From a virus (taxonomy: Duplodnaviria > Caudoviricetes): a stretch of 63,572 nt of DNA. Positions 1 to 63,572 of the stretch are shown here, piece by piece; positions within the stretch are counted from its first letter, which is position 1; the number at the start of each line of letters is the position of its first letter. The notes below the pieces were generated by a model, which ran no database searches, had not been told where the DNA came from, and saw only the letters and a program-made list of their open reading frames with translations. The stretch lies in the IMG/VR virus record IMGVR_UViG_3300009788_000107, positions 1 through 63,572 of that record. The stretch is one strand, 5' to 3'. The translations under genes and the position numbers were made by a program.

Positions 1-393
1 CCCCCTCCCAGACTTCCCCGCCCGCTCGCGTGCTGTCTTGTTTTGGTGACACCTTCGGCACAAGCTCTGCCTGTTCAGCTTCGCCCGGCGAAGTTTCTCG
101 TTCCCTCTCCACGGTTCGACGTGGTCGCAGTCAGTCGCAGGGGTGATCCGCCCTTGCTCGACACACAGGCTGTTATGGGGATCCGGGATCCGCTCATCGC
201 GATCGCCGCATAGGGGATACCGCCTCAGGTGTCGCTTCGCTGTGCGTTTCCACCAGGCATCGTAGCCCCTGGTGTGTGCGCTCGAGCGTCCGGCTCGAGG
301 GGATCGGCCTTCGGACCGGCATCGGTCACAGAACGGCGTCCCGCTCCCGTTGCATCCTGGGGTCGGACACTGTCGCTTCAGGGCTTCCGGCAT
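1..393 (-). CDS. HK97 gp74-like packaging HNH endonuclease (runs off the left end; not in ORF track)
   Basis: Manual translation from ATG at 393: MPEALKRQCPTPGC...SSAHTRGYDAWWKR...PLC...ATDCDHVEPWRG...NRQSLCRRCHQNKTARE...GRG. The RGY..W, DH and N..SLC..CH..KT motifs are typical of cos-associated HNH proteins. No stop before base 1. Confidence 0.85.
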   Translation of the reverse strand, partial: MPEALKRQCPTPGCNGSGTPFCDRCRSEGRSPRAGRSSAHTRGYDAWWKRTAKRHLRRYPLCGDRDERIPDPHNSLCVEQGRITPATDCDHVEPWRGNEKLRRAKLNRQSLCRRCHQNKTARERAGKSGRG

Positions 394-574
394 GGCTCGG
401 GGGATCAGGATCGGCCATCCGGATCGGAGGGGACGGCGATCAAGGGGATGAGCTGTCCGAGGGCTATCGCTCTGACCTGGAGAGGACGGCGCGAGGGAGG
501 AGGGATCTTGTCTGGGTTCGGCTCTCGCTTTGGCTCGTCTGTTACTGGAGGGGATCCCTCCACAGGGATCGGCA

Positions 575-1219
575 CTAGGGATCGGCCTCCTCTGAGGGGG
601 ATAGGCCGGAGATCTCCTCGAACAGCTGGTGAATCTCGACGCTCGCCTGGTGTGTGATCGACGCACCATGAGCATCGCCCTTATCCTTCAACCTGGTAGC
701 AGCATCGAACAGGGAATGACTAGCCTTCTCCAAACCGAGAGCGATACTCTTCAGAACAGCTCCTGCCTCCTGGCCTTGTGTGTGTCCCCCTCTCAGGTAG
801 GCGTCGAGGCGTACCGCGATGTGGTCCTGTGCGTGTGTGAGCCAGAGCCAGGCGAGGCGCTGGTCGGCCTGTGGTATCTCATGCGCGTCGGTCACGTCGA
901 CAGGTACCACACGCCGACGCTGGTCCCTGAGGAAGTCGAGCGCCGCTGTGTACTGTGTGGCTATGCCCTCGGCCCGATCTTTTATATTGTCCATCGCCAG
1001 CCGCCGCCGCTCGAGAGGAGAACAATCGGCGCAACCTGGACACAGTCGAACCGATCCAGGCGCGCTACCTGGGATTTTCCCGCTCCCGTCGCATAGGGGG
1101 AGGCCTTCAGCGAGGCGCTTCGCTGTGATCGCATCCTTCGCGAACGTAACACGGGATCGGCCGATTGGCTCGGCCGCTGGCTCCAGGTCGGCATCTATTC
1201 GATCTGATAGGTCGCTCAT
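575..1219 (-). CDS. hypothetical phage protein (CxxCxxC motif)
   Basis: 214-aa ORF with GGAGG RBS and protein-like composition, on the same strand as its neighbours. Confidence 0.65.
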   Translation of the reverse strand: MSDLSDRIDADLEPAAEPIGRSRVTFAKDAITAKRLAEGLPLCDGSGKIPGSAPGSVRLCPGCADCSPLERRRLAMDNIKDRAEGIATQYTAALDFLRDQRRRVVPVDVTDAHEIPQADQRLAWLWLTHAQDHIAVRLDAYLRGGHTQGQEAGAVLKSIALGLEKASHSLFDAATRLKDKGDAHGASITHQASVEIHQLFEEISGLSPSEEADP

Positions 1220-1411
1220 AGGAAAGGTCCTCCGTCCGTACGATCGTACCGCTATGGGAGGCGCGCCGTCGATGCCCTCAAAGGTTGCGAGGCCTCAACT
1301 TATTCGAGGATTCTATCGAGGAACTGTTCCCACCGTGAAGGGAACACAGCGCGGCGAATCCAGTAATACATATCAGTTCGACACCTACCGGCCAGCCAGT
1401 AGCGAAGGCGT

Positions 1412-1699
1412 TCACTCATTCGTGATCCGGATCTGCAGAACCGCGTCTTCCTCGAGGCCGGTCGCCGTGGTTATGTGAACCTCGATATCGTGACAGACGC
1501 CGACAACTCCCTTCGCCGGAAGTCTCACACTGGCCGAGGTCGTGGTGAAGCTCTCCGACACGAGAGGACCGATCGCGGCCGGGATCGTCCACACAGCGGC
1601 GGCGATCGTGTCGCTCCCACGCTTGGCGAGCCATCTCGCCCAGTTGATCGTATGCAGTGAGATCGAGTCTGGGTCCTTCCGCTGTGAACCGACTCTCAT
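1412..1699 (-). CDS. putative fibre adaptor / small virion structural protein
   Basis: N-terminal KDPDS...INWARWL motif and beta-rich C-terminus resemble small phage proteins found next to fibre genes. Confidence 0.55.
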   Translation of the reverse strand: MRVGSQRKDPDSISLHTINWARWLAKRGSDTIAAAVWTIPAAIGPLVSESFTTTSASVRLPAKGVVGVCHDIEVHITTATGLEEDAVLQIRITNE

Positions 1700-1715
1700 C
1701 AGGGATCCCCCTTTT

Positions 1716-2171
1716 CTACGCGTTCACTATCCATCGGAAGACGTCAGAATCGGACGCCCTTCCATCAGAACAAGTCAGGCTCGGTGAAAACGGCGAACTG
1801 TCAGCAGATGAGCTAGTGATCTCGCCTGAGATTAGCCCCGTTCCCGAATCTTGCTGAAGTCCTCTCGGTAGACCGGACGCGCTGAATGTGACCGTGTCAT
1901 CTTCGTCGGGATCGACGCAGCGAACGAGGAGCGAGACCTGGTCACCCGCGTCGTTCGTTTGGTCGGGCGGAATAATCAGGACCGGGCGTCGATTCTGGCT
2001 GTCGCTATCGTCGTCGCCCTTGTCGCCGCTGTGATCATCGTGGTCGTTGATCACGGTCGTGTTGACTTCGACGTCAATCTCGATTGGATCCGGTCCAATA
2101 GGGATCGCCTCTTCACAGCCAACGGCAAACACCGCCAGGACGACGATCGTGACGTACGTTCGTGTTTTCAT
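1716..2171 (-). CDS. lipoprotein with putative Ig (He_PIG/cadherin-like) domain
   Basis: Signal peptide ending in lipobox LAVFAVGC. NRRPVL...DPDED.TVTFSASGLPRGLQQDSGTGLISG is a He_PIG-type signature. Confidence 0.75.
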   Translation of the reverse strand: MKTRTYVTIVVLAVFAVGCEEAIPIGPDPIEIDVEVNTTVINDHDDHSGDKGDDDSDSQNRRPVLIIPPDQTNDAGDQVSLLVRCVDPDEDDTVTFSASGLPRGLQQDSGTGLISGEITSSSADSSPFSPSLTCSDGRASDSDVFRWIVNA

Positions 2172-2205
2172 CTTCTTCTCCCTTTCTTGTTTTTAGAACT
2201 CTATA

Positions 2206-4683
2206 TCATCCGTTTCTCGGGACGACTCGCACCGGATCCAGCGCTGGAACGTTCGCGACCGGGTCTCTCGCTGGAACATCCGAACTCGGCGGCGTTTCGA
2301 TGAGCGCCTGGCCCGACTGTCCGGTCGCCGCCGCGATCGCGACGCCCGCTGAAGCCATCACAGCGGCGTGAGTCGAGATCCCGACTCCAGAGACCGTCGC
2401 GAGTCCGACAGAAGACGCCGCCGAGCCCGAGAGGAGCGCCTGGCCGACACCGGAGACAGAGGCGACGCCATTCGACGCCGCGACCGCATGTCGGCCCGTT
2501 TCGCCGTCTCCAGCGTTTACTGAGACGCCGTTCGCGTTCGCGACACCCGCGTGAGTCGATCGCCCGATGCCGGAGTTCACCGAGACGCCCGCGCTTGACC
2601 CGACGCCCGCTCGGATGCTCGCCCCGACCCCTGAGACAGCTCCGACGCCGCTCGAGGACCCCACGCCAGCGACGATGGCCTCGCCGACGCCGGATCCGAC
2701 GCCAGCGCCCGCTGAGGACGCGATCGCGGCGTGAGTAGACCTCCCGACCCCTGTTCCGACTCCCGAGCCGCTCGCGGAGGCGACAGCCGCCGCTGTCGAA
2801 CGTCCGACACCCGATCCGACCCCGACTCCGGCCGAACTCATCGCGGCCGAGTGAATCGAGCGCCCGACACCGCTCACAGCGGCGACGCCGTCCGAGGACC
2901 CAACTCCGGCGACGACTTCCTTCGCCTCACCGACCCCGAGGACCGTCGCGAGGCCCGCTGAAGCGCCGACCGCATGGATCCCGGTCTCACCGTCCGCTGA
3001 GGCCGTCGCGACGCCTGAGGAGGCGGCGACCGCCGCGTGAGTCGACCTCCCGGCCCCTAAGACGGCCGCGACGCCGTCAGAGGACGCGACAGCCGCCCGT
3101 ATCGACGCGCCGACGCCGGAGACCGCTCCCGCGCCGTTCGAGGAGCCGACCGCATGTCTCCCGGTCTCCCCGATCCCGGTGACGACCGCGACACCGTCTG
3201 AGGAGCCGTCTCCGGCCGCTGTGGAGATTCCGACGCCGGTCGCCGTCCCGATACCATCAGAGGAGCCGTCTCCGGCGACACGAGGCGCGCCGACGCCGAA
3301 AGCGACCCCTTCCCCGGCCGCTGACGCGACAGCGGCGTGAGTGGACCGGCCGACCCCGTCGTTCGAGGAGACGCCAGCGCTCGACGCGGTCGCTGAGACG
3401 ATCTGAACGGCGACACCGACACCAGAGACCGCCGCCGAGCCGTCCGAAGAGCCGACGCCGTTCCAGATCGCGTTCCCGACCCCTGTCGCGACACCAGCAC
3501 CGTTCGAGGCTCCGACAGCCCCATAAGTCGACCGCCCGACGCCTGAGGCGACACCAGCGCCCGCTGAAGCGCCGACAGCGTGTCTCCCGGTCTCGCCGAC
3601 CCCTGAGACCGACGCGACACCGTTCGAGACCGCCTCGGAGCCTGAGAGCGCCTCACCGACACCAGAGACAGTCGCAACGCCCGCTGAAGCGGCGACCGCG
3701 TGTCGTCCAGTCTCTCCGTCGCCCGAAACAGCCGCGACACCGTCCGAGGAGGCGTCGGCCGCGTGAGTTAATCGGCCGACCCCGTCGTTCGTCGAAACCC
3801 CGTCGCTCGACGCGTCTCCGGCGTGTGTCGACCTCCCGACGCCAGTTCCGACAGCTACGCCGACCGAGGACCCGGCCCCGCCTCGGATACTGGCTCCGAC
3901 GCCAGCGTTCGCCGAGACGCCAGCAGAGGAGGCGACCGCCGCATGAGTCGAGCGCCCGATTCCGGTCGCGACACCAGCGCCAGCGGAAGCAGCGTCGGCC
4001 GCGTGAGTCGAGATCCCGACTCCAAGCGCGACGCCTTCGCCGTCTGAAGAGCCGACCGCGTGTCGACCTGTCTCACCGACACCTGTAGCTGTGCCGACGC
4101 CGTCTGAGGAGCCGTCCCCCGCTCGAACGCTTGCGCCAACTCCGTTGACCGCCGCGACGCCGTCTGATGACGCGACCGCGAGTCGACCCGCTTCACCGTC
4201 CCCTGAGACGGTCGCGACCCCATCTGAAGAGAAGTCTGCCGCCGCTGTCGAGATCCCGACGCCGGTCCCGACTCCAGCCCCCGCGCTGGCGGCGGCGGCG
4301 GCGTGTGTGGAGATCCCGATACCGTCTGTCGTCGCGGCTCCGGCCGAGGACCCGACTCCGGACCTGATACTGGCTCCAACGCCAGCGTTCGCGGAGACAC
4401 CAGCACTCGCCGCGACCGCTGCATGAGTCGATCGGCCGATTCCGGTCGCGACACTAGTGCCAACGCTGGAGGCGGTCGCCGCGTGAGTTGAGATCCCAAT
4501 CGACGCCACCACAGCGACGCCAGCGGCGCTCGCGACAGCGGCGACGATCGATCGGCCGACACCTGTCCCGACTCCGGCTCCAGCCGACGACATCGCGCCG
4601 GACTGAATGTCGGGACCGCCGAAGAGCTGGAGAGGGAGTCCAGTCTTCGGCCCGAACGGTTGACCGCGTCCGAAGATCGCCAT
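2206..4683 (-). CDS. Gly/Ala/Ser/Val-rich 20-aa-repeat protein, putative virion fibre
   Basis: 825 aa with roughly 37 imperfect 20-aa repeats such as GIGRSTHAAVAASAGVSANA. Confidence 0.8.
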   Translation of the reverse strand: MAIFGRGQPFGPKTGLPLQLFGGPDIQSGAMSSAGAGVGTGVGRSIVAAVASAAGVAVVASIGISTHAATASSVGTSVATGIGRSTHAAVAASAGVSANAGVGASIRSGVGSSAGAATTDGIGISTHAAAAASAGAGVGTGVGISTAAADFSSDGVATVSGDGEAGRLAVASSDGVAAVNGVGASVRAGDGSSDGVGTATGVGETGRHAVGSSDGEGVALGVGISTHAADAASAGAGVATGIGRSTHAAVASSAGVSANAGVGASIRGGAGSSVGVAVGTGVGRSTHAGDASSDGVSTNDGVGRLTHAADASSDGVAAVSGDGETGRHAVAASAGVATVSGVGEALSGSEAVSNGVASVSGVGETGRHAVGASAGAGVASGVGRSTYGAVGASNGAGVATGVGNAIWNGVGSSDGSAAVSGVGVAVQIVSATASSAGVSSNDGVGRSTHAAVASAAGEGVAFGVGAPRVAGDGSSDGIGTATGVGISTAAGDGSSDGVAVVTGIGETGRHAVGSSNGAGAVSGVGASIRAAVASSDGVAAVLGAGRSTHAAVAASSGVATASADGETGIHAVGASAGLATVLGVGEAKEVVAGVGSSDGVAAVSGVGRSIHSAAMSSAGVGVGSGVGRSTAAAVASASGSGVGTGVGRSTHAAIASSAGAGVGSGVGEAIVAGVGSSSGVGAVSGVGASIRAGVGSSAGVSVNSGIGRSTHAGVANANGVSVNAGDGETGRHAVAASNGVASVSGVGQALLSGSAASSVGLATVSGVGISTHAAVMASAGVAIAAATGQSGQALIETPPSSDVPARDPVANVPALDPVRVVPRNG
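2330..4570. repeat. degenerate 60-bp coding tandem repeat
   Basis: 60-nt periodicity is visible as column alignment in lines 3781-4561 (e.g. gcgtgagtcg/gcatgagtcg recurring in the same register). Confidence 0.85.
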
Positions 4684-4697
4684 TCGCTACTCGATGA

Positions 4698-5204
4698 TCA
4701 GATGTTGATGATCACGTAACAGACGACGTTCACCGCCGCCGCGAACGTGTTCCGGATCCGGAGGTTGGTATCGTGATCCACCTTCGGCCGCTCGCCCAGA
4801 GGCCACTGTTTGACGTACTGATTGAGGCCCATGATGTACTGCTGGTCGAAACGGCGAACCGCCGTGACGGTTCCCTCCGCTGTCGCGGTGAATCCGGTCG
4901 CCGCCGTTCCGAGTGTGACGCGAAGCTCGGTGTCGACCGCTTCCGCGTCGGGGTCGCCGGTCTTGTTGATCCCCGACGCCACATGGGCTGTGACCGTTGC
5001 GTTGATCGCGCCGGTATCGATCAGCTCGACCGCGCCGGGAGCCGCGAGCGCGGAGAGATCACCCGACCATCCCCACTCGACGACCTCGAACTTCTTCGAG
5101 GCCTGGACCTGGAGCATCGTCCGAAGGGACGTCGTTGAGTCGACGCCGGGGATCGCGATCGTCGGGTTTGCCGCGCCATTGAAAATCGTTAGCCGTTGTC
5201 CCAT
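4698..5204 (-). CDS. hypothetical virion structural protein
   Basis: 168 aa, Thr/Ala/Gly-rich and beta-strand-like, inside the fibre-like cluster; good RBS. Confidence 0.6.
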   Translation of the reverse strand: MGQRLTIFNGAANPTIAIPGVDSTTSLRTMLQVQASKKFEVVEWGWSGDLSALAAPGAVELIDTGAINATVTAHVASGINKTGDPDAEAVDTELRVTLGTAATGFTATAEGTVTAVRRFDQQYIMGLNQYVKQWPLGERPKVDHDTNLRIRNTFAAAVNVVCYVIINI

Positions 5205-5257
5205 TCCTCACTCCTTCTCTAACCTCCTTTCGTCCGTCCGTGAGGCGCGTATGGTTG

Positions 5258-6472
5258 TTAGAAGTAGCTCGCCCTCTTCACCGCCTGGTTTAGTTGCGCC
5301 GACCGGATCGGAAAAGCAGAGGGCGGGGCCGGAGTGTAGTCGACCATCGCCCACACCGCCGTAATAAAAAAGTCGCGACCGGCGCCGCTCGTCACCCGGT
5401 TGCCGCCGATCTGCCAGATGTTGATATTCGCGAAAGTTTCAGAGGCAGGTGTGGCCCCGTAGGCGCGAGAAGTGGCGGGGCCGTGTATCTGGTAGGCCAC
5501 CGCGAGAGAACCATCGACCTGTATCTCGTTATCGATCGAGTTCCGTCGGTCGATCGAGTTCATGGTTTTTCCGGACCCGTTGGTGCGATTAGCTGAGAAG
5601 ATGATCGCCGCAGCGTTAATCGTGTCGGAGGCCCCGATGGTCTCGGAACCATGCCCCGCTTGAGCTGCATCGAAGTCCTCGATGTCCGCCGTCTGTCGAG
5701 TATTCGCCCCCGTATCTGACGCGTCCGCTTCGGTCGTGGCCCCATCCGGTGGAGTGTCGTCCCATAAGGGACCAACGTCGGACCCGCTGGATTTATTCCA
5801 CGCGTCGTAGGTAGGGGTTCCCCCTGTAATCGGCTGGCGCACGATGCACTGACCGGCTCCGAAAAAGACGCTGCCGGGGGCATCGCCAGAGATGACATCA
5901 TCAAAGAAGAAGTCGACGCCCTGACCGTTACGATCAGCGACCTTCCCCAAGCGACACGCCCCCAGTGATGCGCTAGCGCCAAACGCCGCCTCGATATTGG
6001 TGTGCTCAGCCGCGCCATCTATTTCAACGGACACCTGGTCGTCGCTCCCGGCCCCTGCGTTTAAGTCGAACTTCACGTCAAGGCGATACCACTGGTCGAG
6101 GCTAAGAACCGTCGTGCCGCTCGCCTGGAGCGCTCCGCCAGTCGGGAGATACACGTTGATCTGCCCTGCGCTGTCTTGGCGCAGTTCAAATAACTCGGTC
6201 CCGCTGGAGCTAAGTGCGACGAAGAACGGCTCATCGTTGGCAGATGGGCGTGCCGCGACTAGAAAATAGAACCGCCAAAACTGGACCGTACCGCCTCCCG
6301 CCGCTTGTTCCGCGAGGTCAACGAACCCGGTCCCGGTCGTCGTCGGGTTGGTGCGGAGGGAGAACGCCCCGGTGCGGAAGGTGCTGGACGAGACCTCAAC
6401 AGTCCCCGTCGAGGATTCAACCTCGCCGAGATCGCCTGTCTCGAACCCGGTCAGTATATTAACGTCTGACAT
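5258..6472 (-). CDS. putative lectin/concanavalin-A-like virion protein
   Basis: GFETGD...RTGAFSLR...LSLDQWYRLDVKF...FFFDDV pattern is typical of ConA/LamG-like beta-sandwich domains. Confidence 0.6.
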   Translation of the reverse strand: MSDVNILTGFETGDLGEVESSTGTVEVSSSTFRTGAFSLRTNPTTTGTGFVDLAEQAAGGGTVQFWRFYFLVAARPSANDEPFFVALSSSGTELFELRQDSAGQINVYLPTGGALQASGTTVLSLDQWYRLDVKFDLNAGAGSDDQVSVEIDGAAEHTNIEAAFGASASLGACRLGKVADRNGQGVDFFFDDVISGDAPGSVFFGAGQCIVRQPITGGTPTYDAWNKSSGSDVGPLWDDTPPDGATTEADASDTGANTRQTADIEDFDAAQAGHGSETIGASDTINAAAIIFSANRTNGSGKTMNSIDRRNSIDNEIQVDGSLAVAYQIHGPATSRAYGATPASETFANINIWQIGGNRVTSGAGRDFFITAVWAMVDYTPAPPSAFPIRSAQLNQAVKRASYF

Positions 6473-6482
6473 CAGTCGCCTC

Positions 6483-6809
6483 TCACGGGATCGGGCTATT
6501 GCTGATGGTGACGTCGATCAGAAAAGGGTTTTTGCTGCGGACGTGACTCTTGGCGTAGGCCTCCCAGACGCGTTGCCCGTTCAGGGGATCGTCGGGGATG
6601 GCGACCACAACCGACAAGCGGTCCTGGAGCCATTGGTCGACCCATACCTCAATCTCGGATAGCGTCCCATTCCGGACGCTTCCGGGGACATCGAGCCGGT
6701 CGAGCGTGACGATTTGCGGCCGGAGTGCTGTCGGATGCGGATGGGAAAACTCGATCCGGAGGCCGGTCCCGTCTGGGTTCAGCGGCCCGATCTTCCGATA
6801 CAACGGCAC
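6483..6809 (-). CDS. hypothetical protein
   Basis: Likely start is GTG at 6809 (MPLYRKIG...). The longer ORF-track version overlaps the upstream gene. Confidence 0.5.
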   Translation of the reverse strand: MPLYRKIGPLNPDGTGLRIEFSHPHPTALRPQIVTLDRLDVPGSVRNGTLSEIEVWVDQWLQDRLSVVVAIPDDPLNGQRVWEAYAKSHVRSKNPFLIDVTISNSPIP

Positions 6810-6819
6810 GGTTTCTGCC

Positions 6820-7077
6820 CTACCGCCCGAGGACCTTCCGTCGCGCCTCGAGCTGTGCAGCCTTGATGATCTCGGGGTCGGTTTCGCCCTCCGCAACACA
6901 CTTCTTGACCGCGTCGACCATCGCTTCCTCGACGATCTTCGCGAGGGGACTGGATCCGGTCGCGGCGCGGCCAACTGCGACGCCGGTCGCCGCGACGATC
7001 CGAGGCTTCCCTTCCCCGTCGATCTTCAGTACGCCGACGTCGTCCTTCGTGATCGTTTGCTTCTCACGTTTCGTCAT
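6820..7077 (-). CDS. hypothetical protein
   Basis: 85-aa ORF in a tightly packed operon. Confidence 0.6.
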   Translation of the reverse strand: MTKREKQTITKDDVGVLKIDGEGKPRIVAATGVAVGRAATGSSPLAKIVEEAMVDAVKKCVAEGETDPEIIKAAQLEARRKVLGR

Positions 7078-7381
7078 GATGATCTCGCTCCCACTGTTTC
7101 TGATCAGGGTCGACGGCTTCCGCGCCCGTGACCTGGATCTTCATACCGAGACCGCCGTCGCGCTCGGTCCCCCTCAGCTCTTCGACCCGACGCTCGCACG
7201 CCTGGAGAACCAGCGGCCGACACAGGCCCGCGAGTTCCGCCCGTTGTGCGCGAATCGCGCCGTCGACCGTCTCCGTATGTCGAAGGCCGATCATGATCTG
7301 GAGGACGCTGTTCCGCCTCATGATCGTGACCTGTTCCTCCCAGGTCACAGCGCGACGCGGCGTCGGGTCGAAGTGTGCCAC
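7064..7381 (-). CDS. hypothetical protein
   Basis: 105-aa ORF filling the gap between neighbours. Confidence 0.5.
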   Translation of the reverse strand: MAHFDPTPRRAVTWEEQVTIMRRNSVLQIMIGLRHTETVDGAIRAQRAELAGLCRPLVLQACERRVEELRGTERDGGLGMKIQVTGAEAVDPDQKQWERDHHDET

Positions 7382-7384
7382 GGT

Positions 7385-7400
7385 TCCTAGGTACCTAGGC
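7385..7400. promoter_or_regulatory. palindromic motif copy 1 (TCCTAGGTACCTAGGC)
   Basis: Matches consensus TYCYAGGTACCTRGRA also seen at 20268 and 54634; lies at a gene boundary. Confidence 0.5.
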
Positions 7401-7823
7401 CTCGGTGATCGTCGACGCGGTCGTGAGTCGCGGTGTCACGCCGGACGAGACGACAATGTTCGGCGTGACCGTCCCGTGATAGAACGAGACGCCCGCTGTC
7501 GTGAGGAGCTTCCCGCAGATGAAATGCGTCTCGGTTTCCCCGCCGCCTGTCGCCTCGGTAAAGTCGATATTCGCGGCCGGTGAGGTTGAGCCGCCCGACG
7601 CCGCCGCCCAGCCAGCCGGACGAGCGACCGCTTGGCGAGCGTAGGACGTGTACGCGGCTTCGCTCGTGATCTGTGTTCCGGCATCGCCAGGGTCCGCCGT
7701 GTGTAGCGACACATGAATATCGGTGTTCGGCGACGCCGCCGCGTTGTCCCAGATGTTCGCGAGCGCAACGGCGCGAAACAGAATGTCGAGTACGGAGTTT
7801 TCGTAGGTATCGGATTTGCTCAT
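7395..7823 (-). CDS. phage fibre-associated structural protein
   Basis: ENSVLDILF...HVSLHTADPGDAG...EAAYTSYARQAV...IDFTEATGG motif, a widespread small phage structural family. Confidence 0.75.
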   Translation of the reverse strand: MSKSDTYENSVLDILFRAVALANIWDNAAASPNTDIHVSLHTADPGDAGTQITSEAAYTSYARQAVARPAGWAAASGGSTSPAANIDFTEATGGGETETHFICGKLLTTAGVSFYHGTVTPNIVVSSGVTPRLTTASTITEA

Positions 7824-7984
7824 GGCGCTATCCCTCTCTTGGAGCGGGTGAACGGGGAGAGAGATCGAGGGGAGGGGTCGAGCGGATCGAGCGCCTCTGT
7901 GTTCACCGTCGCGAACCCTCTAGTCGATTCTCGGGTTTCCGATCTCCGTCCGCAACGTCCGTCCTACATCGCCCACTATACCGA

Positions 7985-8431
7985 TCAGGAGAGCTTCGCG
8001 CCAGGTGGGAGGACGAGGTTCGGCCTCGCGATCGCCGACCCCCTCAGCCGTTCGAGCTGTGCCGCCTTCTCGGCTTCGGTCTGATCCCGAACCGTCACTG
8101 TGAGGATTGACGTCTCGCCGTTCAGGTTCATGAACACCCGCTCGTCCCCGTCGATCCCCTTCATCGTCTCGGCCGGGACGACGAGCCGCTTCAGCTCCGG
8201 AGGCGGCGTATCGCCCTCGGCGACCTCGCCCTGGTCGACGACCTCGCCGACCCCCCGAACGAGTCCCGCGATCGCGATGATACTGTGCCGCTTCCACTCC
8301 AAGAGTTCCGAGAATTGAGCCTGAAGGTTGTCGAAGCGCGCCTTCAGTCCCGCCTGGCTCTCGGGGTGAATCCCCATCACGATCGGTGGTCCCTTCCCGC
8401 CGCCTCGTCCGTTCCACGGTCCGCCCATCAC
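7985..8431 (-). CDS. hypothetical protein
   Basis: 148 aa, start overlaps the stop of the upstream ORF. Confidence 0.6.
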   Translation of the reverse strand: MMGGPWNGRGGGKGPPIVMGIHPESQAGLKARFDNLQAQFSELLEWKRHSIIAIAGLVRGVGEVVDQGEVAEGDTPPPELKRLVVPAETMKGIDGDERVFMNLNGETSILTVTVRDQTEAEKAAQLERLRGSAIARPNLVLPPGAKLS

Positions 8432-8730
8432 TTCCCCCTCTTCGCTCGCTCGAGTGTCTTCGCCGGATACGCGTCGCCCTCGCGTTGCCTTAGCCGCTCT
8501 TCCTGAACCAGCGCGACCGCCGCCGCCGCGCCGTACTCCCCGAACGCGTGCGCCGCGAGCATTAGCGCGGCCTGTAGCGAGCCGAGTCGCTTGGTCTCCG
8601 GTAGACCTCGGATGATCGTTTGCGCGAACCCGATGATCTCCTTCTCGGTCGCGTCGTCGGCGACCTTCGTGATCCGCGCTCGGAACTCCGCTGTCGCTCC
8701 CTTCATGCCCGCCTTGATTGTACCTCCCAT
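8428..8730 (-). CDS. hypothetical protein
   Basis: 100 aa, operonic packing. Confidence 0.55.
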   Translation of the reverse strand: MGGTIKAGMKGATAEFRARITKVADDATEKEIIGFAQTIIRGLPETKRLGSLQAALMLAAHAFGEYGAAAAVALVQEERLRQREGDAYPAKTLERAKRGK

Positions 8731-8732
8731 TA

Positions 8733-9023
8733 TTAGTCTCGCTTCTCCTCGTTTACTGTCATCGCCTGGTCGACGACGTCGACGCGGTCGAGCGCCAGGC
8801 TGAGGCCGTCCGCTGTGTAGATCGCGAAGTGATCAAGGTGGCGATACGAACGAACGACCCCTATCGCATCCGTCGCGATCTGGCTCACGTTGCGGACCTG
8901 GCTTTTTAGATCCATGCGAGCCTCCCGCTCACGAGACCATGTTTCGAGATTGTGTTCCGCTTCCCTCTTTGCGACCGCGAGCTTCGAGCGAAGCGACCGG
9001 ACTTCCTTCGAGACTCTCCTCAT
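8733..9023 (-). CDS. hypothetical protein
   Basis: 96 aa, ATGA overlap with the upstream gene. Confidence 0.55.
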   Translation of the reverse strand: MRRVSKEVRSLRSKLAVAKREAEHNLETWSREREARMDLKSQVRNVSQIATDAIGVVRSYRHLDHFAIYTADGLSLALDRVDVVDQAMTVNEEKRD

Positions 9024-9403
9024 TCTGGATTCTCCTCGGCCGTCGCCGCGAGCGCGACCTGTGTGTCTTCGAGGGTCTTCACCTTCGCGAGCGCGAGCGC
9101 GTGAATCCCCGTCGCCCTGTCGATCCCCTGGAGAGCCGTCGCGACCTCAGCCTGAGCCGCCTCGATCATTTCGCCGAGCTTCTTCTCGAACGCGACCGCG
9201 CTCCGTTTCTTGATCGTCTTCGGTGTCTTCGCCGCCGCCGCCGCTGTCGTTGCCTTTGGTCCCATTGCGTCCTCGTCTTCCTTCCAGCCCATCGTACAAG
9301 CGAGACAGTCCCCGCCAACCGCCGCCAGATGTGACGGCCTTCCACACTTCACACAGATCGCCATCGGTCCGTCGAGGCCGACGCTCACGACCTCAGTATT
9401 CAT
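9020..9403 (-). CDS. hypothetical protein (N-terminal CxxC...CxxC)
   Basis: 127 aa, operonic; the true start may be internal. Confidence 0.5.
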   Translation of the reverse strand: MNTEVVSVGLDGPMAICVKCGRPSHLAAVGGDCLACTMGWKEDEDAMGPKATTAAAAAKTPKTIKKRSAVAFEKKLGEMIEAAQAEVATALQGIDRATGIHALALAKVKTLEDTQVALAATAEENPE

Positions 9404-9698
9404 CCGTCCCTCCCGGTTGCCAGCGGGTCCGAACCTCGACGCCTGGATCGTGTATGAAACAACACAGCGCCGTACTCTTAAACTCGATCGGCCCGCCCCA
9501 TGACGCGACGCCGCAGTCGTACGCGCCTGGCTGTTGTTTCTCCTTCGGCTCGTCGGTGTTCAGACACGGCGAGATTGCCGCCATGAACAGCGGCCGTTCC
9601 GCGAGCGGGTCGCCGTCTGGTTCCGTCAACCGAAACAACATGAACTGCTGAGCGCGGTCCGTCCAGTTCAGCGCCGAGAGACCGAGAAGAACTCTCAT
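9393..9698 (-). CDS. hypothetical protein
   Basis: 101 aa, ATGA overlap. Confidence 0.45.
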   Translation of the reverse strand: MRVLLGLSALNWTDRAQQFMLFRLTEPDGDPLAERPLFMAAISPCLNTDEPKEKQQPGAYDCGVASWGGPIEFKSTALCCFIHDPGVEVRTRWQPGGTDEY

Positions 9699-10225
9699 CC
9701 GTCCGTCCCTTCTTTCTCGATTGCGGCTTGAACCAGGCCGACGAGGTCTCCGTCGAGCTGTAGTGAATGCCGAAACTTGCCGTACACGTCATCGCTCTCT
9801 TCGACTCGCTTCTTTAGCCGGAGGAGCTTCGCCGCCTGTGTCTTTGTGAGGCGCTTCAGTACCGTCTCGTCCTGATCGTGATAGCCGTCGAGCGTGTCAG
9901 ATTGCTTCGTGCGTTCGTTCCTGAAGCGGACCTTCGCCGTTCGACCGTCGATCCCTGTGATGGTGATCGGGTCGACGATGTAGCGATCAGACCAGCGCCC
10001 CTCATGGTGAAGATACGAGGCCGGGATCGCGACGCGTGTTTTCTTCTGGCGAAACGTGCGTGACGCGTTCCTGATCACCGACTCGCGATCCTTGCCACTC
10101 GCGAGCCGGACGCTCTTCTGGTACGCGTACCAGCGGCCGGTCGACCCGTCGACGTGGAGCGAGATGTTTACTCCGGAGTTCAGTTGATAGTTACCGACGT
10201 ACGCGCCGTCTTTCTCGCCGCTCAT
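9695..10225 (-). CDS. hypothetical protein
   Basis: Probable start MSGEKD at 10225, overlapping the upstream stop. Confidence 0.55.
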   Translation of the reverse strand: MSGEKDGAYVGNYQLNSGVNISLHVDGSTGRWYAYQKSVRLASGKDRESVIRNASRTFRQKKTRVAIPASYLHHEGRWSDRYIVDPITITGIDGRTAKVRFRNERTKQSDTLDGYHDQDETVLKRLTKTQAAKLLRLKKRVEESDDVYGKFRHSLQLDGDLVGLVQAAIEKEGTDG

Positions 10226-10632
10226 CCGTCCCTCCTCGCGGCCAGCTCGATCAACTCCGCGCCGATCGTCTTCACGATTCGCTCGGCCTCGCTCTTCTTC
10301 GTGACGATCACATACACGCCGACCTCCCCGTCGAGCGTCGTCGACCCGAGCCAGTCGACCAGCGTCTCGCGACAGAGGACCGCCGCCGTCGTGATCCAGT
10401 GCGACACGCGGCCGGGTGAGACCGCGCCGCGATACGAGAACGCGCCGAGAACCTCGTCGAGGTCCCAGATCAGATCGCCCGCCTCCGCATGGTCGCGAAC
10501 CCAGGTCGTTTTCCCGCTCCCTGGTGGACCGCACACGACGAAGCGACGCCTTGCGTGAGCCTCACACCGTCCCCACTTCACCAGCGCCTCACAACCAGGC
10601 ATCGAACACGGTCGCTTGAGAGACTCAGGCAT
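10222..10632 (-). CDS. small P-loop NTPase/kinase with N-terminal Zn-binding motif
   Basis: Walker A GPPGSGKTT followed by DLIWDLD; N-terminal MPESLKRPCSMPGC...C..H. Confidence 0.75.
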   Translation of the reverse strand: MPESLKRPCSMPGCEALVKWGRCEAHARRRFVVCGPPGSGKTTWVRDHAEAGDLIWDLDEVLGAFSYRGAVSPGRVSHWITTAAVLCRETLVDWLGSTTLDGEVGVYVIVTKKSEAERIVKTIGAELIELAARRDG

Positions 10633-10893
10633 TTACAGGCCTCCATAGAGTGCGGCGACAAGAAACGCGACGAACCCGATCAAGAGAGCGACGCCGACCC
10701 ACTCGTCGGACCTCACTTCACCAGTTCCCCGAGGAAGACCAGATCTTCGACCGTCTTCTGGTCTGTCACGATGCGAGCGACCAGCGCGCGAAGCTCCTCG
10801 ATACACCTGATGTAGTGATGAGGAAGGTTCTCGCCGCCTCCGCAGAGATTGCATCGTTCGCCGGAACGTGTGTCGCTCATTCGTCCGTCCTTC

Positions 10894-11241
10894 CTATCCC
10901 TTCGGTGGTTCGTTGTGGCTCGGCCCGCCTGGTCGATAGCGCGGCCGTTTCGTCTTCGCCGCTTTCTTCTTCGTCTTCTTTGTCTTCTTTGTCGGCGTCG
11001 CGTATCCAGGCAGAACGATCCGCTCGGGCTCGAGGAGCTGAAGGCGGTCCTCGTCGAACCAGCGTCCCTCGATCTCTTTGCACGCCTCCCCGTGTTCGCC
11101 GCTCTTCTTCCCCGAGAGTCGAGTCGTCACGCTGTACTGATTGCATCCGGAGATGTAGTCGGCGCGGCCGGTGATCACGCCCTCGAACCGGGTGACGAGA
11201 TCCCTCACCGTGTCGCCGTGTTGAAACTGATAGTCCTTCAT
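10894..11241 (-). CDS. conserved phage hypothetical protein
   Basis: GDTVRDLVTRFEGVITGRADYISGCNQY...WFDEDRL motif, common in phages. Confidence 0.65.
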   Translation of the reverse strand: MKDYQFQHGDTVRDLVTRFEGVITGRADYISGCNQYSVTTRLSGKKSGEHGEACKEIEGRWFDEDRLQLLEPERIVLPGYATPTKKTKKTKKKAAKTKRPRYRPGGPSHNEPPKG

Positions 11242-11450
11242 CCGTCCCCCTGTGAGCCGTTCACGTATCGACGGCATGTCAAGAACGATTTCGACCGGCG
11301 ATCGCATCCGTCACTCCTCTGTGAAATCCCGGCCGCGCCGCAATCTGGGACCGTTGCAACGGAACCCAGTTCCCAACGTCGCTTATGCCATCCCTTATAT
11401 GCCGACAACCTGTGCTCGTAGAGGCGTCGGTTTCAGATGGACCGGGGAAC

Positions 11451-11906
11451 CTATCTCCCTCCTCCGACGAGCTGCTCGCCGACGTACCACTCGATCGCGC
11501 CGTCCGCCTGGTCCTCGGTGAGGAACACCAGCGAGAGACGCGGTCGCTGTTGGCCGTCGTACATCCGATGATGGGTCCGACAGATTCGACAGCCGAGCGC
11601 GGTCGTGTGTCGCTCCTCCGGATCCTGGCCGGTCGTCTTCGTCCGGCGTCCTTCCTCCAGGTGTCCCCACTCGTCCGGCCCGCCATGCGGCCAGCGCGGA
11701 TCCTCGGGGACCATACACGCCGGGTCGCGCCGGAAGATGATCGCACGGACACGCGTCTTCACCGCTCGCTCCTGTTTTTGTTCTCGGTTGCGCCGTTCGA
11801 GGGAGGTCTCCCCCTTCGGGAACCCGAACCCGTTCCAGTCGATCCCCTTCTTCGGAGCCTCCTGATTCTTTCCGGATTGTTTCCGGAATCTCTTCCCTCG
11901 CTTCAT
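11451..11906 (-). CDS. hypothetical protein, possible HNH-like Zn-binding
   Basis: RDPAC...EWGH...ICRTHH..YD. Confidence 0.55.
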   Translation of the reverse strand: MKRGKRFRKQSGKNQEAPKKGIDWNGFGFPKGETSLERRNREQKQERAVKTRVRAIIFRRDPACMVPEDPRWPHGGPDEWGHLEEGRRTKTTGQDPEERHTTALGCRICRTHHRMYDGQQRPRLSLVFLTEDQADGAIEWYVGEQLVGGGR

Positions 11907-12559
11907 CGTTTCGGCCGCTCAGGAAGGTCTCGCATGTCGAGGAGATGCGTACTCTCGAGGTACCAAGCGGCCCCGCCCTTCCGCCAGACTTCTTTCGCCC
12001 CAAGTCCTCCGGTGACGTCCCTCGCATACCTCCAGCCGCGAAGCGTCGCGTACTCGTGTCGAACAACGACGAGGATCATCGGGTGATCGGGGTTGTCCGG
12101 TCTCTGGTGTTCGTCCCCATGAACGATCAGGCGAAGCGACTCGCGCTCGACGCCTCGAACTCCATAGAACCCGCCGACGTCCTCCGCGTCGTAATCGCCG
12201 AGCGATCCGTTCCAGAAACAATCGCGGTGTTTGGCGACGGCCAGCTCCGCGCCCGCTCCGAGAATATGATTCGGGACACTCACGCCGCGCTGTCCGGCGC
12301 GGTCGGGCTTCCCCTTCGCCTTCGTTTGTTCGGCGCGGCGACGGCCGACGAACTGATACAACTCGCGGTCCGCCGCTGTGTATCGAACCTGAATCTCGTC
12401 GCGCTTTGGAGTCGTCGACATTGCTCTCCTCTTGTCGTATTGAGGGTGTAACCAGACGAACTGTTGACACCGGCCGCACCGCATGAGGTCGATCGGTTGC
12501 TGGACCTCCTCGCAGACCATGACGGTCTCGCCACAGTGAACGCGCTCGACTAGTTTCAT
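11903..12559 (-). CDS. hypothetical protein (possible restriction-endonuclease-like fold)
   Basis: GAGAELAVAK...DV...LRGW pattern; the start may be at 12421. Confidence 0.5.
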   Translation of the reverse strand: MKLVERVHCGETVMVCEEVQQPIDLMRCGRCQQFVWLHPQYDKRRAMSTTPKRDEIQVRYTAADRELYQFVGRRRAEQTKAKGKPDRAGQRGVSVPNHILGAGAELAVAKHRDCFWNGSLGDYDAEDVGGFYGVRGVERESLRLIVHGDEHQRPDNPDHPMILVVVRHEYATLRGWRYARDVTGGLGAKEVWRKGGAAWYLESTHLLDMRDLPERPKR

Positions 12560-12566
12560 CGCTTCA

Positions 12567-13055
12567 TCAGATCATCGGACCGTACGAGATGAGGACCGAG
12601 GGGAACGTCGCGCTCGTCGGCTTGCCCTTCTTATCGAGGATCGGTTTCCCGCCGAGCGTGAACATGAGTCGGCCGCGTATCAGCTCGAACGAGACGCCAG
12701 GCTGTCGATAGACGTGGTCGTGAAACCAGCGGGTATCGGTCCGCGCCGGGAGGAGGAAGACGCCGAAGTTTCCGATGAGCTGTTGCGCGACCGCCTTCTC
12801 CGTCCAGTGATAGATACCGAGACCGTACGGAGGGTTGCACCAGTACGGTCCGCGTCCCAGGTGAGACCAGCCGGAGCCGTCCGCCAGCGCGTCGTCATTC
12901 TCCGTGTAGTAGTACCGACAGAGCGCATTCTTCGGCGTCGCGGCGATGTCGATCGCGAACCCGCCGACGTTAGAACTCACGGTCTCGAACAGGTCGCGAG
13001 GCGTTTCCCATTCCTTGTTCCCTGAACTCATCAGAACTGCCAGGTTTTTTCTCAC
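12567..13055 (-). CDS. phage DNA N6-adenine methyltransferase (phage Dam family)
   Basis: WETPRDLF...DIAAT..NALC...WCNPPYG...LLPARTDTRWFH...GRL.F; catalytic NPPY intact. Confidence 0.9.
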   Translation of the reverse strand: MRKNLAVLMSSGNKEWETPRDLFETVSSNVGGFAIDIAATPKNALCRYYYTENDDALADGSGWSHLGRGPYWCNPPYGLGIYHWTEKAVAQQLIGNFGVFLLPARTDTRWFHDHVYRQPGVSFELIRGRLMFTLGGKPILDKKGKPTSATFPSVLISYGPMI

Positions 13056-13230
13056 GTCCGTTCGTCTCCCTGAGTGTCTTCCGGTTCGTCCCGTCGCCGA
13101 GGAACGGCCGGAGTGTTCCCGAGTGCCCGCATGTCGGACACGGGTCGCCCACGCGGTACGGTCCCTCCGGCTGTCCGTCGAGCATCCGACGACACCGCGA
13201 ACAAACGAGGAGATACTTCACGCGCATCGC

Positions 13231-13770
13231 TCAGCGCGAACTCCAGGCGATCGTTATTCGCGGCGCGTCGGCCGTATGAGTCGAGACGCCGTGAAGACAC
13301 TTCGCGCTGAACAGGATCGCCTCGCCCTCGTTCGGCGTCGGGTCGACGAAGTCGTGCGCGCCGTCGACACTCTCGGTCGTCCAGAGCCGCCCACCGCCAG
13401 CCGGGAGCGAGAGACCGTACACGCCACCGCGAAGGCTGTCGCCGCCTGGTCGCTTCCCGTGATGATGAATCGCGATCGAGTCGCCCCGCTCAAGGATGTT
13501 CGCCCACATGATCAGGTCGCTCCCCCCACTCCAGGGTTTCGACAGACCGAGTTCGGCGAGCGATTTGTACGCCGGTTCTTCGAGCGTCCAGATCCAGCGA
13601 ATCAGATCGGAGAACCCGGCGTACGTCTGGAGGATCTTCGGCGACGACCAGCTGCCACCCTGTTTGAGCTTCACGCCAGGGTGTCTCAGCCTCGCTCGAG
13701 CGACCGCGTCGAGAAGCGGCCCGCGCCAGGCGGTCGCGAACGGCGTGTGAGACCGCCTCAGCTCAGCCAC
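13231..13770 (-). CDS. 2OG-Fe(II) oxygenase superfamily protein
   Basis: WANILERGD...HHH...GVY...PNEGEAILF....LHGV......RITIAW is the DSBH oxygenase pattern. Likely GTG start at 13770. Confidence 0.8.
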   Translation of the reverse strand: MAELRRSHTPFATAWRGPLLDAVARARLRHPGVKLKQGGSWSSPKILQTYAGFSDLIRWIWTLEEPAYKSLAELGLSKPWSGGSDLIMWANILERGDSIAIHHHGKRPGGDSLRGGVYGLSLPAGGGRLWTTESVDGAHDFVDPTPNEGEAILFSAKCLHGVSTHTADAPRITIAWSSR

Positions 13771-13937
13771 CAGATCACCAGGCGAACGCCACCGATAAAG
13801 AACCCGGCCATGATCGCGCCGATGAGCGCGCCGCCGACCATGATCTGATAACAGGCGGGACACAGCGTCCGGTCCGCCCGCGTGACAATCCGATCACAGC
13901 GAGCGTTCCGACAAGGGATGCGCCGGTCAAATCTCAC
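13758..13937 (-). CDS. small Zn-finger membrane protein (not in ORF track)
   Basis: Manual translation MRFDRRIPCRNARC...LCPACYQIMVGGALIGAIMAGFFIGGVRLVIWWLS; GTGA overlap with the upstream gene. Confidence 0.5.
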   Translation of the reverse strand: MRFDRRIPCRNARCDRIVTRADRTLCPACYQIMVGGALIGAIMAGFFIGGVRLVIWWLS

Positions 13938-14383
13938 GCGCTACTCCTGAGCCAGTGAACGATCTCGATCGTGTTGACGGCGAGACAGTCGGCGAGGCCG
14001 TACATCAGCTCCGGCTCGCCGTCGTCGAGGAGGATCCCGGTCCGCTTGCTTTGCCCGCGACAGTAGCCGAGTTCGAGATGCGCGCTCCGGCCGCACGGCA
14101 TCACGAGAACACACGCGTCGGCCGCGTTCAGCGCGCCGTAATCCATCGAGAACCCGGCGACGGCGATCGGATGCTTGAGCGCGGCGCGGAACTGCTCCGG
14201 CGTCCAGCTCTTCCACAAGGGATCGATATCGCTCCAGTGAAACCCACCGACGCCGGGCCGACTAGTTGGATTCCTGAAGTCGTAGACCTCGAACCCGTTC
14301 GCCTGAAGATCGTTCACGACGCTCGGCTGTCTCGCGTTCCGCCAGCTCGAGGCGACGTAGACGTTCATAGGGTAGACGTTCAT
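13934..14383 (-). CDS. nucleoside 2-deoxyribosyltransferase-like protein
   Basis: VYVASSWRN...GFEVYDFRNP...ADACVLVMPCGRSAHLELGY, an NDT/Rcl-like fold with the conserved Glu. Confidence 0.75.
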   Translation of the reverse strand: MNVYPMNVYVASSWRNARQPSVVNDLQANGFEVYDFRNPTSRPGVGGFHWSDIDPLWKSWTPEQFRAALKHPIAVAGFSMDYGALNAADACVLVMPCGRSAHLELGYCRGQSKRTGILLDDGEPELMYGLADCLAVNTIEIVHWLRSSA

Positions 14384-14540
14384 GGAACCATCTCCAGCCA
14401 ACGAGCGAAGAGGTAGACCGGCCATGAGATCCCGACCCATTCCGCGCCGAGTCTCGCCATGCGCCGACAGGCCGGACAGAGATTGATAACAACGGTTACT
14501 CGAATCGGTTCATCACACAGCCAGTTCCGACAGCGCTTCG

Positions 14541-14840
14541 TCATAGGTTGATCTCCTTACAGTGAGCGCGGAACGCGTGTCGGAGCGCTCGAAGCGAGAG
14601 CCGAGGTTTTCCTCGCCGAAGGATGAGCCATGCCGTCTCGACCCATTCGTCGGAACTCTGAGGCCAGGCCAGGATAAAGGCGAGTGACCTCAGCCCCGGC
14701 GCGAGTCCGGCGATCGCCTCACCCGCGAGCTGAAACCCACGACCAAGTTCCGCCATACGCTTCTCAAACTCGACAAGCCTCGGCGTAATGAGGTCGAAGA
14801 ACTCCAGCCTGAACCGACCGCGAGCGTCGTATTCAGCCAT
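14541..14840 (-). CDS. hypothetical protein
   Basis: 99 aa, operonic. Confidence 0.45.
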   Translation of the reverse strand: MAEYDARGRFRLEFFDLITPRLVEFEKRMAELGRGFQLAGEAIAGLAPGLRSLAFILAWPQSSDEWVETAWLILRRGKPRLSLRALRHAFRAHCKEINL

Positions 14841-15129
14841 CGGACGGACGCGGGGAGTGTTGTCCCCACTCAGTAAAGAGCGGCGCTCGAACCTTCGTCT
14901 GAATCAGGCGAAGCGCCTTCTCGACCTCGGGATCCTGCGTGAAGGTCGGCCTGATGATCGGCGGCGTCTCGCCCTCGAAGAGCTTCACGTCGCGGAGCGA
15001 CGGGTGTTCGATCTCAAGCTCGATCGTCTGCGGGTCGACGACGGACGCTCCGAGAAGCAGCGTGTCGTTTGGTAGCGGGATCGCGGCGAGAAACAGCTCG
15101 CGACTGATTCTGATGCGTGCGAGTTTCAT
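14833..15129 (-). CDS. hypothetical protein
   Basis: 98 aa, strong GGAGG RBS. Confidence 0.55.
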   Translation of the reverse strand: MKLARIRISRELFLAAIPLPNDTLLLGASVVDPQTIELEIEHPSLRDVKLFEGETPPIIRPTFTQDPEVEKALRLIQTKVRAPLFTEWGQHSPRPSDG

Positions 15130-15136
15130 AGTCTCC

Positions 15137-15162
15137 TCCGTCCGTAAGTTCCGTCCGTAAGT
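15137..15162. repeat. tandem 13-bp duplication TCCGTCCGTAAGT x2 abutting an RBS
   Basis: Exact tandem copies at 15137-15149 and 15150-15162. Confidence 0.8.
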
Positions 15163-15279
15163 CTAGATCCTGAGCGATTCTCAGGCTACGCAGAAAGCGC
15201 TTGTCGCCGCCCGTGGGAGCGCGAGCGAAGAGCCGCCTCATCATGGTTCCGTCGACGTTCTTTACCTTCCGATCGGCGA

Positions 15280-15894
15280 TCACGCGACCTTCTCCCCGAG
15301 CTTGTCTTTCATCCAATCGACGATCGTTTGAAGCTCGTCGGCTGTCGCGTCACGCTTCAGGTTGTTACACCGCCAGCATACAAGGAAGACGTTCCCCTTC
15401 ACGTACCCGACACTCGGCTCGAAGCGATCGAGGCTCGGCGAGTTGTCTTTCTTCTGTCGGTCGAACTTGTATCCAACGTCGAAGGTCACGCCGCAACATT
15501 CACAGGTTGGCTGGAGCTGGAGCCAGTCACAGATAAAGACCGCCGTGAAGATATCGAGATCGGCCGGAAGCTGTTTCTCTCTCGCTCTCGTGATTATTCC
15601 ATTACGGAGAGCGCGAGCGCGACTCATAAGAACAGGCTGATCACGGAAGTAGCGACGCGATCGCCGTCTTGACGCGTGAAGTTCGCGCTCACGACCGCTA
15701 ATTCTTCGCCTCGCGTAAGCCCGTTCACGGCTCTCTCTCCATCCGCCGTTCCAGTTCGGATTCTGCGCCATCTTCGGATGATGATTAGGAAGGAAGCGCA
15801 ACGGTCGCCCCGTGATCCATCCGCGATCTGGTCTGGTCTCAGTCGAGAGTCTAGTTCGGCCACCACAACCACACTGACAAAGGCCAGGCTTCAC
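15280..15894 (-). CDS. HNH-type homing endonuclease
   Basis: N-terminal LCQCGCG; C-terminal CECCG...SPSLDR....GYVKGNVFLVCWRCNNLK. Confidence 0.8.
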   Translation of the reverse strand: MKPGLCQCGCGGRTRLSTETRPDRGWITGRPLRFLPNHHPKMAQNPNWNGGWRESRERAYARRRISGRERELHASRRRSRRYFRDQPVLMSRARALRNGIITRAREKQLPADLDIFTAVFICDWLQLQPTCECCGVTFDVGYKFDRQKKDNSPSLDRFEPSVGYVKGNVFLVCWRCNNLKRDATADELQTIVDWMKDKLGEKVA

Positions 15895-16814
15895 GCGATC
15901 TTCTCTCCGATTTGCTTCCCGTAGTACGTCCATCCGGCCCTCCGTGCTTTCCGCTTTGCTAACAGTTCAAGGTACGGTCCGGTCTCATACAGCCGCTCGA
16001 TCATCTTTCGACACTCCTCGGGGATCTCCCCGTCGTGCGGTTCGGCTCGCCAGGTCGCGACCGAGTCGAACATCGGAGTCAGTCTATCCGGAGGGAGCTT
16101 CCCACGCACACACCAGAGGACCGTCTCGTGTCGCTCGTCGAGGTAGGCGTCGGCGCGCTGGTGCAGTACACGGTCCCAGATGATCGCCCGCTTGTACTCG
16201 AACTCCCAGGCGTCGAGGAGCGCCGCGATCTCAAAGCGAAGCGACTCGGGGTGAACCAGGAAGAGCGCGGCGTTCGGTTGCATGTGCGACGCGACCGGGA
16301 TCTTCGCCAGCTCGTCGAGCGTGATCTCGCCGTAGTCTGGCGAACACACCAGGACCCGATACTTCCCGACGAGCTTCGCCTTCCCCTCGGCGACCGGCCT
16401 CCGCTTGACGTGACGAACCTCCTCTCGGATCGCGGAGACGCTCAGGTTCTCGGCCCGCGCCTTCGCGAGGACTTTCCGCTGGTGCGCCGGGTCGAGACCC
16501 GCGACCGCCTGATAGTGCGTGAAGGAGATCCCGCCCGTGAGGAACCGGCGACCCTTGGGGATCTTCTCGTGAACGCGAGCGTACTCGGTGAGCGTGGTCA
16601 GCTCGAACCCTGAGCCGTCGACGAGTTGGTACGCCCTATCGCCGAACCGCGCCTTCGCGTCGGCCCACCATTCGCCGATAAAGAACGGTGTCCGTTCCTC
16701 AAGGTCTCGAAGAAACTCCCCGACCTCGGCCGCTTGCTTCAGCGTCGGGTCGAGAACCTTCAGCCCTCTCGACTGAAGTGTGTAACCGGGGAGTTTGATC
16801 GGACGCCAGCTCAC
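15891..16814 (-). CDS. LmbU-like N-terminal domain fused to degenerate MT-A70-family methyltransferase
   Basis: The C-terminal half follows the MT-A70 pattern (KYRVL...LDELAKIPV...AALFL...LDAWEFEYK...HETVLWCVRG...IERLY..GPYLEL) but has SPDY where DPPW is expected. Confidence 0.7.
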   Translation of the reverse strand: MSWRPIKLPGYTLQSRGLKVLDPTLKQAAEVGEFLRDLEERTPFFIGEWWADAKARFGDRAYQLVDGSGFELTTLTEYARVHEKIPKGRRFLTGGISFTHYQAVAGLDPAHQRKVLAKARAENLSVSAIREEVRHVKRRPVAEGKAKLVGKYRVLVCSPDYGEITLDELAKIPVASHMQPNAALFLVHPESLRFEIAALLDAWEFEYKRAIIWDRVLHQRADAYLDERHETVLWCVRGKLPPDRLTPMFDSVATWRAEPHDGEIPEECRKMIERLYETGPYLELLAKRKARRAGWTYYGKQIGEKIA

Positions 16815-16817
16815 GAA

Positions 16818-17162
16818 CTACGCCTTCGGGACCGGCGAGCGCTTCACTTGGACATCGTGCTTCTCGGTCGTCCGCGCTGTTACCGTCATGATTGTATCGC
16901 CGACCCGACGACGGTATATCGTTTTCTTGTGCTTCCTCATCACGTCGTCGACCTGGTCCTTCGCGACCTTCTCCTTCTTCAGGTTCGCGAGCCGCTTGTC
17001 GCGCCAATTCTCGTATTCGGCGGCGGCGTCTTCGATCTCGGCGATCCCTGTCTTCTCCAGGTCGCCGGGGAGCCGTTGCTGGCGAGGAGGCCCGCCGCTC
17101 GTTGTCTTCGTTGTGGCCTTCTTCCTGTGGAGTCTTCGCTGAGGAGTTTTCTTCTTCACCAT
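16818..17162 (-). CDS. basic hypothetical protein
   Basis: Start MVKKKT at 17162 with upstream RBS. Confidence 0.55.
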   Translation of the reverse strand: MVKKKTPQRRLHRKKATTKTTSGGPPRQQRLPGDLEKTGIAEIEDAAAEYENWRDKRLANLKKEKVAKDQVDDVMRKHKKTIYRRRVGDTIMTVTARTTEKHDVQVKRSPVPKA

Positions 17163-17197
17163 TGCGTCCGTCCTTTCCGTTCGTGAGTTCCGAACTG

Positions 17198-17443
17198 TTA
17201 GAGCTGCCCGTTCCGCTCGACCCACATGACGTTCACCGCCCGGTCGAGTGTCTTGATCGCGCCCGCGACCATCCGATCGATCCGGATCGGATCGAACTCG
17301 ACGACGTCGTTCACTTCCATATCGTGAAACAGTTTCGAGTCGTCGTTCACGTCTCCAGCATGAAAGAACCGCTCCTTCTGATCCTCGCACGCGAGGAACC
17401 CGAAGTTCTTCTTCCCGATATGCCTGATGATTTTCCCCTTCAC
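17198..17443 (-). CDS. cold-shock domain (OB-fold) protein
   Basis: MKGKI......KNFGFL......RFFHAGDV...VVEFD...RAVNV, with RNP1/RNP2-like motifs. Confidence 0.8.
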   Translation of the reverse strand: MKGKIIRHIGKKNFGFLACEDQKERFFHAGDVNDDSKLFHDMEVNDVVEFDPIRIDRMVAGAIKTLDRAVNVMWVERNGQL

Positions 17444-17889
17444 GAGAACAGCCCCGCGATCGTCGGCGCAAGCGGAGCGATCGTGATCTGCGCGCCGGTC
17501 CTCCCGCCATCTGGTAGGTAGCGCTTGATCGAGTGGGAGTCGCACACTTGGCAGTCGTCGCGCCAGGCGACGTCGGTGAGTGAGTCGAGAACGAGGCGGT
17601 CGAGCTTGTCGATGTCCGGTGTCTTATCCCGAAACAGTAACTCGACCGACGTCTTCTGAGCGCGAGGCAGGTAGTACACGATCTTGATCTGAATAGGTCC
17701 GTCCATCAAGCGCGGGACGTGAGCGCGCTTCGCTTCGTAGAAGATTGCCTTCCGCCAAACCTCAGCCTCCGGCGAGTTCTTCGCGAAGAGGATGCAACAG
17801 CGCCGCTTCGCGTTCCACATAGCATCCCATGAACCTTTCGGCTTTGGAAGACCTTCGACCCAGAGACTTACCGCGTCCGTCCCGTCCAT
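17440..17889 (-). CDS. rusA: RusA-family Holliday junction resolvase
   Basis: GLPKPKGS...PDIDKLDRLVLDSLT.VAWRDDCQV. Confidence 0.9.
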   Translation of the reverse strand: MDGTDAVSLWVEGLPKPKGSWDAMWNAKRRCCILFAKNSPEAEVWRKAIFYEAKRAHVPRLMDGPIQIKIVYYLPRAQKTSVELLFRDKTPDIDKLDRLVLDSLTDVAWRDDCQVCDSHSIKRYLPDGGRTGAQITIAPLAPTIAGLFS

Positions 17890-17902
17890 ACGTGACGACA
17901 TT

Positions 17903-18520
17903 CTACCCCGAGCCGTCGCCGATGAGCGGCGCGAAGTCCGACCGCCGCGTCGCCAGCTCACGGTCGACCGACAAGATACCAGCGCGAACGCCACCGAGGA
18001 ACTTCAGCCGAACGACCGGATTCTTCTCCGCACAGTGACACGGGGTCGACTTGTCGTCGACGACGATCGACCCCGAGTCGCGACACTCGACACAAATCCA
18101 GCCGCCCTCCATCGGGTGTCGAATCGGAATCGCTTGGAGGATTTTCTCAGCGCCGGGATAAGCCTTCTTTAGCTCTCGGATCGCCTTCGCCTTCGCTCGC
18201 CCGAGACCCGGCATGTCGGCCGCGACCTGGTCGGCCGCGACAGGGATCGACTTGTGTGTTTCGATCGCCGCTTCGAGCGCCTTCTTCTCGAACCTCAGCG
18301 CCAGGCCGAACAGCTCGGGAGCTTTCGGGAAGAAGTGTCGGCCGTCCGTGCCGGTCCCCTGGCGACAGAGCGCCAGTGTCGCCGCCTCGATCGCCGGGAG
18401 AGACAGCGGCCGACACGTCGCGAGGAACACGTCGTACTCGTTCACGTCGCGCTTTTTCTGCCATGCCGCACACAGCCAGTGATAACAGCGGCGAAACTGT
18501 TCCTCTTCCTGGTCGGTCAT
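17903..18520 (-). CDS. putative replication accessory protein (helicase loader/inhibitor-like) with Zn ribbon
   Basis: FFPKAPEL motif and CVECRDSG...PCHC; position between the putative initiator and rusA. Confidence 0.45.
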   Translation of the reverse strand: MTDQEEEQFRRCYHWLCAAWQKKRDVNEYDVFLATCRPLSLPAIEAATLALCRQGTGTDGRHFFPKAPELFGLALRFEKKALEAAIETHKSIPVAADQVAADMPGLGRAKAKAIRELKKAYPGAEKILQAIPIRHPMEGGWICVECRDSGSIVVDDKSTPCHCAEKNPVVRLKFLGGVRAGILSVDRELATRRSDFAPLIGDGSG

Positions 18521-19083
18521 CGCTGCCGCCTGTCGTCCAGTGTCCGATTAAATAGGTCGGCGTCGTCTGATTGCGCGCCACGACCCGCGACTTGTCGCCC
18601 GCCCTTCCCATACTGCACGATTGTCTGCGCGAATATACCAAGAGAGTGAGAGTTTTTCGCGATGTAGCGGTCAGTCTCGGCGAAGAAGGGATCCATTCGC
18701 TCGACGAGGACGGCGTCGAGGTAGTGCTTCCGGAGGTCCCGAACGCTCTTCATGTCGCGAGCGACCGCGCCGGGATACTTCTCGCCGGGGTACCGGCGCT
18801 CCCACTTAGCGACGAACTGGAGACGAACCGCGTCGGTCGACGTGGTTCCCTGTGCGACGAGTTCCTCAACCTCCGACGCCGCGTCGACGAGCTGAGCCGC
18901 GAGCTTCCGAAAGTTACTGACCGCCTTGAGGATCCTCGCGTTCTTCCGCTGTTCCGCTTTCTCGATCTTGTCCGCTGGCGTTCCGTCCGTAATCTGTTTC
19001 ACTATCGTCGCCTGGTTCAGGGTATCGGATTGAGCCGCTAATCGTGAGGATGAGGCGAGAGCGGAGACCGGGATCTTTTCCAC
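18517..19083 (-). CDS. putative replication-associated protein
   Basis: C-terminal FFAETDRYIAKNSHSLGIF resembles C-termini of phage initiator-like proteins; positional context. Confidence 0.4.
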   Translation of the reverse strand: MEKIPVSALASSSRLAAQSDTLNQATIVKQITDGTPADKIEKAEQRKNARILKAVSNFRKLAAQLVDAASEVEELVAQGTTSTDAVRLQFVAKWERRYPGEKYPGAVARDMKSVRDLRKHYLDAVLVERMDPFFAETDRYIAKNSHSLGIFAQTIVQYGKGGRQVAGRGAQSDDADLFNRTLDDRRQR

Positions 19084-19152
19084 AGTGATACCCGCCCTCG
19101 TATGAATCAGGGAGCGCGTGAACCTCCATACAGTTTGGACACTGAAAGAGCT

Positions 19153-19383
19153 TCATCGTCGACGCTCGAAAAGGCGGTCGAGGACGTGTCGACTCCGGTC
19201 CAGGTGATCGAGCGCCTGGTTCCCATAGTGACCGGCCGCGATCGCGTGCGACTCTGCGGTGTTCTCGTGATGGTCTAACGCCGCCTCGCGTATTTGAGGG
19301 AAGGGAAACGACTCAAGGCTTTCAATCGCTGCGACCGCGCTCTCGCCCAGTTCGGCCGCGATGTTCGTCGCTATCGGTCTCAT
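19153..19383 (-). CDS. hypothetical protein
   Basis: 76 aa, ATGA overlaps on both sides. Confidence 0.45.
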   Translation of the reverse strand: MRPIATNIAAELGESAVAAIESLESFPFPQIREAALDHHENTAESHAIAAGHYGNQALDHLDRSRHVLDRLFERRR

Positions 19384-20009
19384 GATCGATCCTTCATCGT
19401 CTCGACGTGGAGTCGAAGGATCCCAGTGAACAGCGTCGCGAACTGTTCCGTCTCGTCGGTCCCGAGGCGAACGTTTTCCTTCACGATGATCTCACCGACC
19501 TGATAGCTCAGCGCCGACGCGAGAATATAAGCCTCCTCCTCGGGAAACTCATCACGTAACAGCGCGGCGAGTCGTAGCTGAACACGCTCGGTCCGAATGA
19601 TATACGAGGGATCGAAAGCTGGTAACACCATCACTCCCCCTTCGTGAGCCGCGACCATTTCCACTGAATCAGCAGGATATTCACCAGTGACGTGAGGAGG
19701 AAGACGACCAGCCATCCGACGCTCCGACTCTCGACCGAGACATACACACACCCAATAATCGAAACCGCCAGCGAGAAGATCGCCTTCTTCATGATCCCGC
19801 CTTTGTGAGTTCGTCGAGGCGTGTGACGATCGCCTCGTCGACAAAGCCGTCGATATCGCTCGCGTGAAACACGAGGAGCTGAGCGAGGAGTTTTAGTGAC
19901 TCCTCCCATGAGAGTATGACCTCGCCGGTTCCGTGTTGGATTCTCACTTGTCGTTCTACTTTCATTCGCTTATCCGTTCGTCTGATTTCGTCCTAGATTG
20001 GATCCGGTT

Positions 20010-20340
20010 GCTGTTTTGAGACAGAGCGACTCCGTAGGGGAATCGCTCTCCCTCGTGCGCCCTGAGTTCTACCGGAGCGTATGAGTCCGCGAGCCGGACG
20101 GTCCGACCGCTCGCGTTTCGCCAGCTTCTTCGAGCGTCGTCGCTCGTGCGATCAGGAGCTGGCTCTTCGCGCCTCCCGCCAGGCTGTGACCGCGCCGCCC
20201 GATAGCCTGGTTCCGCCAATACAGGTCCCTCGGCCGGAGTTCTGCCTGGACCCGCTGAAGATTTGCTTTCTAGGTACCTGGGAGGGGAGAATAGCGGGAC
20301 ACAGGGAAGCGGTTCCCAACCGTGACCCGCTGACTTCCGT
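20010..20340. ncRNA. candidate structured RNA / cis element (series of hairpins)
   Basis: Stems AGAGCGA(20023)/TCGCTCT(20043); CGCGAGC(20088)/GCTCGCG(20109) enclosing CGGAC/GTCCG; GCCAGCT(20120)/AGCTGGC(20157) enclosing CGAGCG/CGCTCG; CCAGGCT(20179)/AGCCTGG(20204); AGCGGG(20293)/CCCGCT(20326). No convincing ORF. Confidence 0.45.
20268..20283. promoter_or_regulatory. palindromic motif copy 2 (TTCTAGGTACCTGGGA)
   Basis: Reverse complement of the copy at 54634-54649. Confidence 0.5.
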
Positions 20341-20411
20341 CTCAAGTCTTCGCGCCGTCGAGTCTTCAGCTCGGCGGCGTTGTGCTTTGTACCTCATTCC
20401 TTCCTCGGCCG

Positions 20412-20606
20412 TCAATCGGAAACGATCTCGCGGAGCCGGTCGAGCGTCATCTGAACCGCCTCCTCCTCGCTTTCGTTCGAGACAGTCGCGCCAGGAGGGA
20501 CGACCATCCGGTGTAGAAACTCGAAGTCCGAGAGGAGCGACGGTCGTTCCTCTAGGCGAGCGATCATCATTCGGAGGATGCTTCGTTGTGCGAGCGGTTT
20601 GTTCAT
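20412..20606 (-). CDS. hypothetical protein
   Basis: 64 aa with GGAGAG RBS. Confidence 0.45.
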   Translation of the reverse strand: MNKPLAQRSILRMMIARLEERPSLLSDFEFLHRMVVPPGATVSNESEEEAVQMTLDRLREIVSD

Positions 20607-20826
20607 TCGTCTCTCCTGGCGATCGGACCGTACCCGAATGGGAAACGAGACGTCGTCGTTCGGTCCGACACGAGGGTTCAGCCGCCCATGTCTTCTTATT
20701 CCATCCCCGCGATCTTTCCGAGTAACTCGATCACAATATCGAGCCGCTGGAGAACCGCGATCGCCAGGACGACGCCCGTCGTGATAGCGATCGACCAGAA
20801 CAGGAAGTACGGCCCGTTCCCTTTCT

Positions 20827-21069
20827 TCATAGCTTCCTTGCCTTCTCGACGTACCGAATCAGCCGGATCAGGTTCGGCTTGTGTTCCGTGACCGCGTGAC
20901 GCGTCTCGCTCCCGACCTTCTCGCCCGCTGGCGCTCGGAGGATCAGCTTCGACCCGTGCATCCGAACCTCGTACCCGTGATCCTCCAGGTCCCAGAGACA
21001 TTCGATCGCCGGACGTGGAACCATGAACCCGCCCTTCAGTGAGACGACCTCGACTTTAGTTTTTGACAT
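20827..21069 (-). CDS. small protein, TubC-N/primase-associated-like
   Basis: LEDHGYEVRMHGSKLILRAP...TEHKPNLIRLI pattern. Confidence 0.5.
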   Translation of the reverse strand: MSKTKVEVVSLKGGFMVPRPAIECLWDLEDHGYEVRMHGSKLILRAPAGEKVGSETRHAVTEHKPNLIRLIRYVEKARKL

Positions 21070-21266
21070 TCACGATCGAGAACGATCTGGTGAGCGCGTC
21101 TCCGAATCTCAAACCCGATCGCTTCGAGGTCCGCCAGGACGAACACCAGAAGCCTCGACTTCGCCGCGAAGACGAACCGGTGTCTGTGATACCGAATCGA
21201 TCCGACAACCTCGCCGCCCCGATACACCGTTCCGTCCTTCCTAAAGCGAAGCGACACAGCGACATT

Positions 21267-22040
21267 CTAGAAGACGCCCTGAGCCGAGCCCTCGAGCCCG
21301 GTGTCGACACGGTCCGGACAGGCGGGAATCTCGCACCATCTACACTCCTTCTTCGACCCGACGCGCGCCGGAGCTTCCGGAGCGGCGAAGACTCGGACCA
21401 GCTCAAAGATCCGCTGTTTCGCTTCGGACGTGATATGAACGAGCTTCTCGTCGTCTGTGTACCGAACCTCTCCGAAGAACTTCAGGTTCGCCCACGCCTT
21501 TTTCGCGAACGGGATCAGCGCGATATAGATCCGGACTTGCCAGCGGTCTTTCCCTTTCTGTTTCCCGGTCTTCGCGTCGACGATCAGAACGTCGTCGTTC
21601 TTCCTCGCGACGATATCGGGTTTCCCTGAGACCGTCGCCGCGTCGCCGTTCACCTTCATCGCGTTCTGATCTTCGATCGTGACGTTCCAGCCTTCGGCGA
21701 TCAGCTCGGTCGCCCGCTTCGCCACGAGCGCCGCGTGTTTCCGTTTCCACTCGTCCAGGTCCGAGTCTTCTTTCGGATACTTGAAGTGAGTCTTGAACCA
21801 GCCCGCGTACTGACACTGTTCCTCGCCGTCGAGCGGACCACAGAGCCACGTCACCCAAATATAGGGGAACCCTCGCGGCTCGACGCCCTCAGCCTTCGTC
21901 GGGTCGAGAACCTTCGGCTCGACGGGTTCGATGGTCGGCGCGATCGCGTCGGGATCACCGACCGTCTGAACGTTCTTCTTTGCGGACTTCCCCGCCGCCT
22001 TCTTCTTCGCCGCCTTCTTCTTAGGCACCTTCTTCGACAC
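21267..22040 (-). CDS. PD-(D/E)XK nuclease (Cas4/RecB-like)
   Basis: SGKPDIV....VLIVDAKTG......QVRIY and C-terminal ECRWCEIPAC. Confidence 0.8.
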   Translation of the reverse strand: MSKKVPKKKAAKKKAAGKSAKKNVQTVGDPDAIAPTIEPVEPKVLDPTKAEGVEPRGFPYIWVTWLCGPLDGEEQCQYAGWFKTHFKYPKEDSDLDEWKRKHAALVAKRATELIAEGWNVTIEDQNAMKVNGDAATVSGKPDIVARKNDDVLIVDAKTGKQKGKDRWQVRIYIALIPFAKKAWANLKFFGEVRYTDDEKLVHITSEAKQRIFELVRVFAAPEAPARVGSKKECRWCEIPACPDRVDTGLEGSAQGVF

Positions 22041-22727
22041 GCCGCGTCTCCTTGTATTGATCCGCCCTTGCAAGCGCGAGCGCCGTCTGCCACTTCTCGA
22101 CCATGTAAAGGGCTAGCTCGATCCTCTCGTCAGTTGTCAGCTCGAAGTCTTCACACAGGTCGCCGTCGTACCCGTAGTGAAGCGTGAGCGCTTTCGGGTT
22201 CAGTCCTATCGCTCCCCATATATCCAACCGTCTGCCAGAGCTGAACACCAGCCGCTCGCGTATCTGCCCGTGTGGTCGTTCTTCTTCTTCGACTTTCATT
22301 CTTCCCCCCTCACCGCTTCCCTCTCCTGAGATTCCCGGCGCGACCCCGACAGACCCGCGAACAGTACCGCGCCGTCCGGTACTCGGGTACGAACTGGCGA
22401 CCACAATGATCACAGCGCCAGTACTCCCCGTCGCCGACCATCGTCGCGAGGTACCCGTGTTGTCGGTCGCTCATCTCGTCGTCCGGTCTGACCGGCTCGC
22501 GCCTCACTTGTCCTTCCTCAGCTCGTCGCCGTACCGGAGGAGTCGCTGGATCTCTTCGTCGAGCGGTTCGAGTACCGGATACGAGATGAACGGATCCGAA
22601 CACAGTGGTGGGATCAGAGGCGGGGATTCGACGGCACACTCGGGCGGGAGTCCGTTCTGGATCTGCTCACGAGCGGCCTGAAGTCCCACGGTAAACGAGT
22701 CGAGGACGATAGCTAGCTGTTCGTTCG

Positions 22728-23669
22728 TCATATCGATCGATACCTCGGGTCGCGTTTACAGATCACGCCAGGGATCCGAATCTCCCCGTCGTGAGCGGCG
22801 GCGAGCGCGGTTAGCCAGGGAGCCGGGACGAGGTCCCCCTTCGAGCGCGTCGCGCTGTTCTTCGTCTCCCGCTTCAGGTTCAGCGCCGCGATGGGGATCT
22901 CGGCGAGCTTCTGTTTCGCGAGTCCCTTCGCGATCTCCATCAGCTCGGGGTTCGAGGCGACGATCGCCGCGACCAGGAGGCCGGGATCGTCCACCAGGAC
23001 GAGATAGTTCTCAGCGACCGTCCCCTTCCCCTTCTCACCGCCGAGCGCCTCCTTCCGAGCGCGTTCGGCGGCGGCGTCCGCGTCGGGGAGCGCCTGGTCG
23101 CGGAGCGCCTGAGCCTCGGCCTTGAAGTCGACCCGGTCCCCTCGGCTCTTCGACTTCTTCGCCGCCCGGTCGAGCTTCTTCGCCTCCCGCTCATTCTCGG
23201 CCGCTTGCTGGCGAGCTTCCTCCTTAGCCTCCTCCCTGGCGAAACGAGCCTTCTCGTCGGCCTGAGCCTCAGTAAAGGCGACGATCGCGTTCCTGAGCGC
23301 CTTCTCGACCGCCTGGCGGGGTTTCTCGTGAGCGGCGACGTAGGCGCGGAGAGTCTTCACCATCTCATCGGACCGCGCCTTGAGCCTGGCGTACGTCGGA
23401 TCGGTCTTCAGATCCTTCGACCAGGCCGAGAGGCCCGCGACCAGATCCCGCGCTGAGGAGGCCTGAGCGTCGTCCTGAAGGGCGAACGAGAACTCATCCG
23501 ACCCCTCGGTCGTCACGGTCGGGAGCGCGCTCGCGAGCTTCAGGAGGCGGTTTAGGGCGGACGGCCTGAAAGGTGTCAGGTTTGCCGCGTTCAGGCGGCG
23601 AAGCTCCAGCGTCCCCTCCGTTTTGAGAGTCGCGAGAGCTGTCAAAGAGGTCCGTTTCGCTTTAGTCAC
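22728..23669 (-). CDS. coiled-coil phage protein of the recombination cluster
   Basis: Long Ala/Glu/Lys-rich helical region with C-terminal IPGV; probable GTG start at 23669. Confidence 0.6.
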   Translation of the reverse strand: MTKAKRTSLTALATLKTEGTLELRRLNAANLTPFRPSALNRLLKLASALPTVTTEGSDEFSFALQDDAQASSARDLVAGLSAWSKDLKTDPTYARLKARSDEMVKTLRAYVAAHEKPRQAVEKALRNAIVAFTEAQADEKARFAREEAKEEARQQAAENEREAKKLDRAAKKSKSRGDRVDFKAEAQALRDQALPDADAAAERARKEALGGEKGKGTVAENYLVLVDDPGLLVAAIVASNPELMEIAKGLAKQKLAEIPIAALNLKRETKNSATRSKGDLVPAPWLTALAAAHDGEIRIPGVICKRDPRYRSI

Positions 23670-23670
23670 G

Positions 23671-24045
23671 TCATTCCTTTCGTCTTTGAATCCTGGCCCG
23701 CTCCCTCGAACAATCGTGGCATTCACCATTCGGAGAGTTCGCCGGGAAAAAGCTAAGGGGTTTCGGTTGTTTGCAGTCCCAGCACATCCGATCACGGTTC
23801 GGATCGCCGCCAGCCCTGAGTATTCGTGTTCTCACGTGGAGGAGGGAGTGATACGCCGCGTCTTGGTATATCACTAGGTTCCTGTTTTGATTGTCGTTCC
23901 TGACCTGGTTGACGTGATGAACTGGGCAGCTCCCGTCGAGTTCCCGCCCAAGGGCTCTTTCAGCAACCAACCGATGCTCGTAACTCCGGCGCCCACCCTC
24001 CCCAGCTCGACCTCCGCGACGAGTCTGCACCGGCCTCGGCTTCAT
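23671..24045 (-). CDS. HNH homing endonuclease
   Basis: YEHRLVAERALGREL....VHHVN..RNDN...NL. Confidence 0.8.
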   Translation of the reverse strand: MKPRPVQTRRGGRAGEGGRRSYEHRLVAERALGRELDGSCPVHHVNQVRNDNQNRNLVIYQDAAYHSLLHVRTRILRAGGDPNRDRMCWDCKQPKPLSFFPANSPNGECHDCSRERARIQRRKE

Positions 24046-24731
24046 CGGATCCTGTCCAACTGTTCGAGCGGACCATTCCGCGCCGGATCGTGACACTCTT
24101 TGCGCCACGTCTTTAGGCATTCGAGAAACTCGTCAAAGTCGGCGAAGTTCTCGTTCCACTTCAAGCGATAATCACCGTTCGATTTGAGCTGAAGGATCGC
24201 CCGCTTCCTGTTCGAGCGTCGCTTGTCGTACGCCAGAATCTCGGCGGCGCTCTGAAGCTCGTTCGCGTGAGCTGGCGCGCCGGTCTTGATGTTCATCACC
24301 ATCGGCCCGCGACCGCGACACGCGCCGACGCGATCGATAATCGTCGCGAACCCGAGCTTCCGGTGAAACGCGCCGAGCTCGATCCGGTCATACCTGGGAC
24401 GCTCCTCGGCGAGAAACTTCAGATAGGCAAGACACCAGGGACGGAGCGGACCCTCGACCGTGTTCAGGTCGACGAGGCCGAGGTCGTGGTCCTCGGTGAG
24501 CTGATGTACTAGGGAGCCGCGTTCTCGCGCTTCGTGAGGGATCCACTTGTCGTCGAACCGGTTCGCGGTCTTGAGGATCTCCGTCGTCCCTGGGAGGTAG
24601 TACCGCCGCTCGCCATGCTCGAGCCAGTACTGATGCAGGCGGGAGTCGAATCGGAACTTTCCAGGGAGCGCCATCAGGTGATCTGGAATCGCTCGCCGCA
24701 TTTCGGACAGCGAACGTTTCGGCCTCCCCAT
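24042..24731 (-). CDS. PD-(D/E)XK exonuclease-like protein
   Basis: FDSRLHQY...LPGTTEIL...ARERGSLVH...FATIIDRV...NIKTG......LQSAA. Confidence 0.7.
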   Translation of the reverse strand: MGRPKRSLSEMRRAIPDHLMALPGKFRFDSRLHQYWLEHGERRYYLPGTTEILKTANRFDDKWIPHEARERGSLVHQLTEDHDLGLVDLNTVEGPLRPWCLAYLKFLAEERPRYDRIELGAFHRKLGFATIIDRVGACRGRGPMVMNIKTGAPAHANELQSAAEILAYDKRRSNRKRAILQLKSNGDYRLKWNENFADFDEFLECLKTWRKECHDPARNGPLEQLDRIR

Positions 24732-25180
24732 TTCGTCGGTCGTGGTGTGTGTTGCTGGCGCGAACCTGGGATCGTTCGCCCTGTCTGACGAATCGTCTCG
24801 TCTTTCGTCCAGTCCTGATCGGCGGCGCGGTCGAGGAGTCCTCGGCGCTGAGACTCCGGCGCGGCGAGTAGCTCGCGATAGACCGACCAGGCGAGGCCGG
24901 GTTTCCGAAGGCGGCGCGGGAACTGTCGAGCGACGCGGACACATTGACTCACCCATTCGTACGATCGGCTGAAGGCCTTCGCGACGTCGTAGTACGTCGA
25001 GTCGTCCGACCAGCCGCGTTCTTCGCCGTACACCAGCCAGTCACCGACGACAAAGTTCAGCGCGTTTCCCATCCTGAAGAGCGTCCGTCCGTACGCGTCC
25101 CATACTTGGTGACTCGGCTCCCCGTGAGGAACGAGGCCCTCGTTCCCCATCGCGAATCGAGGCGTCCTGTCGACCGTCAC
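24674..25180 (-). CDS. LmbU-like DNA-binding regulator
   Basis: GDWLVYGEERG...VRVARQFP..LR..GLAWS.YREL, with a C-terminal CPKCG. Confidence 0.65.
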   Translation of the reverse strand: MTVDRTPRFAMGNEGLVPHGEPSHQVWDAYGRTLFRMGNALNFVVGDWLVYGEERGWSDDSTYYDVAKAFSRSYEWVSQCVRVARQFPRRLRKPGLAWSVYRELLAAPESQRRGLLDRAADQDWTKDETIRQTGRTIPGSRQQHTPRPTKWGGRNVRCPKCGERFQIT

Positions 25181-25571
25181 GAGCGACGAAGGTCCGCAAG
25201 TTGTTTTGAGTACGCAGCGTTGATCGCGAGGACCCGCTCGAACAGTTTCTCTCGGAGCCTTGTCGAGGCTTCGTCCTTCTCTTGATCAGTGAGTGGTTCG
25301 ACCACGGTCGCCTCCGATGTCGTCAAGCTCGGCGAGTTCACGCTTCCACTTGTCGCGCAAGGCTCCCGCCTCGACGAGTAGCTTCGTTGACCCCTCCGAC
25401 GTTCCAGTTTGTTGGATCACTTTCTCAGCGATCTCGATCGTGAACTCGGCGCGAACTATCGAGTCTTCGAGAAAGCGTCGCAGGTTTCTCTCCAGCTCGA
25501 ACAGTTCCACTTCGGTATCGGCTAGACGTCGGTCGTCGTTCATCGTCGGAGACCAGCGGCCCACGCGAGGT

Positions 25572-25841
25572 CTACCTTCTCCACTTATCGGAATCCTTAC
25601 AGGTGGAGAAATGGCTCACGTGATCGCCGAGTCGACCGCTGAGCTTGACCTCGGCGGCGGTCACGATATCACCGTTCAGATCCGCGACTCGATCCGTTCG
25701 ACTGAACGCGAGATCGTGTCCGTCGAGGATGTTCGACTTTCCGGTCGCGACGTTCACGACCCACGTTACCGGCTGGCGACAGCTCCGACACTCCGATTCG
25801 TTCGGCGCTTTCCCCGCGCCCTCGCGCTTTAGATAGATCCA
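25572..25841 (-). CDS. small Zn-binding phage protein
   Basis: CRSCRQPVTW...SHFSTC; start approximate. Confidence 0.5.
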   Translation of the reverse strand, partial: WIYLKREGAGKAPNESECRSCRQPVTWVVNVATGKSNILDGHDLAFSRTDRVADLNGDIVTAAEVKLSGRLGDHVSHFSTCKDSDKWRR

Positions 25842-26370
25842 CACTATCGAGCCTCTCTTTCGGGACCGCTGAGATGTGTCGTGGGAACGATGGTGAGTTC
25901 TTCGGGACCGACCCTCGGACACTTCGCCTCGACAATCACGCCGCGAAACCTCCAATCCGGTTCGCCTGGGATCCTCAGCGAGTACGCGTGATCGGCTGTC
26001 GGCGCATCGCGAGGAATAAAGCGGATATAGTCGAACCGAAACCGGATCATCGGACGCCGCGTGCTGAGTTCACGAAGACCGATCGTCGCAACCGCGCCGA
26101 CGATACGGCGACCGCACAGGAGGAGCGCTGGTCCGGTCGACCTGGTTTTTCCTGATCGCCCGCCCATCAGGAGATGTTCCCTTTCAACGATGAACAGACG
26201 CGAGACCACGCCATGTACAGACGACCCAGGATCTCGAGTGTCATCTCGCCGTCGAGGTCGACGTCGCGGATGTCGATATGTAGCTCGTCGTCAACCATCT
26301 CGAGGAAGGTTCGGATCGTCATGGTGTCCCGCCCATCAGCGGAGCCTCCGGATCACGTCTGCCGGACCGC

Positions 26371-26703
26371 TCATCGAACCACACGAAACCGGATCACCTT
26401 CACGACCAGCGACGGATCCCAGATCCCGACCCGCTTCCGCCAGGACGTGACGAACTCCGCGACGGAGTCGTAGCCCTCGGCGCGAGCCGCCGCCCGTGTG
26501 AGTGTCGACAGACGCTCCTCGTCGATCTTGAGGATCTCCAGCTTGGCGAACTCCTCGGCCTTCTTCTCTTTGCCCTCCCCGCGCTCGACGGTCGCCGACT
26601 GGATCGACCCGACCTTGAACTTCACAGTCGGCCAGTCGCGCCGCGTTTCGATCTTTCGTCCGTCCATGATTCTCTCGACGTGCTTCGCGGCAAACTTCAT
26701 CAT
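26371..26703 (-). CDS. ASCH/PUA-like domain protein
   Basis: IMDGRKIETRR...AARAEGYDS..EF...W...VIRF. Confidence 0.8.
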   Translation of the reverse strand: MMKFAAKHVERIMDGRKIETRRDWPTVKFKVGSIQSATVERGEGKEKKAEEFAKLEILKIDEERLSTLTRAAARAEGYDSVAEFVTSWRKRVGIWDPSLVVKVIRFRVVR

Positions 26704-27758
26704 CAGACTTCCACGACCTTCCCCTCTGAAACTTCTCCTGTTTTCGTGTCGACGTTATCCGGAGGCGCTTCCTCGAGGATCACGTCGTATGGTGCGCTGA
26801 TCCACTCCTTCACCGCTTTGAACTGAGACTTCAGGATCTCCTTCTTCGACGAGTATCCGAACTGGGCCTTCAGAAAATCCTTCAGCGCCTTGTCGGTGAT
26901 CTCGTGCGTCCTCGCGTGACCGATGAGGTTCTTCAGCGCGCCCTCAGTGATCGGTCCGTCGCCAGCTGGCTGAACCGACGTTGTGTGTCGCACGTCGGCC
27001 CGCGAAGCGGCGTCCTCGTCCTCGTCCTGGCGCGGCCGAGTCTTCGCGGCGAGTCGTCCCTTCGCGGTCGGCCGCTGGTAGCGGTCGGCATTCGGTGAGT
27101 TCGGATCGATATCGATCTCGTCGTCGAACGGTTCGCCTTCGACATTCCGCCAGCCGTCCGAGCTACGCTGGCGCTTCACATACACGCCGTTCTCGCGCCG
27201 GAACCTCGCGGTCCAGCGACCGTTCCAGCATTCGTTCGCCATGCCGATATCTTTCACACAGCGGACGAGGCCGTTTGACTTCGCGGATTCGAGCGCCTTT
27301 CCCCAGGAGTGTTTCTTGTTCGACGCCTGGTATCGTCCCTCGCCGAAGGCCTTCGCGACGGCGACGCCGTTCACGTACAGGCGACAGAGGATGATCACGC
27401 GCCCGCCCTTCTCGACGGGAGGGTCGAAGTCGAGACCCCAGTTCCCCGGCCGGAAGGTTTTGTTCAGTTTGTTTCGGACGTGAATCTGCGGAATGTAGAC
27501 CTCACCGCCTGGGAGGATCTCCAGCTCGTCGACGGTGAAGGGTTCGAGAATCGTCTCGACCTGCGTCGGTGTCCAGTTCGATCGGCTGAGCCCTTGCGCC
27601 GCGAGGGACGCGTCGCCGCCGATCTTCTCGAGCGCGATCTGATCGGGTCGAGCCTGGCGGGAGAGCTTCCGGGGTTTTACCTGAGCGAGCGCCCGAGATG
27701 ACGCCGGGTCTTCCGCTCGAGCTGTCCGCTTCCGAACCTTCCCGCTTTGTCCGCCCAT
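26703..27758 (-). CDS. Mgm101/Rad52-superfamily single-strand annealing protein
   Basis: LEILPGGEVYIPQIHVRNKLNKTFRPGNWGL...ALESAKSNGLVRCVKDIGMANECW parallels the Mgm101 core. Confidence 0.8.
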   Translation of the reverse strand: MGGQSGKVRKRTARAEDPASSRALAQVKPRKLSRQARPDQIALEKIGGDASLAAQGLSRSNWTPTQVETILEPFTVDELEILPGGEVYIPQIHVRNKLNKTFRPGNWGLDFDPPVEKGGRVIILCRLYVNGVAVAKAFGEGRYQASNKKHSWGKALESAKSNGLVRCVKDIGMANECWNGRWTARFRRENGVYVKRQRSSDGWRNVEGEPFDDEIDIDPNSPNADRYQRPTAKGRLAAKTRPRQDEDEDAASRADVRHTTSVQPAGDGPITEGALKNLIGHARTHEITDKALKDFLKAQFGYSSKKEILKSQFKAVKEWISAPYDVILEEAPPDNVDTKTGEVSEGKVVEV

Positions 27759-28084
27759 CAGCGAATCCTCTTCTCGACGTCGGCGAGCGCGTCCTCGTTC
27801 GCGACGAGGGTCCGCTTCTGTCTGTCGAGGATCTTCCCGTACCAGATCAGAATGTCGTGTATCCGGTAAAGGATCTCCTGCTCGATCCGTTCATAGCAAC
27901 AGTCACAAACCTGGAGACCGGCGAAGTCGGTATGAGCGATCGACACGTCGGAGAACCCGCCGCTCGGGTCGTTCGGATCCTCTCGGTCGGTGTAGTCAGT
28001 AAGACAGAACCCACAGGTGATGTTCCCGACCGTCGACACGCCACAGCCGCCGCCGAACAGCTCGGGGGAATCCTCGTGTCTCAC
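27758..28084 (-). CDS. hypothetical protein
   Basis: 108 aa with CxxC motifs, abutting the annealing-protein gene. Confidence 0.5.
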   Translation of the reverse strand: MRHEDSPELFGGGCGVSTVGNITCGFCLTDYTDREDPNDPSGGFSDVSIAHTDFAGLQVCDCCYERIEQEILYRIHDILIWYGKILDRQKRTLVANEDALADVEKRIR

Positions 28085-28900
28085 ACCTATTCCCCGTGTT
28101 CCACTCGCGAGAGCTGGCGCGCTGGCGAGTCGACGTGTTCACAGTTCTTCGGGAGGTCGGCGCTCCCGCAACACGGACAGTACGAGTGCTCGACGTCCTT
28201 CGGGTGATACGTCTTCCGCCGACAGAGCGGACAGAGATAGAAGCTCATTCGACACTCCTCATAGCGTCGTGAAGTTCGACCGTCCGCTCGCCTTTGTTGT
28301 AACGCTCAGATAATGGAGCGAACACACCAGCCAGCGCGATCTCGACGTTCACGCCTTGAACGCCTCGCAGATCGAGGTACTGTCTTTCGACGCCGTCGAA
28401 GTGTTTCTTCGCGCTCGTCCAATCGAGATCGCTCATACGCTAGGCCTCGGCCGAGGCGCGGTCTCCCCGCTCGGTTTCGGTTTTCGGATTCGCTTCGTCT
28501 TCTTCTTCTTCGCTTTCGACATACAGACCTCGCAGGTCGTCGCCTGGGGAAACAGCGACCGATCGGAACCTGGGATGATTCCCCTGCACAAGGGACAGTA
28601 TTCAGTCCGCGCCCGCCTCGCTCCGCTCATTTCGATCGGAGACAGCTCACGAGGTCATCCCAGAGGGACGACGTCGGCGGCGGCGAGGAGGCCGAGACCG
28701 CGTTCGCGTACTTCCGCGTGTGTCCCGCCCGGTGAAGGTTCTCGTGATCGCGACCGGTCATCGCTCGATAGCCCTTCCGCTTGGTTCGGTCGATCTCCTT
28801 TATTCGCTTTCGGTTCATAGCTGCAACCAGAGCGCCCGCAACGCCGCGAACAGCGCGATCACCAACAAGACGGCGACGACTTGATCCAGAAACCACTCCA

Positions 28901-29197
28901 TTAGTCAGCGAGCCAGGCCTTCACCTTCTCCGGTGAGCCGTAGCACGGCGACGGGAGACACCAGTTCAGGTATCGGACCAGGTCGGGAAGCGCCGTCTCG
29001 CTGAACATTTCGGCTCGACTGAACGCGTCGACGAGATCGTTCTGGAGGACCGCCATCAGAAAGGACCCGACCGGTATCCGGTCGCGAACGTAGGCGTCGA
29101 GACCCGAGAGAAGGAGCGCGGGAACTTTGGCGCGAGCCTCCGCGATCGCCTCGTCGCTCAAGTCGTGAACGTAGCCGTCCGGAAACTCAGACCGCAT
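28901..29197 (-). CDS. conserved phage hypothetical protein
   Basis: GLDAYVRDRIPVGSFLMAVLQNDL...CYGSPEKVKAW motif. Confidence 0.7.
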   Translation of the reverse strand: MRSEFPDGYVHDLSDEAIAEARAKVPALLLSGLDAYVRDRIPVGSFLMAVLQNDLVDAFSRAEMFSETALPDLVRYLNWCLPSPCYGSPEKVKAWLAD

Positions 29198-29507
29198 CGG
29201 CCGGGAGTCCCTTCGGCCAGACAGCGCGACCGCTGATCGAGGAGACAATCTCCCCGTCGACCTGGTACCGAAGCTCGACGTACCCGCCGTGAGGGAGCGG
29301 CTGAATCCGCCAGGGTTCCGGAACTAAGAACGTGAAGGTGTCGGCGCTCGTCCAGCGCTTCTCGAACTCCAGCCACGGAGAGCGTTCGATCTCTCGCTCG
29401 GCCTTCTCCTCCGCGTCGACGATCGCGGTCAGACGTGAATGAGAAATGGAGTCTTGCGTCGTGTGCTCGAAGTGGTCCTGAATGGCCTTCCGCAGTCTGA
29501 TGAACAT
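29187..29507 (-). CDS. hypothetical protein
   Basis: 106 aa with RBS. Confidence 0.45.
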   Translation of the reverse strand: MFIRLRKAIQDHFEHTTQDSISHSRLTAIVDAEEKAEREIERSPWLEFEKRWTSADTFTFLVPEPWRIQPLPHGGYVELRYQVDGEIVSSISGRAVWPKGLPADAV

Positions 29508-30033
29508 AGAGCCTCCGTCGTCTGAGTGACAGTGACACCGAGCGAAGGAGCCAGTTTCATGAAGGCGAGAACACCCTCGATCAGCTCGTCGTCGGTGAGG
29601 ACTTGGACGGACGGAAACCCGAGAGCGGCGAAGTGGCGCTTCACCGAGAGGCAGGTTCGACGCAATCTCCAGCGCCGATACGTCGCTCGAACCAAGTCGA
29701 GATTGATCATGTCTAAACCTCCGTCCGTCCGTCCGTTAGGAGCTGTGAATCTACTCCGCGAAGCGACTCGGCGTCAAGCTCACCCGTAGAACCGGTGAGG
29801 GGTCGGCCCATCGTTCAGGAGTCCAGGCGGGATCCCGAACCAGCGTGCGATCTCCTTCGCTTGCAGTTCGCGGAGCGCGAGGAACTCTCCAGAGGAGACG
29901 ATCGCCTGTTTCCCGTGGAGCGGCGCGGTCGCGCCCATCGCGAAGAACCTCGCGGCATAGTCGGAGGCGACAGGCGTCCTGAATGCGACGACGACCGGCG
30001 CGGCAAGTATCGAGAAGAAGACTCGTCTATTCA

Positions 30034-30777
30034 TTAGTCGTTCACCAGGATCATCGAGTATTGAACGAACGCCGCTGTATCGTCCGCGTCGACGGAGACA
30101 ATCCACTTCAGATCGCCCGTTTCGTATTTCGTCGGAACGCCGTTCGCGAGGTCCGGCGAGGGAGAACCGTCCGACCGCTGGCGGAAATCGTTTTGTATCC
30201 GCCACGCGCCGCCAGTCGGTCGGTAGAAGAGTCGGAAGTTTCCCTGTTTTGATGCGCCGCCCGCCGCCGCCGCGATCGAGGTATGCATCGAGATCATATA
30301 GACGCTATGAGAGACCGGGATCAAATAGTGACCGATCAAGCTCTGACCGTCGCCCGCCGCGATCGTGCATTGGCGAGCGCCGGATCCGGACGAGGTCGGA
30401 TCGATCGTGATGATCCCGGCGTTCTCTAGACCGGTCCCGGTTGTCACGACGAAGACGCGGTTCAGACGGATGAAGGCCTGAGTCGTGACGACCGGCGTCA
30501 GTCCGGCGAGCGTAACGATTTCGGTGATCTCCTCGAAACTGGCGTCGCAACCTTCAAGCAGAACGGTTCGAGCGCCGGTCCCCGCGCCCGCGTCGGCCGC
30601 ATCCGTACTCACAATGTCGAGCGTTTCTGCCGCTGCGAGGTACGTCCGGAGTCCGCCTGTCGCCCAGACTTCCTCAGCGGCGGCGAGGTCGACGTCGGCG
30701 TTCCGGCCGAACTTGTTCACGATCCGATGGGACTGAATGTTTCCCTTCGCGAGCCTCAGCGAGTATTCGTCCATCAT
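30034..30777 (-). CDS. conserved hypothetical, probably structural protein
   Basis: KFGRNADVD...EEVW...GTGARTV.LEG.D...E.VTL.G..PV.T...FIRLNR, a family I recognise from environmental phages. Confidence 0.7.
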   Translation of the reverse strand: MMDEYSLRLAKGNIQSHRIVNKFGRNADVDLAAAEEVWATGGLRTYLAAAETLDIVSTDAADAGAGTGARTVLLEGCDASFEEITEIVTLAGLTPVVTTQAFIRLNRVFVVTTGTGLENAGIITIDPTSSGSGARQCTIAAGDGQSLIGHYLIPVSHSVYMISMHTSIAAAAGGASKQGNFRLFYRPTGGAWRIQNDFRQRSDGSPSPDLANGVPTKYETGDLKWIVSVDADDTAAFVQYSMILVND

Positions 30778-30787
30778 CGGTTTCTCC

Positions 30788-31258
30788 TCACGGAATGAAT
30801 CGTGGGTTCGTCGGCGGCGCGATCATGATGAGCGTCGCCCCTTCGACGGAGCATCCGTCCGCCGAGTCCCAGACGCCGGTCGCGGTCCCGAGATCGTTAC
30901 AGGCGATCACCTTTGTTTTGAGCTGAACGTACGTGTCCTGAAGGCGGAACTCGTACTGTTCTGCGGCGCACGTCGGATCCCCACACGGAACGAGACCGGC
31001 GTCGAACCAGGTCGACCCGTCGTACACCATGAACCGAGCGACTTCACAGCCAGGATTCAGACCAGGGTTTGACGGGTCCGGACAGCGCTGGACGAGCGCC
31101 GCGTCGGCATAGCCCCAGACGAGGAGCGGACCGAGCGCGAGCGGGTCGAACACCCCGAGCGGCGGCTCTGACCCGAACGGATTCTGAAACGTGATCGGCG
31201 TCCGGACGGAACAGCTCGCCGTCGCAAGCGTCAGCGCGACAACGATCGCGGCTCTCAT
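30788..31258 (-). CDS. putative lipoprotein
   Basis: Hydrophobic leader ending LATASC; C-terminal APPTNPRF. Confidence 0.6.
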   Translation of the reverse strand: MRAAIVVALTLATASCSVRTPITFQNPFGSEPPLGVFDPLALGPLLVWGYADAALVQRCPDPSNPGLNPGCEVARFMVYDGSTWFDAGLVPCGDPTCAAEQYEFRLQDTYVQLKTKVIACNDLGTATGVWDSADGCSVEGATLIMIAPPTNPRFIP

Positions 31259-31668
31259 CCGATCACAATCTGAGTGGTTCCGACGACCTCCGCGAAGCGC
31301 GGGTTCGACGGTCCGCCAGGTTGCCGGATCGCGTTGTTGGTCGCGGGGACGTCGACCGAGGCGATCGTCGGATCGAACACCGCTCGGAACACGCCGGTAT
31401 AGGTCCCGAAGGTGATCGGCTGGACGTTGATCGACACCGTGACATCTTGACCCGCGACGCCGGTCGGTTTCCCGAGCGGGATCGTTGCCTCGATAGCTCC
31501 GGATGAATCGACCAGGTCAACCTCGTAACTCGTGACCAGGCTGTGATCGACCGACAGCTCGAACCTAACCTCTGAGGGATTGACGACGTCCTGTGCGTGT
31601 GCGGGAGCGACCAGAAAGACCAGGACGAACGAGACGAGAAGAATCAGCGCGACAGTGAGTGTCTTCAT
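31255..31668 (-). CDS. secreted FN3/Ig-like protein
   Basis: Signal peptide ending APAHA-Q; beta-rich; C-terminal PGGPSNPRF. Confidence 0.65.
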   Translation of the reverse strand: MKTLTVALILLVSFVLVFLVAPAHAQDVVNPSEVRFELSVDHSLVTSYEVDLVDSSGAIEATIPLGKPTGVAGQDVTVSINVQPITFGTYTGVFRAVFDPTIASVDVPATNNAIRQPGGPSNPRFAEVVGTTQIVIG

Positions 31669-31793
31669 TCGGACAGCCTATCACGCGATTGAGTAAGACA
31701 GCCGGGACGACCCGTACGCCTCCGTTGCGCGCTACTAAGAGACCGCGAGTGGGACCCCGGCTGACCTACCCACAAATTAGGGTAATAATATAC

Positions 31794-31822
31794 TTGACTC
31801 CCCACTACTTACCCAGTAATAT
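31794..31822 (+). promoter_or_regulatory. sigma70-like promoter of the transposase
   Basis: TTGACT (31794-31799), 17-bp spacer, TAATAT (31817-31822). The ATG follows 6 nt later, suggesting a leaderless mRNA. Confidence 0.65.
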
Positions 31823-31828
31823 AGGGGC

Positions 31829-32779
31829 ATGTCAGACGTAGGCACCCCTAAAACCCTCCAAGAAGCCATTATCCACTTCGCTGACCCAGAGGTAGCGCAC
31901 CAGACGATGGTCCAGATGCGCTGGCCCCACGGCGTCGCCTGTCCGACCTGTGGCAATATCGAAGTAAAATACCGAGCAAAACAGCGCACCTGGCGCTGCC
32001 GTGAGCATAGCAAGAATCAGGACTTCTCGGTCAAGAAGGGCACGATCTTCGAGGACAGCCCGATTAGCCTCTCAAAGTGGCTCACGGCCATCTGGTTGAT
32101 AGCGAACTGCAAGAACGGTATCAGTAGCTACGAACTAGCCGGCTCCATCGGTGTTACCCAGAAGACCGGCTGGTTCATGCTTCAGCGGATTCGGAAAGCG
32201 ATGCAGGCCAAGACGTTCGACAAGCTCGGGGAAGAGGTCGAGATAGACGAGACCTACATCGGCGGCAAGGCTCGGAACATGCACAAGGGGCAGCGCAAGC
32301 TAAAGGGGACGGGCGGTGTCGGCAAGGCAGTGGTCATGGGACTCTTGCAGCGGCACGGGCCAGACAAACATTCGACCGTGCGAACGACGGTCATTGGTCG
32401 ACCTCGCAAGTATGTCCTTCAGGGCGAAGTGCTCGACACGGTCGCGCCGGGGTCACAGGTCTACACGGACGAGCTAAAGTCCTACGATGGACTCGACAGC
32501 CACTACGCCCACAAGGTCATCAACCACGCGGAGAGTTATGCGCGCGGCAACGTGCATACGAACGGCATCGAAAACTTCTGGAGCTTGCTCAAGCGGTCGC
32601 TCTCCGGCACATATGTCAGTGTTGAACCCTTCCACCTATTCCGGTATCTTGACGAGCAGGCGTATCGGTTCAACCATCGGAAGCAGACGGACGCGGAGCG
32701 GTTCGCGGGTGTGCTAAGTTCAGTCGAAGGACGGCGCGTGACTTATCAGCAACTAACGGGACGCCCAGGCGATTTGTAG
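31829..32779 (+). CDS. IS1595-family DDE transposase
   Basis: N-terminal Zn ribbon RWPHGVACPTCG; FSVKKGTIFEDS; VEIDETYIGG; YTDE; HTNGIENFWSLLKR; YLDEQAYRFN. Confidence 0.95.
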   Translation: MSDVGTPKTLQEAIIHFADPEVAHQTMVQMRWPHGVACPTCGNIEVKYRAKQRTWRCREHSKNQDFSVKKGTIFEDSPISLSKWLTAIWLIANCKNGISSYELAGSIGVTQKTGWFMLQRIRKAMQAKTFDKLGEEVEIDETYIGGKARNMHKGQRKLKGTGGVGKAVVMGLLQRHGPDKHSTVRTTVIGRPRKYVLQGEVLDTVAPGSQVYTDELKSYDGLDSHYAHKVINHAESYARGNVHTNGIENFWSLLKRSLSGTYVSVEPFHLFRYLDEQAYRFNHRKQTDAERFAGVLSSVEGRRVTYQQLTGRPGDL

Positions 32780-32822
32780 GGGCCACGGAACTGCCAATTT
32801 CGAGGAAGACGGCGCAGGCCAG

Positions 32823-32993
32823 ATGACAGCGCGACCATCGTGGACACCACCGGCGACCGAAGGCGAGACACCGCACGCGCGGTTCACGAATCTACTGGCT
32901 CGTCTGCTCAAAGTCCCAAAGCACGAAATCGACGAACAACGAGAAAGCGAACGAGTAGCTAAGACCAGGAAAAAGAAAGCTGCATCAGACTAG
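32823..32993 (+). CDS. small basic IS-associated ORF (56 aa; not in ORF track)
   Basis: MTARPSWTPPATEGETPHARFTNLLARLLKVPKHEIDEQRESERVAKTRKKKAASD. Resembles short RF..LL..LL.VPK.EI peptides I associate with the 3' side of such transposases. Confidence 0.6.
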   Translation: MTARPSWTPPATEGETPHARFTNLLARLLKVPKHEIDEQRESERVAKTRKKKAASD

Positions 32994-33079
32994 GTGCGGG
33001 CGGTGGGAGTCGAACCCACAAGCCCTGCCAGGCGGCGATTCTAGAAATCGCTGTGTTTACCGATTTTCACCACGCCCGC
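32993..33079 (-). tRNA. type II (Leu-like) tRNA with CUA anticodon - amber suppressor
   Basis: GCGGGCG acceptor / GTG-AAAATCGGTAAA-CAC D arm / GCGAT-TTCTAGA-ATCGC anticodon arm (U33, CUA at 33044-33042, G37) / long variable arm / GTGGG-TTCGACT-CCCAC T arm / CGCCCGC-A-CC. Terminal A of CCA is not encoded. Confidence 0.9.
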
Positions 33080-33101
33080 ATCCTGGTTTCCTCGCCGAAG
33101 T

Positions 33102-34289
33102 TCACACGGTCGCCGCTTCTGATTGCAAGCCAGGCACTGAGTCTGTTTCGCTAGCGAACGGGTCTTCGTGTTCTGGACCACGCTCCGCTTCACGCACCTT
33201 TTTCCAAATCTCTTGCAGTTGCAGGCCTGGGAAATAGCGGCGACCCTTTCGCTCACCCGCAGTGACTATGAACCCATGGTCGGCTAACATCTTAAGGTCT
33301 CTAGTTGCGACGTGTTCAGGAACGCCCGCTGCGTGCCGATAGTGGGGATTCCTAATACCGTTTTGCGGGCGCATGGTCACATTGACTAAGCTAGCCACCA
33401 TCCTTTCCGGAAGTTTCGCGCTGGCAATTAATTGCTCAACCTCATCCCACACGCGCTGCATTTGGCGAGTTCGACGGAGCAATCGCATCGCTTGGCGATA
33501 GTGGGCAATCAAACAGAATCGAATCCATCGGCTTGTGTCGTTCTCAGGATGCCATGCTCCTTTTGCCGTGTCTGACAGCACAGCGTAATAGTCTGCGCGC
33601 TCGTTCCATAGATACTCTTCAATGCTGCAAAACTCTGGGCTTAGGATCTCCTCCCGAGCTAGAACCATGGTTTGGAGACATCTGGCCATTCGACCATTTC
33701 CGTCTGAGAACGGGTGAATCATTACCAAGTTAAGGTGCGCCATAGCTGCCCGTATCATCGGTGGCAGAGCAGAAGCTTCAGACAGGTCGCTGACTAATTC
33801 CGTGACTAGCTCAGGGATAAGTGCGTCGTCAGGAGCGTCGTACACCACCTTCTTTGTTGCCTCGTTTCGGACATAGATCGGCCCAGGGCGGTATCGGCCG
33901 GGATGTTTTGGTGGTCCGTAGTCGAGGGTGTATTTCATGATCATGAAGTGCAACCCTCGGATGAGGTCATCTGAATATTTGAAGTGAAGATCGTCCGAGA
34001 GCTGCAGAACGTATGTCATTGCCTCTTGATAACCACGGACGGCGGCCCAGGTTTTCCCTGGGGTCTCAATAGGTTCTTCACCATCAACGGCGGCAACAGC
34101 ATCCTCGTCGCTTACGTGATACCCCTCGATGCTATTCGACCCTTGGAGCGCTTTGGCAGCCGCAAAGCGACTAAGCAAACCGGTCCAGCGGCGCGGCTGG
34201 ACGGCATTGCGTAGCCGCTTCCTGAGATCATCAATACGTTTATGGACCTCTACCTCATGTGGGGTAAGGTCAATAGCTCTGAATAACAT
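33102..34289 (-). CDS. Fic-family AMPylase with N-terminal inhibitory motif and probable C-terminal HTH
   Basis: Catalytic HPFSDGNGRMAR; inhibitory (S/T)xxxE(G/N) motif SNSIEG; C-terminal ATRDLKML...GERKGRRY. Confidence 0.92.
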   Translation of the reverse strand: MLFRAIDLTPHEVEVHKRIDDLRKRLRNAVQPRRWTGLLSRFAAAKALQGSNSIEGYHVSDEDAVAAVDGEEPIETPGKTWAAVRGYQEAMTYVLQLSDDLHFKYSDDLIRGLHFMIMKYTLDYGPPKHPGRYRPGPIYVRNEATKKVVYDAPDDALIPELVTELVSDLSEASALPPMIRAAMAHLNLVMIHPFSDGNGRMARCLQTMVLAREEILSPEFCSIEEYLWNERADYYAVLSDTAKGAWHPENDTSRWIRFCLIAHYRQAMRLLRRTRQMQRVWDEVEQLIASAKLPERMVASLVNVTMRPQNGIRNPHYRHAAGVPEHVATRDLKMLADHGFIVTAGERKGRRYFPGLQLQEIWKKVREAERGPEHEDPFASETDSVPGLQSEAATV

Positions 34290-34408
34290 TTAAGGTGCCA
34301 TGTAAGAATGTATGTTATAAACCAACTCTGAGGCGTATGATATCTTACAAGAGACATAATATCAAACATATTTCGTGGTAATATATCCAACATTAGGGAG
34401 AGAACTTT

Positions 34409-34681
34409 CTACTTTCGCCTAATAGATACGAGATATAGTGGTGTTTGCACGCATGGCCTGTTGTCGCAGCGGTGGAGAACCTGAAGGCCTGGCGGGATAG
34501 CTCCGTGCGTCAGTTCGTAACTGAACCGATGAGCGTCGATCTTCCTGTTGCTTTTCCTGTGTTCGCCGATCCAAAACCGGCCGTATCCTCCCCGACGTTG
34601 GCCGAGCCATATCCAACACTCGCCGCTGTGTGCGTCGACCTTCTGCCAGAACCGATCGATCGTTGATCGCGGATAGCTCAT
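34409..34681 (-). pseudogene. truncated HNH homing endonuclease
   Basis: RFWQKV...CWIW...AHRFSYEL..G.IP.GLQVLHRCDNRPCV, then unrelated AT-rich sequence where NP.HL should follow. Confidence 0.7.
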
Positions 34682-35307
34682 CGGTCTGAAAGTGGAACGA
34701 ACCGGTCCGGCGCGTTCCCTCGTGGAGGTTGCGGGTCGACGCGGCGAGGCGTCGGAGTCGGTCGCTTCACGCCGGAGAAGGTGAACGTGATCGCGGTCGT
34801 ATAGTTTGTCTTCGTGAACGTCCGGATCTCCGTTGCGCCGCCTGGAGGCGCGAGGCCGGGAACGAACGTCGGATCCGCGAAGACGGCGTTCGGTTGCGCG
34901 CAGACAGCGACGCCGACGCCGAAGGCCATTCCGCCGCGCTTGAACGCGAACGTCGGTCCAGCGCAGAGCTTGTCTATGATATTTTCCCCAGGCTCGGCGA
35001 GGATGCTCGGTCCGACCTCAAGCCACGGGAGAACGGGGAACAAAAGCTGAAGCGATCCGACAGGTCGAACAGCGGAGTCGAGATCCTCGTCGGTCTGGAT
35101 CACGATCGCGTCTTTCCCCTCACCGAAGATCGCGAGACCGGCGCGAGGGTCGTTAAAGTTTGTCCGGAACGTGGTCCCGACTGCCCACCATCGGACCTCG
35201 CCGTTCGGGTCGACCTCGTCCTCGTCCTCCTGAGCGAAGACCGGCGCGACGGTGATCGAGAGGACGAACCAGAAGACGAGCGTCGAGATCAGCGTTCGTA
35301 CGATCAT
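34678..35307 (-). CDS. secreted / possible outer-membrane protein
   Basis: Signal peptide ending APVFA-Q; amphipathic beta-strand pattern. Confidence 0.6.
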   Translation of the reverse strand: MIVRTLISTLVFWFVLSITVAPVFAQEDEDEVDPNGEVRWWAVGTTFRTNFNDPRAGLAIFGEGKDAIVIQTDEDLDSAVRPVGSLQLLFPVLPWLEVGPSILAEPGENIIDKLCAGPTFAFKRGGMAFGVGVAVCAQPNAVFADPTFVPGLAPPGGATEIRTFTKTNYTTAITFTFSGVKRPTPTPRRVDPQPPRGNAPDRFVPLSDR

Positions 35308-36407
35308 GTGAGCCTCATTCCCTGTCCGAAGACCGCGACGACGTCGCTGATCTTGTTTGCGATCGTGATGTCCGGTCCGCCTTGCTGAGGACCGCCCGCG
35401 AAGAGAAGCGACCAGAGTTCGGATCCATCGTCCGAGACAATCCACGACCCCGAGTCGCCGCCCGCGCTTCCCGCGCTCACGCCGTCCCGGTGTGTGTAGA
35501 TGTCCTGATCCTCGAACTCGGCGACATTCGAGCCCCCGTATCCCACGTCGACGACTCCCTCGACGCCGGTACAGATCAGCGGAGTGAGAAGCGTCGTCCG
35601 GCCGAGCTTATTCGTAAGACCGCCGAGCGGCGCGACGCCGAAGTTCTGCGGCTGTCCGATCCCTTCGATCTCCGGAATGATCAAGTCTTGGTCGAGAAGT
35701 TTCTGAAGCGACGCGTCGACGTGGTTCTTCCCCCAGGGTTGTTCTAAGTACCTGGGACCGACCCGCATTCGGAACGGACAGCGCGTCGCCCTCGCGCCCG
35801 CATTCCCGAGAGCGCGAACCGAGTTCCACCAGGCTTTCGCGATCATGGTGTTTTTCTTCCCTGGGACGCTCGCGCCTCGCATCGTGATCTCGGCCCACTC
35901 CGCGAGCGTCGCGACCTGGTCGACCGGATCGATTCCCTGGTCGTGTGGTCCCGGCTGGAGATAGTGATCGCCGACCTTGACCGCTGTCGACCAGTGAGGC
36001 GCGCCGACGTGCGCGTTCGTGAGGAGGAACCAGTCGCCGGAGGGTCCCCACTTCACGAACCCGCCGTTCGTCCCCGCTGTGATGCTGTGGTGTCCCCCTG
36101 AGGACCCGCCTCGGAACGGACGCGCTCGCCCGGTCCCGGCCTGAGACTCGACGTCGACCACTCGCGGGAGAATCGGACGCGGAGCCTCGAACAGCGGGAC
36201 CTCGATTACGTCGGTCGGTCCGCCGTCGATCTCGAGCGGAAGGCGATCGTCGGCCGCGACCAGGTCGAGAGGGATCTTCTTCTTCACCGAGAAGACCGTT
36301 CCGACGTCGTCGGTTCGCTGTCCACCCTTGAACTTATACCCGCGCCAGACGCCGTTCAGGTTTCGGTTCTTCGGTTTGAAATCGTTCGCGATCGTTCGGA
36401 CGTTCAT
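35304..36407 (-). CDS. trypsin-like serine protease
   Basis: Triad motifs LLTNAHV, HVDAS, GDSGS; QPG..D.G and K.GRTT motifs. Confidence 0.85.
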   Translation of the reverse strand: MNVRTIANDFKPKNRNLNGVWRGYKFKGGQRTDDVGTVFSVKKKIPLDLVAADDRLPLEIDGGPTDVIEVPLFEAPRPILPRVVDVESQAGTGRARPFRGGSSGGHHSITAGTNGGFVKWGPSGDWFLLTNAHVGAPHWSTAVKVGDHYLQPGPHDQGIDPVDQVATLAEWAEITMRGASVPGKKNTMIAKAWWNSVRALGNAGARATRCPFRMRVGPRYLEQPWGKNHVDASLQKLLDQDLIIPEIEGIGQPQNFGVAPLGGLTNKLGRTTLLTPLICTGVEGVVDVGYGGSNVAEFEDQDIYTHRDGVSAGSAGGDSGSWIVSDDGSELWSLLFAGGPQQGGPDITIANKISDVVAVFGQGMRLT

Positions 36408-36856
36408 AGCCTCTCCTCGACACACTCGCGAAAGTCGTCCAGATCGAACAGCTCGCCGGGACAGCTCTTCGCCGGGTTGAAATCGCGGTGTCCGACGATG
36501 CCCTCGACGTCGATCCCGAAGTAGTTACAGAGAAACGCGACGAACTTCGCGCTCGCGAGAAACACGTCGTCGGGAGGTTTGATCTCATCGTAGTTTCCGA
36601 CGATACAGACGCCGAGACTCTTCCGATTCATCCCGGCGTGTCGACAGTGCGCGCCGTTACGGCTCCAGCCGCGACCCATGAGGATCTCGGGGACCGGCTC
36701 ACCGTCGCGGCCGACGTTCGCCAGCTCGACCCCGAAGTGATAGCCGATATCGTTCCAGTGTTTCGTCTCAGTGTGGTATTTCCTGATCGCGCCCCAGGAC
36801 ACGGTTCCCGAGTCTTTCGTTAGACTGTGATGAATCATCACATGCTCGGGTGTCAT
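36404..36856 (-). CDS. endolysin, N-acetylmuramoyl-L-alanine amidase (Amidase_2, T7-lysozyme-like)
   Basis: IHHS...WNDIGYHF...GAHC...N..SLGVCIVGNYD...GHRDF...KSCPG. Confidence 0.92.
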   Translation of the reverse strand: MTPEHVMIHHSLTKDSGTVSWGAIRKYHTETKHWNDIGYHFGVELANVGRDGEPVPEILMGRGWSRNGAHCRHAGMNRKSLGVCIVGNYDEIKPPDDVFLASAKFVAFLCNYFGIDVEGIVGHRDFNPAKSCPGELFDLDDFRECVEERL

Positions 36857-37131
36857 TAGAGACCCTTCCGATAGAAGCGCCAGGTGAGGATCGCGAGACA
36901 GAGGACTTCGCTCAAGACGCCGATCATTTGCCAGACGTCGACACTCCCGCCTGTGAACCCGGTCCGCGCCAGGAAGACGCCCTTCTGAAACGCCTCCGCG
37001 TAGAAGTACAGGCCAAGAACCTGGAGGAGTGGACCGGAGTCCTTCGCGTACAGCCACGACCCGATCCGAACATCGGCCGCGAGCCGAAAGAGTGTCATCG
37101 CGAGATATGCCTCGGGAGGGATCTCACCCAT
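36856..37131 (-). CDS. small multi-pass membrane protein, holin candidate
   Basis: Hydrophobic segments, directly upstream of the endolysin. Confidence 0.5.
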   Translation of the reverse strand: MGEIPPEAYLAMTLFRLAADVRIGSWLYAKDSGPLLQVLGLYFYAEAFQKGVFLARTGFTGGSVDVWQMIGVLSEVLCLAILTWRFYRKGL

Positions 37132-37363
37132 GATGCACCGCCCGGCGTTGTCGGCGATCTAAGCGGCGCGCCGCGAGTTCCTCGATCCGCTGCTCCAGCT
37201 GCGCGGCGCGAGAGTCTTTCTCCTCGAAGCGTGTCGGGTCGGTCAGCTCCCCGCGATAGCCGGACCGCGTGACAAACTTCCCGGTCCCGAACTCTTCCTT
37301 CACGCAACCGTTCTCACGGTTGGTCCGACCGAAGAGCCGACGTAGATAATCCATCAGTTCCAT
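37124..37363 (-). CDS. hypothetical protein (lysis region)
   Basis: 79 aa with strong RBS. Confidence 0.5.
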   Translation of the reverse strand: MELMDYLRRLFGRTNRENGCVKEEFGTGKFVTRSGYRGELTDPTRFEEKDSRAAQLEQRIEELAARRLDRRQRRAVHHG

Positions 37364-37381
37364 AGCTCCTCCCTCCCCGCG

Positions 37382-37591
37382 TTACGCGTCGACGTCGACG
37401 ATCTCGACGAGCTTCCCGTTGATCTTGCTCTGTCGATCCTCGGCGACTTGCCACTTGTCCCGATCCGAGACCATGTCTCGATACACGAACCCCGGAACCC
37501 ACCAACCGCGAACGAGGCCGACGTACCCGAGGAACATGAACGAGACCAGCCCGATCCGTTCCCCAATCACTAACCATTCGCTCGGTGTCAT
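37382..37591 (-). CDS. small membrane protein, holin candidate
   Basis: One TM segment followed by GLVRGWWVPG..Y......RD.W. Confidence 0.55.
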   Translation of the reverse strand: MTPSEWLVIGERIGLVSFMFLGYVGLVRGWWVPGFVYRDMVSDRDKWQVAEDRQSKINGKLVEIVDVDA

Positions 37592-37601
37592 AGCTCGGCG
37601 T

Positions 37602-38060
37602 CTAGTTTTCAGACTCTCCCGTTTGCAGCCAGTTCGCGCCGTCGTAGTACAGCTCGATCACCTTCGCCGCCGCGCCGACATCGTTCGTCGCCGTGCCTTC
37701 CAGGTCGATCGCATCAGCCGCCGTTGTCACGTCGTCATCAGCGATCGTGCAGTCCGTATCCCGGTGTTCAATCAGAAGGCGCATTCCGGAGAGACCGCCC
37801 GTGATCGTGTTGATTGTCTCAGCCCCGGTACATGTGAGCTGCACATAGGACGAGGTCGCCTCGAAGGTCGTCGCAGAGTCGATATCGACGGCCTGCGGTG
37901 CCGTGTTCGTCCGACCAGTCAGATTAAGATCGCGCCCGTTCAGGTTCGCGACCTGTGGCGGTTGCGCCAAGAGCGGACGCGGGAGCAGATCGCCGCCAAT
38001 CGCAACGGTGAGGATTCCAGCGGCGAGAAAAAACCATAGCGCGCGTTCGTGTCTGATCAT
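37602..38060 (-). CDS. putative tail-associated protein with signal-like N-terminus
   Basis: ETINTITGG..G..L...IELYYDGANWLQ, a fibre-type C-terminal motif. Confidence 0.55.
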   Translation of the reverse strand: MIRHERALWFFLAAGILTVAIGGDLLPRPLLAQPPQVANLNGRDLNLTGRTNTAPQAVDIDSATTFEATSSYVQLTCTGAETINTITGGLSGMRLLIEHRDTDCTIADDDVTTAADAIDLEGTATNDVGAAAKVIELYYDGANWLQTGESEN

Positions 38061-38545
38061 GAGTCCCTCCGTACGATCTTGGCCTTCACCCAGGCGTCAT
38101 GTGTGTTGTTTGATCGGATCGCCTCGAAGCGATAGTTCTTTCCAGCGACCGGAGTGAATGCGGTGGTCTGTTTCGTGAACGAGGTCGACGTGATCGCGGT
38201 GCCGGTAAACTCCGTGGTTGAGTCCGTCGTGTTTCTGAGTCGAATCGTGACCGACGTCGCAGCGTTGGCAACCGCACCCTCGACGACCGCCTCATAACTA
38301 AAGCCGCCCTCCTTCGCTGCGGGAACGTCAAAGTCCTCATACTCAAGAATCGGTTCCCAGGTCGGCGTGATGGCGGTGATCGCTTGGATTCGCGATCCGC
38401 CCATGTGGAAGATCGAGTGAGCGCACGCAATGAGCGAGGCGCGAACCGGCTCGAAGAACCCATCAGCCCCGACGTCGTCGACGTCGCCCTGAATCTCGCC
38501 CGCGCCGCCGCTTCCACTTGTGACGTCTGTCCAGCCTGTCGCCAT
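38057..38545 (-). CDS. putative tail tip protein
   Basis: Start MATGW at 38545 overlaps the upstream TAA; Thr-rich. Confidence 0.55.
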   Translation of the reverse strand: MATGWTDVTSGSGGAGEIQGDVDDVGADGFFEPVRASLIACAHSIFHMGGSRIQAITAITPTWEPILEYEDFDVPAAKEGGFSYEAVVEGAVANAATSVTIRLRNTTDSTTEFTGTAITSTSFTKQTTAFTPVAGKNYRFEAIRSNNTHDAWVKAKIVRRDS

Positions 38546-41337
38546 TATCCGCTCCCGACTCGTTTCGCTGTTCCGGTAGATTCTAGCCCGACGACGCCAG
38601 CGGTCGACGGTGAACTCGACTCCAGGCCGACCGGCGAGAAACCGTTCCCGGCGATCGATTGAACGACGAGCGTCTGATTCACGCTCTCGAAGAGGACGGT
38701 CGCGATCATGCCCTTCCCCTGGCTTGAGGGGTTCAGGATGATCCCTGTTACCTTGACGACGTGATCGACCCATCCGGTCGCGCCGAGGCCGAGGTCATGT
38801 GTGATTTCGATCAGCTCGCCAAGCGCCAAGTCAATCCCCTGAAGGTCGGTCCCGAACCCTCCGTATATTGGTTCCGTCCGGAGCCGGAGGAGCTTCCGCG
38901 AGATCACGTCGTCGGCGACGTCGGGTCTTCGGATCGGGTGAATCTCGATGTCCGGCTGTTCGTACGTCTCGCCATAGTCGGCGACCGAGCCGCCGTCCGT
39001 CATAGACCGGAGCGCGTTCGAGAAGCGGCCGGTCGACGGCTCTGGTCCGGAGACATACGTGAGCTTGTTCACGATCTCGTCGCTCTGGGGATCGAGCTGA
39101 AAGCTCCCCTCGATGATGTTCGAGTGATCGAACCCGGTGAGGCCGGAGACCGTCGCCGCGTCGTCGAGGTCGTCGAACGTGATCTGGTGTCGCGACCGGC
39201 CGAGGCGGATCTGGGTCCCGACCTGGAACTCCTCCCAGTACGATCGAATCGGTCGGCGCTGGCGAATCGCCCAGGCGACTTCATACCCCGTGGTCGGGAC
39301 CCGCGCCAGATGGAGCGCGTTCAACGTGACGACGCTCGCTCGGTTGACCTTCGGCGTCGACGTCGAATCGATCGGCGGATCCGGCCAGGCCTCAGGCGAT
39401 TGTCCGCCAGGGGAGGGAAGACGCTGAAGGCCGATATAGTTCCAGAAGTGAAACGCGACCTCGGCCGCTTGATCAATCACGTCACCCGTTCCGTCGCCGA
39501 CGTCTTCGACCCCGCACAGGTTCACCGAAAACGGGGGTCCGCCCGTGTCGTGTGAGTCGGCTCGCGGTCCCTTTGCATAGAACGCCGTTACTCGATACGT
39601 CTGACCGTCGATCCCGAGAATATCGAGGTATTTCGCCACGCCTACGATCGCGGTCCAGTTCGTGTTCCCAGGAATCAGGAACTCGGTTCCCTCGACGTCG
39701 GAGAGGTCCATTCGGATCGGACCCGGTGAGACGCCATCCGCCGCGAGGTTCGAGGCGAAGACCGAACTGATCTCCTTCGAGGCCCATCGGCAAATCAGGT
39801 ACAACCGCCACGCCTGGCCGTCGCTCAGCGTCTCCTCGCGACACGGTCCGATCACGGGGACGATCCCGACCGGCGTCCGTTTTGGATCCTCGGTCCACTT
39901 CTCGTCGTCCCCGTACTGGCCGTAGTAGTACGGGAGCGGGATCGAGAGAATGTTCTCCGGGGCGTCCGGAAACAGGTCGGCGACATTCACGTCAGGGATC
40001 GGCCGGTCAAGGCTCTTTGGACCTTGCTTCGCGGACAGCTCGTCGACTAGCTCGATCGCGAATCGAAACTCGTCGAGCGGTTTCCAGTTTTTCAGGAGAT
40101 ACGTTCCCACTTTGAGCGGCGCGGTCCCCACACGCCGCGCCGCGTCCGACTCAAGAAAGGCGACGGCTGGTGAGTTCTTGAGGAACTTGGTCGCCGCTGT
40201 GTCGACGAACCCGCGAAAGAGGCCGTCCGTATCTGAGAAGACGACGCGGAGCGACGAGGCTGACATTCGCCCATAGTGATCGCTCAGTGTTTGCGCGATG
40301 AATCCGATCGTGATGATCCGTCCGTCGCGGAACTTCTCAACCGGAGTCGACAGGCCTTCCTGCGCGAGTCTAAGAACGGAAAGGTCGGGAAGCGTGAGAT
40401 CGATATAGACCAGCGGCGAATCGATCCCGCTCATCGTCTGAGGATCGGTCGGGTCTGTCAGCGACGGCGCGACGCCGTTGCCTGGGCAGGCGGTAAAACT
40501 CGGCGTCGCTCCACCCGGAGGAATGATTACCGGAGTCGTCGACGACGGTGAGTTGATCCGAGGGGTCAGTGAGGAAAAATGTGTGGTCGAGCCGCCCGGT
40601 CCGCCGCTGCCACAACAGGGATTCCCAAACGACTCATTGGTCCCCGGAACAATCGTCCCAGGCTGAACCGGCCCCTGCCCACAGATCCAGCCCTGGGTGA
40701 CGTAGAGACAATCGAAGTCGTCGCCGTTCCCAGGAATCCCGATCGCGATGTTGTCCCACTGAGGAATAAGGGAGTCGAAGTTGTCAACAATGACTCCCTG
40801 AACACAGGCCATCTCGATACCGTCTAATGCCAACCGAACCGCTCCATCGGACGCCCCACCGACCGACGAGATACAGCCCGCAATGTCGATCTTTCTGAAG
40901 CCAGCCTGCACGGGTACCGCGTTGGCAATTCGGAACAGTTCGTTCGTGCTAACCCCCTTAAACGCGACGATGTCAAACGGAGTGCCAGAACCGATCGGAT
41001 TGTCTTCGACATTGAACGAGATGATCGTGCTGTTGGCATCCCGAAGTTCGGCGAAGTAGAAGCCTCCGTTGGGAATGTCGGCGAAGGTCCAGTATCCACC
41101 GAAGCCAAATCGAAGCCGGTCGGTACACTTCGTCGGGATATTAATCGCTGGTGTATTGAACTGTGCCGTGATTGCCGAGGACCGCACGCCACGAGAGCCG
41201 TTGATCCCCGCCCCCGCCGTTGGGGCTCCGCCGTTCGCGATCGAACTGATCTGCAAGTACCCCTGAGAGGCGAGCGTTTCCACGTACTCGAAATCATCAT
41301 TCCACAGGGTAGCGGGGTCGTGGCAACATTCGGCCAT
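38545..41337 (-). CDS. tail tip/hub protein with N-terminal lectin-like domain
   Basis: ~930 aa, second gene after the tape measure; C-terminal L.LGELIEITH...G hub-like signature. Confidence 0.7.
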   Translation of the reverse strand: MAECCHDPATLWNDDFEYVETLASQGYLQISSIANGGAPTAGAGINGSRGVRSSAITAQFNTPAINIPTKCTDRLRFGFGGYWTFADIPNGGFYFAELRDANSTIISFNVEDNPIGSGTPFDIVAFKGVSTNELFRIANAVPVQAGFRKIDIAGCISSVGGASDGAVRLALDGIEMACVQGVIVDNFDSLIPQWDNIAIGIPGNGDDFDCLYVTQGWICGQGPVQPGTIVPGTNESFGNPCCGSGGPGGSTTHFSSLTPRINSPSSTTPVIIPPGGATPSFTACPGNGVAPSLTDPTDPQTMSGIDSPLVYIDLTLPDLSVLRLAQEGLSTPVEKFRDGRIITIGFIAQTLSDHYGRMSASSLRVVFSDTDGLFRGFVDTAATKFLKNSPAVAFLESDAARRVGTAPLKVGTYLLKNWKPLDEFRFAIELVDELSAKQGPKSLDRPIPDVNVADLFPDAPENILSIPLPYYYGQYGDDEKWTEDPKRTPVGIVPVIGPCREETLSDGQAWRLYLICRWASKEISSVFASNLAADGVSPGPIRMDLSDVEGTEFLIPGNTNWTAIVGVAKYLDILGIDGQTYRVTAFYAKGPRADSHDTGGPPFSVNLCGVEDVGDGTGDVIDQAAEVAFHFWNYIGLQRLPSPGGQSPEAWPDPPIDSTSTPKVNRASVVTLNALHLARVPTTGYEVAWAIRQRRPIRSYWEEFQVGTQIRLGRSRHQITFDDLDDAATVSGLTGFDHSNIIEGSFQLDPQSDEIVNKLTYVSGPEPSTGRFSNALRSMTDGGSVADYGETYEQPDIEIHPIRRPDVADDVISRKLLRLRTEPIYGGFGTDLQGIDLALGELIEITHDLGLGATGWVDHVVKVTGIILNPSSQGKGMIATVLFESVNQTLVVQSIAGNGFSPVGLESSSPSTAGVVGLESTGTAKRVGSG

Positions 41338-42125
41338 TAGAGCGGTTGACCTCTCCCGACCTCGACCCACTCAACGCCGATATCGCGAGCCCCGAGCGTC
41401 GAGAGCTGAGGGTCGAACCCTTCAGGCCACCACACGTATAGGTGTTCCTCGGTCGCGGCCGGGTTGACGATGAAGTTTCGGCGCTGTCCCCAGGTGGCAC
41501 GCTGGAGGGCCTTCATTTTGTCGTAGTCGGTCGAGTCGTGCCGGAACGATCCGACGACAGCGCGGAGGAGGAGCTGGTGATCGTACTCGAACCGTCCGCC
41601 GTCCCGGCGCTCGTGTTGTGTCATCTTCCGTTGCGTCGGGAACCGGATCCCGTACCGGAAGGAGTTCGTGAGTTCTCGCTTTTGACTCCAGATCGAGAAC
41701 TCGCCGATCTCGGTGATCACGCCGATGTTCGGCACGAAGAGCGACGCGAACTGAAACCCGCCGACGAGGTAGCCCGCGACGCCGGTCACGTCGAGCGCCT
41801 GGCTCACGGGGAAGTCCCCCTGAAACGCGGGAATCGTCAGGTCGCCGTCGACGCTTGGCGATCCCCAGGAATCGGTCGCGTTCATCTGGAACTTGACGGC
41901 TGAGGTCGGGGGGATCCCGTGCATCGGCAGCGAGACATAGTCGACCCGCTGAGCGGATCCGAAGTCCCAGACGAACCGAGCGCCCGTCGTCGTCGTCGAC
42001 TTGAACCCCTTCGCCGGGTCCGAGTTCGTGAGATTCGCGAGCGGGTTCTCCGCGTCGGGTGTCGCGATCGAGAGGACCGGCGTCACGTCGTCGGCGACAT
42101 TCTCTGTCGGGAGCGTATAGATCAT
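41337..42125 (-). CDS. distal tail-like protein
   Basis: 262 aa immediately after the tape measure; WDFGSAQRVD and MNATDSWGSPS motifs. Confidence 0.6.
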   Translation of the reverse strand: MIYTLPTENVADDVTPVLSIATPDAENPLANLTNSDPAKGFKSTTTTGARFVWDFGSAQRVDYVSLPMHGIPPTSAVKFQMNATDSWGSPSVDGDLTIPAFQGDFPVSQALDVTGVAGYLVGGFQFASLFVPNIGVITEIGEFSIWSQKRELTNSFRYGIRFPTQRKMTQHERRDGGRFEYDHQLLLRAVVGSFRHDSTDYDKMKALQRATWGQRRNFIVNPAATEEHLYVWWPEGFDPQLSTLGARDIGVEWVEVGRGQPL

Positions 42126-45100
42126 GAGGTCTGAGCCTTGAGAGTTCCGATGAGTCGTGTCACAGGTCGCCCTCCGGACGTGAGAGCGCGTGTGAGGCCG
42201 TCGAGGATAGCCTCTCCCGCGTCCTGAAGGCCTTCGATACGGATAGCGCCATCTTGAACCTGGAGCGTCACACCGCCACCGCCAGCGGCTCCTCCGGCTA
42301 TCATCGGGCCGAGCGCGGTCGCGATCTCCTCGGCGAGGTCGTGCCCGCCGCCCCTGGGAATGATCGCCTCGTCCCGGTGAACGCGGATCTCCGTCTCCTG
42401 GCCGAAGTCCTCGAAGTCGAGATTCGGGGATCCGAACTGTCGACGGAACGACCCGCTCGAACTGATGCTTCCGCCACTCGCCTTCGCGGACGTCGTCGCG
42501 ACGCCGCCGACCGTGTTCGTCGGGACGAACGTGACGGGGACGTTCACGAAGTCGGGGATCTGCGTGGTCCGCAGCTGTGAATCGTCGACCTCGAACGTCA
42601 CCTTCGGATTGATCTCGGTTCGGTCGAGTCTCCCGGCCTCGTCGATCGTTCCGCCGAGAAGAACGACGATCTGCTGTAGCGCGAGAATCATCTTATCGAA
42701 GGCCTCGAGCTGCTTCTCGGCCGCGCTCTTCGCCTCCTCGCCGGAGATCCCCGCCGCTCGTCCCTGGTCGATGATCTCTTGAGTCGACGCGCTGACAGAG
42801 AATCCGTACTCGTCCTGAAGACGAATCAGAAGCGCGATCTGAGGTCGGAGCGCTTGAAGCGCCGCCTCCCCGCTGAGCCCGCCCGCGACGAGCCGGTCGA
42901 AGTTTCTCCCGATCGTATTGCCGAGAACGTTGAAATCTTGCTGAGCAACAACACCGAGTTCAGTGAGCGCTCTCAGGACGTCGCCCGCCGCGACCGCTCG
43001 ATCGAAGATTTTCTTCAGGCCTTCGTCGGCGAAGAGGGTCGCGCCCTCGTTCAGTATTTGGAAGGTCGGCCCGAGATCGATCCCCAGGGCTCGAGCGCGG
43101 TCCGCGATGGTTCCGATCGCGGGACCGAGGATCTCGATCACTTCGGCGAAGCTCAGCCCCGATGCGATCAACTGGTTGAACATCGCGACCGCCGCTCGAC
43201 CGGCGACCTCGACCTGATTCTTCGTGTTCACGAACCCCGACTCGACGAGATCGTTCAGCGCCGCCGCGCCATCCCTGGCGACTTCAGCGAGAAGCGCCTT
43301 CCGCTTCTCGATCACGTCGTCGAGCTTCTCGCCGATTGCCTCGAAGAATGCCGCGAGATTCTCTGACTCGACGCCGAACTCGGTCGCCAGCTCGATCAGC
43401 TCTTTGAAGTCCTCCCGCATTTCGCCGGTTGCTTCGTTGAAGGCGAAGGGGAGAATCTGAGCGAACGTGAGGTTGAACTGTTCCCCAAGTTCCTCGGTCG
43501 TGATCTGACCGCGCTCGAAGAACGAGAAGAGATCGTGAACCAGCGCGATCGACCGTTCGAGACCGACCGCGAGAACACCGCCAGAGTCCTCGATCGCCGC
43601 CGAGAGATTCGCCATCAGCGCGGCTCCGGCGTCTTTCCCGAACCGATCGCTCTGTTGACCAAGGGCATCAATGAACCCATCGGTCAGCGCGAACCCCATC
43701 GTCTCGCCTTCTCGTTCGATGTTGTCTGCGAGCGACCGACCCAGGCCACGGAAGAAACCAGCGATCGCGCCGATTCCCGCGCCGATCGCGGTTCCGATCC
43801 CTGGGAGGATCGCCGTTCCGATCGTCGCGCCGAGAACCGCGCCGGAGGCGACGAACGCGCCCGTCGTATGTCGGCCGAAGGTGTCAAAGAAGATTGACGC
43901 GGCGATCGGTGCGGCGACTTGCATCGCGCCGCCGAGCGCCTGTCCGAGTGCGCCTTCCCCGAGCTGGTCCGCGCCGATCCCGGCGAAGATGTTTCCGAGC
44001 GACGACCCGAGCGCCGCGCCGATCTGGTCCCGGTTCCCTTCGAGGATCGCGCTCGTGATGATCGACCCGGCCCCGGCGAAGAAGTCCGAGAGACCTTCTC
44101 GAAGAGGCCGGAACGTATCGGCGATGAACGCGGGCGGAAGCTGGAAGTCGAACAGTCCGGTCAGATCGCCGCCGAGCTGAGGCGGGAGCTGAAAGAACTT
44201 CCCCGGCTGAGTCGTGTCGAACCGCTCCTGTTCCCCGCGAAGAAGACGGAGCGCGTCAAGCGTCGTGAGGATCGCGAACGGAGCCTCGATCCCCATCGCG
44301 TTGTACTTCGCGAGCGCCGAGCTGAGCGCCTGGGTCGCCTGAGCCTGTTCCTCCTTCGTGAGATTCGTCGCGCCGCCGATCCTCTCGATCGCATCGAGCC
44401 AGAGGTTCGCCGCCTGGAACGCTTGACCGCCGCCGATCGATTCGAGGAGCCGGTCGAGCGCTTCCTTGTATTCCTCGGCCGCTGTCTTCGCGGCCGGGAG
44501 TCCGCCGCCGTCGTCGCCCGCGACCTCTTCCGCCGCCTCGGTCGTATTGTTCAGCCAGGTCACGAGATTTTCGAGAACAGGAGGAAGCTCCCCGACCTGA
44601 GTCTTCAGGCCTCGCGCCTGGGTCGCGATCTCACGCATGACGCTCGGCGTGAGCTTGCCTTTATTCGCGAAGTCGGTCGCCGCCTTCGCCAGGTTCTCGA
44701 CCTGGATCACCGCGAACGGAAGATTGTCCGCGAGTTCCTGAGCCGCGAGCTTCGCCGCGACCGTCGCATTCGTGAACCCCGCGATGTCTTTCGCGGCGAG
44801 AGCTTCGAGCGTCGCGGAGAGATCGGCGAACCCGTCGCGTTCTCGCTGGAGCGCTTCGCCGAGGCGGCGGGATTCGTCCGACGCTCGGATCGACGCCTCC
44901 GACACGCCGAGGAGTTTTCCCCAGAGGATCTGAACCTGAAGACCGAGGCCGGTCACGTCGGAGATCCACTTGCCGATCTTCCAGCCGCCGATCGCCGCGC
45001 CCGCGACGAGCGCCGCTGGACCGAGCGCCTTCAGCGACAGCAACATTCCGCCGAGCATCCGGGTAAAGAACCCCATCTTCCCGGCGACCACCGTGAAGAC

Positions 45101-46540
45101 CCCGCCGAGCGCCGCGCCCCAGGCGATGAACGTCGGGAACGACCGAGAGAGAAGCGGACCGATTCGAGCGAGCGGACCCAGGAGGCCGACGCTCGCGATA
45201 CCGTTCGCTGTGAACGCAAGCGTCAGGGACTGGACCGCGAACGCGAGCTGTCCGAGGATGAGGAGAACCGGACCCGCCGCCGCGACGATCGCCAGGAACC
45301 CGACCGCCGTGAGCTGAAGACCGACCGGCATGTTCGCGAAGAGATTCGCCGCGCCTTCAAGGATCGGGATCAGCCGGTTGAAGATATCGATCAGCCGCTT
45401 GATCATCGGGAGGAGCGCGTTCCCGAGTGTGATCCCGACGTCCTTGATCCGGTTCCAGAGAAGCGTTAGCTGAGCCTCGGTCGTCTCGAATCTCTTTTGA
45501 GCCTCTTCGGTAAGGGCTGAGTTCTCGCGGAAGGCGGTCGTCGCGTTGTCGAACGCTCGCGCCGTGATGTCTCCGGCGTTCGCGAGCCGGAGCATAGAAT
45601 CGCGAACCCGAATACCGCCGAACGACAGATCCTCGAGGACCGCGAAGATCGACGCGCCGCCGTCCTCGACCTTCCCGAGTCCTTCTATGAAGATTTCCAG
45701 CGCGCCCCCCGCGTCTTCCTTGAACAGCTTCGCGAACTTGGCGGCGGCATCGTTCACGCCAGGAAGAGCGACGTCGGCGAAGTTACTGAGCGCCTCTCCT
45801 CCGGAGTCGACGGACGACGCGATCTCGATCATCACGCGAGAGAGCGCGGTTCCTCCGGCCTCCGCTCTGATCCCGACCGAGGAGAGCGCCGTCGCGAGGC
45901 CGAGTATCTGAGCCTCAGTCAGGCCGATCTGGGTTCCCGCGCCGGCGAGCCTCAGGCCCATCTCGACGATCTCTTGCTCGGTTGTCGCGAACGAGTTCCC
46001 TAAGGAAACGATGGTGCTACCAAGGGAATCGAAATCTGTCTGCGCGAGGCCGGTGATGTTCGCGAATCGAGCGAGAGAGGTCGCCGCTTCCTGAGCGCTG
46101 AGGTTCGTCGTCACTCCGAGGAGTGACATGGTTTCCGTAAACCCGAGAATGTTCTGGGTTGCGATCCCGAGCTGTCCGGCCGCTTCACCGACGCCGTTCA
46201 GTTCGTTGACCGAGATCGGAATCTCTTTCGAGAGATCGCGGAACCCCTGAGCGAGAGTCGCCAGCTCCGTTTCAGTTGCCTCCACGGTTTTCAGGACGCC
46301 AGCGAAGGAACTCTCAAACGAGATCGCCAGGCTCGCCGCCGCCGCGCCGCCCGCGATAATCGGAAGGGTGAAGGCGGTCGTCGCCGTCCGCCCGATGTTC
46401 GTGAGCTGTTGCCCCATCCGTCCCGCGTCACGCGAGAAGGCCTTGAGCGCTTTCGACGAACTCTCGACCTCGCGGTTGAACTCAGCCGCGTTCGACACGA
46501 GGAGCGCTCGGAGGATTCCGACGATCGCACTACCGGCCAC
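42122..46540 (-). CDS. tail tape measure protein (TP901 family)
   Basis: 1472 aa; FESSFAGVLKTV...AAGQLGI...LGNSFATTEQEI...AEAGGTALSR core; hydrophobic central segments. Confidence 0.95.
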   Translation of the reverse strand: MAGSAIVGILRALLVSNAAEFNREVESSSKALKAFSRDAGRMGQQLTNIGRTATTAFTLPIIAGGAAAASLAISFESSFAGVLKTVEATETELATLAQGFRDLSKEIPISVNELNGVGEAAGQLGIATQNILGFTETMSLLGVTTNLSAQEAATSLARFANITGLAQTDFDSLGSTIVSLGNSFATTEQEIVEMGLRLAGAGTQIGLTEAQILGLATALSSVGIRAEAGGTALSRVMIEIASSVDSGGEALSNFADVALPGVNDAAAKFAKLFKEDAGGALEIFIEGLGKVEDGGASIFAVLEDLSFGGIRVRDSMLRLANAGDITARAFDNATTAFRENSALTEEAQKRFETTEAQLTLLWNRIKDVGITLGNALLPMIKRLIDIFNRLIPILEGAANLFANMPVGLQLTAVGFLAIVAAAGPVLLILGQLAFAVQSLTLAFTANGIASVGLLGPLARIGPLLSRSFPTFIAWGAALGGVFTVVAGKMGFFTRMLGGMLLSLKALGPAALVAGAAIGGWKIGKWISDVTGLGLQVQILWGKLLGVSEASIRASDESRRLGEALQRERDGFADLSATLEALAAKDIAGFTNATVAAKLAAQELADNLPFAVIQVENLAKAATDFANKGKLTPSVMREIATQARGLKTQVGELPPVLENLVTWLNNTTEAAEEVAGDDGGGLPAAKTAAEEYKEALDRLLESIGGGQAFQAANLWLDAIERIGGATNLTKEEQAQATQALSSALAKYNAMGIEAPFAILTTLDALRLLRGEQERFDTTQPGKFFQLPPQLGGDLTGLFDFQLPPAFIADTFRPLREGLSDFFAGAGSIITSAILEGNRDQIGAALGSSLGNIFAGIGADQLGEGALGQALGGAMQVAAPIAASIFFDTFGRHTTGAFVASGAVLGATIGTAILPGIGTAIGAGIGAIAGFFRGLGRSLADNIEREGETMGFALTDGFIDALGQQSDRFGKDAGAALMANLSAAIEDSGGVLAVGLERSIALVHDLFSFFERGQITTEELGEQFNLTFAQILPFAFNEATGEMREDFKELIELATEFGVESENLAAFFEAIGEKLDDVIEKRKALLAEVARDGAAALNDLVESGFVNTKNQVEVAGRAAVAMFNQLIASGLSFAEVIEILGPAIGTIADRARALGIDLGPTFQILNEGATLFADEGLKKIFDRAVAAGDVLRALTELGVVAQQDFNVLGNTIGRNFDRLVAGGLSGEAALQALRPQIALLIRLQDEYGFSVSASTQEIIDQGRAAGISGEEAKSAAEKQLEAFDKMILALQQIVVLLGGTIDEAGRLDRTEINPKVTFEVDDSQLRTTQIPDFVNVPVTFVPTNTVGGVATTSAKASGGSISSSGSFRRQFGSPNLDFEDFGQETEIRVHRDEAIIPRGGGHDLAEEIATALGPMIAGGAAGGGGVTLQVQDGAIRIEGLQDAGEAILDGLTRALTSGGRPVTRLIGTLKAQTS

Positions 46541-46543
46541 AGA

Positions 46544-46990
46544 TCATTTCCTCGCCGCGATCAAGACTTTGTCGCCTTGCTTCACTTCGGTTCCTGTTTG
46601 GTGCGCGAACTGGAAGATCGCGTTCTTCATGCTGTTGATCCCCTGAACGCCTGGCGGGGTCTCGCCTTTGGCGCTGGCTCGCGCCCCGCGTCGCGACGAC
46701 CCGCCGAACAGCGTCCCAGGGTCGAGATACTCCTCCGGCCTGGGAAGTTTTTTGAGTCGCTGCAGCTGCGCGATATAGAACGACAGCGCTCGATCCCGAA
46801 CCCATTCATCCCGCCGCCTTTCGCGGATCACTCTGAACTCGCGAAACAGCTCGCGAGGACTTAGCGACCAGAACTCTTCGCGGTCGATCCCGAACCGGCG
46901 CGAGTAGCGATAGAGCCTTTTCCAGTCCCACCAGCTCGCCGGACCTTCTTCGCCTTTGTCTTCTTCGCCGACCGCCGTCGAGGGTCCTGT
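46544..46990 (-). CDS. tail assembly chaperone frameshift extension (gpT-like)
   Basis: The -1 frame reads ...WDWKRLYRYSRRFGIDREEFWSLSPRELF... and continues into ORF 46544..46831. Confidence 0.7.
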   Translation of the reverse strand, partial: TGPSTAVGEEDKGEEGPASWWDWKRLYRYSRRFGIDREEFWSLSPRELFREFRVIRERRRDEWVRDRALSFYIAQLQRLKKLPRPEEYLDPGTLFGGSSRRGARASAKGETPPGVQGINSMKNAIFQFAHQTGTEVKQGDKVLIAARK

Positions 46991-47346
46991 TCACTCGGCT
47001 CCGGAGTCGAGGCGTTCAGCGCCTGAGTAAGAACCGACTGAAGCTGAGCGCTTCCGAGCTTTGCGATCTCGTCGCATAGATCCCCGACCTCGATCTGTGT
47101 CACGCCTGGATGAAACTCGCCCAACATCGCCCAGAAGAGGTTCACGTAATCGACCATCGTCTCGCCGCCCTTCATCAGGCGGGTTTGAACAATCACCGCT
47201 GTCTCCCCTTCCGGAAGAACTCCTTCGAGCCGAACGAGCATGTTCATACCGACGCGGAGCCGATAGCGTCCGCTCTTCACGACGAAATCGAACTCGCCGC
47301 GCTCCTGGTTTGCTGGTCCCGCGTCTTCTTCTAGTGGTGTCAACAT
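46861..47346 (-). CDS. tail assembly chaperone (gpG-like)
   Basis: Lies between tail tube and tape measure; low-complexity C-terminal tail. Confidence 0.75.
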   Translation of the reverse strand: MLTPLEEDAGPANQERGEFDFVVKSGRYRLRVGMNMLVRLEGVLPEGETAVIVQTRLMKGGETMVDYVNLFWAMLGEFHPGVTQIEVGDLCDEIAKLGSAQLQSVLTQALNASTPEPSEQDPRRRSAKKTKAKKVRRAGGTGKGSIATRAGSGSTAKSSGR

Positions 47347-47463
47347 CCGTCAGTTCCTCTCGTACCTGGTGAACGACACTCGTCGAGCGAACCCCGACAC
47401 AGCGAGCGGGGTCCGCCCTCGAAGCTCGAACGCCAGCGCGGTACGAAAACGCTAGGCGCTCAG

Positions 47464-47916
47464 TTACGGAAGCGTCACAGCGCTGGAGATCGTCAGCTCG
47501 ATCTGAGCTTCGCCCTTCCCCTCGACAGGCATGTCGGAGGGGTCGAACTTGCTGAGAAAGGCCGGGAACGTCCAGAGCGTGTTGGGTGAATCTGGCAGGG
47601 TGACCTGCCAGTTGTGGATCGCCGCGAGAAACGACTCCTCCGCGAAGAACAGGAGACCGCCGGCCACGTTCTGGTGGGTCGCGTTATCCGGTATGTAGTT
47701 GATCGTAAACGTACAGGGACCGGACGTCCGGAGACCCGCCTTCAGCTCACGGTGTTCGTTCGGAGACTCGTGGTGAGTGAACTCGACCTGTCCTCGATCC
47801 TGGGACGGAAGTTTAACGTTCGTCACTTCCGCGACGTTCGTGAAGACCTCCGGAGAAGCGCCGTCGCCTACTGCCAACAGCGCGCCGAAAGTTGTGAATC
47901 CTACAGATAGCGCCAT
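47464..47916 (-). CDS. major tail tube protein
   Basis: GDGASPEVFT.VAEV...VEFTHHESP...E...GL...G...FTINYIP...WTFPAF. Confidence 0.88.
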   Translation of the reverse strand: MALSVGFTTFGALLAVGDGASPEVFTNVAEVTNVKLPSQDRGQVEFTHHESPNEHRELKAGLRTSGPCTFTINYIPDNATHQNVAGGLLFFAEESFLAAIHNWQVTLPDSPNTLWTFPAFLSKFDPSDMPVEGKGEAQIELTISSAVTLP

Positions 47917-48012
47917 GTCGTACTCCCTCGCTGTGTGTACCCGACCCGACGTTAGTGTCGAGCCGTCGCTGGCGTTCCGTCCGTAAGATCCGTACGTTCG
48001 TTCGAGAAGTGA

Positions 48013-48468
48013 TTAGGTCTCTCTACAGTGTTGAACCCTCCAGATTTGGATCTGTCGAAGAACCCGAAGTTCGTCGGGGTCGTACGTCTCCGACAAGTCC
48101 TGAAGAATCATCACGCCGACGAATAGCTCGTTCGGGGACACACCGAGATCTCCGGTGAATCCCGAGAACCCTCCGGCGTCCGAGCGCGCCGAGAGAATCG
48201 CGCCGACCGTTTGAACCTCGATCAACGGGTTTCCGTTCGGAGCCTGTTCCTCGCTCGACGCGACCTCGATCTGATACTGCGACGTGATCAGGCCGAAGTC
48301 GCCCGAGTGTGAATACTCGCGATCGACCTCGCTGATCTTGTTCACGCGGATCGCCGGGTACGTCGGCGTCTGCGGATACTTCATCGCATACATGCGCGTT
48401 CCGACGAGCGCGGTCAGCGGCGCGAGCGTCTGAGCGTGATCGCGGAAGGCTTGATAGAAGTTACTCAT
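48013..48468 (-). CDS. tail terminator/completion protein
   Basis: LTALVGTRMY...PQ.P.YPAI...QIEV. Confidence 0.75.
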   Translation of the reverse strand: MSNFYQAFRDHAQTLAPLTALVGTRMYAMKYPQTPTYPAIRVNKISEVDREYSHSGDFGLITSQYQIEVASSEEQAPNGNPLIEVQTVGAILSARSDAGGFSGFTGDLGVSPNELFVGVMILQDLSETYDPDELRVLRQIQIWRVQHCRET

Positions 48469-48908
48469 ACCGGGACCGCTCCCGTCGATCGAATCACCGA
48501 TCGGATCTCGAACCACATCTCATCCCCGAAGATCTGGAGCGCTTCCTTCGTCTTCGCGTTCAGCGCCGCAGTCGCGAACGGTTGCGGTCCGTGGTGAATC
48601 GTTCCGCGCTCTTGGAACAGACCGTGGAACGCGCCCTTCCCTGGACCGACCGCGACCGTCGCGTCGGTCGACCCTCGACGAGCGCGGACCGTGGAGATCG
48701 TCATACTCCCCGCCAGGCGAACGCGTCCCTCGCGGAGCGGCTCTCTCCCCCGAGGCGCGTTCCGTCCCATCTGATCGCGGATCGGTTCGGCGGCGAGCTT
48801 CAGTGCCTCGATCTGTTTCTTCCGCGCTGTCGCCAGCGGGAGGCGCGCCAGGTTCTCCGCGAGACCCTTGACGCCTTCGACCCGAAGTCCTCGCACTACG
48901 AATGCCAT
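48465..48908 (-). CDS. HK97 gp10-like neck protein
   Basis: VEGVKGLAENL...NAPR...FQERGT.H..PQPF..AA. Confidence 0.85.
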   Translation of the reverse strand: MAFVVRGLRVEGVKGLAENLARLPLATARKKQIEALKLAAEPIRDQMGRNAPRGREPLREGRVRLAGSMTISTVRARRGSTDATVAVGPGKGAFHGLFQERGTIHHGPQPFATAALNAKTKEALQIFGDEMWFEIRSVIRSTGAVPV

Positions 48909-48913
48909 TCCCG

Positions 48914-49294
48914 CTACGCCTCGATCCTTCCCTTCGCGATCGTCTCGATCTCGATCCCGTGTCTCATGCTCCACATTTCGATCGGCGCTACTCGAACGAT
49001 GTCATAGATCCTTGACCGATGAACGATCCGGAACTCCTTCTGGACGTCAATCAGATCGGGGTCGAGATCCTCTCGGTACCACGTTTGCCACATTGTATCG
49101 AAGGGCGATGAGAGCTGGCCCGCCGAAAACCGTTCGTCGCCGCGAAGATCGACCTTCCGCGCCATCACGTCGAACGAGTCGACCCAGACGTCGGTAGGGA
49201 ACCCGCCGCTCCCCGTGACGCTCGTCTGTGTTTGAAACGTGATCACCCTGTTGAGTTCTCCAGGGTTGATTGGTTTCAGTCTCATCTTCGCCAT
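48914..49294 (-). CDS. head closure (stopper) protein
   Basis: PGELNRVITFQ......GG....W...GDERF...RIYDI. Confidence 0.85.
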   Translation of the reverse strand: MAKMRLKPINPGELNRVITFQTQTSVTGSGGFPTDVWVDSFDVMARKVDLRGDERFSAGQLSSPFDTMWQTWYREDLDPDLIDVQKEFRIVHRSRIYDIVRVAPIEMWSMRHGIEIETIAKGRIEA

Positions 49295-49307
49295 AGTGAT
49301 CGCCTCT

Positions 49308-49934
49308 CTAGTGGAGCTTGTACCTCCACCAGAGATTCTCCGCGCTGATCACGGCCGGGTGTTGGAAGACGTCCTGAAGCGATTGCTTCCGCTGAACGTA
49401 TAGCTCGCCGATAATCAGTTTCATTCCGTGTTTGATCGTAGCCGGGACCGCCTTCCCGTTGTCGCCGTACCCACACTTGAACGTGACCTTCACAGCGTCC
49501 TGTTCGCCGCGAACGGTCGGCCAGGTGAGACCCCAGGCCGGACGGATTCGCGCTCGTGGCGGTCGGATCGCGTTGCTATTGGCGGTCGTCTGGCCGGAGA
49601 CCTTGTACTCTGCCGCCGCCCAGGTGACGAGCGCCCCGGTCGTGTCGATATATTCGATCGTCGTGATCGACTGGAGCGGCGGAAGCGGGACGGTGATCTG
49701 GTGTCGAGGGAAGCGGTCGAGGAACAGTACCCAGTCCTGAGTAATCAGCGGCCGACGAAGGAACCCCTCCGCGTGTTCTCGCGCCACTTTGATCAGGCCT
49801 TGAAAGTACGCGTGTTCGTCGGCGTCCGAGATCAGGCGAACGTGTTCGTCGCGAGCCTCGTCGACCTCCATTGGCTCGGCGGTCGGTTCGGTGAGTTGCT
49901 CGAGTCTCCAGGGCACGTCCCCGTTTATTCTCAT
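49308..49934 (-). CDS. head-tail connector (adaptor) protein
   Basis: PTAEP...AREHAE..LRRPLITQ.W...PLPPLQSI...VKVTFKCGYG....VPATIK. Confidence 0.88.
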   Translation of the reverse strand: MRINGDVPWRLEQLTEPTAEPMEVDEARDEHVRLISDADEHAYFQGLIKVAREHAEGFLRRPLITQDWVLFLDRFPRHQITVPLPPLQSITTIEYIDTTGALVTWAAAEYKVSGQTTANSNAIRPPRARIRPAWGLTWPTVRGEQDAVKVTFKCGYGDNGKAVPATIKHGMKLIIGELYVQRKQSLQDVFQHPAVISAENLWWRYKLH

Positions 49935-50872
49935 GAGCTGTCCCCTTCGATAGGAGTCGGACCAGGTGGACCTCCTGGTGTCTCAGACGTCGTCGAGCGC
50001 TCCGCGACCGCGCCGCCTGGCGGTTGTCGAGGCCGTCTCGGTTTCTTTACCTGGCGCGGGACCGGCGCGCCTGGCGCGTCTCCGGCGACCAGGTGTCGGA
50101 ACTCGGCGACGACCTGGTCGGGCGAAATCCCCGTCATGGCTTTGTAACAGTGATCGCAGTCAAGCCACGATCCGCACGGCGTACCGGGGAGGTCCGAGAC
50201 GATATTGAAATGGTTCGGATACCCCAGGTGTTCGGCGCTCGTACACCCGCCGAAGATCACGACGGCCGGAACGCCGAGCGCGGCGGCGGCGTGATGATAG
50301 CCGCCGTCAGATCCGAGGAGACCCTTCGACGCGGCGATGAATCCGCAGGCCGTCCGAAAGTCGCACTCGATCGACTCGACGCCTTTCATCGGCCGCTGTT
50401 TCGAGTACGTGAGCTGAACGAGCTTCACGTCGTCGCGGAGCTGGCGAGCGACTTCCATGTACTGTCCCCACGGCCAGCGCCGATTGTTCGAGGCGTTAAA
50501 CTTCGTGTTCGGCTCGAACACGTAGAAGTCCCCGCTCTCCGCAAGGTCACGTCCCGGTTGCGCGTACGGTTCGATCGACAGCTCGCCGACGTGGTCTTGC
50601 GCTTTCCAGTCCGCCCACCGCCAGCCGGTTTTTCGCGTGAAGGGATACTGAATATACGGCCGACAGTTCGGACCGTTCCTCACGCGGACATACTTCACGC
50701 CGCGCTCCTGGTCCCCAGGCTGGAGGATGTACGAGAGACCTTCCCACAGCTCATGATACCGAATGGTCGAGCGCTCTCCACAGAGCGCGATCTTCATCGT
50801 CGAATCCGCGAGCTTCGCGTGTTCGTCCCTCGCGTGTCCCGACGCCATGATCTCATCGCCATATCCCATCAT
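49931..50872 (-). CDS. glycosyltransferase family 9 (heptosyltransferase-like)
   Basis: GYGDEIMA...RRWP...GSDGGYHHAAAALGVPAVVIFG...PCG....C..C..AM..I.P.QV. Confidence 0.85.
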   Translation of the reverse strand: MMGYGDEIMASGHARDEHAKLADSTMKIALCGERSTIRYHELWEGLSYILQPGDQERGVKYVRVRNGPNCRPYIQYPFTRKTGWRWADWKAQDHVGELSIEPYAQPGRDLAESGDFYVFEPNTKFNASNNRRWPWGQYMEVARQLRDDVKLVQLTYSKQRPMKGVESIECDFRTACGFIAASKGLLGSDGGYHHAAAALGVPAVVIFGGCTSAEHLGYPNHFNIVSDLPGTPCGSWLDCDHCYKAMTGISPDQVVAEFRHLVAGDAPGAPVPRQVKKPRRPRQPPGGAVAERSTTSETPGGPPGPTPIEGDSS

Positions 50873-50892
50873 TCGTTCTCCTCGTTCGTCCG

Positions 50893-51573
50893 TTACCACT
50901 TCATCAGATAGTCGCCGCTCATCACTGAGACCTTCCGAGCGCCGAGGCCTTCGAGGAACGTGACCGCGTCGGTCGTACCGATTCCGTAGCGGTCCGCGTG
51001 TCCTGGTTTCTGTTCGACGAGAACGACCGGCCGCTCGCGCTGAAGCGTCTCCGTCGCGCCTTCGAGAACGAACCGTTCGTATCCCTCACAGTCGATCTTG
51101 AGGAACCCGATCCCCGTAAGCTCGAAGCTGTCGAGCGTCTTCACGTCGACGGCGTCGCCCTGGTTCCCGTTCGCGTTCGGGTCGACGTACGTGTGTCCGG
51201 AGCTTCCCGCGTGTCGCTTCATCACCGCGACCCCGCCGTCGTGAGGCCCGAGCGCGACCTCGAAGAGACACGGCGTCGCGACGCGCTTCGGGTTCAGCTC
51301 CGGCGCGAGGTTCGCTTTCCAGCATTCGCGATGCTCCGCGATCGGCTCGAAACAAAACACGTTCTCCTGAAAGAACTTCACGAGCTGGATCGTCCACAGG
51401 CCGACGTGAGACCCGACGTCGATCGCGTTCCTCCGGTTCGTGATATGTCCCTGAGCCGCCGTCCACTTCTGGAACTGGTACGCGCCGCGCCCGTCGACCT
51501 TCGGCATGCGCTCGATCATGTCGACCAAGTGAACCTCGCCGTCCGGTAAGTAGATCCCGCGACATTCGATCAC
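50893..51573 (-). CDS. FkbM-family SAM-dependent methyltransferase
   Basis: AIDVGSHVGLW...CFEP...VALG...TLDSF....FLKIDCEGYE..VL.GA..TL...RPVVLVE. Confidence 0.9.
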   Translation of the reverse strand: MIECRGIYLPDGEVHLVDMIERMPKVDGRGAYQFQKWTAAQGHITNRRNAIDVGSHVGLWTIQLVKFFQENVFCFEPIAEHRECWKANLAPELNPKRVATPCLFEVALGPHDGGVAVMKRHAGSSGHTYVDPNANGNQGDAVDVKTLDSFELTGIGFLKIDCEGYERFVLEGATETLQRERPVVLVEQKPGHADRYGIGTTDAVTFLEGLGARKVSVMSGDYLMKW

Positions 51574-51923
51574 GACGGCCCCCCGTTGATCTTCGCGATG
51601 AGCGCGGCGCGCTGGTCGTTCAGGACTTGGATCCCGAGCGCGACGTCGAGAACTTCCCGTTCGTCCAGCTCCAGCGGTTTCGTCGCGGCGCGGAACGCAC
51701 GTATCCGATCCTCGAAGGCCCACAGCTCCCCGTTGATCGCGGCGAGCGCGAGATAGTCCTCGAACTGAAACGCCGAGTCTCGAAGCGCCTCCGCGATCGC
51801 CAGGATGAGCTGACCGCGCTCCTCAAGATAGGCGGCGGTCGACTTGTGAAAGAGCTTCAGCGTGATCACCGACAGCCGGTCGGCCAGCTCGCCGGGTCCA
51901 GGGTTCAGGAGTCGACCGGCCAT
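51570..51923 (-). CDS. DUF6165-like helical protein
   Basis: GELADRLSVITLK...LAAINGELWAFEDRIR...LNDQRAALIAKIN. Confidence 0.7.
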   Translation of the reverse strand: MAGRLLNPGPGELADRLSVITLKLFHKSTAAYLEERGQLILAIAEALRDSAFQFEDYLALAAINGELWAFEDRIRAFRAATKPLELDEREVLDVALGIQVLNDQRAALIAKINGGPS

Positions 51924-52666
51924 CAGTACGCGATCTCCTCGACCTGGTCGGCGACGGCGTGAAACTCGTCGACGAGCCAGCGGTCGGTTTGGCGGAACTC
52001 GCCGGTCCGAGGCGAACCGAGGGTGAAGTGAGCGATCGCGACGTCGTCGGTCGGTTCACTCACGCCGATCAGATAGTTCCAGCGGAACGGAAGCGAGCCG
52101 ATGAGGTTGTCGTCGGCGAGCCAGCCGAACCCGTGAAGCGTCCGACCCGGCCAGGTGTTCACGACCGGCCGCGAGAGACACCGGTTCGCCGGGTGTCCGC
52201 AGTTGATCAGCATCACGCTCGACCAGTTCTTTCGAGCGTAGTAGCTCTGAGCATGCCCGCCCTTCTTCCGGTCGACGCCGTGATCGTGAATATGCGGAAC
52301 ACACATGATCGCGTATCGGTCGTCGGCCAGGGTGAACAGCTCGGCCAGGTCACGGCGAAACAACACGTCTTGATCCGCGAAAAACGCCCATCCCTGGAAG
52401 TCGCAGAGGAGAGGAATCAGGAACCGTGAGATCGCGAACCCGGTCGACATAGGCGCGTCGCTGATCTCGTCGAACAGCGCGGTCGGTCCGCCTGGAATGT
52501 CCGGCTCGACGACTCGCGTCGGCCGCGTGTAGAGTCCTCGGCGTTGCATGTCCGCCAGCTCGATCGGTTCGATCGTCGGCGCGTTCGGGGACGTGTCCTG
52601 AATCGAGCGAACCGCGACGTCGAAGTCGAGCTGTTCGCCTGTGTCGTGTCCAATAAAGAGTCTCAT
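51923..52666 (-). CDS. GT-A glycosyltransferase (GT8/CDI-like)
   Basis: LFIGHD...STGFAISRFLIPLLCDFQGWAFFADQD (DxD)...RKNWSSVMLINC...WNYL...HFTLGSP. Confidence 0.85.
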   Translation of the reverse strand: MRLFIGHDTGEQLDFDVAVRSIQDTSPNAPTIEPIELADMQRRGLYTRPTRVVEPDIPGGPTALFDEISDAPMSTGFAISRFLIPLLCDFQGWAFFADQDVLFRRDLAELFTLADDRYAIMCVPHIHDHGVDRKKGGHAQSYYARKNWSSVMLINCGHPANRCLSRPVVNTWPGRTLHGFGWLADDNLIGSLPFRWNYLIGVSEPTDDVAIAHFTLGSPRTGEFRQTDRWLVDEFHAVADQVEEIAY

Positions 52667-52669
52667 CCG

Positions 52670-53509
52670 TCAGTGTCCCCCAATCTTCCGCCAGGTCGTC
52701 CCGTTCCGGATCTCGCTGAGCGTCCACTGTTGCGACGCGAGCTGGATCATGAGGCGCTCCCGATGTTGCGGGTACATCGGATCCTCGATACGGCTGAGAT
52801 CGTGAAGGCTCAGGTCGTGAGCCGCCGACTCCTCCGACAGGGTGAAGCTCGGCACGCCTTGGATCAGCGCGTCGAGCGCGGAGGCGCTGGAGTACGTGAC
52901 ACAGGCCCAACAGTCCGCTAGATGATGCTCGATCGGATGCTGGTCCCGGTCGTTGAGACTCCAGGGTTTCCAGCGAATCCGAATCGGTCGGTCGGTGTGT
53001 TCCTGAAGTTCCGCGACCACGCGGCGCGTCCAGGCGTCGGCGCTCTCCTCGCCTCGAAGCTGAAAGTGAAGCGGCGAGTTCGGACAGACCAGAATGTGAT
53101 CCCCGTACATGCGCCACTCGCGGATCGTGCGGCGGTGAACGAGCCAGCGATCCATACAGCCGGGATCGGTCCCGTGATACTGGAAGTCGTTCCTCGTGAC
53201 GCGGAAGAACCGCTTCCGGCTGAAGTAGCCGTGATCGCCATAGTAGAAGGTCCGCCGCTGGTCCCGCGCCTTCTTCACGAGCGGAAAGATCCGAGGCGAC
53301 GGGAAGAGCGCGATCGGCGGCGGTCGCTCGCCGCGTCCTGCGTCCCCGAGGACGGCGTCGACGTCGAGCGGTCCGAGCTGTTCGCCCTCCGGAGGCGTGA
53401 GGTCGACGAGCTGAGCCGCCTCGTCCCTCAGGCCCGCCACGAACGCCGCGCCGAACTTCGGCGACGTCGGCGACCGACCCGAATCGACGAACGTGATCGG
53501 CAGGGTCAC
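52670..53509 (-). CDS. GT-B glycosyltransferase-like (KpsS/capsule-synthesis-like)
   Basis: YGDHGYF...HILVCP...TDRPIRIRWKP...LADCWACVTYSSASALDALIQGVP. Confidence 0.7.
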   Translation of the reverse strand: MTLPITFVDSGRSPTSPKFGAAFVAGLRDEAAQLVDLTPPEGEQLGPLDVDAVLGDAGRGERPPPIALFPSPRIFPLVKKARDQRRTFYYGDHGYFSRKRFFRVTRNDFQYHGTDPGCMDRWLVHRRTIREWRMYGDHILVCPNSPLHFQLRGEESADAWTRRVVAELQEHTDRPIRIRWKPWSLNDRDQHPIEHHLADCWACVTYSSASALDALIQGVPSFTLSEESAAHDLSLHDLSRIEDPMYPQHRERLMIQLASQQWTLSEIRNGTTWRKIGGH

Positions 53510-54135
53510 GGAAGCGCCTCTTCGAGACTCATCTCGTCGAAACAGTGAAGCGCCGTCTCGCGGGTCGCGTTCACGACCGAGACGTTCAGCCGCTTGAGGT
53601 CGTCGAGCATCCCCTCGAACTCAGGGATGAACCGCTGCGTGATCGGCGCGGTGTTCCAGGGGTGACGACCGAAGAAGTGATGTTTGTTGTACGTGTGTTG
53701 CATGTCGTACCCCAGGAGGACGATCCGTGACCCTCCTAAGTGGACAGCGACATTCATCGCCTGGTATCCCGAGTTCTTCCCCGTCCGTACCATCGAAGGG
53801 TCGGTGTCGAGTCCTGTTGCCCCGCCGTTCGCGAGCTGTATCACGTCGGCGTACGGCCACTGATCCCGGCCGTAGTCTTTCGCCTTCGCGAGATCGTTCT
53901 TCGTCTGGACCATGCTGATCTTGAGACCAGCAAAGTCCGGAAGGCCTTTGTGGTACACCCACCACTTCGCGTCGTAGGCGTAACACGCATCGGCGAACGG
54001 AGCGAGTCGAACCGAGTCCTTCACGACCAAGACACGCGCTCGACCTCGGAGGTATTCACAATCCTCCGAGGTCAAGCTCGGTCCAGGTGCTACACAGACG
54101 ATCGTCGAACCCGGCCAGAGCCGGGGAACGATCAT
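53506..54135 (-). CDS. Maf/DUF115/sialyltransferase-like protein
   Basis: VCVAPGPSL...NSGYQAMNVAVHLG..RIVLLGYDM...HFFG.H...VVNAT..TAL.CF. Confidence 0.7.
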   Translation of the reverse strand: MIVPRLWPGSTIVCVAPGPSLTSEDCEYLRGRARVLVVKDSVRLAPFADACYAYDAKWWVYHKGLPDFAGLKISMVQTKNDLAKAKDYGRDQWPYADVIQLANGGATGLDTDPSMVRTGKNSGYQAMNVAVHLGGSRIVLLGYDMQHTYNKHHFFGRHPWNTAPITQRFIPEFEGMLDDLKRLNVSVVNATRETALHCFDEMSLEEALP

Positions 54136-54137
54136 CG

Positions 54138-54593
54138 CTAGGTGACGACTTCAGCAACGTCCGAGCTATCGGCTCCAGGCTGATAGCGCCGGTCGAACTG
54201 TTGCACGAGTGCGGAGACGTCCGACGTCGCCACAGCGACGGTAACCGTCAGCCGGAAGAAGTCGAACCCACCCTCGACGTCCAGCTCCTCGGTCGCCAGG
54301 TTGATCTGTGCGACCTTGCTCGCGTCGTTCGGTGAGTCGATATCCGTAAGCTGCGTGATCGCCTTCCCTGTGATGTCCTTCGCTCCAGCGCCGCCCGAGG
54401 TCGTCGCCTGTTCCAGCTTCGCGTCGATCGTCGCGTCCGTTCCGAGGACGCCGGTCTGAACCGTCGCGAGGTAGTTGTGAGCGTTCGCCGCGTTGATCCA
54501 CGCGGACGAAACTGCTCCCGCTGCGTGTGCGTCCGGATCGATCTTGCCAACGTACTTGGCTCGATCCGACGGTTTCACATTCACGTCGCCCAT
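54138..54593 (-). CDS. putative capsid decoration/cement protein
   Basis: 151 aa right after the capsid gene; TIDAKLEQAT..GG.GAKDITGKAITQLT motif. Confidence 0.65.
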   Translation of the reverse strand: MGDVNVKPSDRAKYVGKIDPDAHAAGAVSSAWINAANAHNYLATVQTGVLGTDATIDAKLEQATTSGGAGAKDITGKAITQLTDIDSPNDASKVAQINLATEELDVEGGFDFFRLTVTVAVATSDVSALVQQFDRRYQPGADSSDVAEVVT

Positions 54594-54633
54594 GTTGTTT
54601 TCTCCTTCGTATCTTCAGATGAACGAACCAGCT

Positions 54634-54649
54634 TCCCAGGTACCTAGAA
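54634..54649. promoter_or_regulatory. palindromic motif copy 3 (TCCCAGGTACCTAGAA)
   Basis: Intergenic, 3 bp past the capsid stop. Confidence 0.5.
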
Positions 54650-54652
54650 AAA

Positions 54653-56068
54653 CTAGGCGCGCTCAGCGAGAAGAACCATGTGGGACTTGTTGTCCCCCTT
54701 GTTTGCGACGATCGGCGTCGACAGGAACGGCTGTCCGGCCAGACGGAAGATCCAGCGGAATGCCTGGATGTTGTAATCGAAGAACAGATGAATCGACGTC
54801 GCGAACTGAAGGCCCGCGCTCGGTCCGCCCTTCACAGCCGCGTAGTATCCCGCGCTGTTGATGAGCTGGAGATCGCCGAGGTCGCCCAACGTCTCCGCGT
54901 GCTCCGACCACATGATCGGATAGCCGAGCAGCATCCCGCCTGGCGTGACGGTGAGGCCGGACGTCGGCGACGTCCAGATCGGCTGATCTCCGATCGTCAT
55001 GACAGCGATCTGGGGGAGCGTGTTCCGATTCGCGAGCCAGAAGATCCGAGCGGTGTCGGATCCATCCGTGTGGAGCGCCCCGAACATCTTGAGGACGTTC
55101 GCCGCTTCGATGGTGTCCGCCGCTTGGCTCCCCTCCTTCGCGATGGTGATGGTCCCCGGCGCATTGAACCAACCGAGCGGCTGTCCCGCGCCGGTCCCGG
55201 TGACGATCGCCTCGGACGCCTTGAACCGAATCGCCGCGCCTGCCTGTTGCGTCAGGCGGTTGTTCAGTCGCGGCGCGTCGGCGAGGAGTTCCTCGGTCGC
55301 CAGGACGAACGCGTACAGCTCGTGAAGGCGAACGGTCTCGCGCTTCGTCTCGAGCTGGCTTGGCGTCATCTGTGCCGACTCGGCTCTCCAGCGAGCCTGA
55401 ACGCCAGTCGCGCCCCAGGGCGTGTTCTCGTCCGCCTCGACCTCGACGGAGTTGGAGTTCGTCGGCTCCGGCTGAACCGCCTCCAACATTCCTCCCTCAG
55501 CGAAGATGAGCTGAAAGATTGTGTTCCGGATCTCAGGCGGAACCATGTACCCCTCGGTCGTGTGGCTCTCCTGATGGAAGTTCGTCGGCGCATCGACCCG
55601 CCGCTGATTCCCCTCCAGGTCGCCGTACGCGACAGGTCCGACCGGCTGAGGTCCGGTCCCCGACCACATACGGGTCAGGCGCTCGTCGAGACGCTGGCCC
55701 GCGTTCGGCCGACTGACGTCCCGAACGGCGACCGCGAAGTCCGCCATGTCCGTAAACCCACACATGGGATCATCTTCGCCCCGGTCATGAACCGAGATCA
55801 CTCCGGCCGATCGGTTCGCGGCAGCAGCGGCGGCGGCGTCCGGTCCCGGTCCCCCTGCGCCCGACGCGGCGAGGTCGCGGTCACGCTGAGCGGACCGCTC
55901 GAGGATTGCGATCTCGGATTGGATCTGAGAGATCGCCGCTTCGAGAACTTTGATCTCCTCGGTCTCTTCGGCGGTCATTAGCCGATCTTCGGTTTCGAGC
56001 GCGGCCGTGATTTCTCGGATTCGGCCTTGCTTCTCTCGAAGCTGGTTCTGAAGTCTTTTCAGTCTCAT
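54653..56068 (-). CDS. major capsid protein, HK97 fold with N-terminal scaffolding (delta) domain
   Basis: Coiled-coil N-terminus; EGYMVPPE; ATEELLADA; GTGAGQPLG; LLGYPI; SIHLFFDY..AFR. Start MRLKRL at 56068 with GGAGG RBS. Confidence 0.95.
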   Translation of the reverse strand: MRLKRLQNQLREKQGRIREITAALETEDRLMTAEETEEIKVLEAAISQIQSEIAILERSAQRDRDLAASGAGGPGPDAAAAAAANRSAGVISVHDRGEDDPMCGFTDMADFAVAVRDVSRPNAGQRLDERLTRMWSGTGPQPVGPVAYGDLEGNQRRVDAPTNFHQESHTTEGYMVPPEIRNTIFQLIFAEGGMLEAVQPEPTNSNSVEVEADENTPWGATGVQARWRAESAQMTPSQLETKRETVRLHELYAFVLATEELLADAPRLNNRLTQQAGAAIRFKASEAIVTGTGAGQPLGWFNAPGTITIAKEGSQAADTIEAANVLKMFGALHTDGSDTARIFWLANRNTLPQIAVMTIGDQPIWTSPTSGLTVTPGGMLLGYPIMWSEHAETLGDLGDLQLINSAGYYAAVKGGPSAGLQFATSIHLFFDYNIQAFRWIFRLAGQPFLSTPIVANKGDNKSHMVLLAERA

Positions 56069-56089
56069 TCCTCTGTCCTCCCTGTTGTG

Positions 56090-56116
56090 AGGCGCGTACA
56101 AAAGAAAAACGCGCCT
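56090..56116 (-). promoter_or_regulatory. hairpin upstream of capsid RBS
   Basis: AGGCGCGT / ACGCGCCT 8-bp stem with a U-rich loop on the coding strand. Confidence 0.55.
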
Positions 56117-56304
56117 GAACCGATCGAAAGAAACCCCGAGCCAGCCGAGGGACAGCCAGAGACCCCTCGAATGTCGGAACCACTCACGAACAGCTCAGCC
56201 GCGTTCATCGGAACCGGCCGCTCTGTGTTCACCGATCGTCCGCGCCGCTCATCGGAGGGAGCGAGGCGACCGGCCTGAATCGAATCTCATCGAGCGTATC
56301 ACAC

Positions 56305-57870
56305 TCACCGACAGGAGAGTTCGGTCAGTCGGAGTATCTGTCGGTGTTGTTCCTTCCTGTTGGCCTCTGAGAGCGTCGAGGCGGCGTTCGGGTCGTCCGG
56401 GGTATCACCAGGAGCGCCGGAACGGCTCAGCGCCTCGTGTTGCCCCCTTGCCGCCGCCTTCACGACGTCGACAGCGGTTCGTCGCGAGATCGTTACCTCG
56501 CCCTCGAACCCGAGGATCCTCATCGGGTTCTCCTTGGTCTCGATGAGCGCCATACTGATCCGATTAACGGACAACGTCTGATCGCCGAGCGCGACGATAT
56601 TGAATAACTCCCCGACGAACGTGAACGGCTGAGTCGTGTCGAGGATCCGACACGCCAGCTCGTGAGACAGCTCGACGCCGTGGACGACCAGGCCTCCCTT
56701 GTCGAAGTTCCAGTTCACGTACGCCGCCCGAAGGTCGTCGGCCAGCATCACGACGACCGAGCCACACTCGGCCGTGATCGCGACGCTCACGACCGTCTCG
56801 TCGTTGGTCCGCGCCCAGTCGACGCCGACGTGTTCCGGAGCCTCGGGCTCGACTTCGACCTCGTCCAGGTCGGCCGCGTTGACGCCGAGGGCGATCAGCC
56901 GGTCCCGCTCGGCCTGGAGCTGTCGCCCTTCCCATTCGTCTTCCGCTGTCCGCTTCGCGATGTTTGCGAGACTCAGGTCGAATGTTCTCGCCGACTCCAG
57001 CGCTTCCGCCGGGACTGTGACCATGCTTCGACGACCTCGAGCGCTGCCTCCAGAGAGACGAGCGAGTTCCTGGTTCAGTGTCCCGACACGGTCCGCGACG
57101 CCTAGCTCGACCGCCTCGGCCGCGCTGAACGTCCGGCCGTCCCCGAAGGTGTTCCGGACCCGGTTCGGTGTGAGGCCTCGACCCTTCGCGACGCCGCGAA
57201 TAAAGTCGGCGTGTATGTCGTCCATTTCCTTCTGGAGATCGGCGTGAACTTCCTCACTGAGCGGCTCGAACGGATTCCCGTCGACCTTATGCTCGCCCGC
57301 GAAGATCAGTGTGATGTCCAGACCGATCTGTTCGAGGAACTTCGACTCGTCGACGTGCATCGTCCAGACGCCGACGCTTCCGGAGATCGACGACGTCGAC
57401 GCGACGATCTGATCCGCCGCGACCGAGAGCCAGTACGCGGCCGAGGCCATCATCGTATTGGAGACCGCAATGATCGGTTTCGATCCGCGAAGCGCCAACA
57501 TCTCAGCCGCCGCCTCGGGTGTCCCGTCGACCTCGCCGCCTGGGGAATCGACGTCGAGAACGATCGACGTGATATCCGGATTCGATACCGCCTCCTTCAT
57601 CGAACGAACGATCGACTGTGAGGACTTGATCCCGAAGAACTCACTGAACGCGTCGCCTCGGTGGAAGATGGGACCGAGGATTGGGATCACCGCGATCGAT
57701 CCGAACTGCGTGAACGCCTTCCCTCGGTCCTGAGCCTCGCGCATCCGTTCGACTTCGTCGGCCGAGACCTGTCCCTTCTCGAACTGGATCATCCGTCGCA
57801 ACAGGACCGCCATGTGATCCTTGTGCATTAGGTAGGGTCGCGTAAGGAGGTTAGTTAGTCGTGACAACAT
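56305..57870 (-). CDS. prohead protease, peptidase S49 (SppA/ClpP-like) with C-terminal extension
   Basis: IVLDVDSPGGEV...MASAAYWL...GSVGV...AGEHKVDGNPFEPL...VAKGRG. Confidence 0.93.
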   Translation of the reverse strand: MLSRLTNLLTRPYLMHKDHMAVLLRRMIQFEKGQVSADEVERMREAQDRGKAFTQFGSIAVIPILGPIFHRGDAFSEFFGIKSSQSIVRSMKEAVSNPDITSIVLDVDSPGGEVDGTPEAAAEMLALRGSKPIIAVSNTMMASAAYWLSVAADQIVASTSSISGSVGVWTMHVDESKFLEQIGLDITLIFAGEHKVDGNPFEPLSEEVHADLQKEMDDIHADFIRGVAKGRGLTPNRVRNTFGDGRTFSAAEAVELGVADRVGTLNQELARLSGGSARGRRSMVTVPAEALESARTFDLSLANIAKRTAEDEWEGRQLQAERDRLIALGVNAADLDEVEVEPEAPEHVGVDWARTNDETVVSVAITAECGSVVVMLADDLRAAYVNWNFDKGGLVVHGVELSHELACRILDTTQPFTFVGELFNIVALGDQTLSVNRISMALIETKENPMRILGFEGEVTISRRTAVDVVKAAARGQHEALSRSGAPGDTPDDPNAASTLSEANRKEQHRQILRLTELSCR

Positions 57871-59557
57871 TTCGATCTCCTGTCTGTCCGAGCGCCAGCT
57901 CCGCGAGCTGAGGTCCGAGCGTTTGTTTCCAGTCTTCGGCGGCGGCGATCCCTTTGTCTTCGAGTACGAGTCCCTGGCGCGCCGCGTACTCGCGAGCCTG
58001 AGAGATCGGAACCTTCAGCGTCTCGGACACGTACTCCGCGTGTCCGCCGTAGAACTCGCGGAGCCAGCCCGACCAGGCGACGCCGTCCTTTGAGAACTTT
58101 CGCGCCGCCTTCTTCACTTGCGTCAGTTCGCGGTTCACGACACGCGACGCCAGCTCGAGCGCGAACAGTGTCTCTCGAACGCCGTGAGTTGAGCGGAGCT
58201 GTTCGGCGCGCTCGCCGGTTGTGAGTTGCCCCTGTGTCGGGTTCGGGTTCCCGTTCCCGCCTGGGTTCCCGCCGTTCGAGCTGGAGCCCCCCGGCTCCGT
58301 TCCGGCCATCATCATATTCGTCGGCTGAAGGAACTCCTCCAGCGACTCCGGACCGGGAACCATGTTCTCGATCTCGCGAGCCTCCGCTCGATTCATCCAG
58401 CCGGTAAAGATCGCGAGCTGGAGGAACGAGGACCGCGCCTTGAGGTCGCCGCGAAGAAGGTCGTCGAACAGATACTCGGCGAACACGTCCTCGTCGACGA
58501 TGAGGTCGCGGAGAACCGCTTGCTCGATTCGAGCGCCGAACGGGCGGAACGCAAACTTCACCAGGTCGGACGAGAAGATTTCCGCCGAGGCGTGCGTTGG
58601 TTCTTTCCCGGCGTCGGCGAGAACCTGTGTCGGGATCCCGAGCCAGCGAGCGACCTCGCGAACGCCGTGTTCGCGTGTCGCCAACATCTGGGCTTCCTGC
58701 GGATTGATCCCGAGCTTATTCACCGTCGTTCCCTGGTCGACGATGAGGACGCCGCCGACGTTCCCGAGGCCGGAGAGGTAGCGCTTGATCGACTGGTGAA
58801 GTTCCTTCTCGCCTTCGTCTTCGAGTTCGTCCTGGACCTGAGCGACCAGCGACGCCGACGCGCCCGACTTAAAGAAGCGCGCCGCGTACGTGTCGGCCGC
58901 GATCACGCCGCCGATCGATCGCGCCGCGACCGCCGTGAGGGACAGGCCCATGAGACCATCGCTCATGAATCCGCGAATGTGAAACATCTCCTCCTGAGTG
59001 AGGAACCGATCCTGTAGAACCGGATCGGTTATGCGGTAAATGATGCGACCAGGGGAACCCGCGATCGCGCTCGGGAGGCGCTCGGGAAACACGCGGTCCG
59101 GATGGAACGGAATGATCTGATCAGCGAACGACCTGGACCCCGGCTTGATCTCGCTGTAGGCGTTCCCTCGAAGGAGGACGTGTCCGATCACCATCTCCCA
59201 GTATTCGAGCGCGGTGTGATCGAGGTTCGGTCTGTTGCGGAGGACGTTATAGATCGGAAGCTCCGGCGCTCGACGTCGCGACGACCGGCCGGTCGGTGTG
59301 TCGCTCGGGATCCGCGTGTAGGACAGGAGCGGCGTCGCCGCCATGTTCCGACCCATGAACGTGATCCCCGAGTAGACCGCCGAGGACGTCATCGCCAGCT
59401 CAGGCGTCATCGGGATCCCGGTGTCCATGAATCCCTGAATCCACGACTGCGGAAGACCCGTGAGACTGTCGGACCAGAGACCCGGTGTGTCGTCGTCCGG
59501 CGCAGCGCCGCCGAAGGCGTAGCGTCCGCTTCTGTGTAGTGACCCGAGGAATCCCAC
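57851..59557 (-). CDS. portal protein, HK97 family
   Basis: LLRGNAY...HPDRV...EMFHIRG...DGLMGLS...EVARWLGIP...LLRGD...GWMNRAEAREIEN. Confidence 0.95.
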   Translation of the reverse strand: MGFLGSLHRSGRYAFGGAAPDDDTPGLWSDSLTGLPQSWIQGFMDTGIPMTPELAMTSSAVYSGITFMGRNMAATPLLSYTRIPSDTPTGRSSRRRAPELPIYNVLRNRPNLDHTALEYWEMVIGHVLLRGNAYSEIKPGSRSFADQIIPFHPDRVFPERLPSAIAGSPGRIIYRITDPVLQDRFLTQEEMFHIRGFMSDGLMGLSLTAVAARSIGGVIAADTYAARFFKSGASASLVAQVQDELEDEGEKELHQSIKRYLSGLGNVGGVLIVDQGTTVNKLGINPQEAQMLATREHGVREVARWLGIPTQVLADAGKEPTHASAEIFSSDLVKFAFRPFGARIEQAVLRDLIVDEDVFAEYLFDDLLRGDLKARSSFLQLAIFTGWMNRAEAREIENMVPGPESLEEFLQPTNMMMAGTEPGGSSSNGGNPGGNGNPNPTQGQLTTGERAEQLRSTHGVRETLFALELASRVVNRELTQVKKAARKFSKDGVAWSGWLREFYGGHAEYVSETLKVPISQAREYAARQGLVLEDKGIAAAEDWKQTLGPQLAELALGQTGDRNVVTTN

Positions 59558-59559
59558 GC

Positions 59560-59883
59560 TTAGCCCCTCCGCTTCTTCGTCTCTCTTGGTTCACGATCGA
59601 AGAAGGGAGGTCGAGGAGGGAGCGCGACCCACAGGAGGAAGATCGCTGGCACGCCGGTCGCCGCCGGTCGGTACACGTCCCACAGTGACCACCCTATGAG
59701 AAACAGGCTCCCCACGAATAGAACCTCTTCTCGTCCGATCGTCTCTTGCGTCCGTACCGTCCGCCAGGCCGTCGCGAAAGGCGCGCCGATCGTCTTTAGC
59801 CTCTCACGTATTCTTCTTGTCGTCTTTGGTCGCATTGCCGGAGTGTCGGTCACGCTTCGGAACCTCGCGGAGATTCCGGACAC
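59560..59883 (-). CDS. small membrane protein upstream of portal
   Basis: Two hydrophobic segments; typical position. Confidence 0.55.
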   Translation of the reverse strand: MSGISARFRSVTDTPAMRPKTTRRIRERLKTIGAPFATAWRTVRTQETIGREEVLFVGSLFLIGWSLWDVYRPAATGVPAIFLLWVALPPRPPFFDREPRETKKRRG

Positions 59884-61717
59884 CGCCCGACGTCACGAGG
59901 GAGGCGCGGATCCGTCGACCCTTCCGTCTGTGCGGAAGGAGCATGAGCTGATGAACCGCCATCCCCGACGCGACCGCGCCGTCGATTCGTTTGGTTCCCT
60001 GAGGCTTTTCGATCCATAGGTTCTCGTACTTGTCGTACTTGGGTTCCGCGTTCGCGAAACACCAGGCGAGAACCTCGTTCCCGTCGTGTCGGAGTCGACG
60101 CGACCGGATAAGAACCTCGATCAGTTTGAACGCTTCCGAGAGCGCTCGTCCCTGTCGAAGCTCGACGACATTCACTCGACCTCGATCGCGGAGTTGAACC
60201 GCGAGCTGTGTAGCCTCCCGAGGATCGTAGCCAAGCGCCTGAAGTCGGAACCGCTTCTTTAAGTCTCCGACAATCGTCTGATAGATCAGGTCATAGTCGA
60301 TCACGCCGCCAGGCGTCGCCGACAGAAACCCTCTCTGTCGCCAGCTATCATACGGGATCCGTTCCGTCTTCACGCGCTCGATTAGTGTTTCTTCTGGGAG
60401 CCAGAAGAACGGAATCAGTTCGACCTCATAGTTCAGGGTGAGCTTATGGACGATCGGCGCGCCCTCTTCGTCGGTCGATTCGATCTCGACCTTCTCCGCG
60501 TCGCGCCCGCTGGTGTCCTCGTGTCGCATCGCGACGACCGCCGCCGTCAGGTCGAGCTTCGCTGAGAGGTCGAGGCCGAGCGCCGCCGCGTTTCGATCCT
60601 CGTTCGCGGTCGAAACCGCGTCGACCTTGCACGCGTTCCAGTCGTCCGGCGCGATCCATATCCGATGAGTCTGCGTCCAGATACAAAAGTTGAGCCGCTT
60701 AATCAGAGCCGCCTTCGAGGGAATCGCGAGCGCCAGCTCGACCTGTTTCCGGAGGTATTCGTGATCGATCGTGATGTTCAGGAGGAGCGACGGGTTCGAC
60801 TTCGGCCAGGTCTCCTCGTCGGTCCAGTCGTCGCAGTCTGAACACCCTTCCCGAGGTTGTCGATATCCCTTGTCGTAACACGGGTCGCACGGGTCCAGGT
60901 GACAGACGTAGGCGAACCAGGCCTCGTCCTTCACGACCCCTTCGAGGACGTCGATCGATCGCTGATGATGTTCCCAACAGACCGACGTGAGGTCGTGTCC
61001 AGAGTTCGTGATGTCGACCTCCAGCGGCTCGGGATCTTTCTTGAACCCGGCGCGCATCTTGTCGACGACCATCGCGTCCGGATGTTCGTGGAGTTCATCG
61101 ATCAGCGCGAAGTGGGGACGCTTCCCATCGAGGCCTTTGTGTTCAGAGGAGACCGAGCGGAAGAAGGAGTTCGTCTCGTCGACCGCGAGATTGTGTTTCC
61201 CGATCGTGATCACGTCGCGGAGTTCTTCGGAGGCGCTCGCCATGCGGATCGCGTCCCGTAACATGATCGACGCTTGCTCCCGTTGCGTCGCGGCCGAGTA
61301 GATCTCCGACGCCTGGTGTCCGTCGATCACGAGACCGCCGAGACCGATCCCCGCGAGGAGCGGCGTCTTCCCGCTCCCCTTGCCGGTTTCGATGTAGGCG
61401 TGTCGGAAGCGGCGAACCTCGTCGGTGTCATGCTGCCAGCCGAAGATCGACCCGATGACGAACTTCTGCCAGCCGACCACGTCCGCGCCGCCGTCGAGCC
61501 AGAACACGTCGCCCTCTTCGAGCGTGAGGAACGTCGGGAAGAAGTCGATCCACTTGTTCGCCTCGTCCTCGTCGAAGTAGTACGGGAAGCTCGCGTCCCA
61601 TCCGACGCGCTCCAGGTCCCCCAGGTGACGAACACAGGCGAGACGAACAGCGCGGGACGCGAGGATCTTTCCGTCGCGAACGTGTTCGGCGTACTCCGTC
61701 GTCGTGTGCGTCATCAT
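59804..61717 (-). CDS. terL: terminase large subunit
   Basis: WQKF...RRFRHAYIETGKGSGKT (Walker A); LIDELHEH (Walker B); GLDLSAKLDLTA; KRIDGAVA. Confidence 0.96.
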   Translation of the reverse strand: MMTHTTTEYAEHVRDGKILASRAVRLACVRHLGDLERVGWDASFPYYFDEDEANKWIDFFPTFLTLEEGDVFWLDGGADVVGWQKFVIGSIFGWQHDTDEVRRFRHAYIETGKGSGKTPLLAGIGLGGLVIDGHQASEIYSAATQREQASIMLRDAIRMASASEELRDVITIGKHNLAVDETNSFFRSVSSEHKGLDGKRPHFALIDELHEHPDAMVVDKMRAGFKKDPEPLEVDITNSGHDLTSVCWEHHQRSIDVLEGVVKDEAWFAYVCHLDPCDPCYDKGYRQPREGCSDCDDWTDEETWPKSNPSLLLNITIDHEYLRKQVELALAIPSKAALIKRLNFCIWTQTHRIWIAPDDWNACKVDAVSTANEDRNAAALGLDLSAKLDLTAAVVAMRHEDTSGRDAEKVEIESTDEEGAPIVHKLTLNYEVELIPFFWLPEETLIERVKTERIPYDSWRQRGFLSATPGGVIDYDLIYQTIVGDLKKRFRLQALGYDPREATQLAVQLRDRGRVNVVELRQGRALSEAFKLIEVLIRSRRLRHDGNEVLAWCFANAEPKYDKYENLWIEKPQGTKRIDGAVASGMAVHQLMLLPHRRKGRRIRASLVTSGGVRNLREVPKRDRHSGNATKDDKKNT

Positions 61718-61977
61718 TCCTCGAATCGACGGAACGTACACGTCGCGTCGTGTCTTGTGTTGTGGGCCGCTCTACAGAGCGGACAACAACGAACGCCGAG
61801 AGCCGTGTTAAATCCCGACCATTCAACTCGGCGCAATCCTTCCTCCAGCTCGGAGATCTCATTCGCGGCAGACCCGAGAAGCAGAGAAAGAATTATGTTC
61901 TTTGGATACCCTTTGTGGTCTTCCCGAAGAACCCGAGCGGCCTCACGAAGAGTCGACTTCTTAAACTTTTCAGGCAT
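61714..61977 (-). CDS. hypothetical protein
   Basis: Start MPEKF; CPLC...H...C motif. Confidence 0.45.
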   Translation of the reverse strand: MPEKFKKSTLREAARVLREDHKGYPKNIILSLLLGSAANEISELEEGLRRVEWSGFNTALGVRCCPLCRAAHNTRHDATCTFRRFEE

Positions 61978-62315
61978 TACACCGGCACCCACTTCCCTTT
62001 CCGAATGAACCCGTGATCGCCACAGAGCCGACAGAGAAGGGACGGCGTGAGCGCAAGTGGTTCCCACTCGACAACCGTCCAGAGGGAATCCTTCTCGCTC
62101 CTCATTAGGATCGCCTCGGGGATATCGAAGTGAACCGCGCTATCGCACGTCTCACCGGGAACCTTCAGGTTCGGGTGAGTGACACGAGCGCCCGCTCGCT
62201 CGACGTTTGGAAGCGGCCGACCATACTGTTCGACATTCGCCGGGAGATCGTCGGGTGCCCATCCGAAGAAGTGGAGAAAGTGGTCGCGTCCAAGGTCGAG
62301 TGGATGCCGCTTCAC
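61977..62315 (-). CDS. DUF6527-like protein
   Basis: LTPSLLC..CGDHGFIRKGKW. Confidence 0.6.
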   Translation of the reverse strand: MKRHPLDLGRDHFLHFFGWAPDDLPANVEQYGRPLPNVERAGARVTHPNLKVPGETCDSAVHFDIPEAILMRSEKDSLWTVVEWEPLALTPSLLCRLCGDHGFIRKGKWVPV

Positions 62316-62548
62316 GCCTTCACCTTCGAGAGAAACGCGCCTCCGTCGACGACGATGATCTTCCGATCCTCGCCGAAGATATATCGAAGTTCTAACTCGA
62401 CCTCCCGCCGCGCTTCGTCGTCGAGGAGGTCCGGCGAGTTGAACACGATCGCGTCGTCCGGTTCGAGCTTGAGCGACTGGATTGTCGGGACCGCCGCGAT
62501 TCCCGCCGCGCCGACCGTGGCCTTGAGGAGCGTCCGCCTCGTAATCAT
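62312..62548 (-). CDS. hypothetical protein with twin-arginine-like leader
   Basis: MITRRTLLKATVGAAGIAAVP. Confidence 0.5.
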   Translation of the reverse strand: MITRRTLLKATVGAAGIAAVPTIQSLKLEPDDAIVFNSPDLLDDEARREVELELRYIFGEDRKIIVVDGGAFLSKVKA

Positions 62549-63018
62549 GTCTTTTTTCTCCCTCTTCGACCGATAAAGTCCTGAAGTTTCGTCACGCTCC
62601 CCGGCTTTTTCACAGTCCCAACCTTGCTCTGAGAGGTCGGCGTGATGCCAAGATCAGCCGCCGCCCTCATCATTGTCGCCTGGGACTTCGACAGAATCGC
62701 GTACCAGGGGTTCTGTATCGGATAGCCAGACGAGGTTTTCACGATCGGCTTCGCTTTTTTTAGTTCGCGGGAGGCCTGAGCGACTCTCCCCCAGGCCTGA
62801 ACCAGGACGACAAAGGTCGGCTGATACACGATCGCCATTCGCTTCTCCGCGAGGAGCTGGTCGCCGATCCGTTTATAAAACCGCTTCTCTTCCGCTCTGA
62901 GAAAATCTGGAGCCGGAGGGAGACCGACCTTCGCGATCGGCTCGTCTGGATTGAGCGCCCGGTGTCCTGGGTTCCCCTCCAGTTTTTTCTGAGCGGTCGA
63001 CTTCGGTCGGCGTCCCAT
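62545..63018 (-). CDS. terS: terminase small subunit, P27 family
   Basis: GRRPKSTAQKKLEGNPGHRALN..EP...P..L...GYPIQNP...LGITPTSQ. Confidence 0.93.
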   Translation of the reverse strand: MGRRPKSTAQKKLEGNPGHRALNPDEPIAKVGLPPAPDFLRAEEKRFYKRIGDQLLAEKRMAIVYQPTFVVLVQAWGRVAQASRELKKAKPIVKTSSGYPIQNPWYAILSKSQATMMRAAADLGITPTSQSKVGTVKKPGSVTKLQDFIGRRGRKKT

Positions 63019-63545
63019 TATGTTTCTCGATCAGTAAAGCTATACGGCATCACGCGCCGCCGTTCGGCGCTTGCTACTTCCGCCGCGATATCCTCGTCCA
63101 GGAACACCCCGAGATGTTTCCCCCGAACAACGGCCCTCCATTTCGACGACGATGGCTCCCACATGACGCCCCGGTGTATCGACTGAGGTTGTCGAGTCCC
63201 CTTGTGAGGCCTATTCGCGCCGCGTCTGTTCTGGCCGTTGATTCCATGTGTCGCATACCGGAGATTCGATTTCCGGTTGTCGAGCCGATTTCCGTCCAAG
63301 TGATCAACTAGGATCGGATCTCCGACTGATAACCCCATCACGAAACGACCAAGCTGAACACACACGCTCCGCTTGTCCCATCCCTTCCCAGCACGCCACC
63401 GACGAAGCGTCGGATGAGGAAAGCACGCGACCGGGTATCCACTGTTCAGCGTCCAAGTTCGGAGCGCGACGCGACCGAAGTCCTCCGGGTCGACGAGCGC
63501 CCATACATATCTGTCGGTTTTTGGCACCCGAACTCCAATTCTCAC
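63018..63545 (-). CDS. HNH endonuclease with AP2-like domain
   Basis: ALVDPEDF...VDHLDGNRLDNRKSNLR...N..N...HRGV.W....KWRA...HLG.F..E..AA. Confidence 0.88.
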   Translation of the reverse strand: MRIGVRVPKTDRYVWALVDPEDFGRVALRTWTLNSGYPVACFPHPTLRRWRAGKGWDKRSVCVQLGRFVMGLSVGDPILVDHLDGNRLDNRKSNLRYATHGINGQNRRGANRPHKGTRQPQSIHRGVMWEPSSSKWRAVVRGKHLGVFLDEDIAAEVASAERRRVMPYSFTDRET

Positions 63546-63572
63546 CGAGACCCCCCTGGCAAGGATATCGCG

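Follow-up and report, generated by a model that had tools for sequence, protein, structure and literature searches.

A leucine-type tRNA with anticodon CUA on a low-GC segment of a standard-code phage, a candidate amber suppressor

Introduction

A tRNA gene whose anticodon, CUA, pairs with the stop codon UAG raises a simple question when it lies in a phage genome: is it a working amber suppressor, and if so, which amino acid does it insert? We examined this at one such gene, within a stretch of viral DNA of 63,572 bases that was analyzed in full and is referred to below as the window. Phage suppressor tRNAs are known from stop-codon-recoded phages, including crAss-like and Lak phages and others, as the available texts describe (10.1101/2021.08.26.457843; PMC11210395). 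The accessible part of the first of these further notes a suppressor tRNA in a phage that is related to recoded ones but keeps the standard code, and it proposes suppressor acquisition as a step before recoding; where phage and host codes differ, it describes only TAG-to-Gln and TGA-to-Trp as having been observed (10.1101/2021.08.26.457843). A leucine-type amber suppressor would bring to three the amino acids involved in phage stop-codon recoding.

Taken together, an intact gene, the full set of leucine identity elements, and analogous tRNAs elsewhere make one reading the most likely, to which we assign a probability of roughly 0.55: the window tRNA would insert leucine at amber codons and would be accessory cargo of a low-GC segment with an IS1595 transposase. 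The evidence for this reading, and for its rivals, is set out below.

Results

The window contains one intact tRNA gene with anticodon CUA

The initial annotation had placed an amber-suppressor tRNA on a leucine-type body near the middle of the window. ARAGORN, run on all 63,572 bases, called a single tRNA, a minus-strand gene at 32993-33079 with anticodon cta, which agrees with that proposal; the label that it printed, “Pyl,” was assigned because of the anticodon alone. The strand had been left unnamed in the annotation. The gene and its two most informative parts are as follows.

32993..33079, minus strand: type II tRNA gene with a leucine-type body and anticodon CUA (ARAGORN, Rfam RF00005, sequence, and isotype profiles)
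33035..33051, minus strand: anticodon arm, stem GCGAU/AUCGC and loop UUCUAGA (sequence, ARAGORN anticodon position, and Logan contig)
33020..33034, minus strand: variable region CGCCUGGCAGGGCUU, 15 nt (sequence; an insertion in the Rfam alignment)

Rfam model RF00005 matched positions 33079-32995 over its full length (model positions 1-71) at 52.2 bits (E 2.4e-08, with a gathering score of 29), which falls inside the range of 45.6-62.5 bits that the same model gives to 26 bacterial type-II tRNAs from three genomes. Read on the minus strand, the acceptor stem GCGGGCG/CGCCCGC is paired at all seven positions and is followed by U8. The D stem, GUG/CAC, has three pairs and encloses a 12-nt D loop, AAAAUCGGUAAA, with G18G19. 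All five pairs of the anticodon stem form, closing the loop UUCUAGA, which supplies U33, the anticodon C34 U35 A36 (window 33044..33042), and G37 (33041). The variable region pairs with itself at four positions, GCCU/GGGC, around a GGCA loop and has U48 as its last (3′) base, and the T stem GUGGG/CCCAC carries the T loop UUCGACU. Finally, A73 stands at window 32995 and is followed by CC and then by U (T in the DNA), meaning that the CCA end is incompletely encoded. Every stem is fully paired, and U8, A14, G18G19, U33, U54-U55-C56, and A58 are all kept. The clean cloverleaf, the 5-bp GCGAT/ATCGC stem, the CUA-bearing loop with U33 and G37, the long variable arm, and A73 had each been described from the letters alone, and all of them hold against RF00005 and the sequence. 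This cloverleaf was taken from the covariance-model alignment; a minimum free energy fold of the single strand was set aside because it contained no cloverleaf.

The possibility that the anticodon reflects an assembly or sequencing artefact had to be weighed, as the window derives from a single metagenomic source. Among public runs, only one was found to hold the stretch, and neither a second sample nor an RNA run was listed. A Logan contig from that run, built by a second assembler, covers 31752-34700 with 0 differing letters at a depth of ~13 and with no variant listed. Because the run is probably the source sample itself, this contig is an independent assembly rather than independent data. 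The CUA triplet also differs from any leucine anticodon by two adjacent changes, which are improbable as errors. We therefore consider an artefact extremely improbable, and the tRNA gene in the window is intact and real.

The tRNA body is leucine-type

We next examined the isotype of the body. The 3′ 23-mer of the tRNA, comprising the T arm, the acceptor strand, and A73, was scanned against one genome per species, giving at least 120 stretches with tRNAs in 101 loci, two of them viral. Among the matches listed, 99 of the 101 ARAGORN tRNAs that contain the 23-mer are tRNA-Leu (anticodons taa in 62, aag in 21, tag in 12, and caa in 4), the remaining two are called Arg and Lys, none is Tyr or Ser, and the best full-length identity to a retrieved bacterial tRNA-Leu is 70/87. 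As a control set, we used every RF00005 match of 81-91 nt in three bacterial genomes, 26 tRNAs in all (12 Leu, 11 Ser, and 3 Tyr), these three being drawn from genomes with 23-mer matches, and built one profile HMM per isotype; leave-one-out assignment was correct for 26/26. The window tRNA scored 34.8 bits against the Leu profile, 8.2 against Ser, and 5.2 against Tyr, and its Leu score was still 29.7 bits once the three Leu tRNAs containing the 23-mer were dropped from the profile.

The identity elements point the same way. The available text of PMC9976931 lists as leucine determinants of Escherichia coli A73 (crucial), A15-U48, G18G19, A20a, and U8:A14, together with the D/T-loop contacts G18:U55, G19-C56, and U54:A58; it names C2-G71 as an antideterminant against SerRS and G73 as the tRNA-Ser discriminator, and states that the anticodon and the long-arm sequence do not matter for leucine identity, LeuRS ignoring the anticodon. 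In our own assignment, the D loop of the window tRNA is numbered A14 A15 A16 U C G18 G19 U20 A20a and the T loop U54 U55 C56 G A58 C U, with the last base of the variable region as U48. With this numbering, every leucine element given in the accessible part of PMC9976931 is present in the window tRNA, C2-G71 included. The recognition logic on which the initial annotation relied, in which bacterial LeuRS reads A73 and the D/variable-arm architecture, is in agreement with this identity set as far as the available text describes it. The D arm does depart from the usual leucine consensus, having A13 and A21-22 where, among the matches listed, bacterial Leu tRNAs with the 23-mer have G.

On the combined evidence of 23-mer, profiles, and identity elements, the body is leucine-type, as first proposed, and not that of tRNA-Pyl, tRNA-Ser, or tRNA-Tyr. 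Serine and tyrosine bodies were rejected on A73 with C2-G71 and on the low Ser and Tyr profile scores. tRNA-Pyl has a short variable loop, a reduced D loop, and G73, general features used here for comparison. The window tRNA shares only its CUA anticodon with tRNA-Pyl and is, again as first proposed, distinct from it. The separating features are its 15-nt variable region, its normal 12-nt D loop with G18G19, its 5-bp anticodon stem, and its A73. An ordinary tRNA-Leu isoacceptor was also rejected, since CUA reads no leucine codon (leucine anticodons being NAG or YAA); the anticodon thus makes this a leucine-body suppressor rather than an isoacceptor.

A leucine-type body could nonetheless be charged with another amino acid, with tyrosine as the main candidate and serine as the other. 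The CUA anticodon keeps U35 and A36, and A73 with a long arm fits bacterial TyrRS; bacterial tRNA-Tyr is itself a type-II tRNA with A73. Set against this are the gap in profile scores (Tyr 5.2 and Ser 8.2 against Leu 34.8 bits), the absence of any Tyr or Ser tRNA from the 101 with the 23-mer among the matches listed, and the behavior of the classical E. coli leuX-derived amber suppressor, which inserts leucine. For serine, A73 and C2-G71 stand in place of the G73 that marks tRNA-Ser in the available text of PMC9976931. We consider charging with tyrosine or serine very improbable, and the evidence from amber codons in other phages is taken up below.

The carrier phage uses the standard code

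The carrier is a siphovirus contig of 61.8% GC, held in IMG/VR as a linear record from a metagenomic assembly with an estimated completeness of 75%. Nearly all of its genes lie on the minus strand, and they include large terminase, portal, S49 protease, major head protein, tape measure protein, amidase endolysin, and a protease-like protein. Compared with the closest cultured phages, whose hosts are Proteobacteria, the large terminase is at most 39% identical and the S49 head-maturation protease at most 45%.

Stop codon use was counted with two crude selections of open reading frames, giving TGA 47, TAG 15, and TAA 15 (n = 77) and TGA 41, TAG 16, and TAA 13 (n = 70). About ten minus-strand genes end in TAG, and the major head gene, supported by PHROG, ends in TAG-TTT-TTC-TAG. 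Read-through of the TAG-terminated genes would give tails of 1-96 residues that are Arg-rich and look out-of-frame. A search of the carrier genome for TAG-joined coding segments by GC3 criteria found only an antisense artefact, and of 10 minus-strand TAG-joined frames with two segments of at least 80 codons, none showed a family alignment running across the TAG. Such alignments do appear in the positive controls, three TAG-recoded phages (G004, L170, and L174) that are described below. Domain searches of the contig, at its estimated 75% completeness, found no RF-1, tyrosine integrase, or class-I synthetase domain, and no programmed read-through product or plausible read-through domain was found in the carrier.

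TAG is therefore not depleted in the carrier, where it serves as a frequent ordinary stop, and no gene was found to be interrupted by it. The carrier uses the standard code and is not recoded, just as the initial annotation had stated. It follows that suppression could only add C-terminal tails to TAG-ended genes, and with no TAG-containing gene and with tails that resemble junk, it would bring no visible benefit and is expected to carry some cost.

The tRNA lies within a low-GC segment between a transposase and a Fic gene

The composition profile shows a dip of roughly 3 kb (31.65-34.65 kb) in which GC falls to 0.43-0.58, compared with ~0.62 in the flanks. It holds a transposase, a small open reading frame, the tRNA, a Fic gene, and an HNH fragment, and the Logan contigs are interrupted at its left edge, between 31688 and 31752.

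31650..34650, no strand assigned: low-GC segment, presumed accessory insertion between lysis and early genes (composition profile)
31829..32779, plus strand: IS1595-family transposase, 316 aa (PF12762, 2.3e-40; PF12760; NF033547, 183 bits against a cut-off of 75)
32823..32993, plus strand: 56-aa open reading frame (open reading frame listing; no NCBIfam match)
33102..34289, minus strand: Fic-domain protein, 395 aa, with an intact HPFSDGNGRMAR motif (PF02661, 3.9e-15; phrog_5978; NCBIfam below cut-off)
34337..34365, minus strand: promoter-like TTGATA-17-TATCAT, 10/12, upstream of the Fic gene (consensus scan)
34409..34681, minus strand: truncated HNH endonuclease fragment, 90 aa (Pfam HNH_3; PHROG matches cover part of the profiles)

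The transposase gene converges on the tRNA and ends in TAG, with an Arg-rich, junk-like read-through tail, and the TAG stop of the 56-aa frame (32991-32993) meets the 3′ end of the tRNA from the opposite strand. On the strand of the tRNA itself, the Fic gene ends in TGA 22 nt upstream. The consensus scan placed neither a promoter-like site directly before the tRNA nor a terminator-like site after it; the sole promoter-like site on this strand lies upstream of the Fic gene. As the region contains 3 promoter-like sites compared with 1.6 expected in shuffles, the site at 34337..34365 gives a weak hint of a candidate start for a Fic-tRNA transcript. We also considered a TAG-dependent HNH gene and rejected it, in that reading TAG as sense extends the frame only into AT-rich junk with no homologous sequence.

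The initial annotation had described the surroundings of the tRNA as a mobile cargo island. In favor of this are the GC dip, the IS1595 transposase, the Fic gene, and the HNH fragment. A search around this single copy of the segment gave no convincing terminal inverted repeats, target duplication, or direct repeats. Megablast of 30000-37000 against GenBank phages gave no match, searches of viral contigs with the Fic protein and the protease-like protein gave no confirmed related phage, and no related phage lacking the segment was found. With neither terminal repeats nor a related phage, the island is plausible rather than demonstrated. Against plasmids, the segment gave a single match, of 88 nt in the tRNA region, on a Shinella replicon.

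This setting also bears on a role for the tRNA gene outside decoding. Its RNA could process or stabilize the 3′ end of the Fic message or act as a decoy against a host nuclease that attacks tRNAs, or the gene could give the mobile segment a target or landmark. The tRNA follows the Fic stop by 22 nt on the same strand, the only promoter-like site there precedes the Fic gene, a transposase adjoins the tRNA, and tRNA genes are common landmarks for mobile DNA. However, the contig contains no integrase, and no repeats matching the tRNA were found around the segment. No tRNA adjoins the closest Fic homologue, which lies in a Mycobacterium prophage and is 47% identical, and a Fic or IS1595 homologue was found at none of seven other viral loci with CUA tRNAs (described below); the pairing of Fic gene and tRNA is thus not a conserved one. 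Furthermore, a full leucine identity set would be superfluous in a decoy or landmark. Overall, we regard a non-decoding role as improbable.

Leucine-body CUA tRNAs recur in other viral contigs

Relatives of the tRNA were sought in IMG/VR with two restrictive patterns, each combining a D loop of leucine type with TCTA at the anticodon, a long arm, and a T loop. These matched two and five other viral contigs, seven in all, each with a cta tRNA called by ARAGORN. Leu was the best profile for all seven (23.0-48.2 bits, with Ser or Tyr at 20.4 or below). Their identity to the window tRNA is 65-80%, with the highest value (80%) for L172, on a contig of 60% GC. Their existence makes the window copy less singular and the class more interesting; as the nearest is only 80% identical, the recoded phages among them are no direct guide to the function of the window tRNA. 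Six of the seven have A37. The exception, on a 67% GC myovirus-like fragment (G005, locus L126) in which the standard code gives an intact tail sheath gene, resembles the window tRNA in having G37 and in its anticodon stem and variable arm. No sign of recoding was seen in the contig stretches of L171, L172, or G005.

More direct searches returned little. The exact anticodon arm was matched by 0 viral and 0 metagenome contigs, and the 5′ half of the tRNA by 0 viral contigs. When the tRNA was compared with GenBank phages by blastn, the matches, in 6 records mostly annotated as tRNA-Leu, were confined to the T arm. A single metagenome match to the shared anticodon/variable-arm motif was rejected as a chance match, not being a tRNA.

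Three of the seven relatives (G004, L170, and L174) are clearly TAG-recoded, and L173 was assigned neither to these nor to the standard-code group. G004 is a T4-like genome of 144,840 bp with terminal repeats, in which single PHROG alignments of the portal and a baseplate wedge protein run across in-frame TAGs. For L170 and L174, alignments of DNA polymerase, primase/helicase, helicase, and RNA ligase span TAGs, with up to seven in one alignment.

To identify the amino acid at these codons, we compared G004 by tblastn with the standard-code Synechococcus phage BUCT-ZZ01, the alignments covering 24 TAG sites of G004. The facing residue was most commonly leucine (7/24, against a background of 7.9%; binomial p 0.0019), and was one of L, I, M, V, or F at 16/24 (background 29%, p 0.00016), while Gln and Tyr each occurred once. 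Well-aligned TAG sites of L170 and L174 face mostly L, I, M, F, or Y, and three of them face L in 3/3, 3/4, and 3/4 homologues. Together, the sites, aligned to few reference genomes, fit TAG = Leu and speak against TAG = Gln. On this basis, the recoded phages appear to use their leucine-body CUA tRNAs to read TAG as leucine, a suggestion that comes from alignments. A class of leucine-body CUA tRNAs does exist and is associated with recoding.

The same sites supply some evidence for tyrosine as the inserted residue, as the G004 portal site faces Y in 4/5 and F in 1/5 homologues, and two primase/helicase sites also face Tyr or Phe. The tally across G004, 7/24 for leucine compared with 1/24 for tyrosine, speaks against it.

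Position 37 suggests limited decoding efficiency

The loop that presents CUA is canonical, with seven nucleotides, U33, and five closing base pairs, but the base that follows the anticodon is atypical. The usual purine beside A36 is A37, and the window tRNA has G37 instead. Among the tRNAs that we examined, 3 of the 63 with A36 have the combination A36-G37, and none of 40 distinct Leu(UAA/CAA) tRNAs does. Bacterial TrmD needs G36-G37, and MiaA needs A36-A37; A36-G37 fits neither, and position 37 may therefore be unmodified and decoding poor. From this atypical pair, we infer a suppressor of weak to moderate efficiency, bearing in mind that A37 is not strictly required.

These features must also be weighed for the possibility that the gene is a passenger, a neutral or decaying tRNA-Leu copy, either brought in with the segment or the phage's own, whose anticodon drifted to CUA without any selected function. 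Folding and charging may both persist in such a tRNA. UAG decoding is of no use to the carrier genome, the A36-G37 pair and the D arm (A13 and A21-22) depart from the norm, the gene adjoins a decayed HNH gene and a transposase, and no other copy with the same anticodon arm turned up in the viral or metagenome scans. Conversely, perfect helices and conserved tertiary positions are unexpected once constraint is lost, and reaching CUA from the nearest leucine anticodon loops takes at least one to three loop changes with the rest left intact. The combination also recurs, in that a second high-GC and apparently standard-code fragment (G005) carries a leucine-body CUA tRNA with the same rare G37. 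We judge an unselected passenger unlikely, though it is the main rival to the suppressor reading.

Discussion

How the tRNA would act

If the tRNA is the leucine-inserting suppressor that we favor, it would be transcribed together with the Fic gene upstream, or directly after it, and trimmed by RNase P and 3′ nucleases. As only CC is encoded, its end would need to be completed by the host CCA-adding enzyme. Host LeuRS would then charge it with leucine, reading A73 and the tertiary core and not the anticodon, and the charged tRNA would compete with release factor 1 at UAG. Suppression would add C-terminal tails to the products of the TAG-ended carrier genes, ~15% of the total, and to those of TAG-ended host genes. 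Several gains can be suggested: the tRNA could have come only recently from a recoded lineage, could be an early and tolerated move towards recoding, or could interfere with termination in the host or in competing elements.

A wider and more tentative reading, which we hold to be possible though doubtful, is that leucine-body CUA tRNAs mark a natural TAG-to-Leu code in several unrelated phages (G004, L170, and L174) and that the window copy is moving, on an IS-associated segment, into a high-GC, standard-code phage. If true, the window would capture a “suppressor first” stage or a horizontally spreading part of a code change, arising without the prior low-GC TAG depletion that the current model assumes.

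Comparison with known systems

The window tRNA resembles the suppressors of recoded phages in being phage-borne, in its CUA anticodon, and in its reliance on a host synthetase. Those suppressors belong to low-GC gut phages, whereas the window tRNA has a leucine-type body and sits in a carrier of 61.8% GC in which TAG is undepleted. With the E. coli leuX/supP suppressor, which is one substitution away from tRNA-Leu(CAA) and keeps A37, it shares a tRNA-Leu body with anticodon CUA; it differs in its G37 and divergent D arm and in being natural and phage-borne. TAG is also read as leucine under NCBI translation tables 16 and 22, in green-algal mitochondria, through a tRNA-Leu(CUA). Those are organellar codes, from which G004, L170, and L174 would represent a separate origin, and the window phage is not recoded at all. 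As a lone suppressor-type tRNA in an otherwise standard-code phage, it has parallels in cultured phages such as Klebsiella phage phiKp24, whose tRNA-Sup-TTA reads a different stop codon and has an arginine body, according to the available text of PMC8386662.

In the parts of the sources available, PMC13037316 and PMC11210395 among them, our full-text literature search returned no leucine-type phage suppressor and no TAG-to-Leu phage code. Within this literature, both a TAG-to-Leu phage code and a class of leucine-body CUA phage tRNAs appear to be previously unremarked. A leucine-type Sup tRNA could be recorded in the supplementary tables of recoding surveys.

Such a class would surprise specialists. 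LeuRS, in ignoring the anticodon, offers the mechanistically easiest route to reassigning a stop codon. Were the window tRNA inactive, the finding would be an unusual passenger tRNA only. If it is active, it tests whether a high-GC phage with many TAG stops tolerates or exploits amber read-through, and it also tests the horizontal travel of code-change parts on mobile DNA. Natural leucine-body CUA tRNAs that work with bacterial LeuRS could, in addition, serve as laboratory suppressor scaffolds.

Leu-body CUA tRNAs in TAG-recoded and standard-code phages

Conserved genes carrying in-frame TAG codons were found in three other viral contigs, L170, L174, and the T4-like G004, all of which bear a Leu-body tRNA with a CUA anticodon.

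G004 (loci L154-L161), L125:1435-1519, minus strand: Leu-body tRNA(CUA)
L170, 8377-8461: Leu-body tRNA(CUA)
L174, 484-566: Leu-body tRNA(CUA)

The interrupted genes in this set encode the portal, baseplate wedge, DNA polymerase, primase/helicase, and RNA ligase. Opposite the TAG sites of these contigs, standard-code homologues mostly have leucine and other hydrophobic residues; for G004, the residue was leucine at 7 of 24 sites and one of L, I, M, V, or F at 16 of 24, with glutamine at a single site (1/24). On these alignments, the three contigs look like users of a TAG-to-leucine phage code, of which no description was found in the literature searched.

A further Leu-body CUA tRNA lies on G005 (locus L126), a 15,034-bp phage fragment of 67% GC in which the tail sheath and baseplate hub genes are both intact.

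L126, 9899-9983: Leu-body CUA tRNA

G005 is a second high-GC phage fragment with such a tRNA, apparently of standard code. The anticodon loop, AUCUAGG, has the unusual G37 in common with the window tRNA, which it also resembles in anticodon stem and variable arm.

Neighbors of the window tRNA

The low-GC segment around the window tRNA includes the following features, the first being an imperfect hairpin just left of the IS1595 transposase.

31690-31706 and 31756-31772: arms of the hairpin, at the Logan contig gap
32823-32993, plus strand: 56-aa ORF, a candidate gene, between transposase and tRNA
33102-34289, minus strand: Fic-domain protein with intact catalytic motif HPFSDGNGRMAR
34409-34681, minus strand: HNH endonuclease gene, truncated past the zinc-binding region

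In the one run containing the region, Logan contigs end at 31688 and resume at 31752, and sequencing depth drops across this interval; the break may be a population-variable junction or simply an assembly break. The TAG stop of the 56-aa ORF extends to the 3′ end of the tRNA on the opposite strand, and a family search with this ORF gave no match. The best homologue of the Fic protein (47% identity) comes from a Mycobacterium abscessus prophage; near its N-terminus, the window protein has an SNSIEG stretch similar to the inhibitory-helix motif. Alignments of the HNH sequence cover the PHROG profiles only partly, with departure from the usual motif a little ahead of the stop.

Other window genes

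Two further features lie outside this segment.

2206-4683, minus strand: 825-aa ORF in a 69% GC stretch
54647-54655, minus strand: end of the major head protein gene, TAG TTT TTC TAG, where a pair of in-frame TAG stops is separated by two codons

The 825-aa product is strongly repetitive and rich in Gly, Ala, Ser, and Val, with recurrent units such as GVGRSTHAA and SSDGVA; a PHROG search returned no match. As the second stop of the major head gene is of the same kind as the first, it would offer no protection against an amber suppressor.

Follow-up and report, generated by a model that had tools for sequence, protein, structure and literature searches.

A putative virion glycosylation cassette within the head gene module of a tailed phage

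Introduction

On what do glycan-building enzymes act when their genes lie in the midst of a phage head operon? The window analysed here, a 63,572-nucleotide stretch of viral DNA (Caudoviricetes; IMG/VR record IMGVR_UViG_3300009788_000107), raises this question with six such genes placed between the capsid and head-tail adaptor genes. A first-pass annotation had read them as a system glycosylating the phage's own virion. Coupling, folds and distribution make this the best-supported reading, to which we give about an even chance, while the part of the claim that leaned on position is weakened by cassette-less capsid relatives and by other cargo at the same junction, and the acceptors remain candidates.

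Results and Discussion

Organization of the locus

The interval 49931-54135, whose ends coincide exactly with where the last cassette gene stops and the first one starts, is fully occupied by six co-directional minus-strand genes that abut or overlap (Table 1). All genes of this module are on the same strand, and they are transcribed in the order TerL, portal, S49 protease, capsid, 151-aa gene, the six cassette genes and head-tail adaptor, followed by head completion protein, gp10-like, tail completion, tail tube and tape measure genes (Pfam, PHROGs, NCBIfam). The cassette is thus flanked upstream by the HK97-type capsid gene and the 151-aa gene, and downstream by the adaptor gene; gene order, junctions and flanking-gene families all confirm that it lies inside the head operon.

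Table 1. Coordinates of the cassette and of the neighbouring structural genes in the window
Feature	Position	Strand	Support
TerL	59804-61741	-	Pfam/PHROGs/NCBIfam
Portal	57851-59557	-	Pfam/PHROGs/NCBIfam
S49 protease	56305-57870	-	Pfam/PHROGs/NCBIfam
HK97-type major capsid protein, 482 aa	54653..56101	-	Pfam Phage_capsid 2.9e-43; TIGR01554 2e-42
151-aa protein in decoration/cement protein position (Bbp16-like lead)	54138..54593	-	phrog_28483 1.1e-44
Maf/GT42-fold glycosyltransferase-like enzyme, 209 aa	53506..54135	-	phrog_4603 4.4e-40; AF2 fold match
GT-B-type enzyme, 279 aa, retaining beta-Kdo transferase fold	52670..53509	-	AF2 fold match
GT8-like GT-A glycosyltransferase, 247 aa	51923..52666	-	phrog_28018 3.4e-34; DxD + His
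Helical DUF6165/DUF4254-like protein, 117 aa	51570..51923	-	Pfam just under cut-off; structure match
FkbM-family SAM methyltransferase, 226 aa from corrected GTG (most likely start)	50893..51573	-	Pfam, TIGR01444, phrog_8156
GT9-like glycosyltransferase, 313 aa from corrected ATG (most likely start)	49931..50872	-	Pfam Glyco_transf_9
Head-tail adaptor	49308..49934	-	phrog_442 1.8e-21; TIGR02215 3.8e-17

As read from the sequence, the TAG of the 151-aa gene is followed after 2 nt by the ATG of the Maf-like gene, which a GTGA overlap joins to the 279-aa gene; a 3-nt gap then leads to the 247-aa gene, a TGATG overlap to the 117-aa gene and a GTGA start/stop overlap to the FkbM gene. After the FkbM TAA, a short spacer containing GAGGAG precedes the ATG of the GT9-like gene, which overlaps the adaptor gene by ATGA. 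Four of the junctions are start/stop overlaps and others leave gaps of 2-3 nt; to judge by these junctions, the head-tail adaptor gene is translationally coupled to the cassette. The FkbM gene most likely starts at 51573, rather than at 51723 as in the longest-ORF call, and the GT9-like gene most likely at 50872 rather than at 50899.

Since each of them, the 117-aa gene excepted, has many homologues, the cassette genes are real and not chance ORFs. Their GC (0.60-0.65) and GC3 (0.75-0.83) are in line with those of the flanking structural genes. A simple scan detected one promoter-like site in the cassette, within the GT9-like gene, which is not above chance (shuffles average 1.4); terminator-like sites on the coding strand were absent from the cassette, a count that is likewise not beyond chance. 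None of the cassette proteins carries a membrane-like segment. The first-pass annotation had also stated that sugar-synthesis and export genes are lacking, and indeed no sugar-nucleotide or export family was recognised among the 69 window ORFs scanned.

Predicted enzymes

The families first proposed for the six proteins (Maf/sialyltransferase-like, KpsS-like GT-B, GT8-like GT-A, DUF6165-like, FkbM methyltransferase and GT9 heptosyltransferase-like) were all borne out. The AF2 model of the Maf-like protein (pLDDT 92.0) matched residues 262-511 of Maf 5mu5 with a VIA Z of 15.2, followed by CstI/CstII at about 12 and the HPPK MptE at 11.2, before a drop to 4.6; against SteA, Z was 9.9. Its Pfam MptE-like score of 21 bits lies under the cut-off of 34.6. 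Relatives at E <= 1e-5 numbered 662 among 776 candidate proteins, and residues S20, N121, D144 and H158 were invariant in 36/36 sequences.

For the 279-aa protein (AF2 pLDDT 92.3), the best Foldseek matches were WbbB, KpsC and KrkA, with E about 1e-5. All 15 PDB entries for these beta-Kdo transferases took the top 15 places by VIA (Z 12.6-9.8), generic GT-B enzymes reaching at most 8.7, and BFVD matches included a 'capsule polysaccharide biosynthesis protein' of Tetraselmis virus 1 (E 8e-14). A PDB profile search gave no relevant match and Pfam gave DUF6716 only (E 0.0099), while 86 of 1385 candidates were relatives at E <= 1e-5. Because this protein and the Maf-like one both score under every curated sequence-family cut-off, it is their folds that suggest their activities.

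The GT8-like protein has D98-x-D100 and H213 invariant in 10/10 aligned sequences, weak PDB profile matches around the DxD to WbbM (E 0.0024) and a GT8 (E 0.19), and relatives annotated in phage records as nucleotide-diphospho-sugar transferases. The 117-aa protein reaches 26.2 bits for Pfam DUF4254, against a cut-off of 27, and matches DUF4254/DUF6165 clusters in the Atlas structure search with a TM of 0.78-0.83; phmmer found no homologue of it across 86 loci with hits. The FkbM enzyme exceeds the cut-offs of both Pfam Methyltransf_21 (45.9 bits vs 22.7) and TIGR01444 (72 vs 37.7), and also matches phrog_8156. The GT9-like protein exceeds that of Pfam Glyco_transf_9 (28.7 bits vs 22) in its C-terminal half only, with PDB profile matches to WaaF 1psw (E 1.4e-6) and WaaC (5e-3); it bears a Pro/Arg-rich tail and a Cys/His cluster in which C233, C239, H241 and C242 were invariant in 6/6 sequences.

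An accessory insertion in its own lineage, a widespread island elsewhere

Neither a Maf-like nor any other cassette gene was found in the 16 metagenomic relatives of the window's capsid lineage (0/16), and the cassette is absent from a cultured Bradyrhizobium phage as well, so that it is an accessory insertion in this lineage. In one relative (L147), the junction that holds the cassette in the window is occupied by a phosphorylase-superfamily gene, and the site thus also acts as a cargo hot spot. With its 16 closest capsid relatives devoid of the cassette and one of them holding unrelated cargo, position alone is no proof of a structural role.

Beyond this lineage, a Maf-like relative is encoded in at least 578 viral contigs (578 of the 599 candidate stretches listed), from which 80 viral loci were kept for a neighbourhood survey and 73 were analysable. 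In 73/73, a head, neck or tail gene lies within -3 to +9 genes of the Maf-like gene, and in 51 of the 55 loci having at least 2 kb downstream it is accompanied by one or more additional genes for a glycosyl- or methyl-transferase. The Maf-like gene is likewise present in 45 contigs from bacteria, chiefly Proteobacteria, and in 41 of them it lies beside phage head/neck genes. A recognisable LPS or flagellar cluster was not seen at any locus examined, and adjacency to integrase or immunity regions never occurred in the stretches examined. The Maf-like gene is the conserved anchor of a variable glycosyl-/methyl-transferase island in the head/neck module.

The arrangement varies among carriers. 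Caulobacter jumbo phages keep the order Maf, two 279-like genes, GT-A, methyltransferase and GT9-like after their tail-fibre genes, and another locus (L016) has the module in the same head/neck slot as the window. Pseudomonas phage D3 orf7 and P1 PmgO/PmgP belong to the Maf-like family, the P1 pair lying among phosphatases with no recognised glycosyltransferase nearby. In Pelagibacter phage Mosig, a 279-like/GT-A pair adjoins nucleotide-metabolism genes, not structural genes. The Maf-like tree, poorly resolved (17 of 38 inner branches open), shows no separation by upstream neighbour. The cassette is one case of a very widespread island, whose carriers include the jumbo phages of Caulobacter, D3-like phages and P1 as well as hundreds of phages from metagenomes. 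This island did not figure in the first-pass interpretation.

Candidate acceptors

A collagen-like fibre gene lies one or two places upstream of the Maf-like gene in 45/73 viral loci, and a single database protein fuses collagen repeats to a Maf-like domain; in most related phages, the acceptor most readily suggested is this neighbouring collagen-like fibre protein. In the phage studied here, either the 151-aa decoration-like protein or the capsid protein may be the acceptor. The former, with 749 representative clusters at E <= 0.001, has a TM of 0.60 to a Bbp16 cluster (Atlas structure search, a lead only), and its gene stands beside the capsid gene in 16/16 cassette-less capsid relatives. 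The capsid protein is 40% identical to that of the cassette-less Bradyrhizobium phage ppBdUSDA122-1 and aligns to its last residues, leaving no extra C-terminal tail. Ser/Thr-rich tracts were not seen in any head protein (maximum 0.27-0.33 over 30 residues). The adaptor is 26% identical (E 1e-10) to the product of the gene directly after the 151-aa homologue in the Bradyrhizobium phage.

Possible targets of the cassette

The enzymes could instead work at the inner membrane, on its cytoplasmic side, where they would change a glycoconjugate of the host envelope such as lipid A-core or a lipid-linked capsule-type primer. The receptor would thereby be altered late in infection or in lysogens, blocking superinfection or the sticking of progeny to debris. 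The nearest characterised folds do use lipid-linked acceptors (O-antigen or capsule primers for WbbB/KpsC, lipid A-core for WaaF/WaaC), many carriers are prophages in proteobacterial genomes, and the cassette, like many conversion genes, is accessory and sits at a site taking other cargo. However, it is coupled to neck genes, shows no promoter signal of its own above chance, has no membrane segment in its proteins and comes with no flippase, polymerase or exporter among the window ORFs scanned. In 73/73 viral and 41/45 genome loci the island moreover stays within head/neck modules, away from integrase and immunity regions in the stretches examined, and it is also present in large virulent-type jumbo phages. 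When envelope remodelling begins late in the lytic cycle, the time left for it to reach the outer membrane is short. We regard this explanation as unlikely.

More doubtful still is a cassette acting as a moron in the late operon that glycosylates a non-virion cytoplasmic target, such as a host protein involved in defence or translation, or else a small molecule, for takeover or counter-defence. The cargo at the junction in L147, the kinases and regulators sharing the Maf/MptE fold (HPPK, SteA) and the protein phosphatase adjoining P1 PmgO/PmgP would fit such a role, but five to six enzymes for a multi-sugar methylated glycan exceed the needs of known toxin-type single-sugar modifiers, it is left unexplained why phages of unrelated lineages so strictly keep these genes with head, neck and fibre genes, and no cassette protein had a PADLOC match. 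That the enzymes hypermodify the phage's own DNA, adding sugars and methyl groups as protection from restriction, is very improbable: phage glycosyltransferases decorating DNA are described (bioRxiv 10.1101/2023.12.21.572611) and the window encodes Dam, MT-A70 and a 2OG-Fe(II) oxygenase, but these genes lie at 12567-16814 in the early/replication region, 34-41 kb distant, the cassette belongs to the late structural operon whereas modification must precede packaging, and the only enzymes that the fold searches matched to the Maf/GT42, beta-Kdo-transferase and GT9 folds act on proteins, glycans or lipids.

Under virion glycosylation, the cassette, transcribed and translated along with the head and neck genes, would be a cytoplasmic phage-encoded pathway that equips a surface-exposed virion protein with a short oligosaccharide bearing a methyl cap, the glycan being made before or during assembly. 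In the order of steps that we infer, the Maf/GT42-fold enzyme would O-link an ulosonic acid to an acceptor Ser/Thr, either Kdo from host CMP-Kdo or a nonulosonate if the host produces one; Maf enzymes are described as protein Ser/Thr O-glycosyltransferases able to use CMP-Kdo (bioRxiv 10.1101/2020.06.03.131540). The beta-Kdo-transferase-fold enzyme might then attach another Kdo-type residue, the GT8-like GT-A a hexose from a UDP-sugar and the GT9-like enzyme a heptose-type sugar from ADP-heptose, after which the FkbM enzyme would O-methylate the glycan, with the DUF6165-like protein as a putative accessory. All donors would come from the LPS-core precursor pools of the Gram-negative host, which would explain a phage without sugar-synthesis genes. 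The benefit may be shielding, stability or adsorption. Our literature searches turned up no phage of a Gram-negative host whose virion is reported to be glycosylated.

Comparison with known systems

The closest structural counterparts of the phage Maf-like protein are the Maf flagellin glycosyltransferases (Magnetospirillum Maf, PDB 5mu5; Geobacillus and Clostridium Maf), with 180 of its residues aligned to the Maf central catalytic domain. As described in bioRxiv 10.1101/2020.06.03.131540, Maf acts in the cytoplasm, where it O-links ulosonic acids from their CMP-activated forms, Kdo included, to Ser/Thr residues of a filament protein. However, the phage protein has 209 aa rather than 632, lacks the Maf flanking domains and falls under the Pfam cut-off, and its gene sits in head/neck modules, whereas Maf genes lie in flagellar loci. 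The 279-aa protein matches all 15 solved entries of WbbB (GT99), KpsC (GT107) and KrkA, over 221-256 residues, before any other GT-B, but it is shorter and has no sequence-level match to them, and these enzymes use lipid-linked glycans bound for export, whereas no exporter was recognised among the window ORFs scanned. With WaaC/WaaF (GT9), the GT9-like protein shares the C-terminal nucleotide-sugar-binding half. Its N-terminal acceptor half is dissimilar, its scores are far under the NCBIfam equivalog cut-offs (e.g. 26 bits vs 134.6), and its invariant C-x5-C-x-H-C cluster is lacking from WaaF in the alignment.

Chlorovirus PBCV-1 likewise decorates its capsid protein with virus-encoded enzymes, namely cytoplasmic glycosyltransferases and a sugar methyltransferase, but this virus infects eukaryotes, its glycans are N-linked and its enzymes belong to unrelated families. 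Among phages, the precedent for virion glycosylation by phage enzymes is in mycobacteriophages (Freeman et al. 2023, as cited in PMC12619734), where phage-encoded glycosyltransferases likewise place glycans on virion structural proteins, as is here proposed from the genes; as there, the enzymes would work in the cytoplasm on host nucleotide sugars. The mycobacteriophage glycans described in PMC12619734 are carried by C-terminal parts of capsid and tail-tube subunits, in phages of actinobacterial, Gram-positive-type hosts, whereas the window capsid has no such tail, the enzyme set comprises Maf/GT42-fold, Kdo-transferase-fold, GT8-like, GT9-like and FkbM proteins, and the hosts are Proteobacteria.

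Gene order around the cassette

The record is linear, comprises 63,572 bases with a CheckV completeness estimate of 75%, and looks like a siphophage genome; among cultured phages it matches at the DNA level only Bradyrhizobium phage ppBdUSDA122-1, in the capsid gene (67% identity). The minus strand carries the late genes, in which terminase, portal, S49 protease, HK97-type capsid and a 151-aa gene in decoration-protein position are followed by the cassette and, 3′ of it, by genes for the head-tail adaptor, the head completion protein, a gp10-like protein, tail completion, tail tube and tape measure. The span that the first-pass annotation had given for the cassette coincides with the exact outer limits of its six genes. 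Read from the sequence, the 151-aa gene and the first gene of the cassette are separated by 2 nt. Within the cassette the first two genes overlap in GTGA, the next junction is a 3-nt gap, and overlaps in TGATG and then GTGA come after it; the last two genes are parted by a short spacer that contains the ribosome-binding site GAGGAG, and the cassette ends in an ATGA overlap with the adaptor gene. On the basis of these readings two starts were shifted, that of the FkbM gene to 51573 (226 aa) and that of the GT9-like gene to 50872 (313 aa). In GC and GC3 the cassette equals the adjoining structural genes, and a simple scan detected no promoter or terminator signals above chance inside it.

Coordinates of the features discussed, in the window and in the records compared with it
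Record	Feature	Position	Strand
Window	Early-region genes	12567-16814 and 21267-27758	-
Window	IS1595-family transposase gene	31829-32779	+
Window	tRNA	32993-33079	-
Window	Fic gene	33102-34289	-
Window	Head-tail adaptor	49308-49934	-
Window	GT9-like gene	49931-50872	-
Window	Six-gene cassette	49931-54135	-
Window	151-aa gene	54138-54593	-
Window	HK97-type capsid protein	54653-56101	-
L083 (viral locus)	Collagen-like protein gene	5755-6612	
L147 (capsid relative of the window)	Insert between 151-aa and adaptor genes	9880-12419	
L136 (phage P1, AF234172.1)	PmgO/PmgP	79592-80778	
L010 (Pelagibacter phage Mosig)	279-like/GT-A cluster	124832-130666	

Elsewhere in the window, the early region encodes Dam, a 2OG-Fe(II) oxygenase, an MT-A70 methyltransferase, RusA, a Cas4/PD-(D/E)XK nuclease and an Mgm101-like annealing protein, and HNH endonuclease genes stand at both record ends, beside the small terminase gene. 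A single amber-reading tRNA (anticodon CUA, ARAGORN label tRNA-Pyl) is flanked by an IS1595-family transposase gene and by a Fic gene matching the PADLOC SoFic model (4.9e-47); given that GC goes down to 0.557 around them, the three resemble an islet of foreign origin within the phage genome. TAG is the stop codon of both the capsid gene and the 151-aa gene.

Folds and families of the six proteins

From the sequence alone, the six genes had been taken to encode a Maf/sialyltransferase-like protein, a KpsS-like GT-B, a GT8/CDI-like GT-A, a DUF6165-like protein, an FkbM methyltransferase and a GT9 heptosyltransferase-like protein, and our fold and profile searches support these assignments overall. 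Single-sequence PDB searches with the Maf-like (209 aa), 279-aa and 247-aa proteins gave nothing useful, nor did profile searches with the Maf-like and 279-aa families, so that fold prediction was needed. PADLOC returned no match for any cassette protein.

The 209-aa protein matches phrog_4603 at 4e-40. Its AF2 model, built on 36 relatives (pLDDT 92.0), has the central Rossmann-type sialyltransferase-like fold of Maf and GT42 enzymes. Its best VIA match is the catalytic core of Maf 5mu5 (Z 15.2, rmsd 3.3, 180 residues aligned), followed by the GT42 enzymes CstI and CstII (Z about 12), the archaeal MptE kinase (HPPK; 11.2) and GT29 (about 9), with unrelated folds from Z 4.6 down. The 209 aa align to residues 262-511 of the 632-residue Maf alone, the flanking N- and C-terminal domains being absent. 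Residues S20, N121, D144 and H158 are invariant in all 36 Maf-like sequences and D25, D49 and D55 are near-invariant; the catalytic acidic residues of Maf itself are E324 and D415 according to bioRxiv 10.1101/2020.06.03.131540. Against Pfam PF01973 (MptE-like) the protein scored 21 bits, below the gathering cut-off of 34.6, with profile positions 136-169 alone matched, and some of its relatives carry a precomputed PF01973 label. It is probably a Maf-like enzyme, an assignment that rests on predicted fold and not on curated sequence models.

In the model of the 279-aa protein (pLDDT 92.3), the nearest folds are those of the retaining beta-Kdo transferases WbbB, KpsC and KrkA, to which the top 15 PDB entries all belong (VIA, Z 12.6-9.8). 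Generic GT-B entries reach at most Z 8.7 with an rmsd of about 8-9 (VIA), and every solved retaining beta-Kdo transferase ranks above any other GT-B. Foldseek matches to these transferases have E values of about 1e-5, the model shows the GT-B variant fold characteristic of GT99 and GT107, and in a viral structure library it also matches the 'capsule polysaccharide biosynthesis' proteins of Tetraselmis virus 1. By sequence we found no membership in GT99 or GT107, the Pfam search yielding just DUF6716 (E 0.0099), and the profile of the 279-aa family (35 relatives) retrieved no Kdo transferase from the PDB. Conserved in this family are D92 (34/35), D173 (33/35) and E266 (35/35); the catalytic Asp is D232 in WbbB and D160 in KpsC. 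The protein is a putative beta-Kdo transferase by its predicted fold, outside any curated family.

The 247-aa protein is a GT-A: D98-x-D100 and H213, the GT8-type DxD and downstream His, are invariant in 10 of 10 sequences, and we take the His to be a metal ligand as in GT8. It matched no Pfam or NCBIfam family, and a PDB profile search with its family gave weak matches to WbbM (E 0.0024) and to a GT8 (E 0.19). The 117-aa protein resembles DUF6165/DUF4254, and the FkbM protein passes both family cut-offs (PF05050, 45.9 bits vs 22.7; TIGR01444, 72 bits vs 37.7).

The GT9-like protein passes that of PF01075 (28.7 bits, cut-off 22) over profile positions 99-228 of 247, the nucleotide-sugar half, and has a profile match to WaaF at 1.4e-6. 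It scores far below the WaaC/WaaF equivalog models (TIGR02195, 26.3 vs 134.6; TIGR02193, 23.6 vs 185.3 bits). At residues 233-242 it has a C-x5-C-x-H-C cluster, invariant in six of six sequences and with no WaaF counterpart in the alignment, a pattern suggesting a metal site. A Pro/Arg-rich tail of about 50 residues occurs in the window's copy and is absent from the other five sequences. We also considered a protein-heptosylating autotransporter heptosyltransferase, whose link to the Cys/His cluster is an unsupported assumption of ours; the PDB profile search gave WaaF and WaaC and no such enzyme.

An accessory insertion

In the cultured, cassette-less Bradyrhizobium phage, the capsid gene, the 151-aa homologue and the adaptor gene are directly adjacent, and cassette genes were found in none of the 16 IMG/VR capsid relatives of the window. 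The cassette is accessory. At the junction of the 151-aa and adaptor genes, one capsid relative (L147) carries about 2.5 kb containing a PNP_UDP_1 phosphorylase-superfamily ORF and an overlapping opposite-strand ORF with methyltransferase domains. Since this phosphorylase-superfamily gene sits where the window has its cassette, the junction also accepts unrelated cargo. When we compared the capsid protein with that of the cassette-less relative, the two aligned to their last residues, with no extra C-terminal tail, and no Ser/Thr-rich tract was found in any head protein, capsid or tail-tube protein.

Maf-like genes in phage structural modules

Members of the Maf-like family are stand-alone proteins of about 200 aa, 662 of them at E <= 1e-5 among 776 candidates. 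An IMG/VR scan with the family alignment gave at least 599 candidate stretches, at least 578 of them encoding a relative. We retained 80 of these viral loci, called their genes crudely and dropped seven in which the Maf-like ORF was missing; the neighbour genes of the remaining 73 were clustered and the cluster representatives annotated. In every one of the 73, head, neck or tail genes lie within -3 to +9 genes of the Maf-like gene. A scan of bacterial genomes yielded 45 loci, mostly in Alphaproteobacteria (Kiloniellaceae, Hyphomicrobiales, Mesorhizobium, Ensifer, Phenylobacterium) and some in Gammaproteobacteria, and at 41 of them the Maf-like gene stands among phage head/neck genes; a flagellar gene context was found at neither the viral nor the genome loci. 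Systems of the cassette type are far commoner than the window alone suggests.

At 45 of the 73 viral loci a collagen-like protein gene occurs one or two places upstream of the Maf-like gene, directly 3′ of the portal gene. Its product, which may form a fibre of the head or neck, is about 285 aa long and combines Gly-X-Y repeats with a coiled-coil N-terminus and a globular domain of CBM5/12-like type; in one database protein, collagen repeats are fused to a Maf-like domain. No such gene was found in the window, either by phmmer with all members of this cluster (cluster 1, 46 loci) or by a Gly-X-Y scan. The capsid gene is upstream of the Maf-like gene at 12 loci. Where at least 2 kb follow downstream, 51 of 55 loci have, ahead of the adaptor and head-completion genes or interspersed with them, at least one further glycosyl- or methyltransferase gene. 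The glycosyltransferases are varied (GT4-like, GT2, GT-D, GT8-like, GT9-like, 279-like) and are joined by FkbM, Methyltransf_24/CmcI-like, radical SAM and PhyH-type dioxygenase enzymes. A quick tree of the Maf-like genes of 170-260 aa (44 rows, the window and 43 of the 73 loci) was poorly resolved and did not sort by upstream neighbour; the collagen label changed 9 times on it, compared with an average of 12.7 after shuffling, and 8 of 500 shuffles gave no more changes than that.

Several loci come close to the whole cassette. One of them (L016) has Maf, 279-like, GT-A, FkbM, GT9-like and adaptor genes in the order and place of the window, and Kiloniellaceae prophages have Maf, two 279-like, GT9-like, FkbM and GT-A genes 3′ of neck genes. 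In Caulobacter jumbo phages such as CcrBL9, the region from the tail-fibre genes to the endolysin contains, in this order, a Maf gene, two 279-like paralogues, GT-A, methyltransferase and GT9-like genes. In D3-like Pseudomonas phages the capsid and adaptor genes flank the Maf-like gene (orf7), and a 276-aa protein and a methyltransferase are encoded further along the neck region. The 276-aa protein of D3/PMG1 was tried as a GT9-like relative and rejected (hhalign probability 1.5%, E 0.035); that of PMG1 is 35% identical to the neighbour of the Maf-like gene in Klebsiella phage Eowyn. A trio of a Maf-like protein, an uncharacterized protein of about 280-296 aa and a Methyltransf_23 methyltransferase recurs in Eowyn (L137) and PMG1 (L002), and the record of Eowyn labels its Maf-like gene, by annotation only, 'structural protein'. 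In P1, PmgO and PmgP ('putative morphogenetic function') are tandem MptE/Maf-like paralogues behind the late promoter LPpmgL and beside a Ser/Thr phosphatase gene, PmgO being 29% identical to the window's Maf-like protein (E 4e-14). In Mosig, a 279-like/GT-A pair stands in a cluster beside ribonucleotide reductase (nucleotide-metabolism) genes; the cluster also encodes two methyltransferases, other glycosyltransferases and a sulfotransferase. Its position there shows that the pair can travel outside structural modules too.

Virion or host envelope

That the cassette is a virion glycosylation system is plausible, and we hold it with about even confidence. In its favour, the enzymes appear soluble and are made with structural proteins; no hydrophobic 19-residue segment typical of a membrane helix occurs in the six proteins, and the peak value of 1.72 falls within the GT9-like protein, in its conserved Rossmann core. 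The two most distinctive folds are those of users of CMP-activated ulosonic acids and a third is that of ADP-heptose enzymes. A Gram-negative cell always contains both donors for its LPS core, which is consistent with the absence of sugar-synthesis genes from the phage. The usual layout of a glycan-diversifying locus is a conserved initiating enzyme followed by hypervariable transferases and methylases, and a conserved Maf-like gene with such a following has this layout. That the islands of unrelated phages keep to modules of head, neck and fibre genes, and that a collagen-like fibre gene is often adjacent, would be hard to explain otherwise. Maf enzymes are described in bioRxiv 10.1101/2020.06.03.131540 as acting in the cytoplasm on Ser/Thr residues of a filament protein, which they glycosylate, and Kdo transfer by them was demonstrated.

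Against it we counted the candidate acceptor, with neither extra capsid tail nor Ser/Thr-rich tract, the accessory status of the cassette, the gene context in Mosig, the non-sorting tree, and Maf-like and 279-aa assignments made by fold only. The main rival, in which the cassette modifies a glycoconjugate of the host envelope, seems unlikely to us. The Pfam scans gave no Gtr-type family, that is, none of the membrane transferases or flippases of serotype conversion, and, as was claimed at first pass, a Pfam scan of 69 window ORFs revealed no gene for sugar-nucleotide synthesis or export.

Beyond the window, virion glycosylation by the Maf-anchored islands could be a widespread, so far undescribed protein-glycosylation system of phages of Gram-negative bacteria, a generalization that we advance tentatively and regard as somewhat doubtful. 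A minimal Maf-fold enzyme would draw Kdo or a nonulosonate from the CMP-sugar pools of the host and attach it as the primer to a fibre, decoration or capsid protein of the virion, and fast-evolving further transferases and methylases would diversify the glycan. Many proteobacterial phage virions would then carry LPS-core-like sugars, with Pseudomonas phage D3 (orf7), coliphage P1 (PmgO/PmgP) and the Caulobacter jumbo phages among the members.

Comparison with known systems

In full-text searches of the literature we found no description of the cassette or of Maf/MptE-like genes in phage structural modules, and no glycosylated virions for phages of Gram-negative hosts. If such phages do carry Kdo- or heptose-type virion glycans, views on phage antigenicity, particle stability and adsorption could change, and phage therapy pharmacology would also be affected. 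The long-unknown model-phage genes D3 orf7 and P1 pmgO/pmgP would gain a function, small soluble enzymes would become available for protein glyco-engineering with ulosonic acids, and the variable island would add a new case in which glycans are diversified from within a viral structural operon.

Virion glycosylation has been demonstrated in mycobacteriophages, whose particles it reportedly protects against antibodies (as cited in PMC12619734). The likeness lies in phage-encoded glycosylation of virions, which for the window is proposed. The window's capsid protein, compared with that of its relative, lacks the C-terminal glycan-carrier extension of the actinophage type, and the cassette differs from the mycobacteriophage system in its enzyme set, its donors and its host range.
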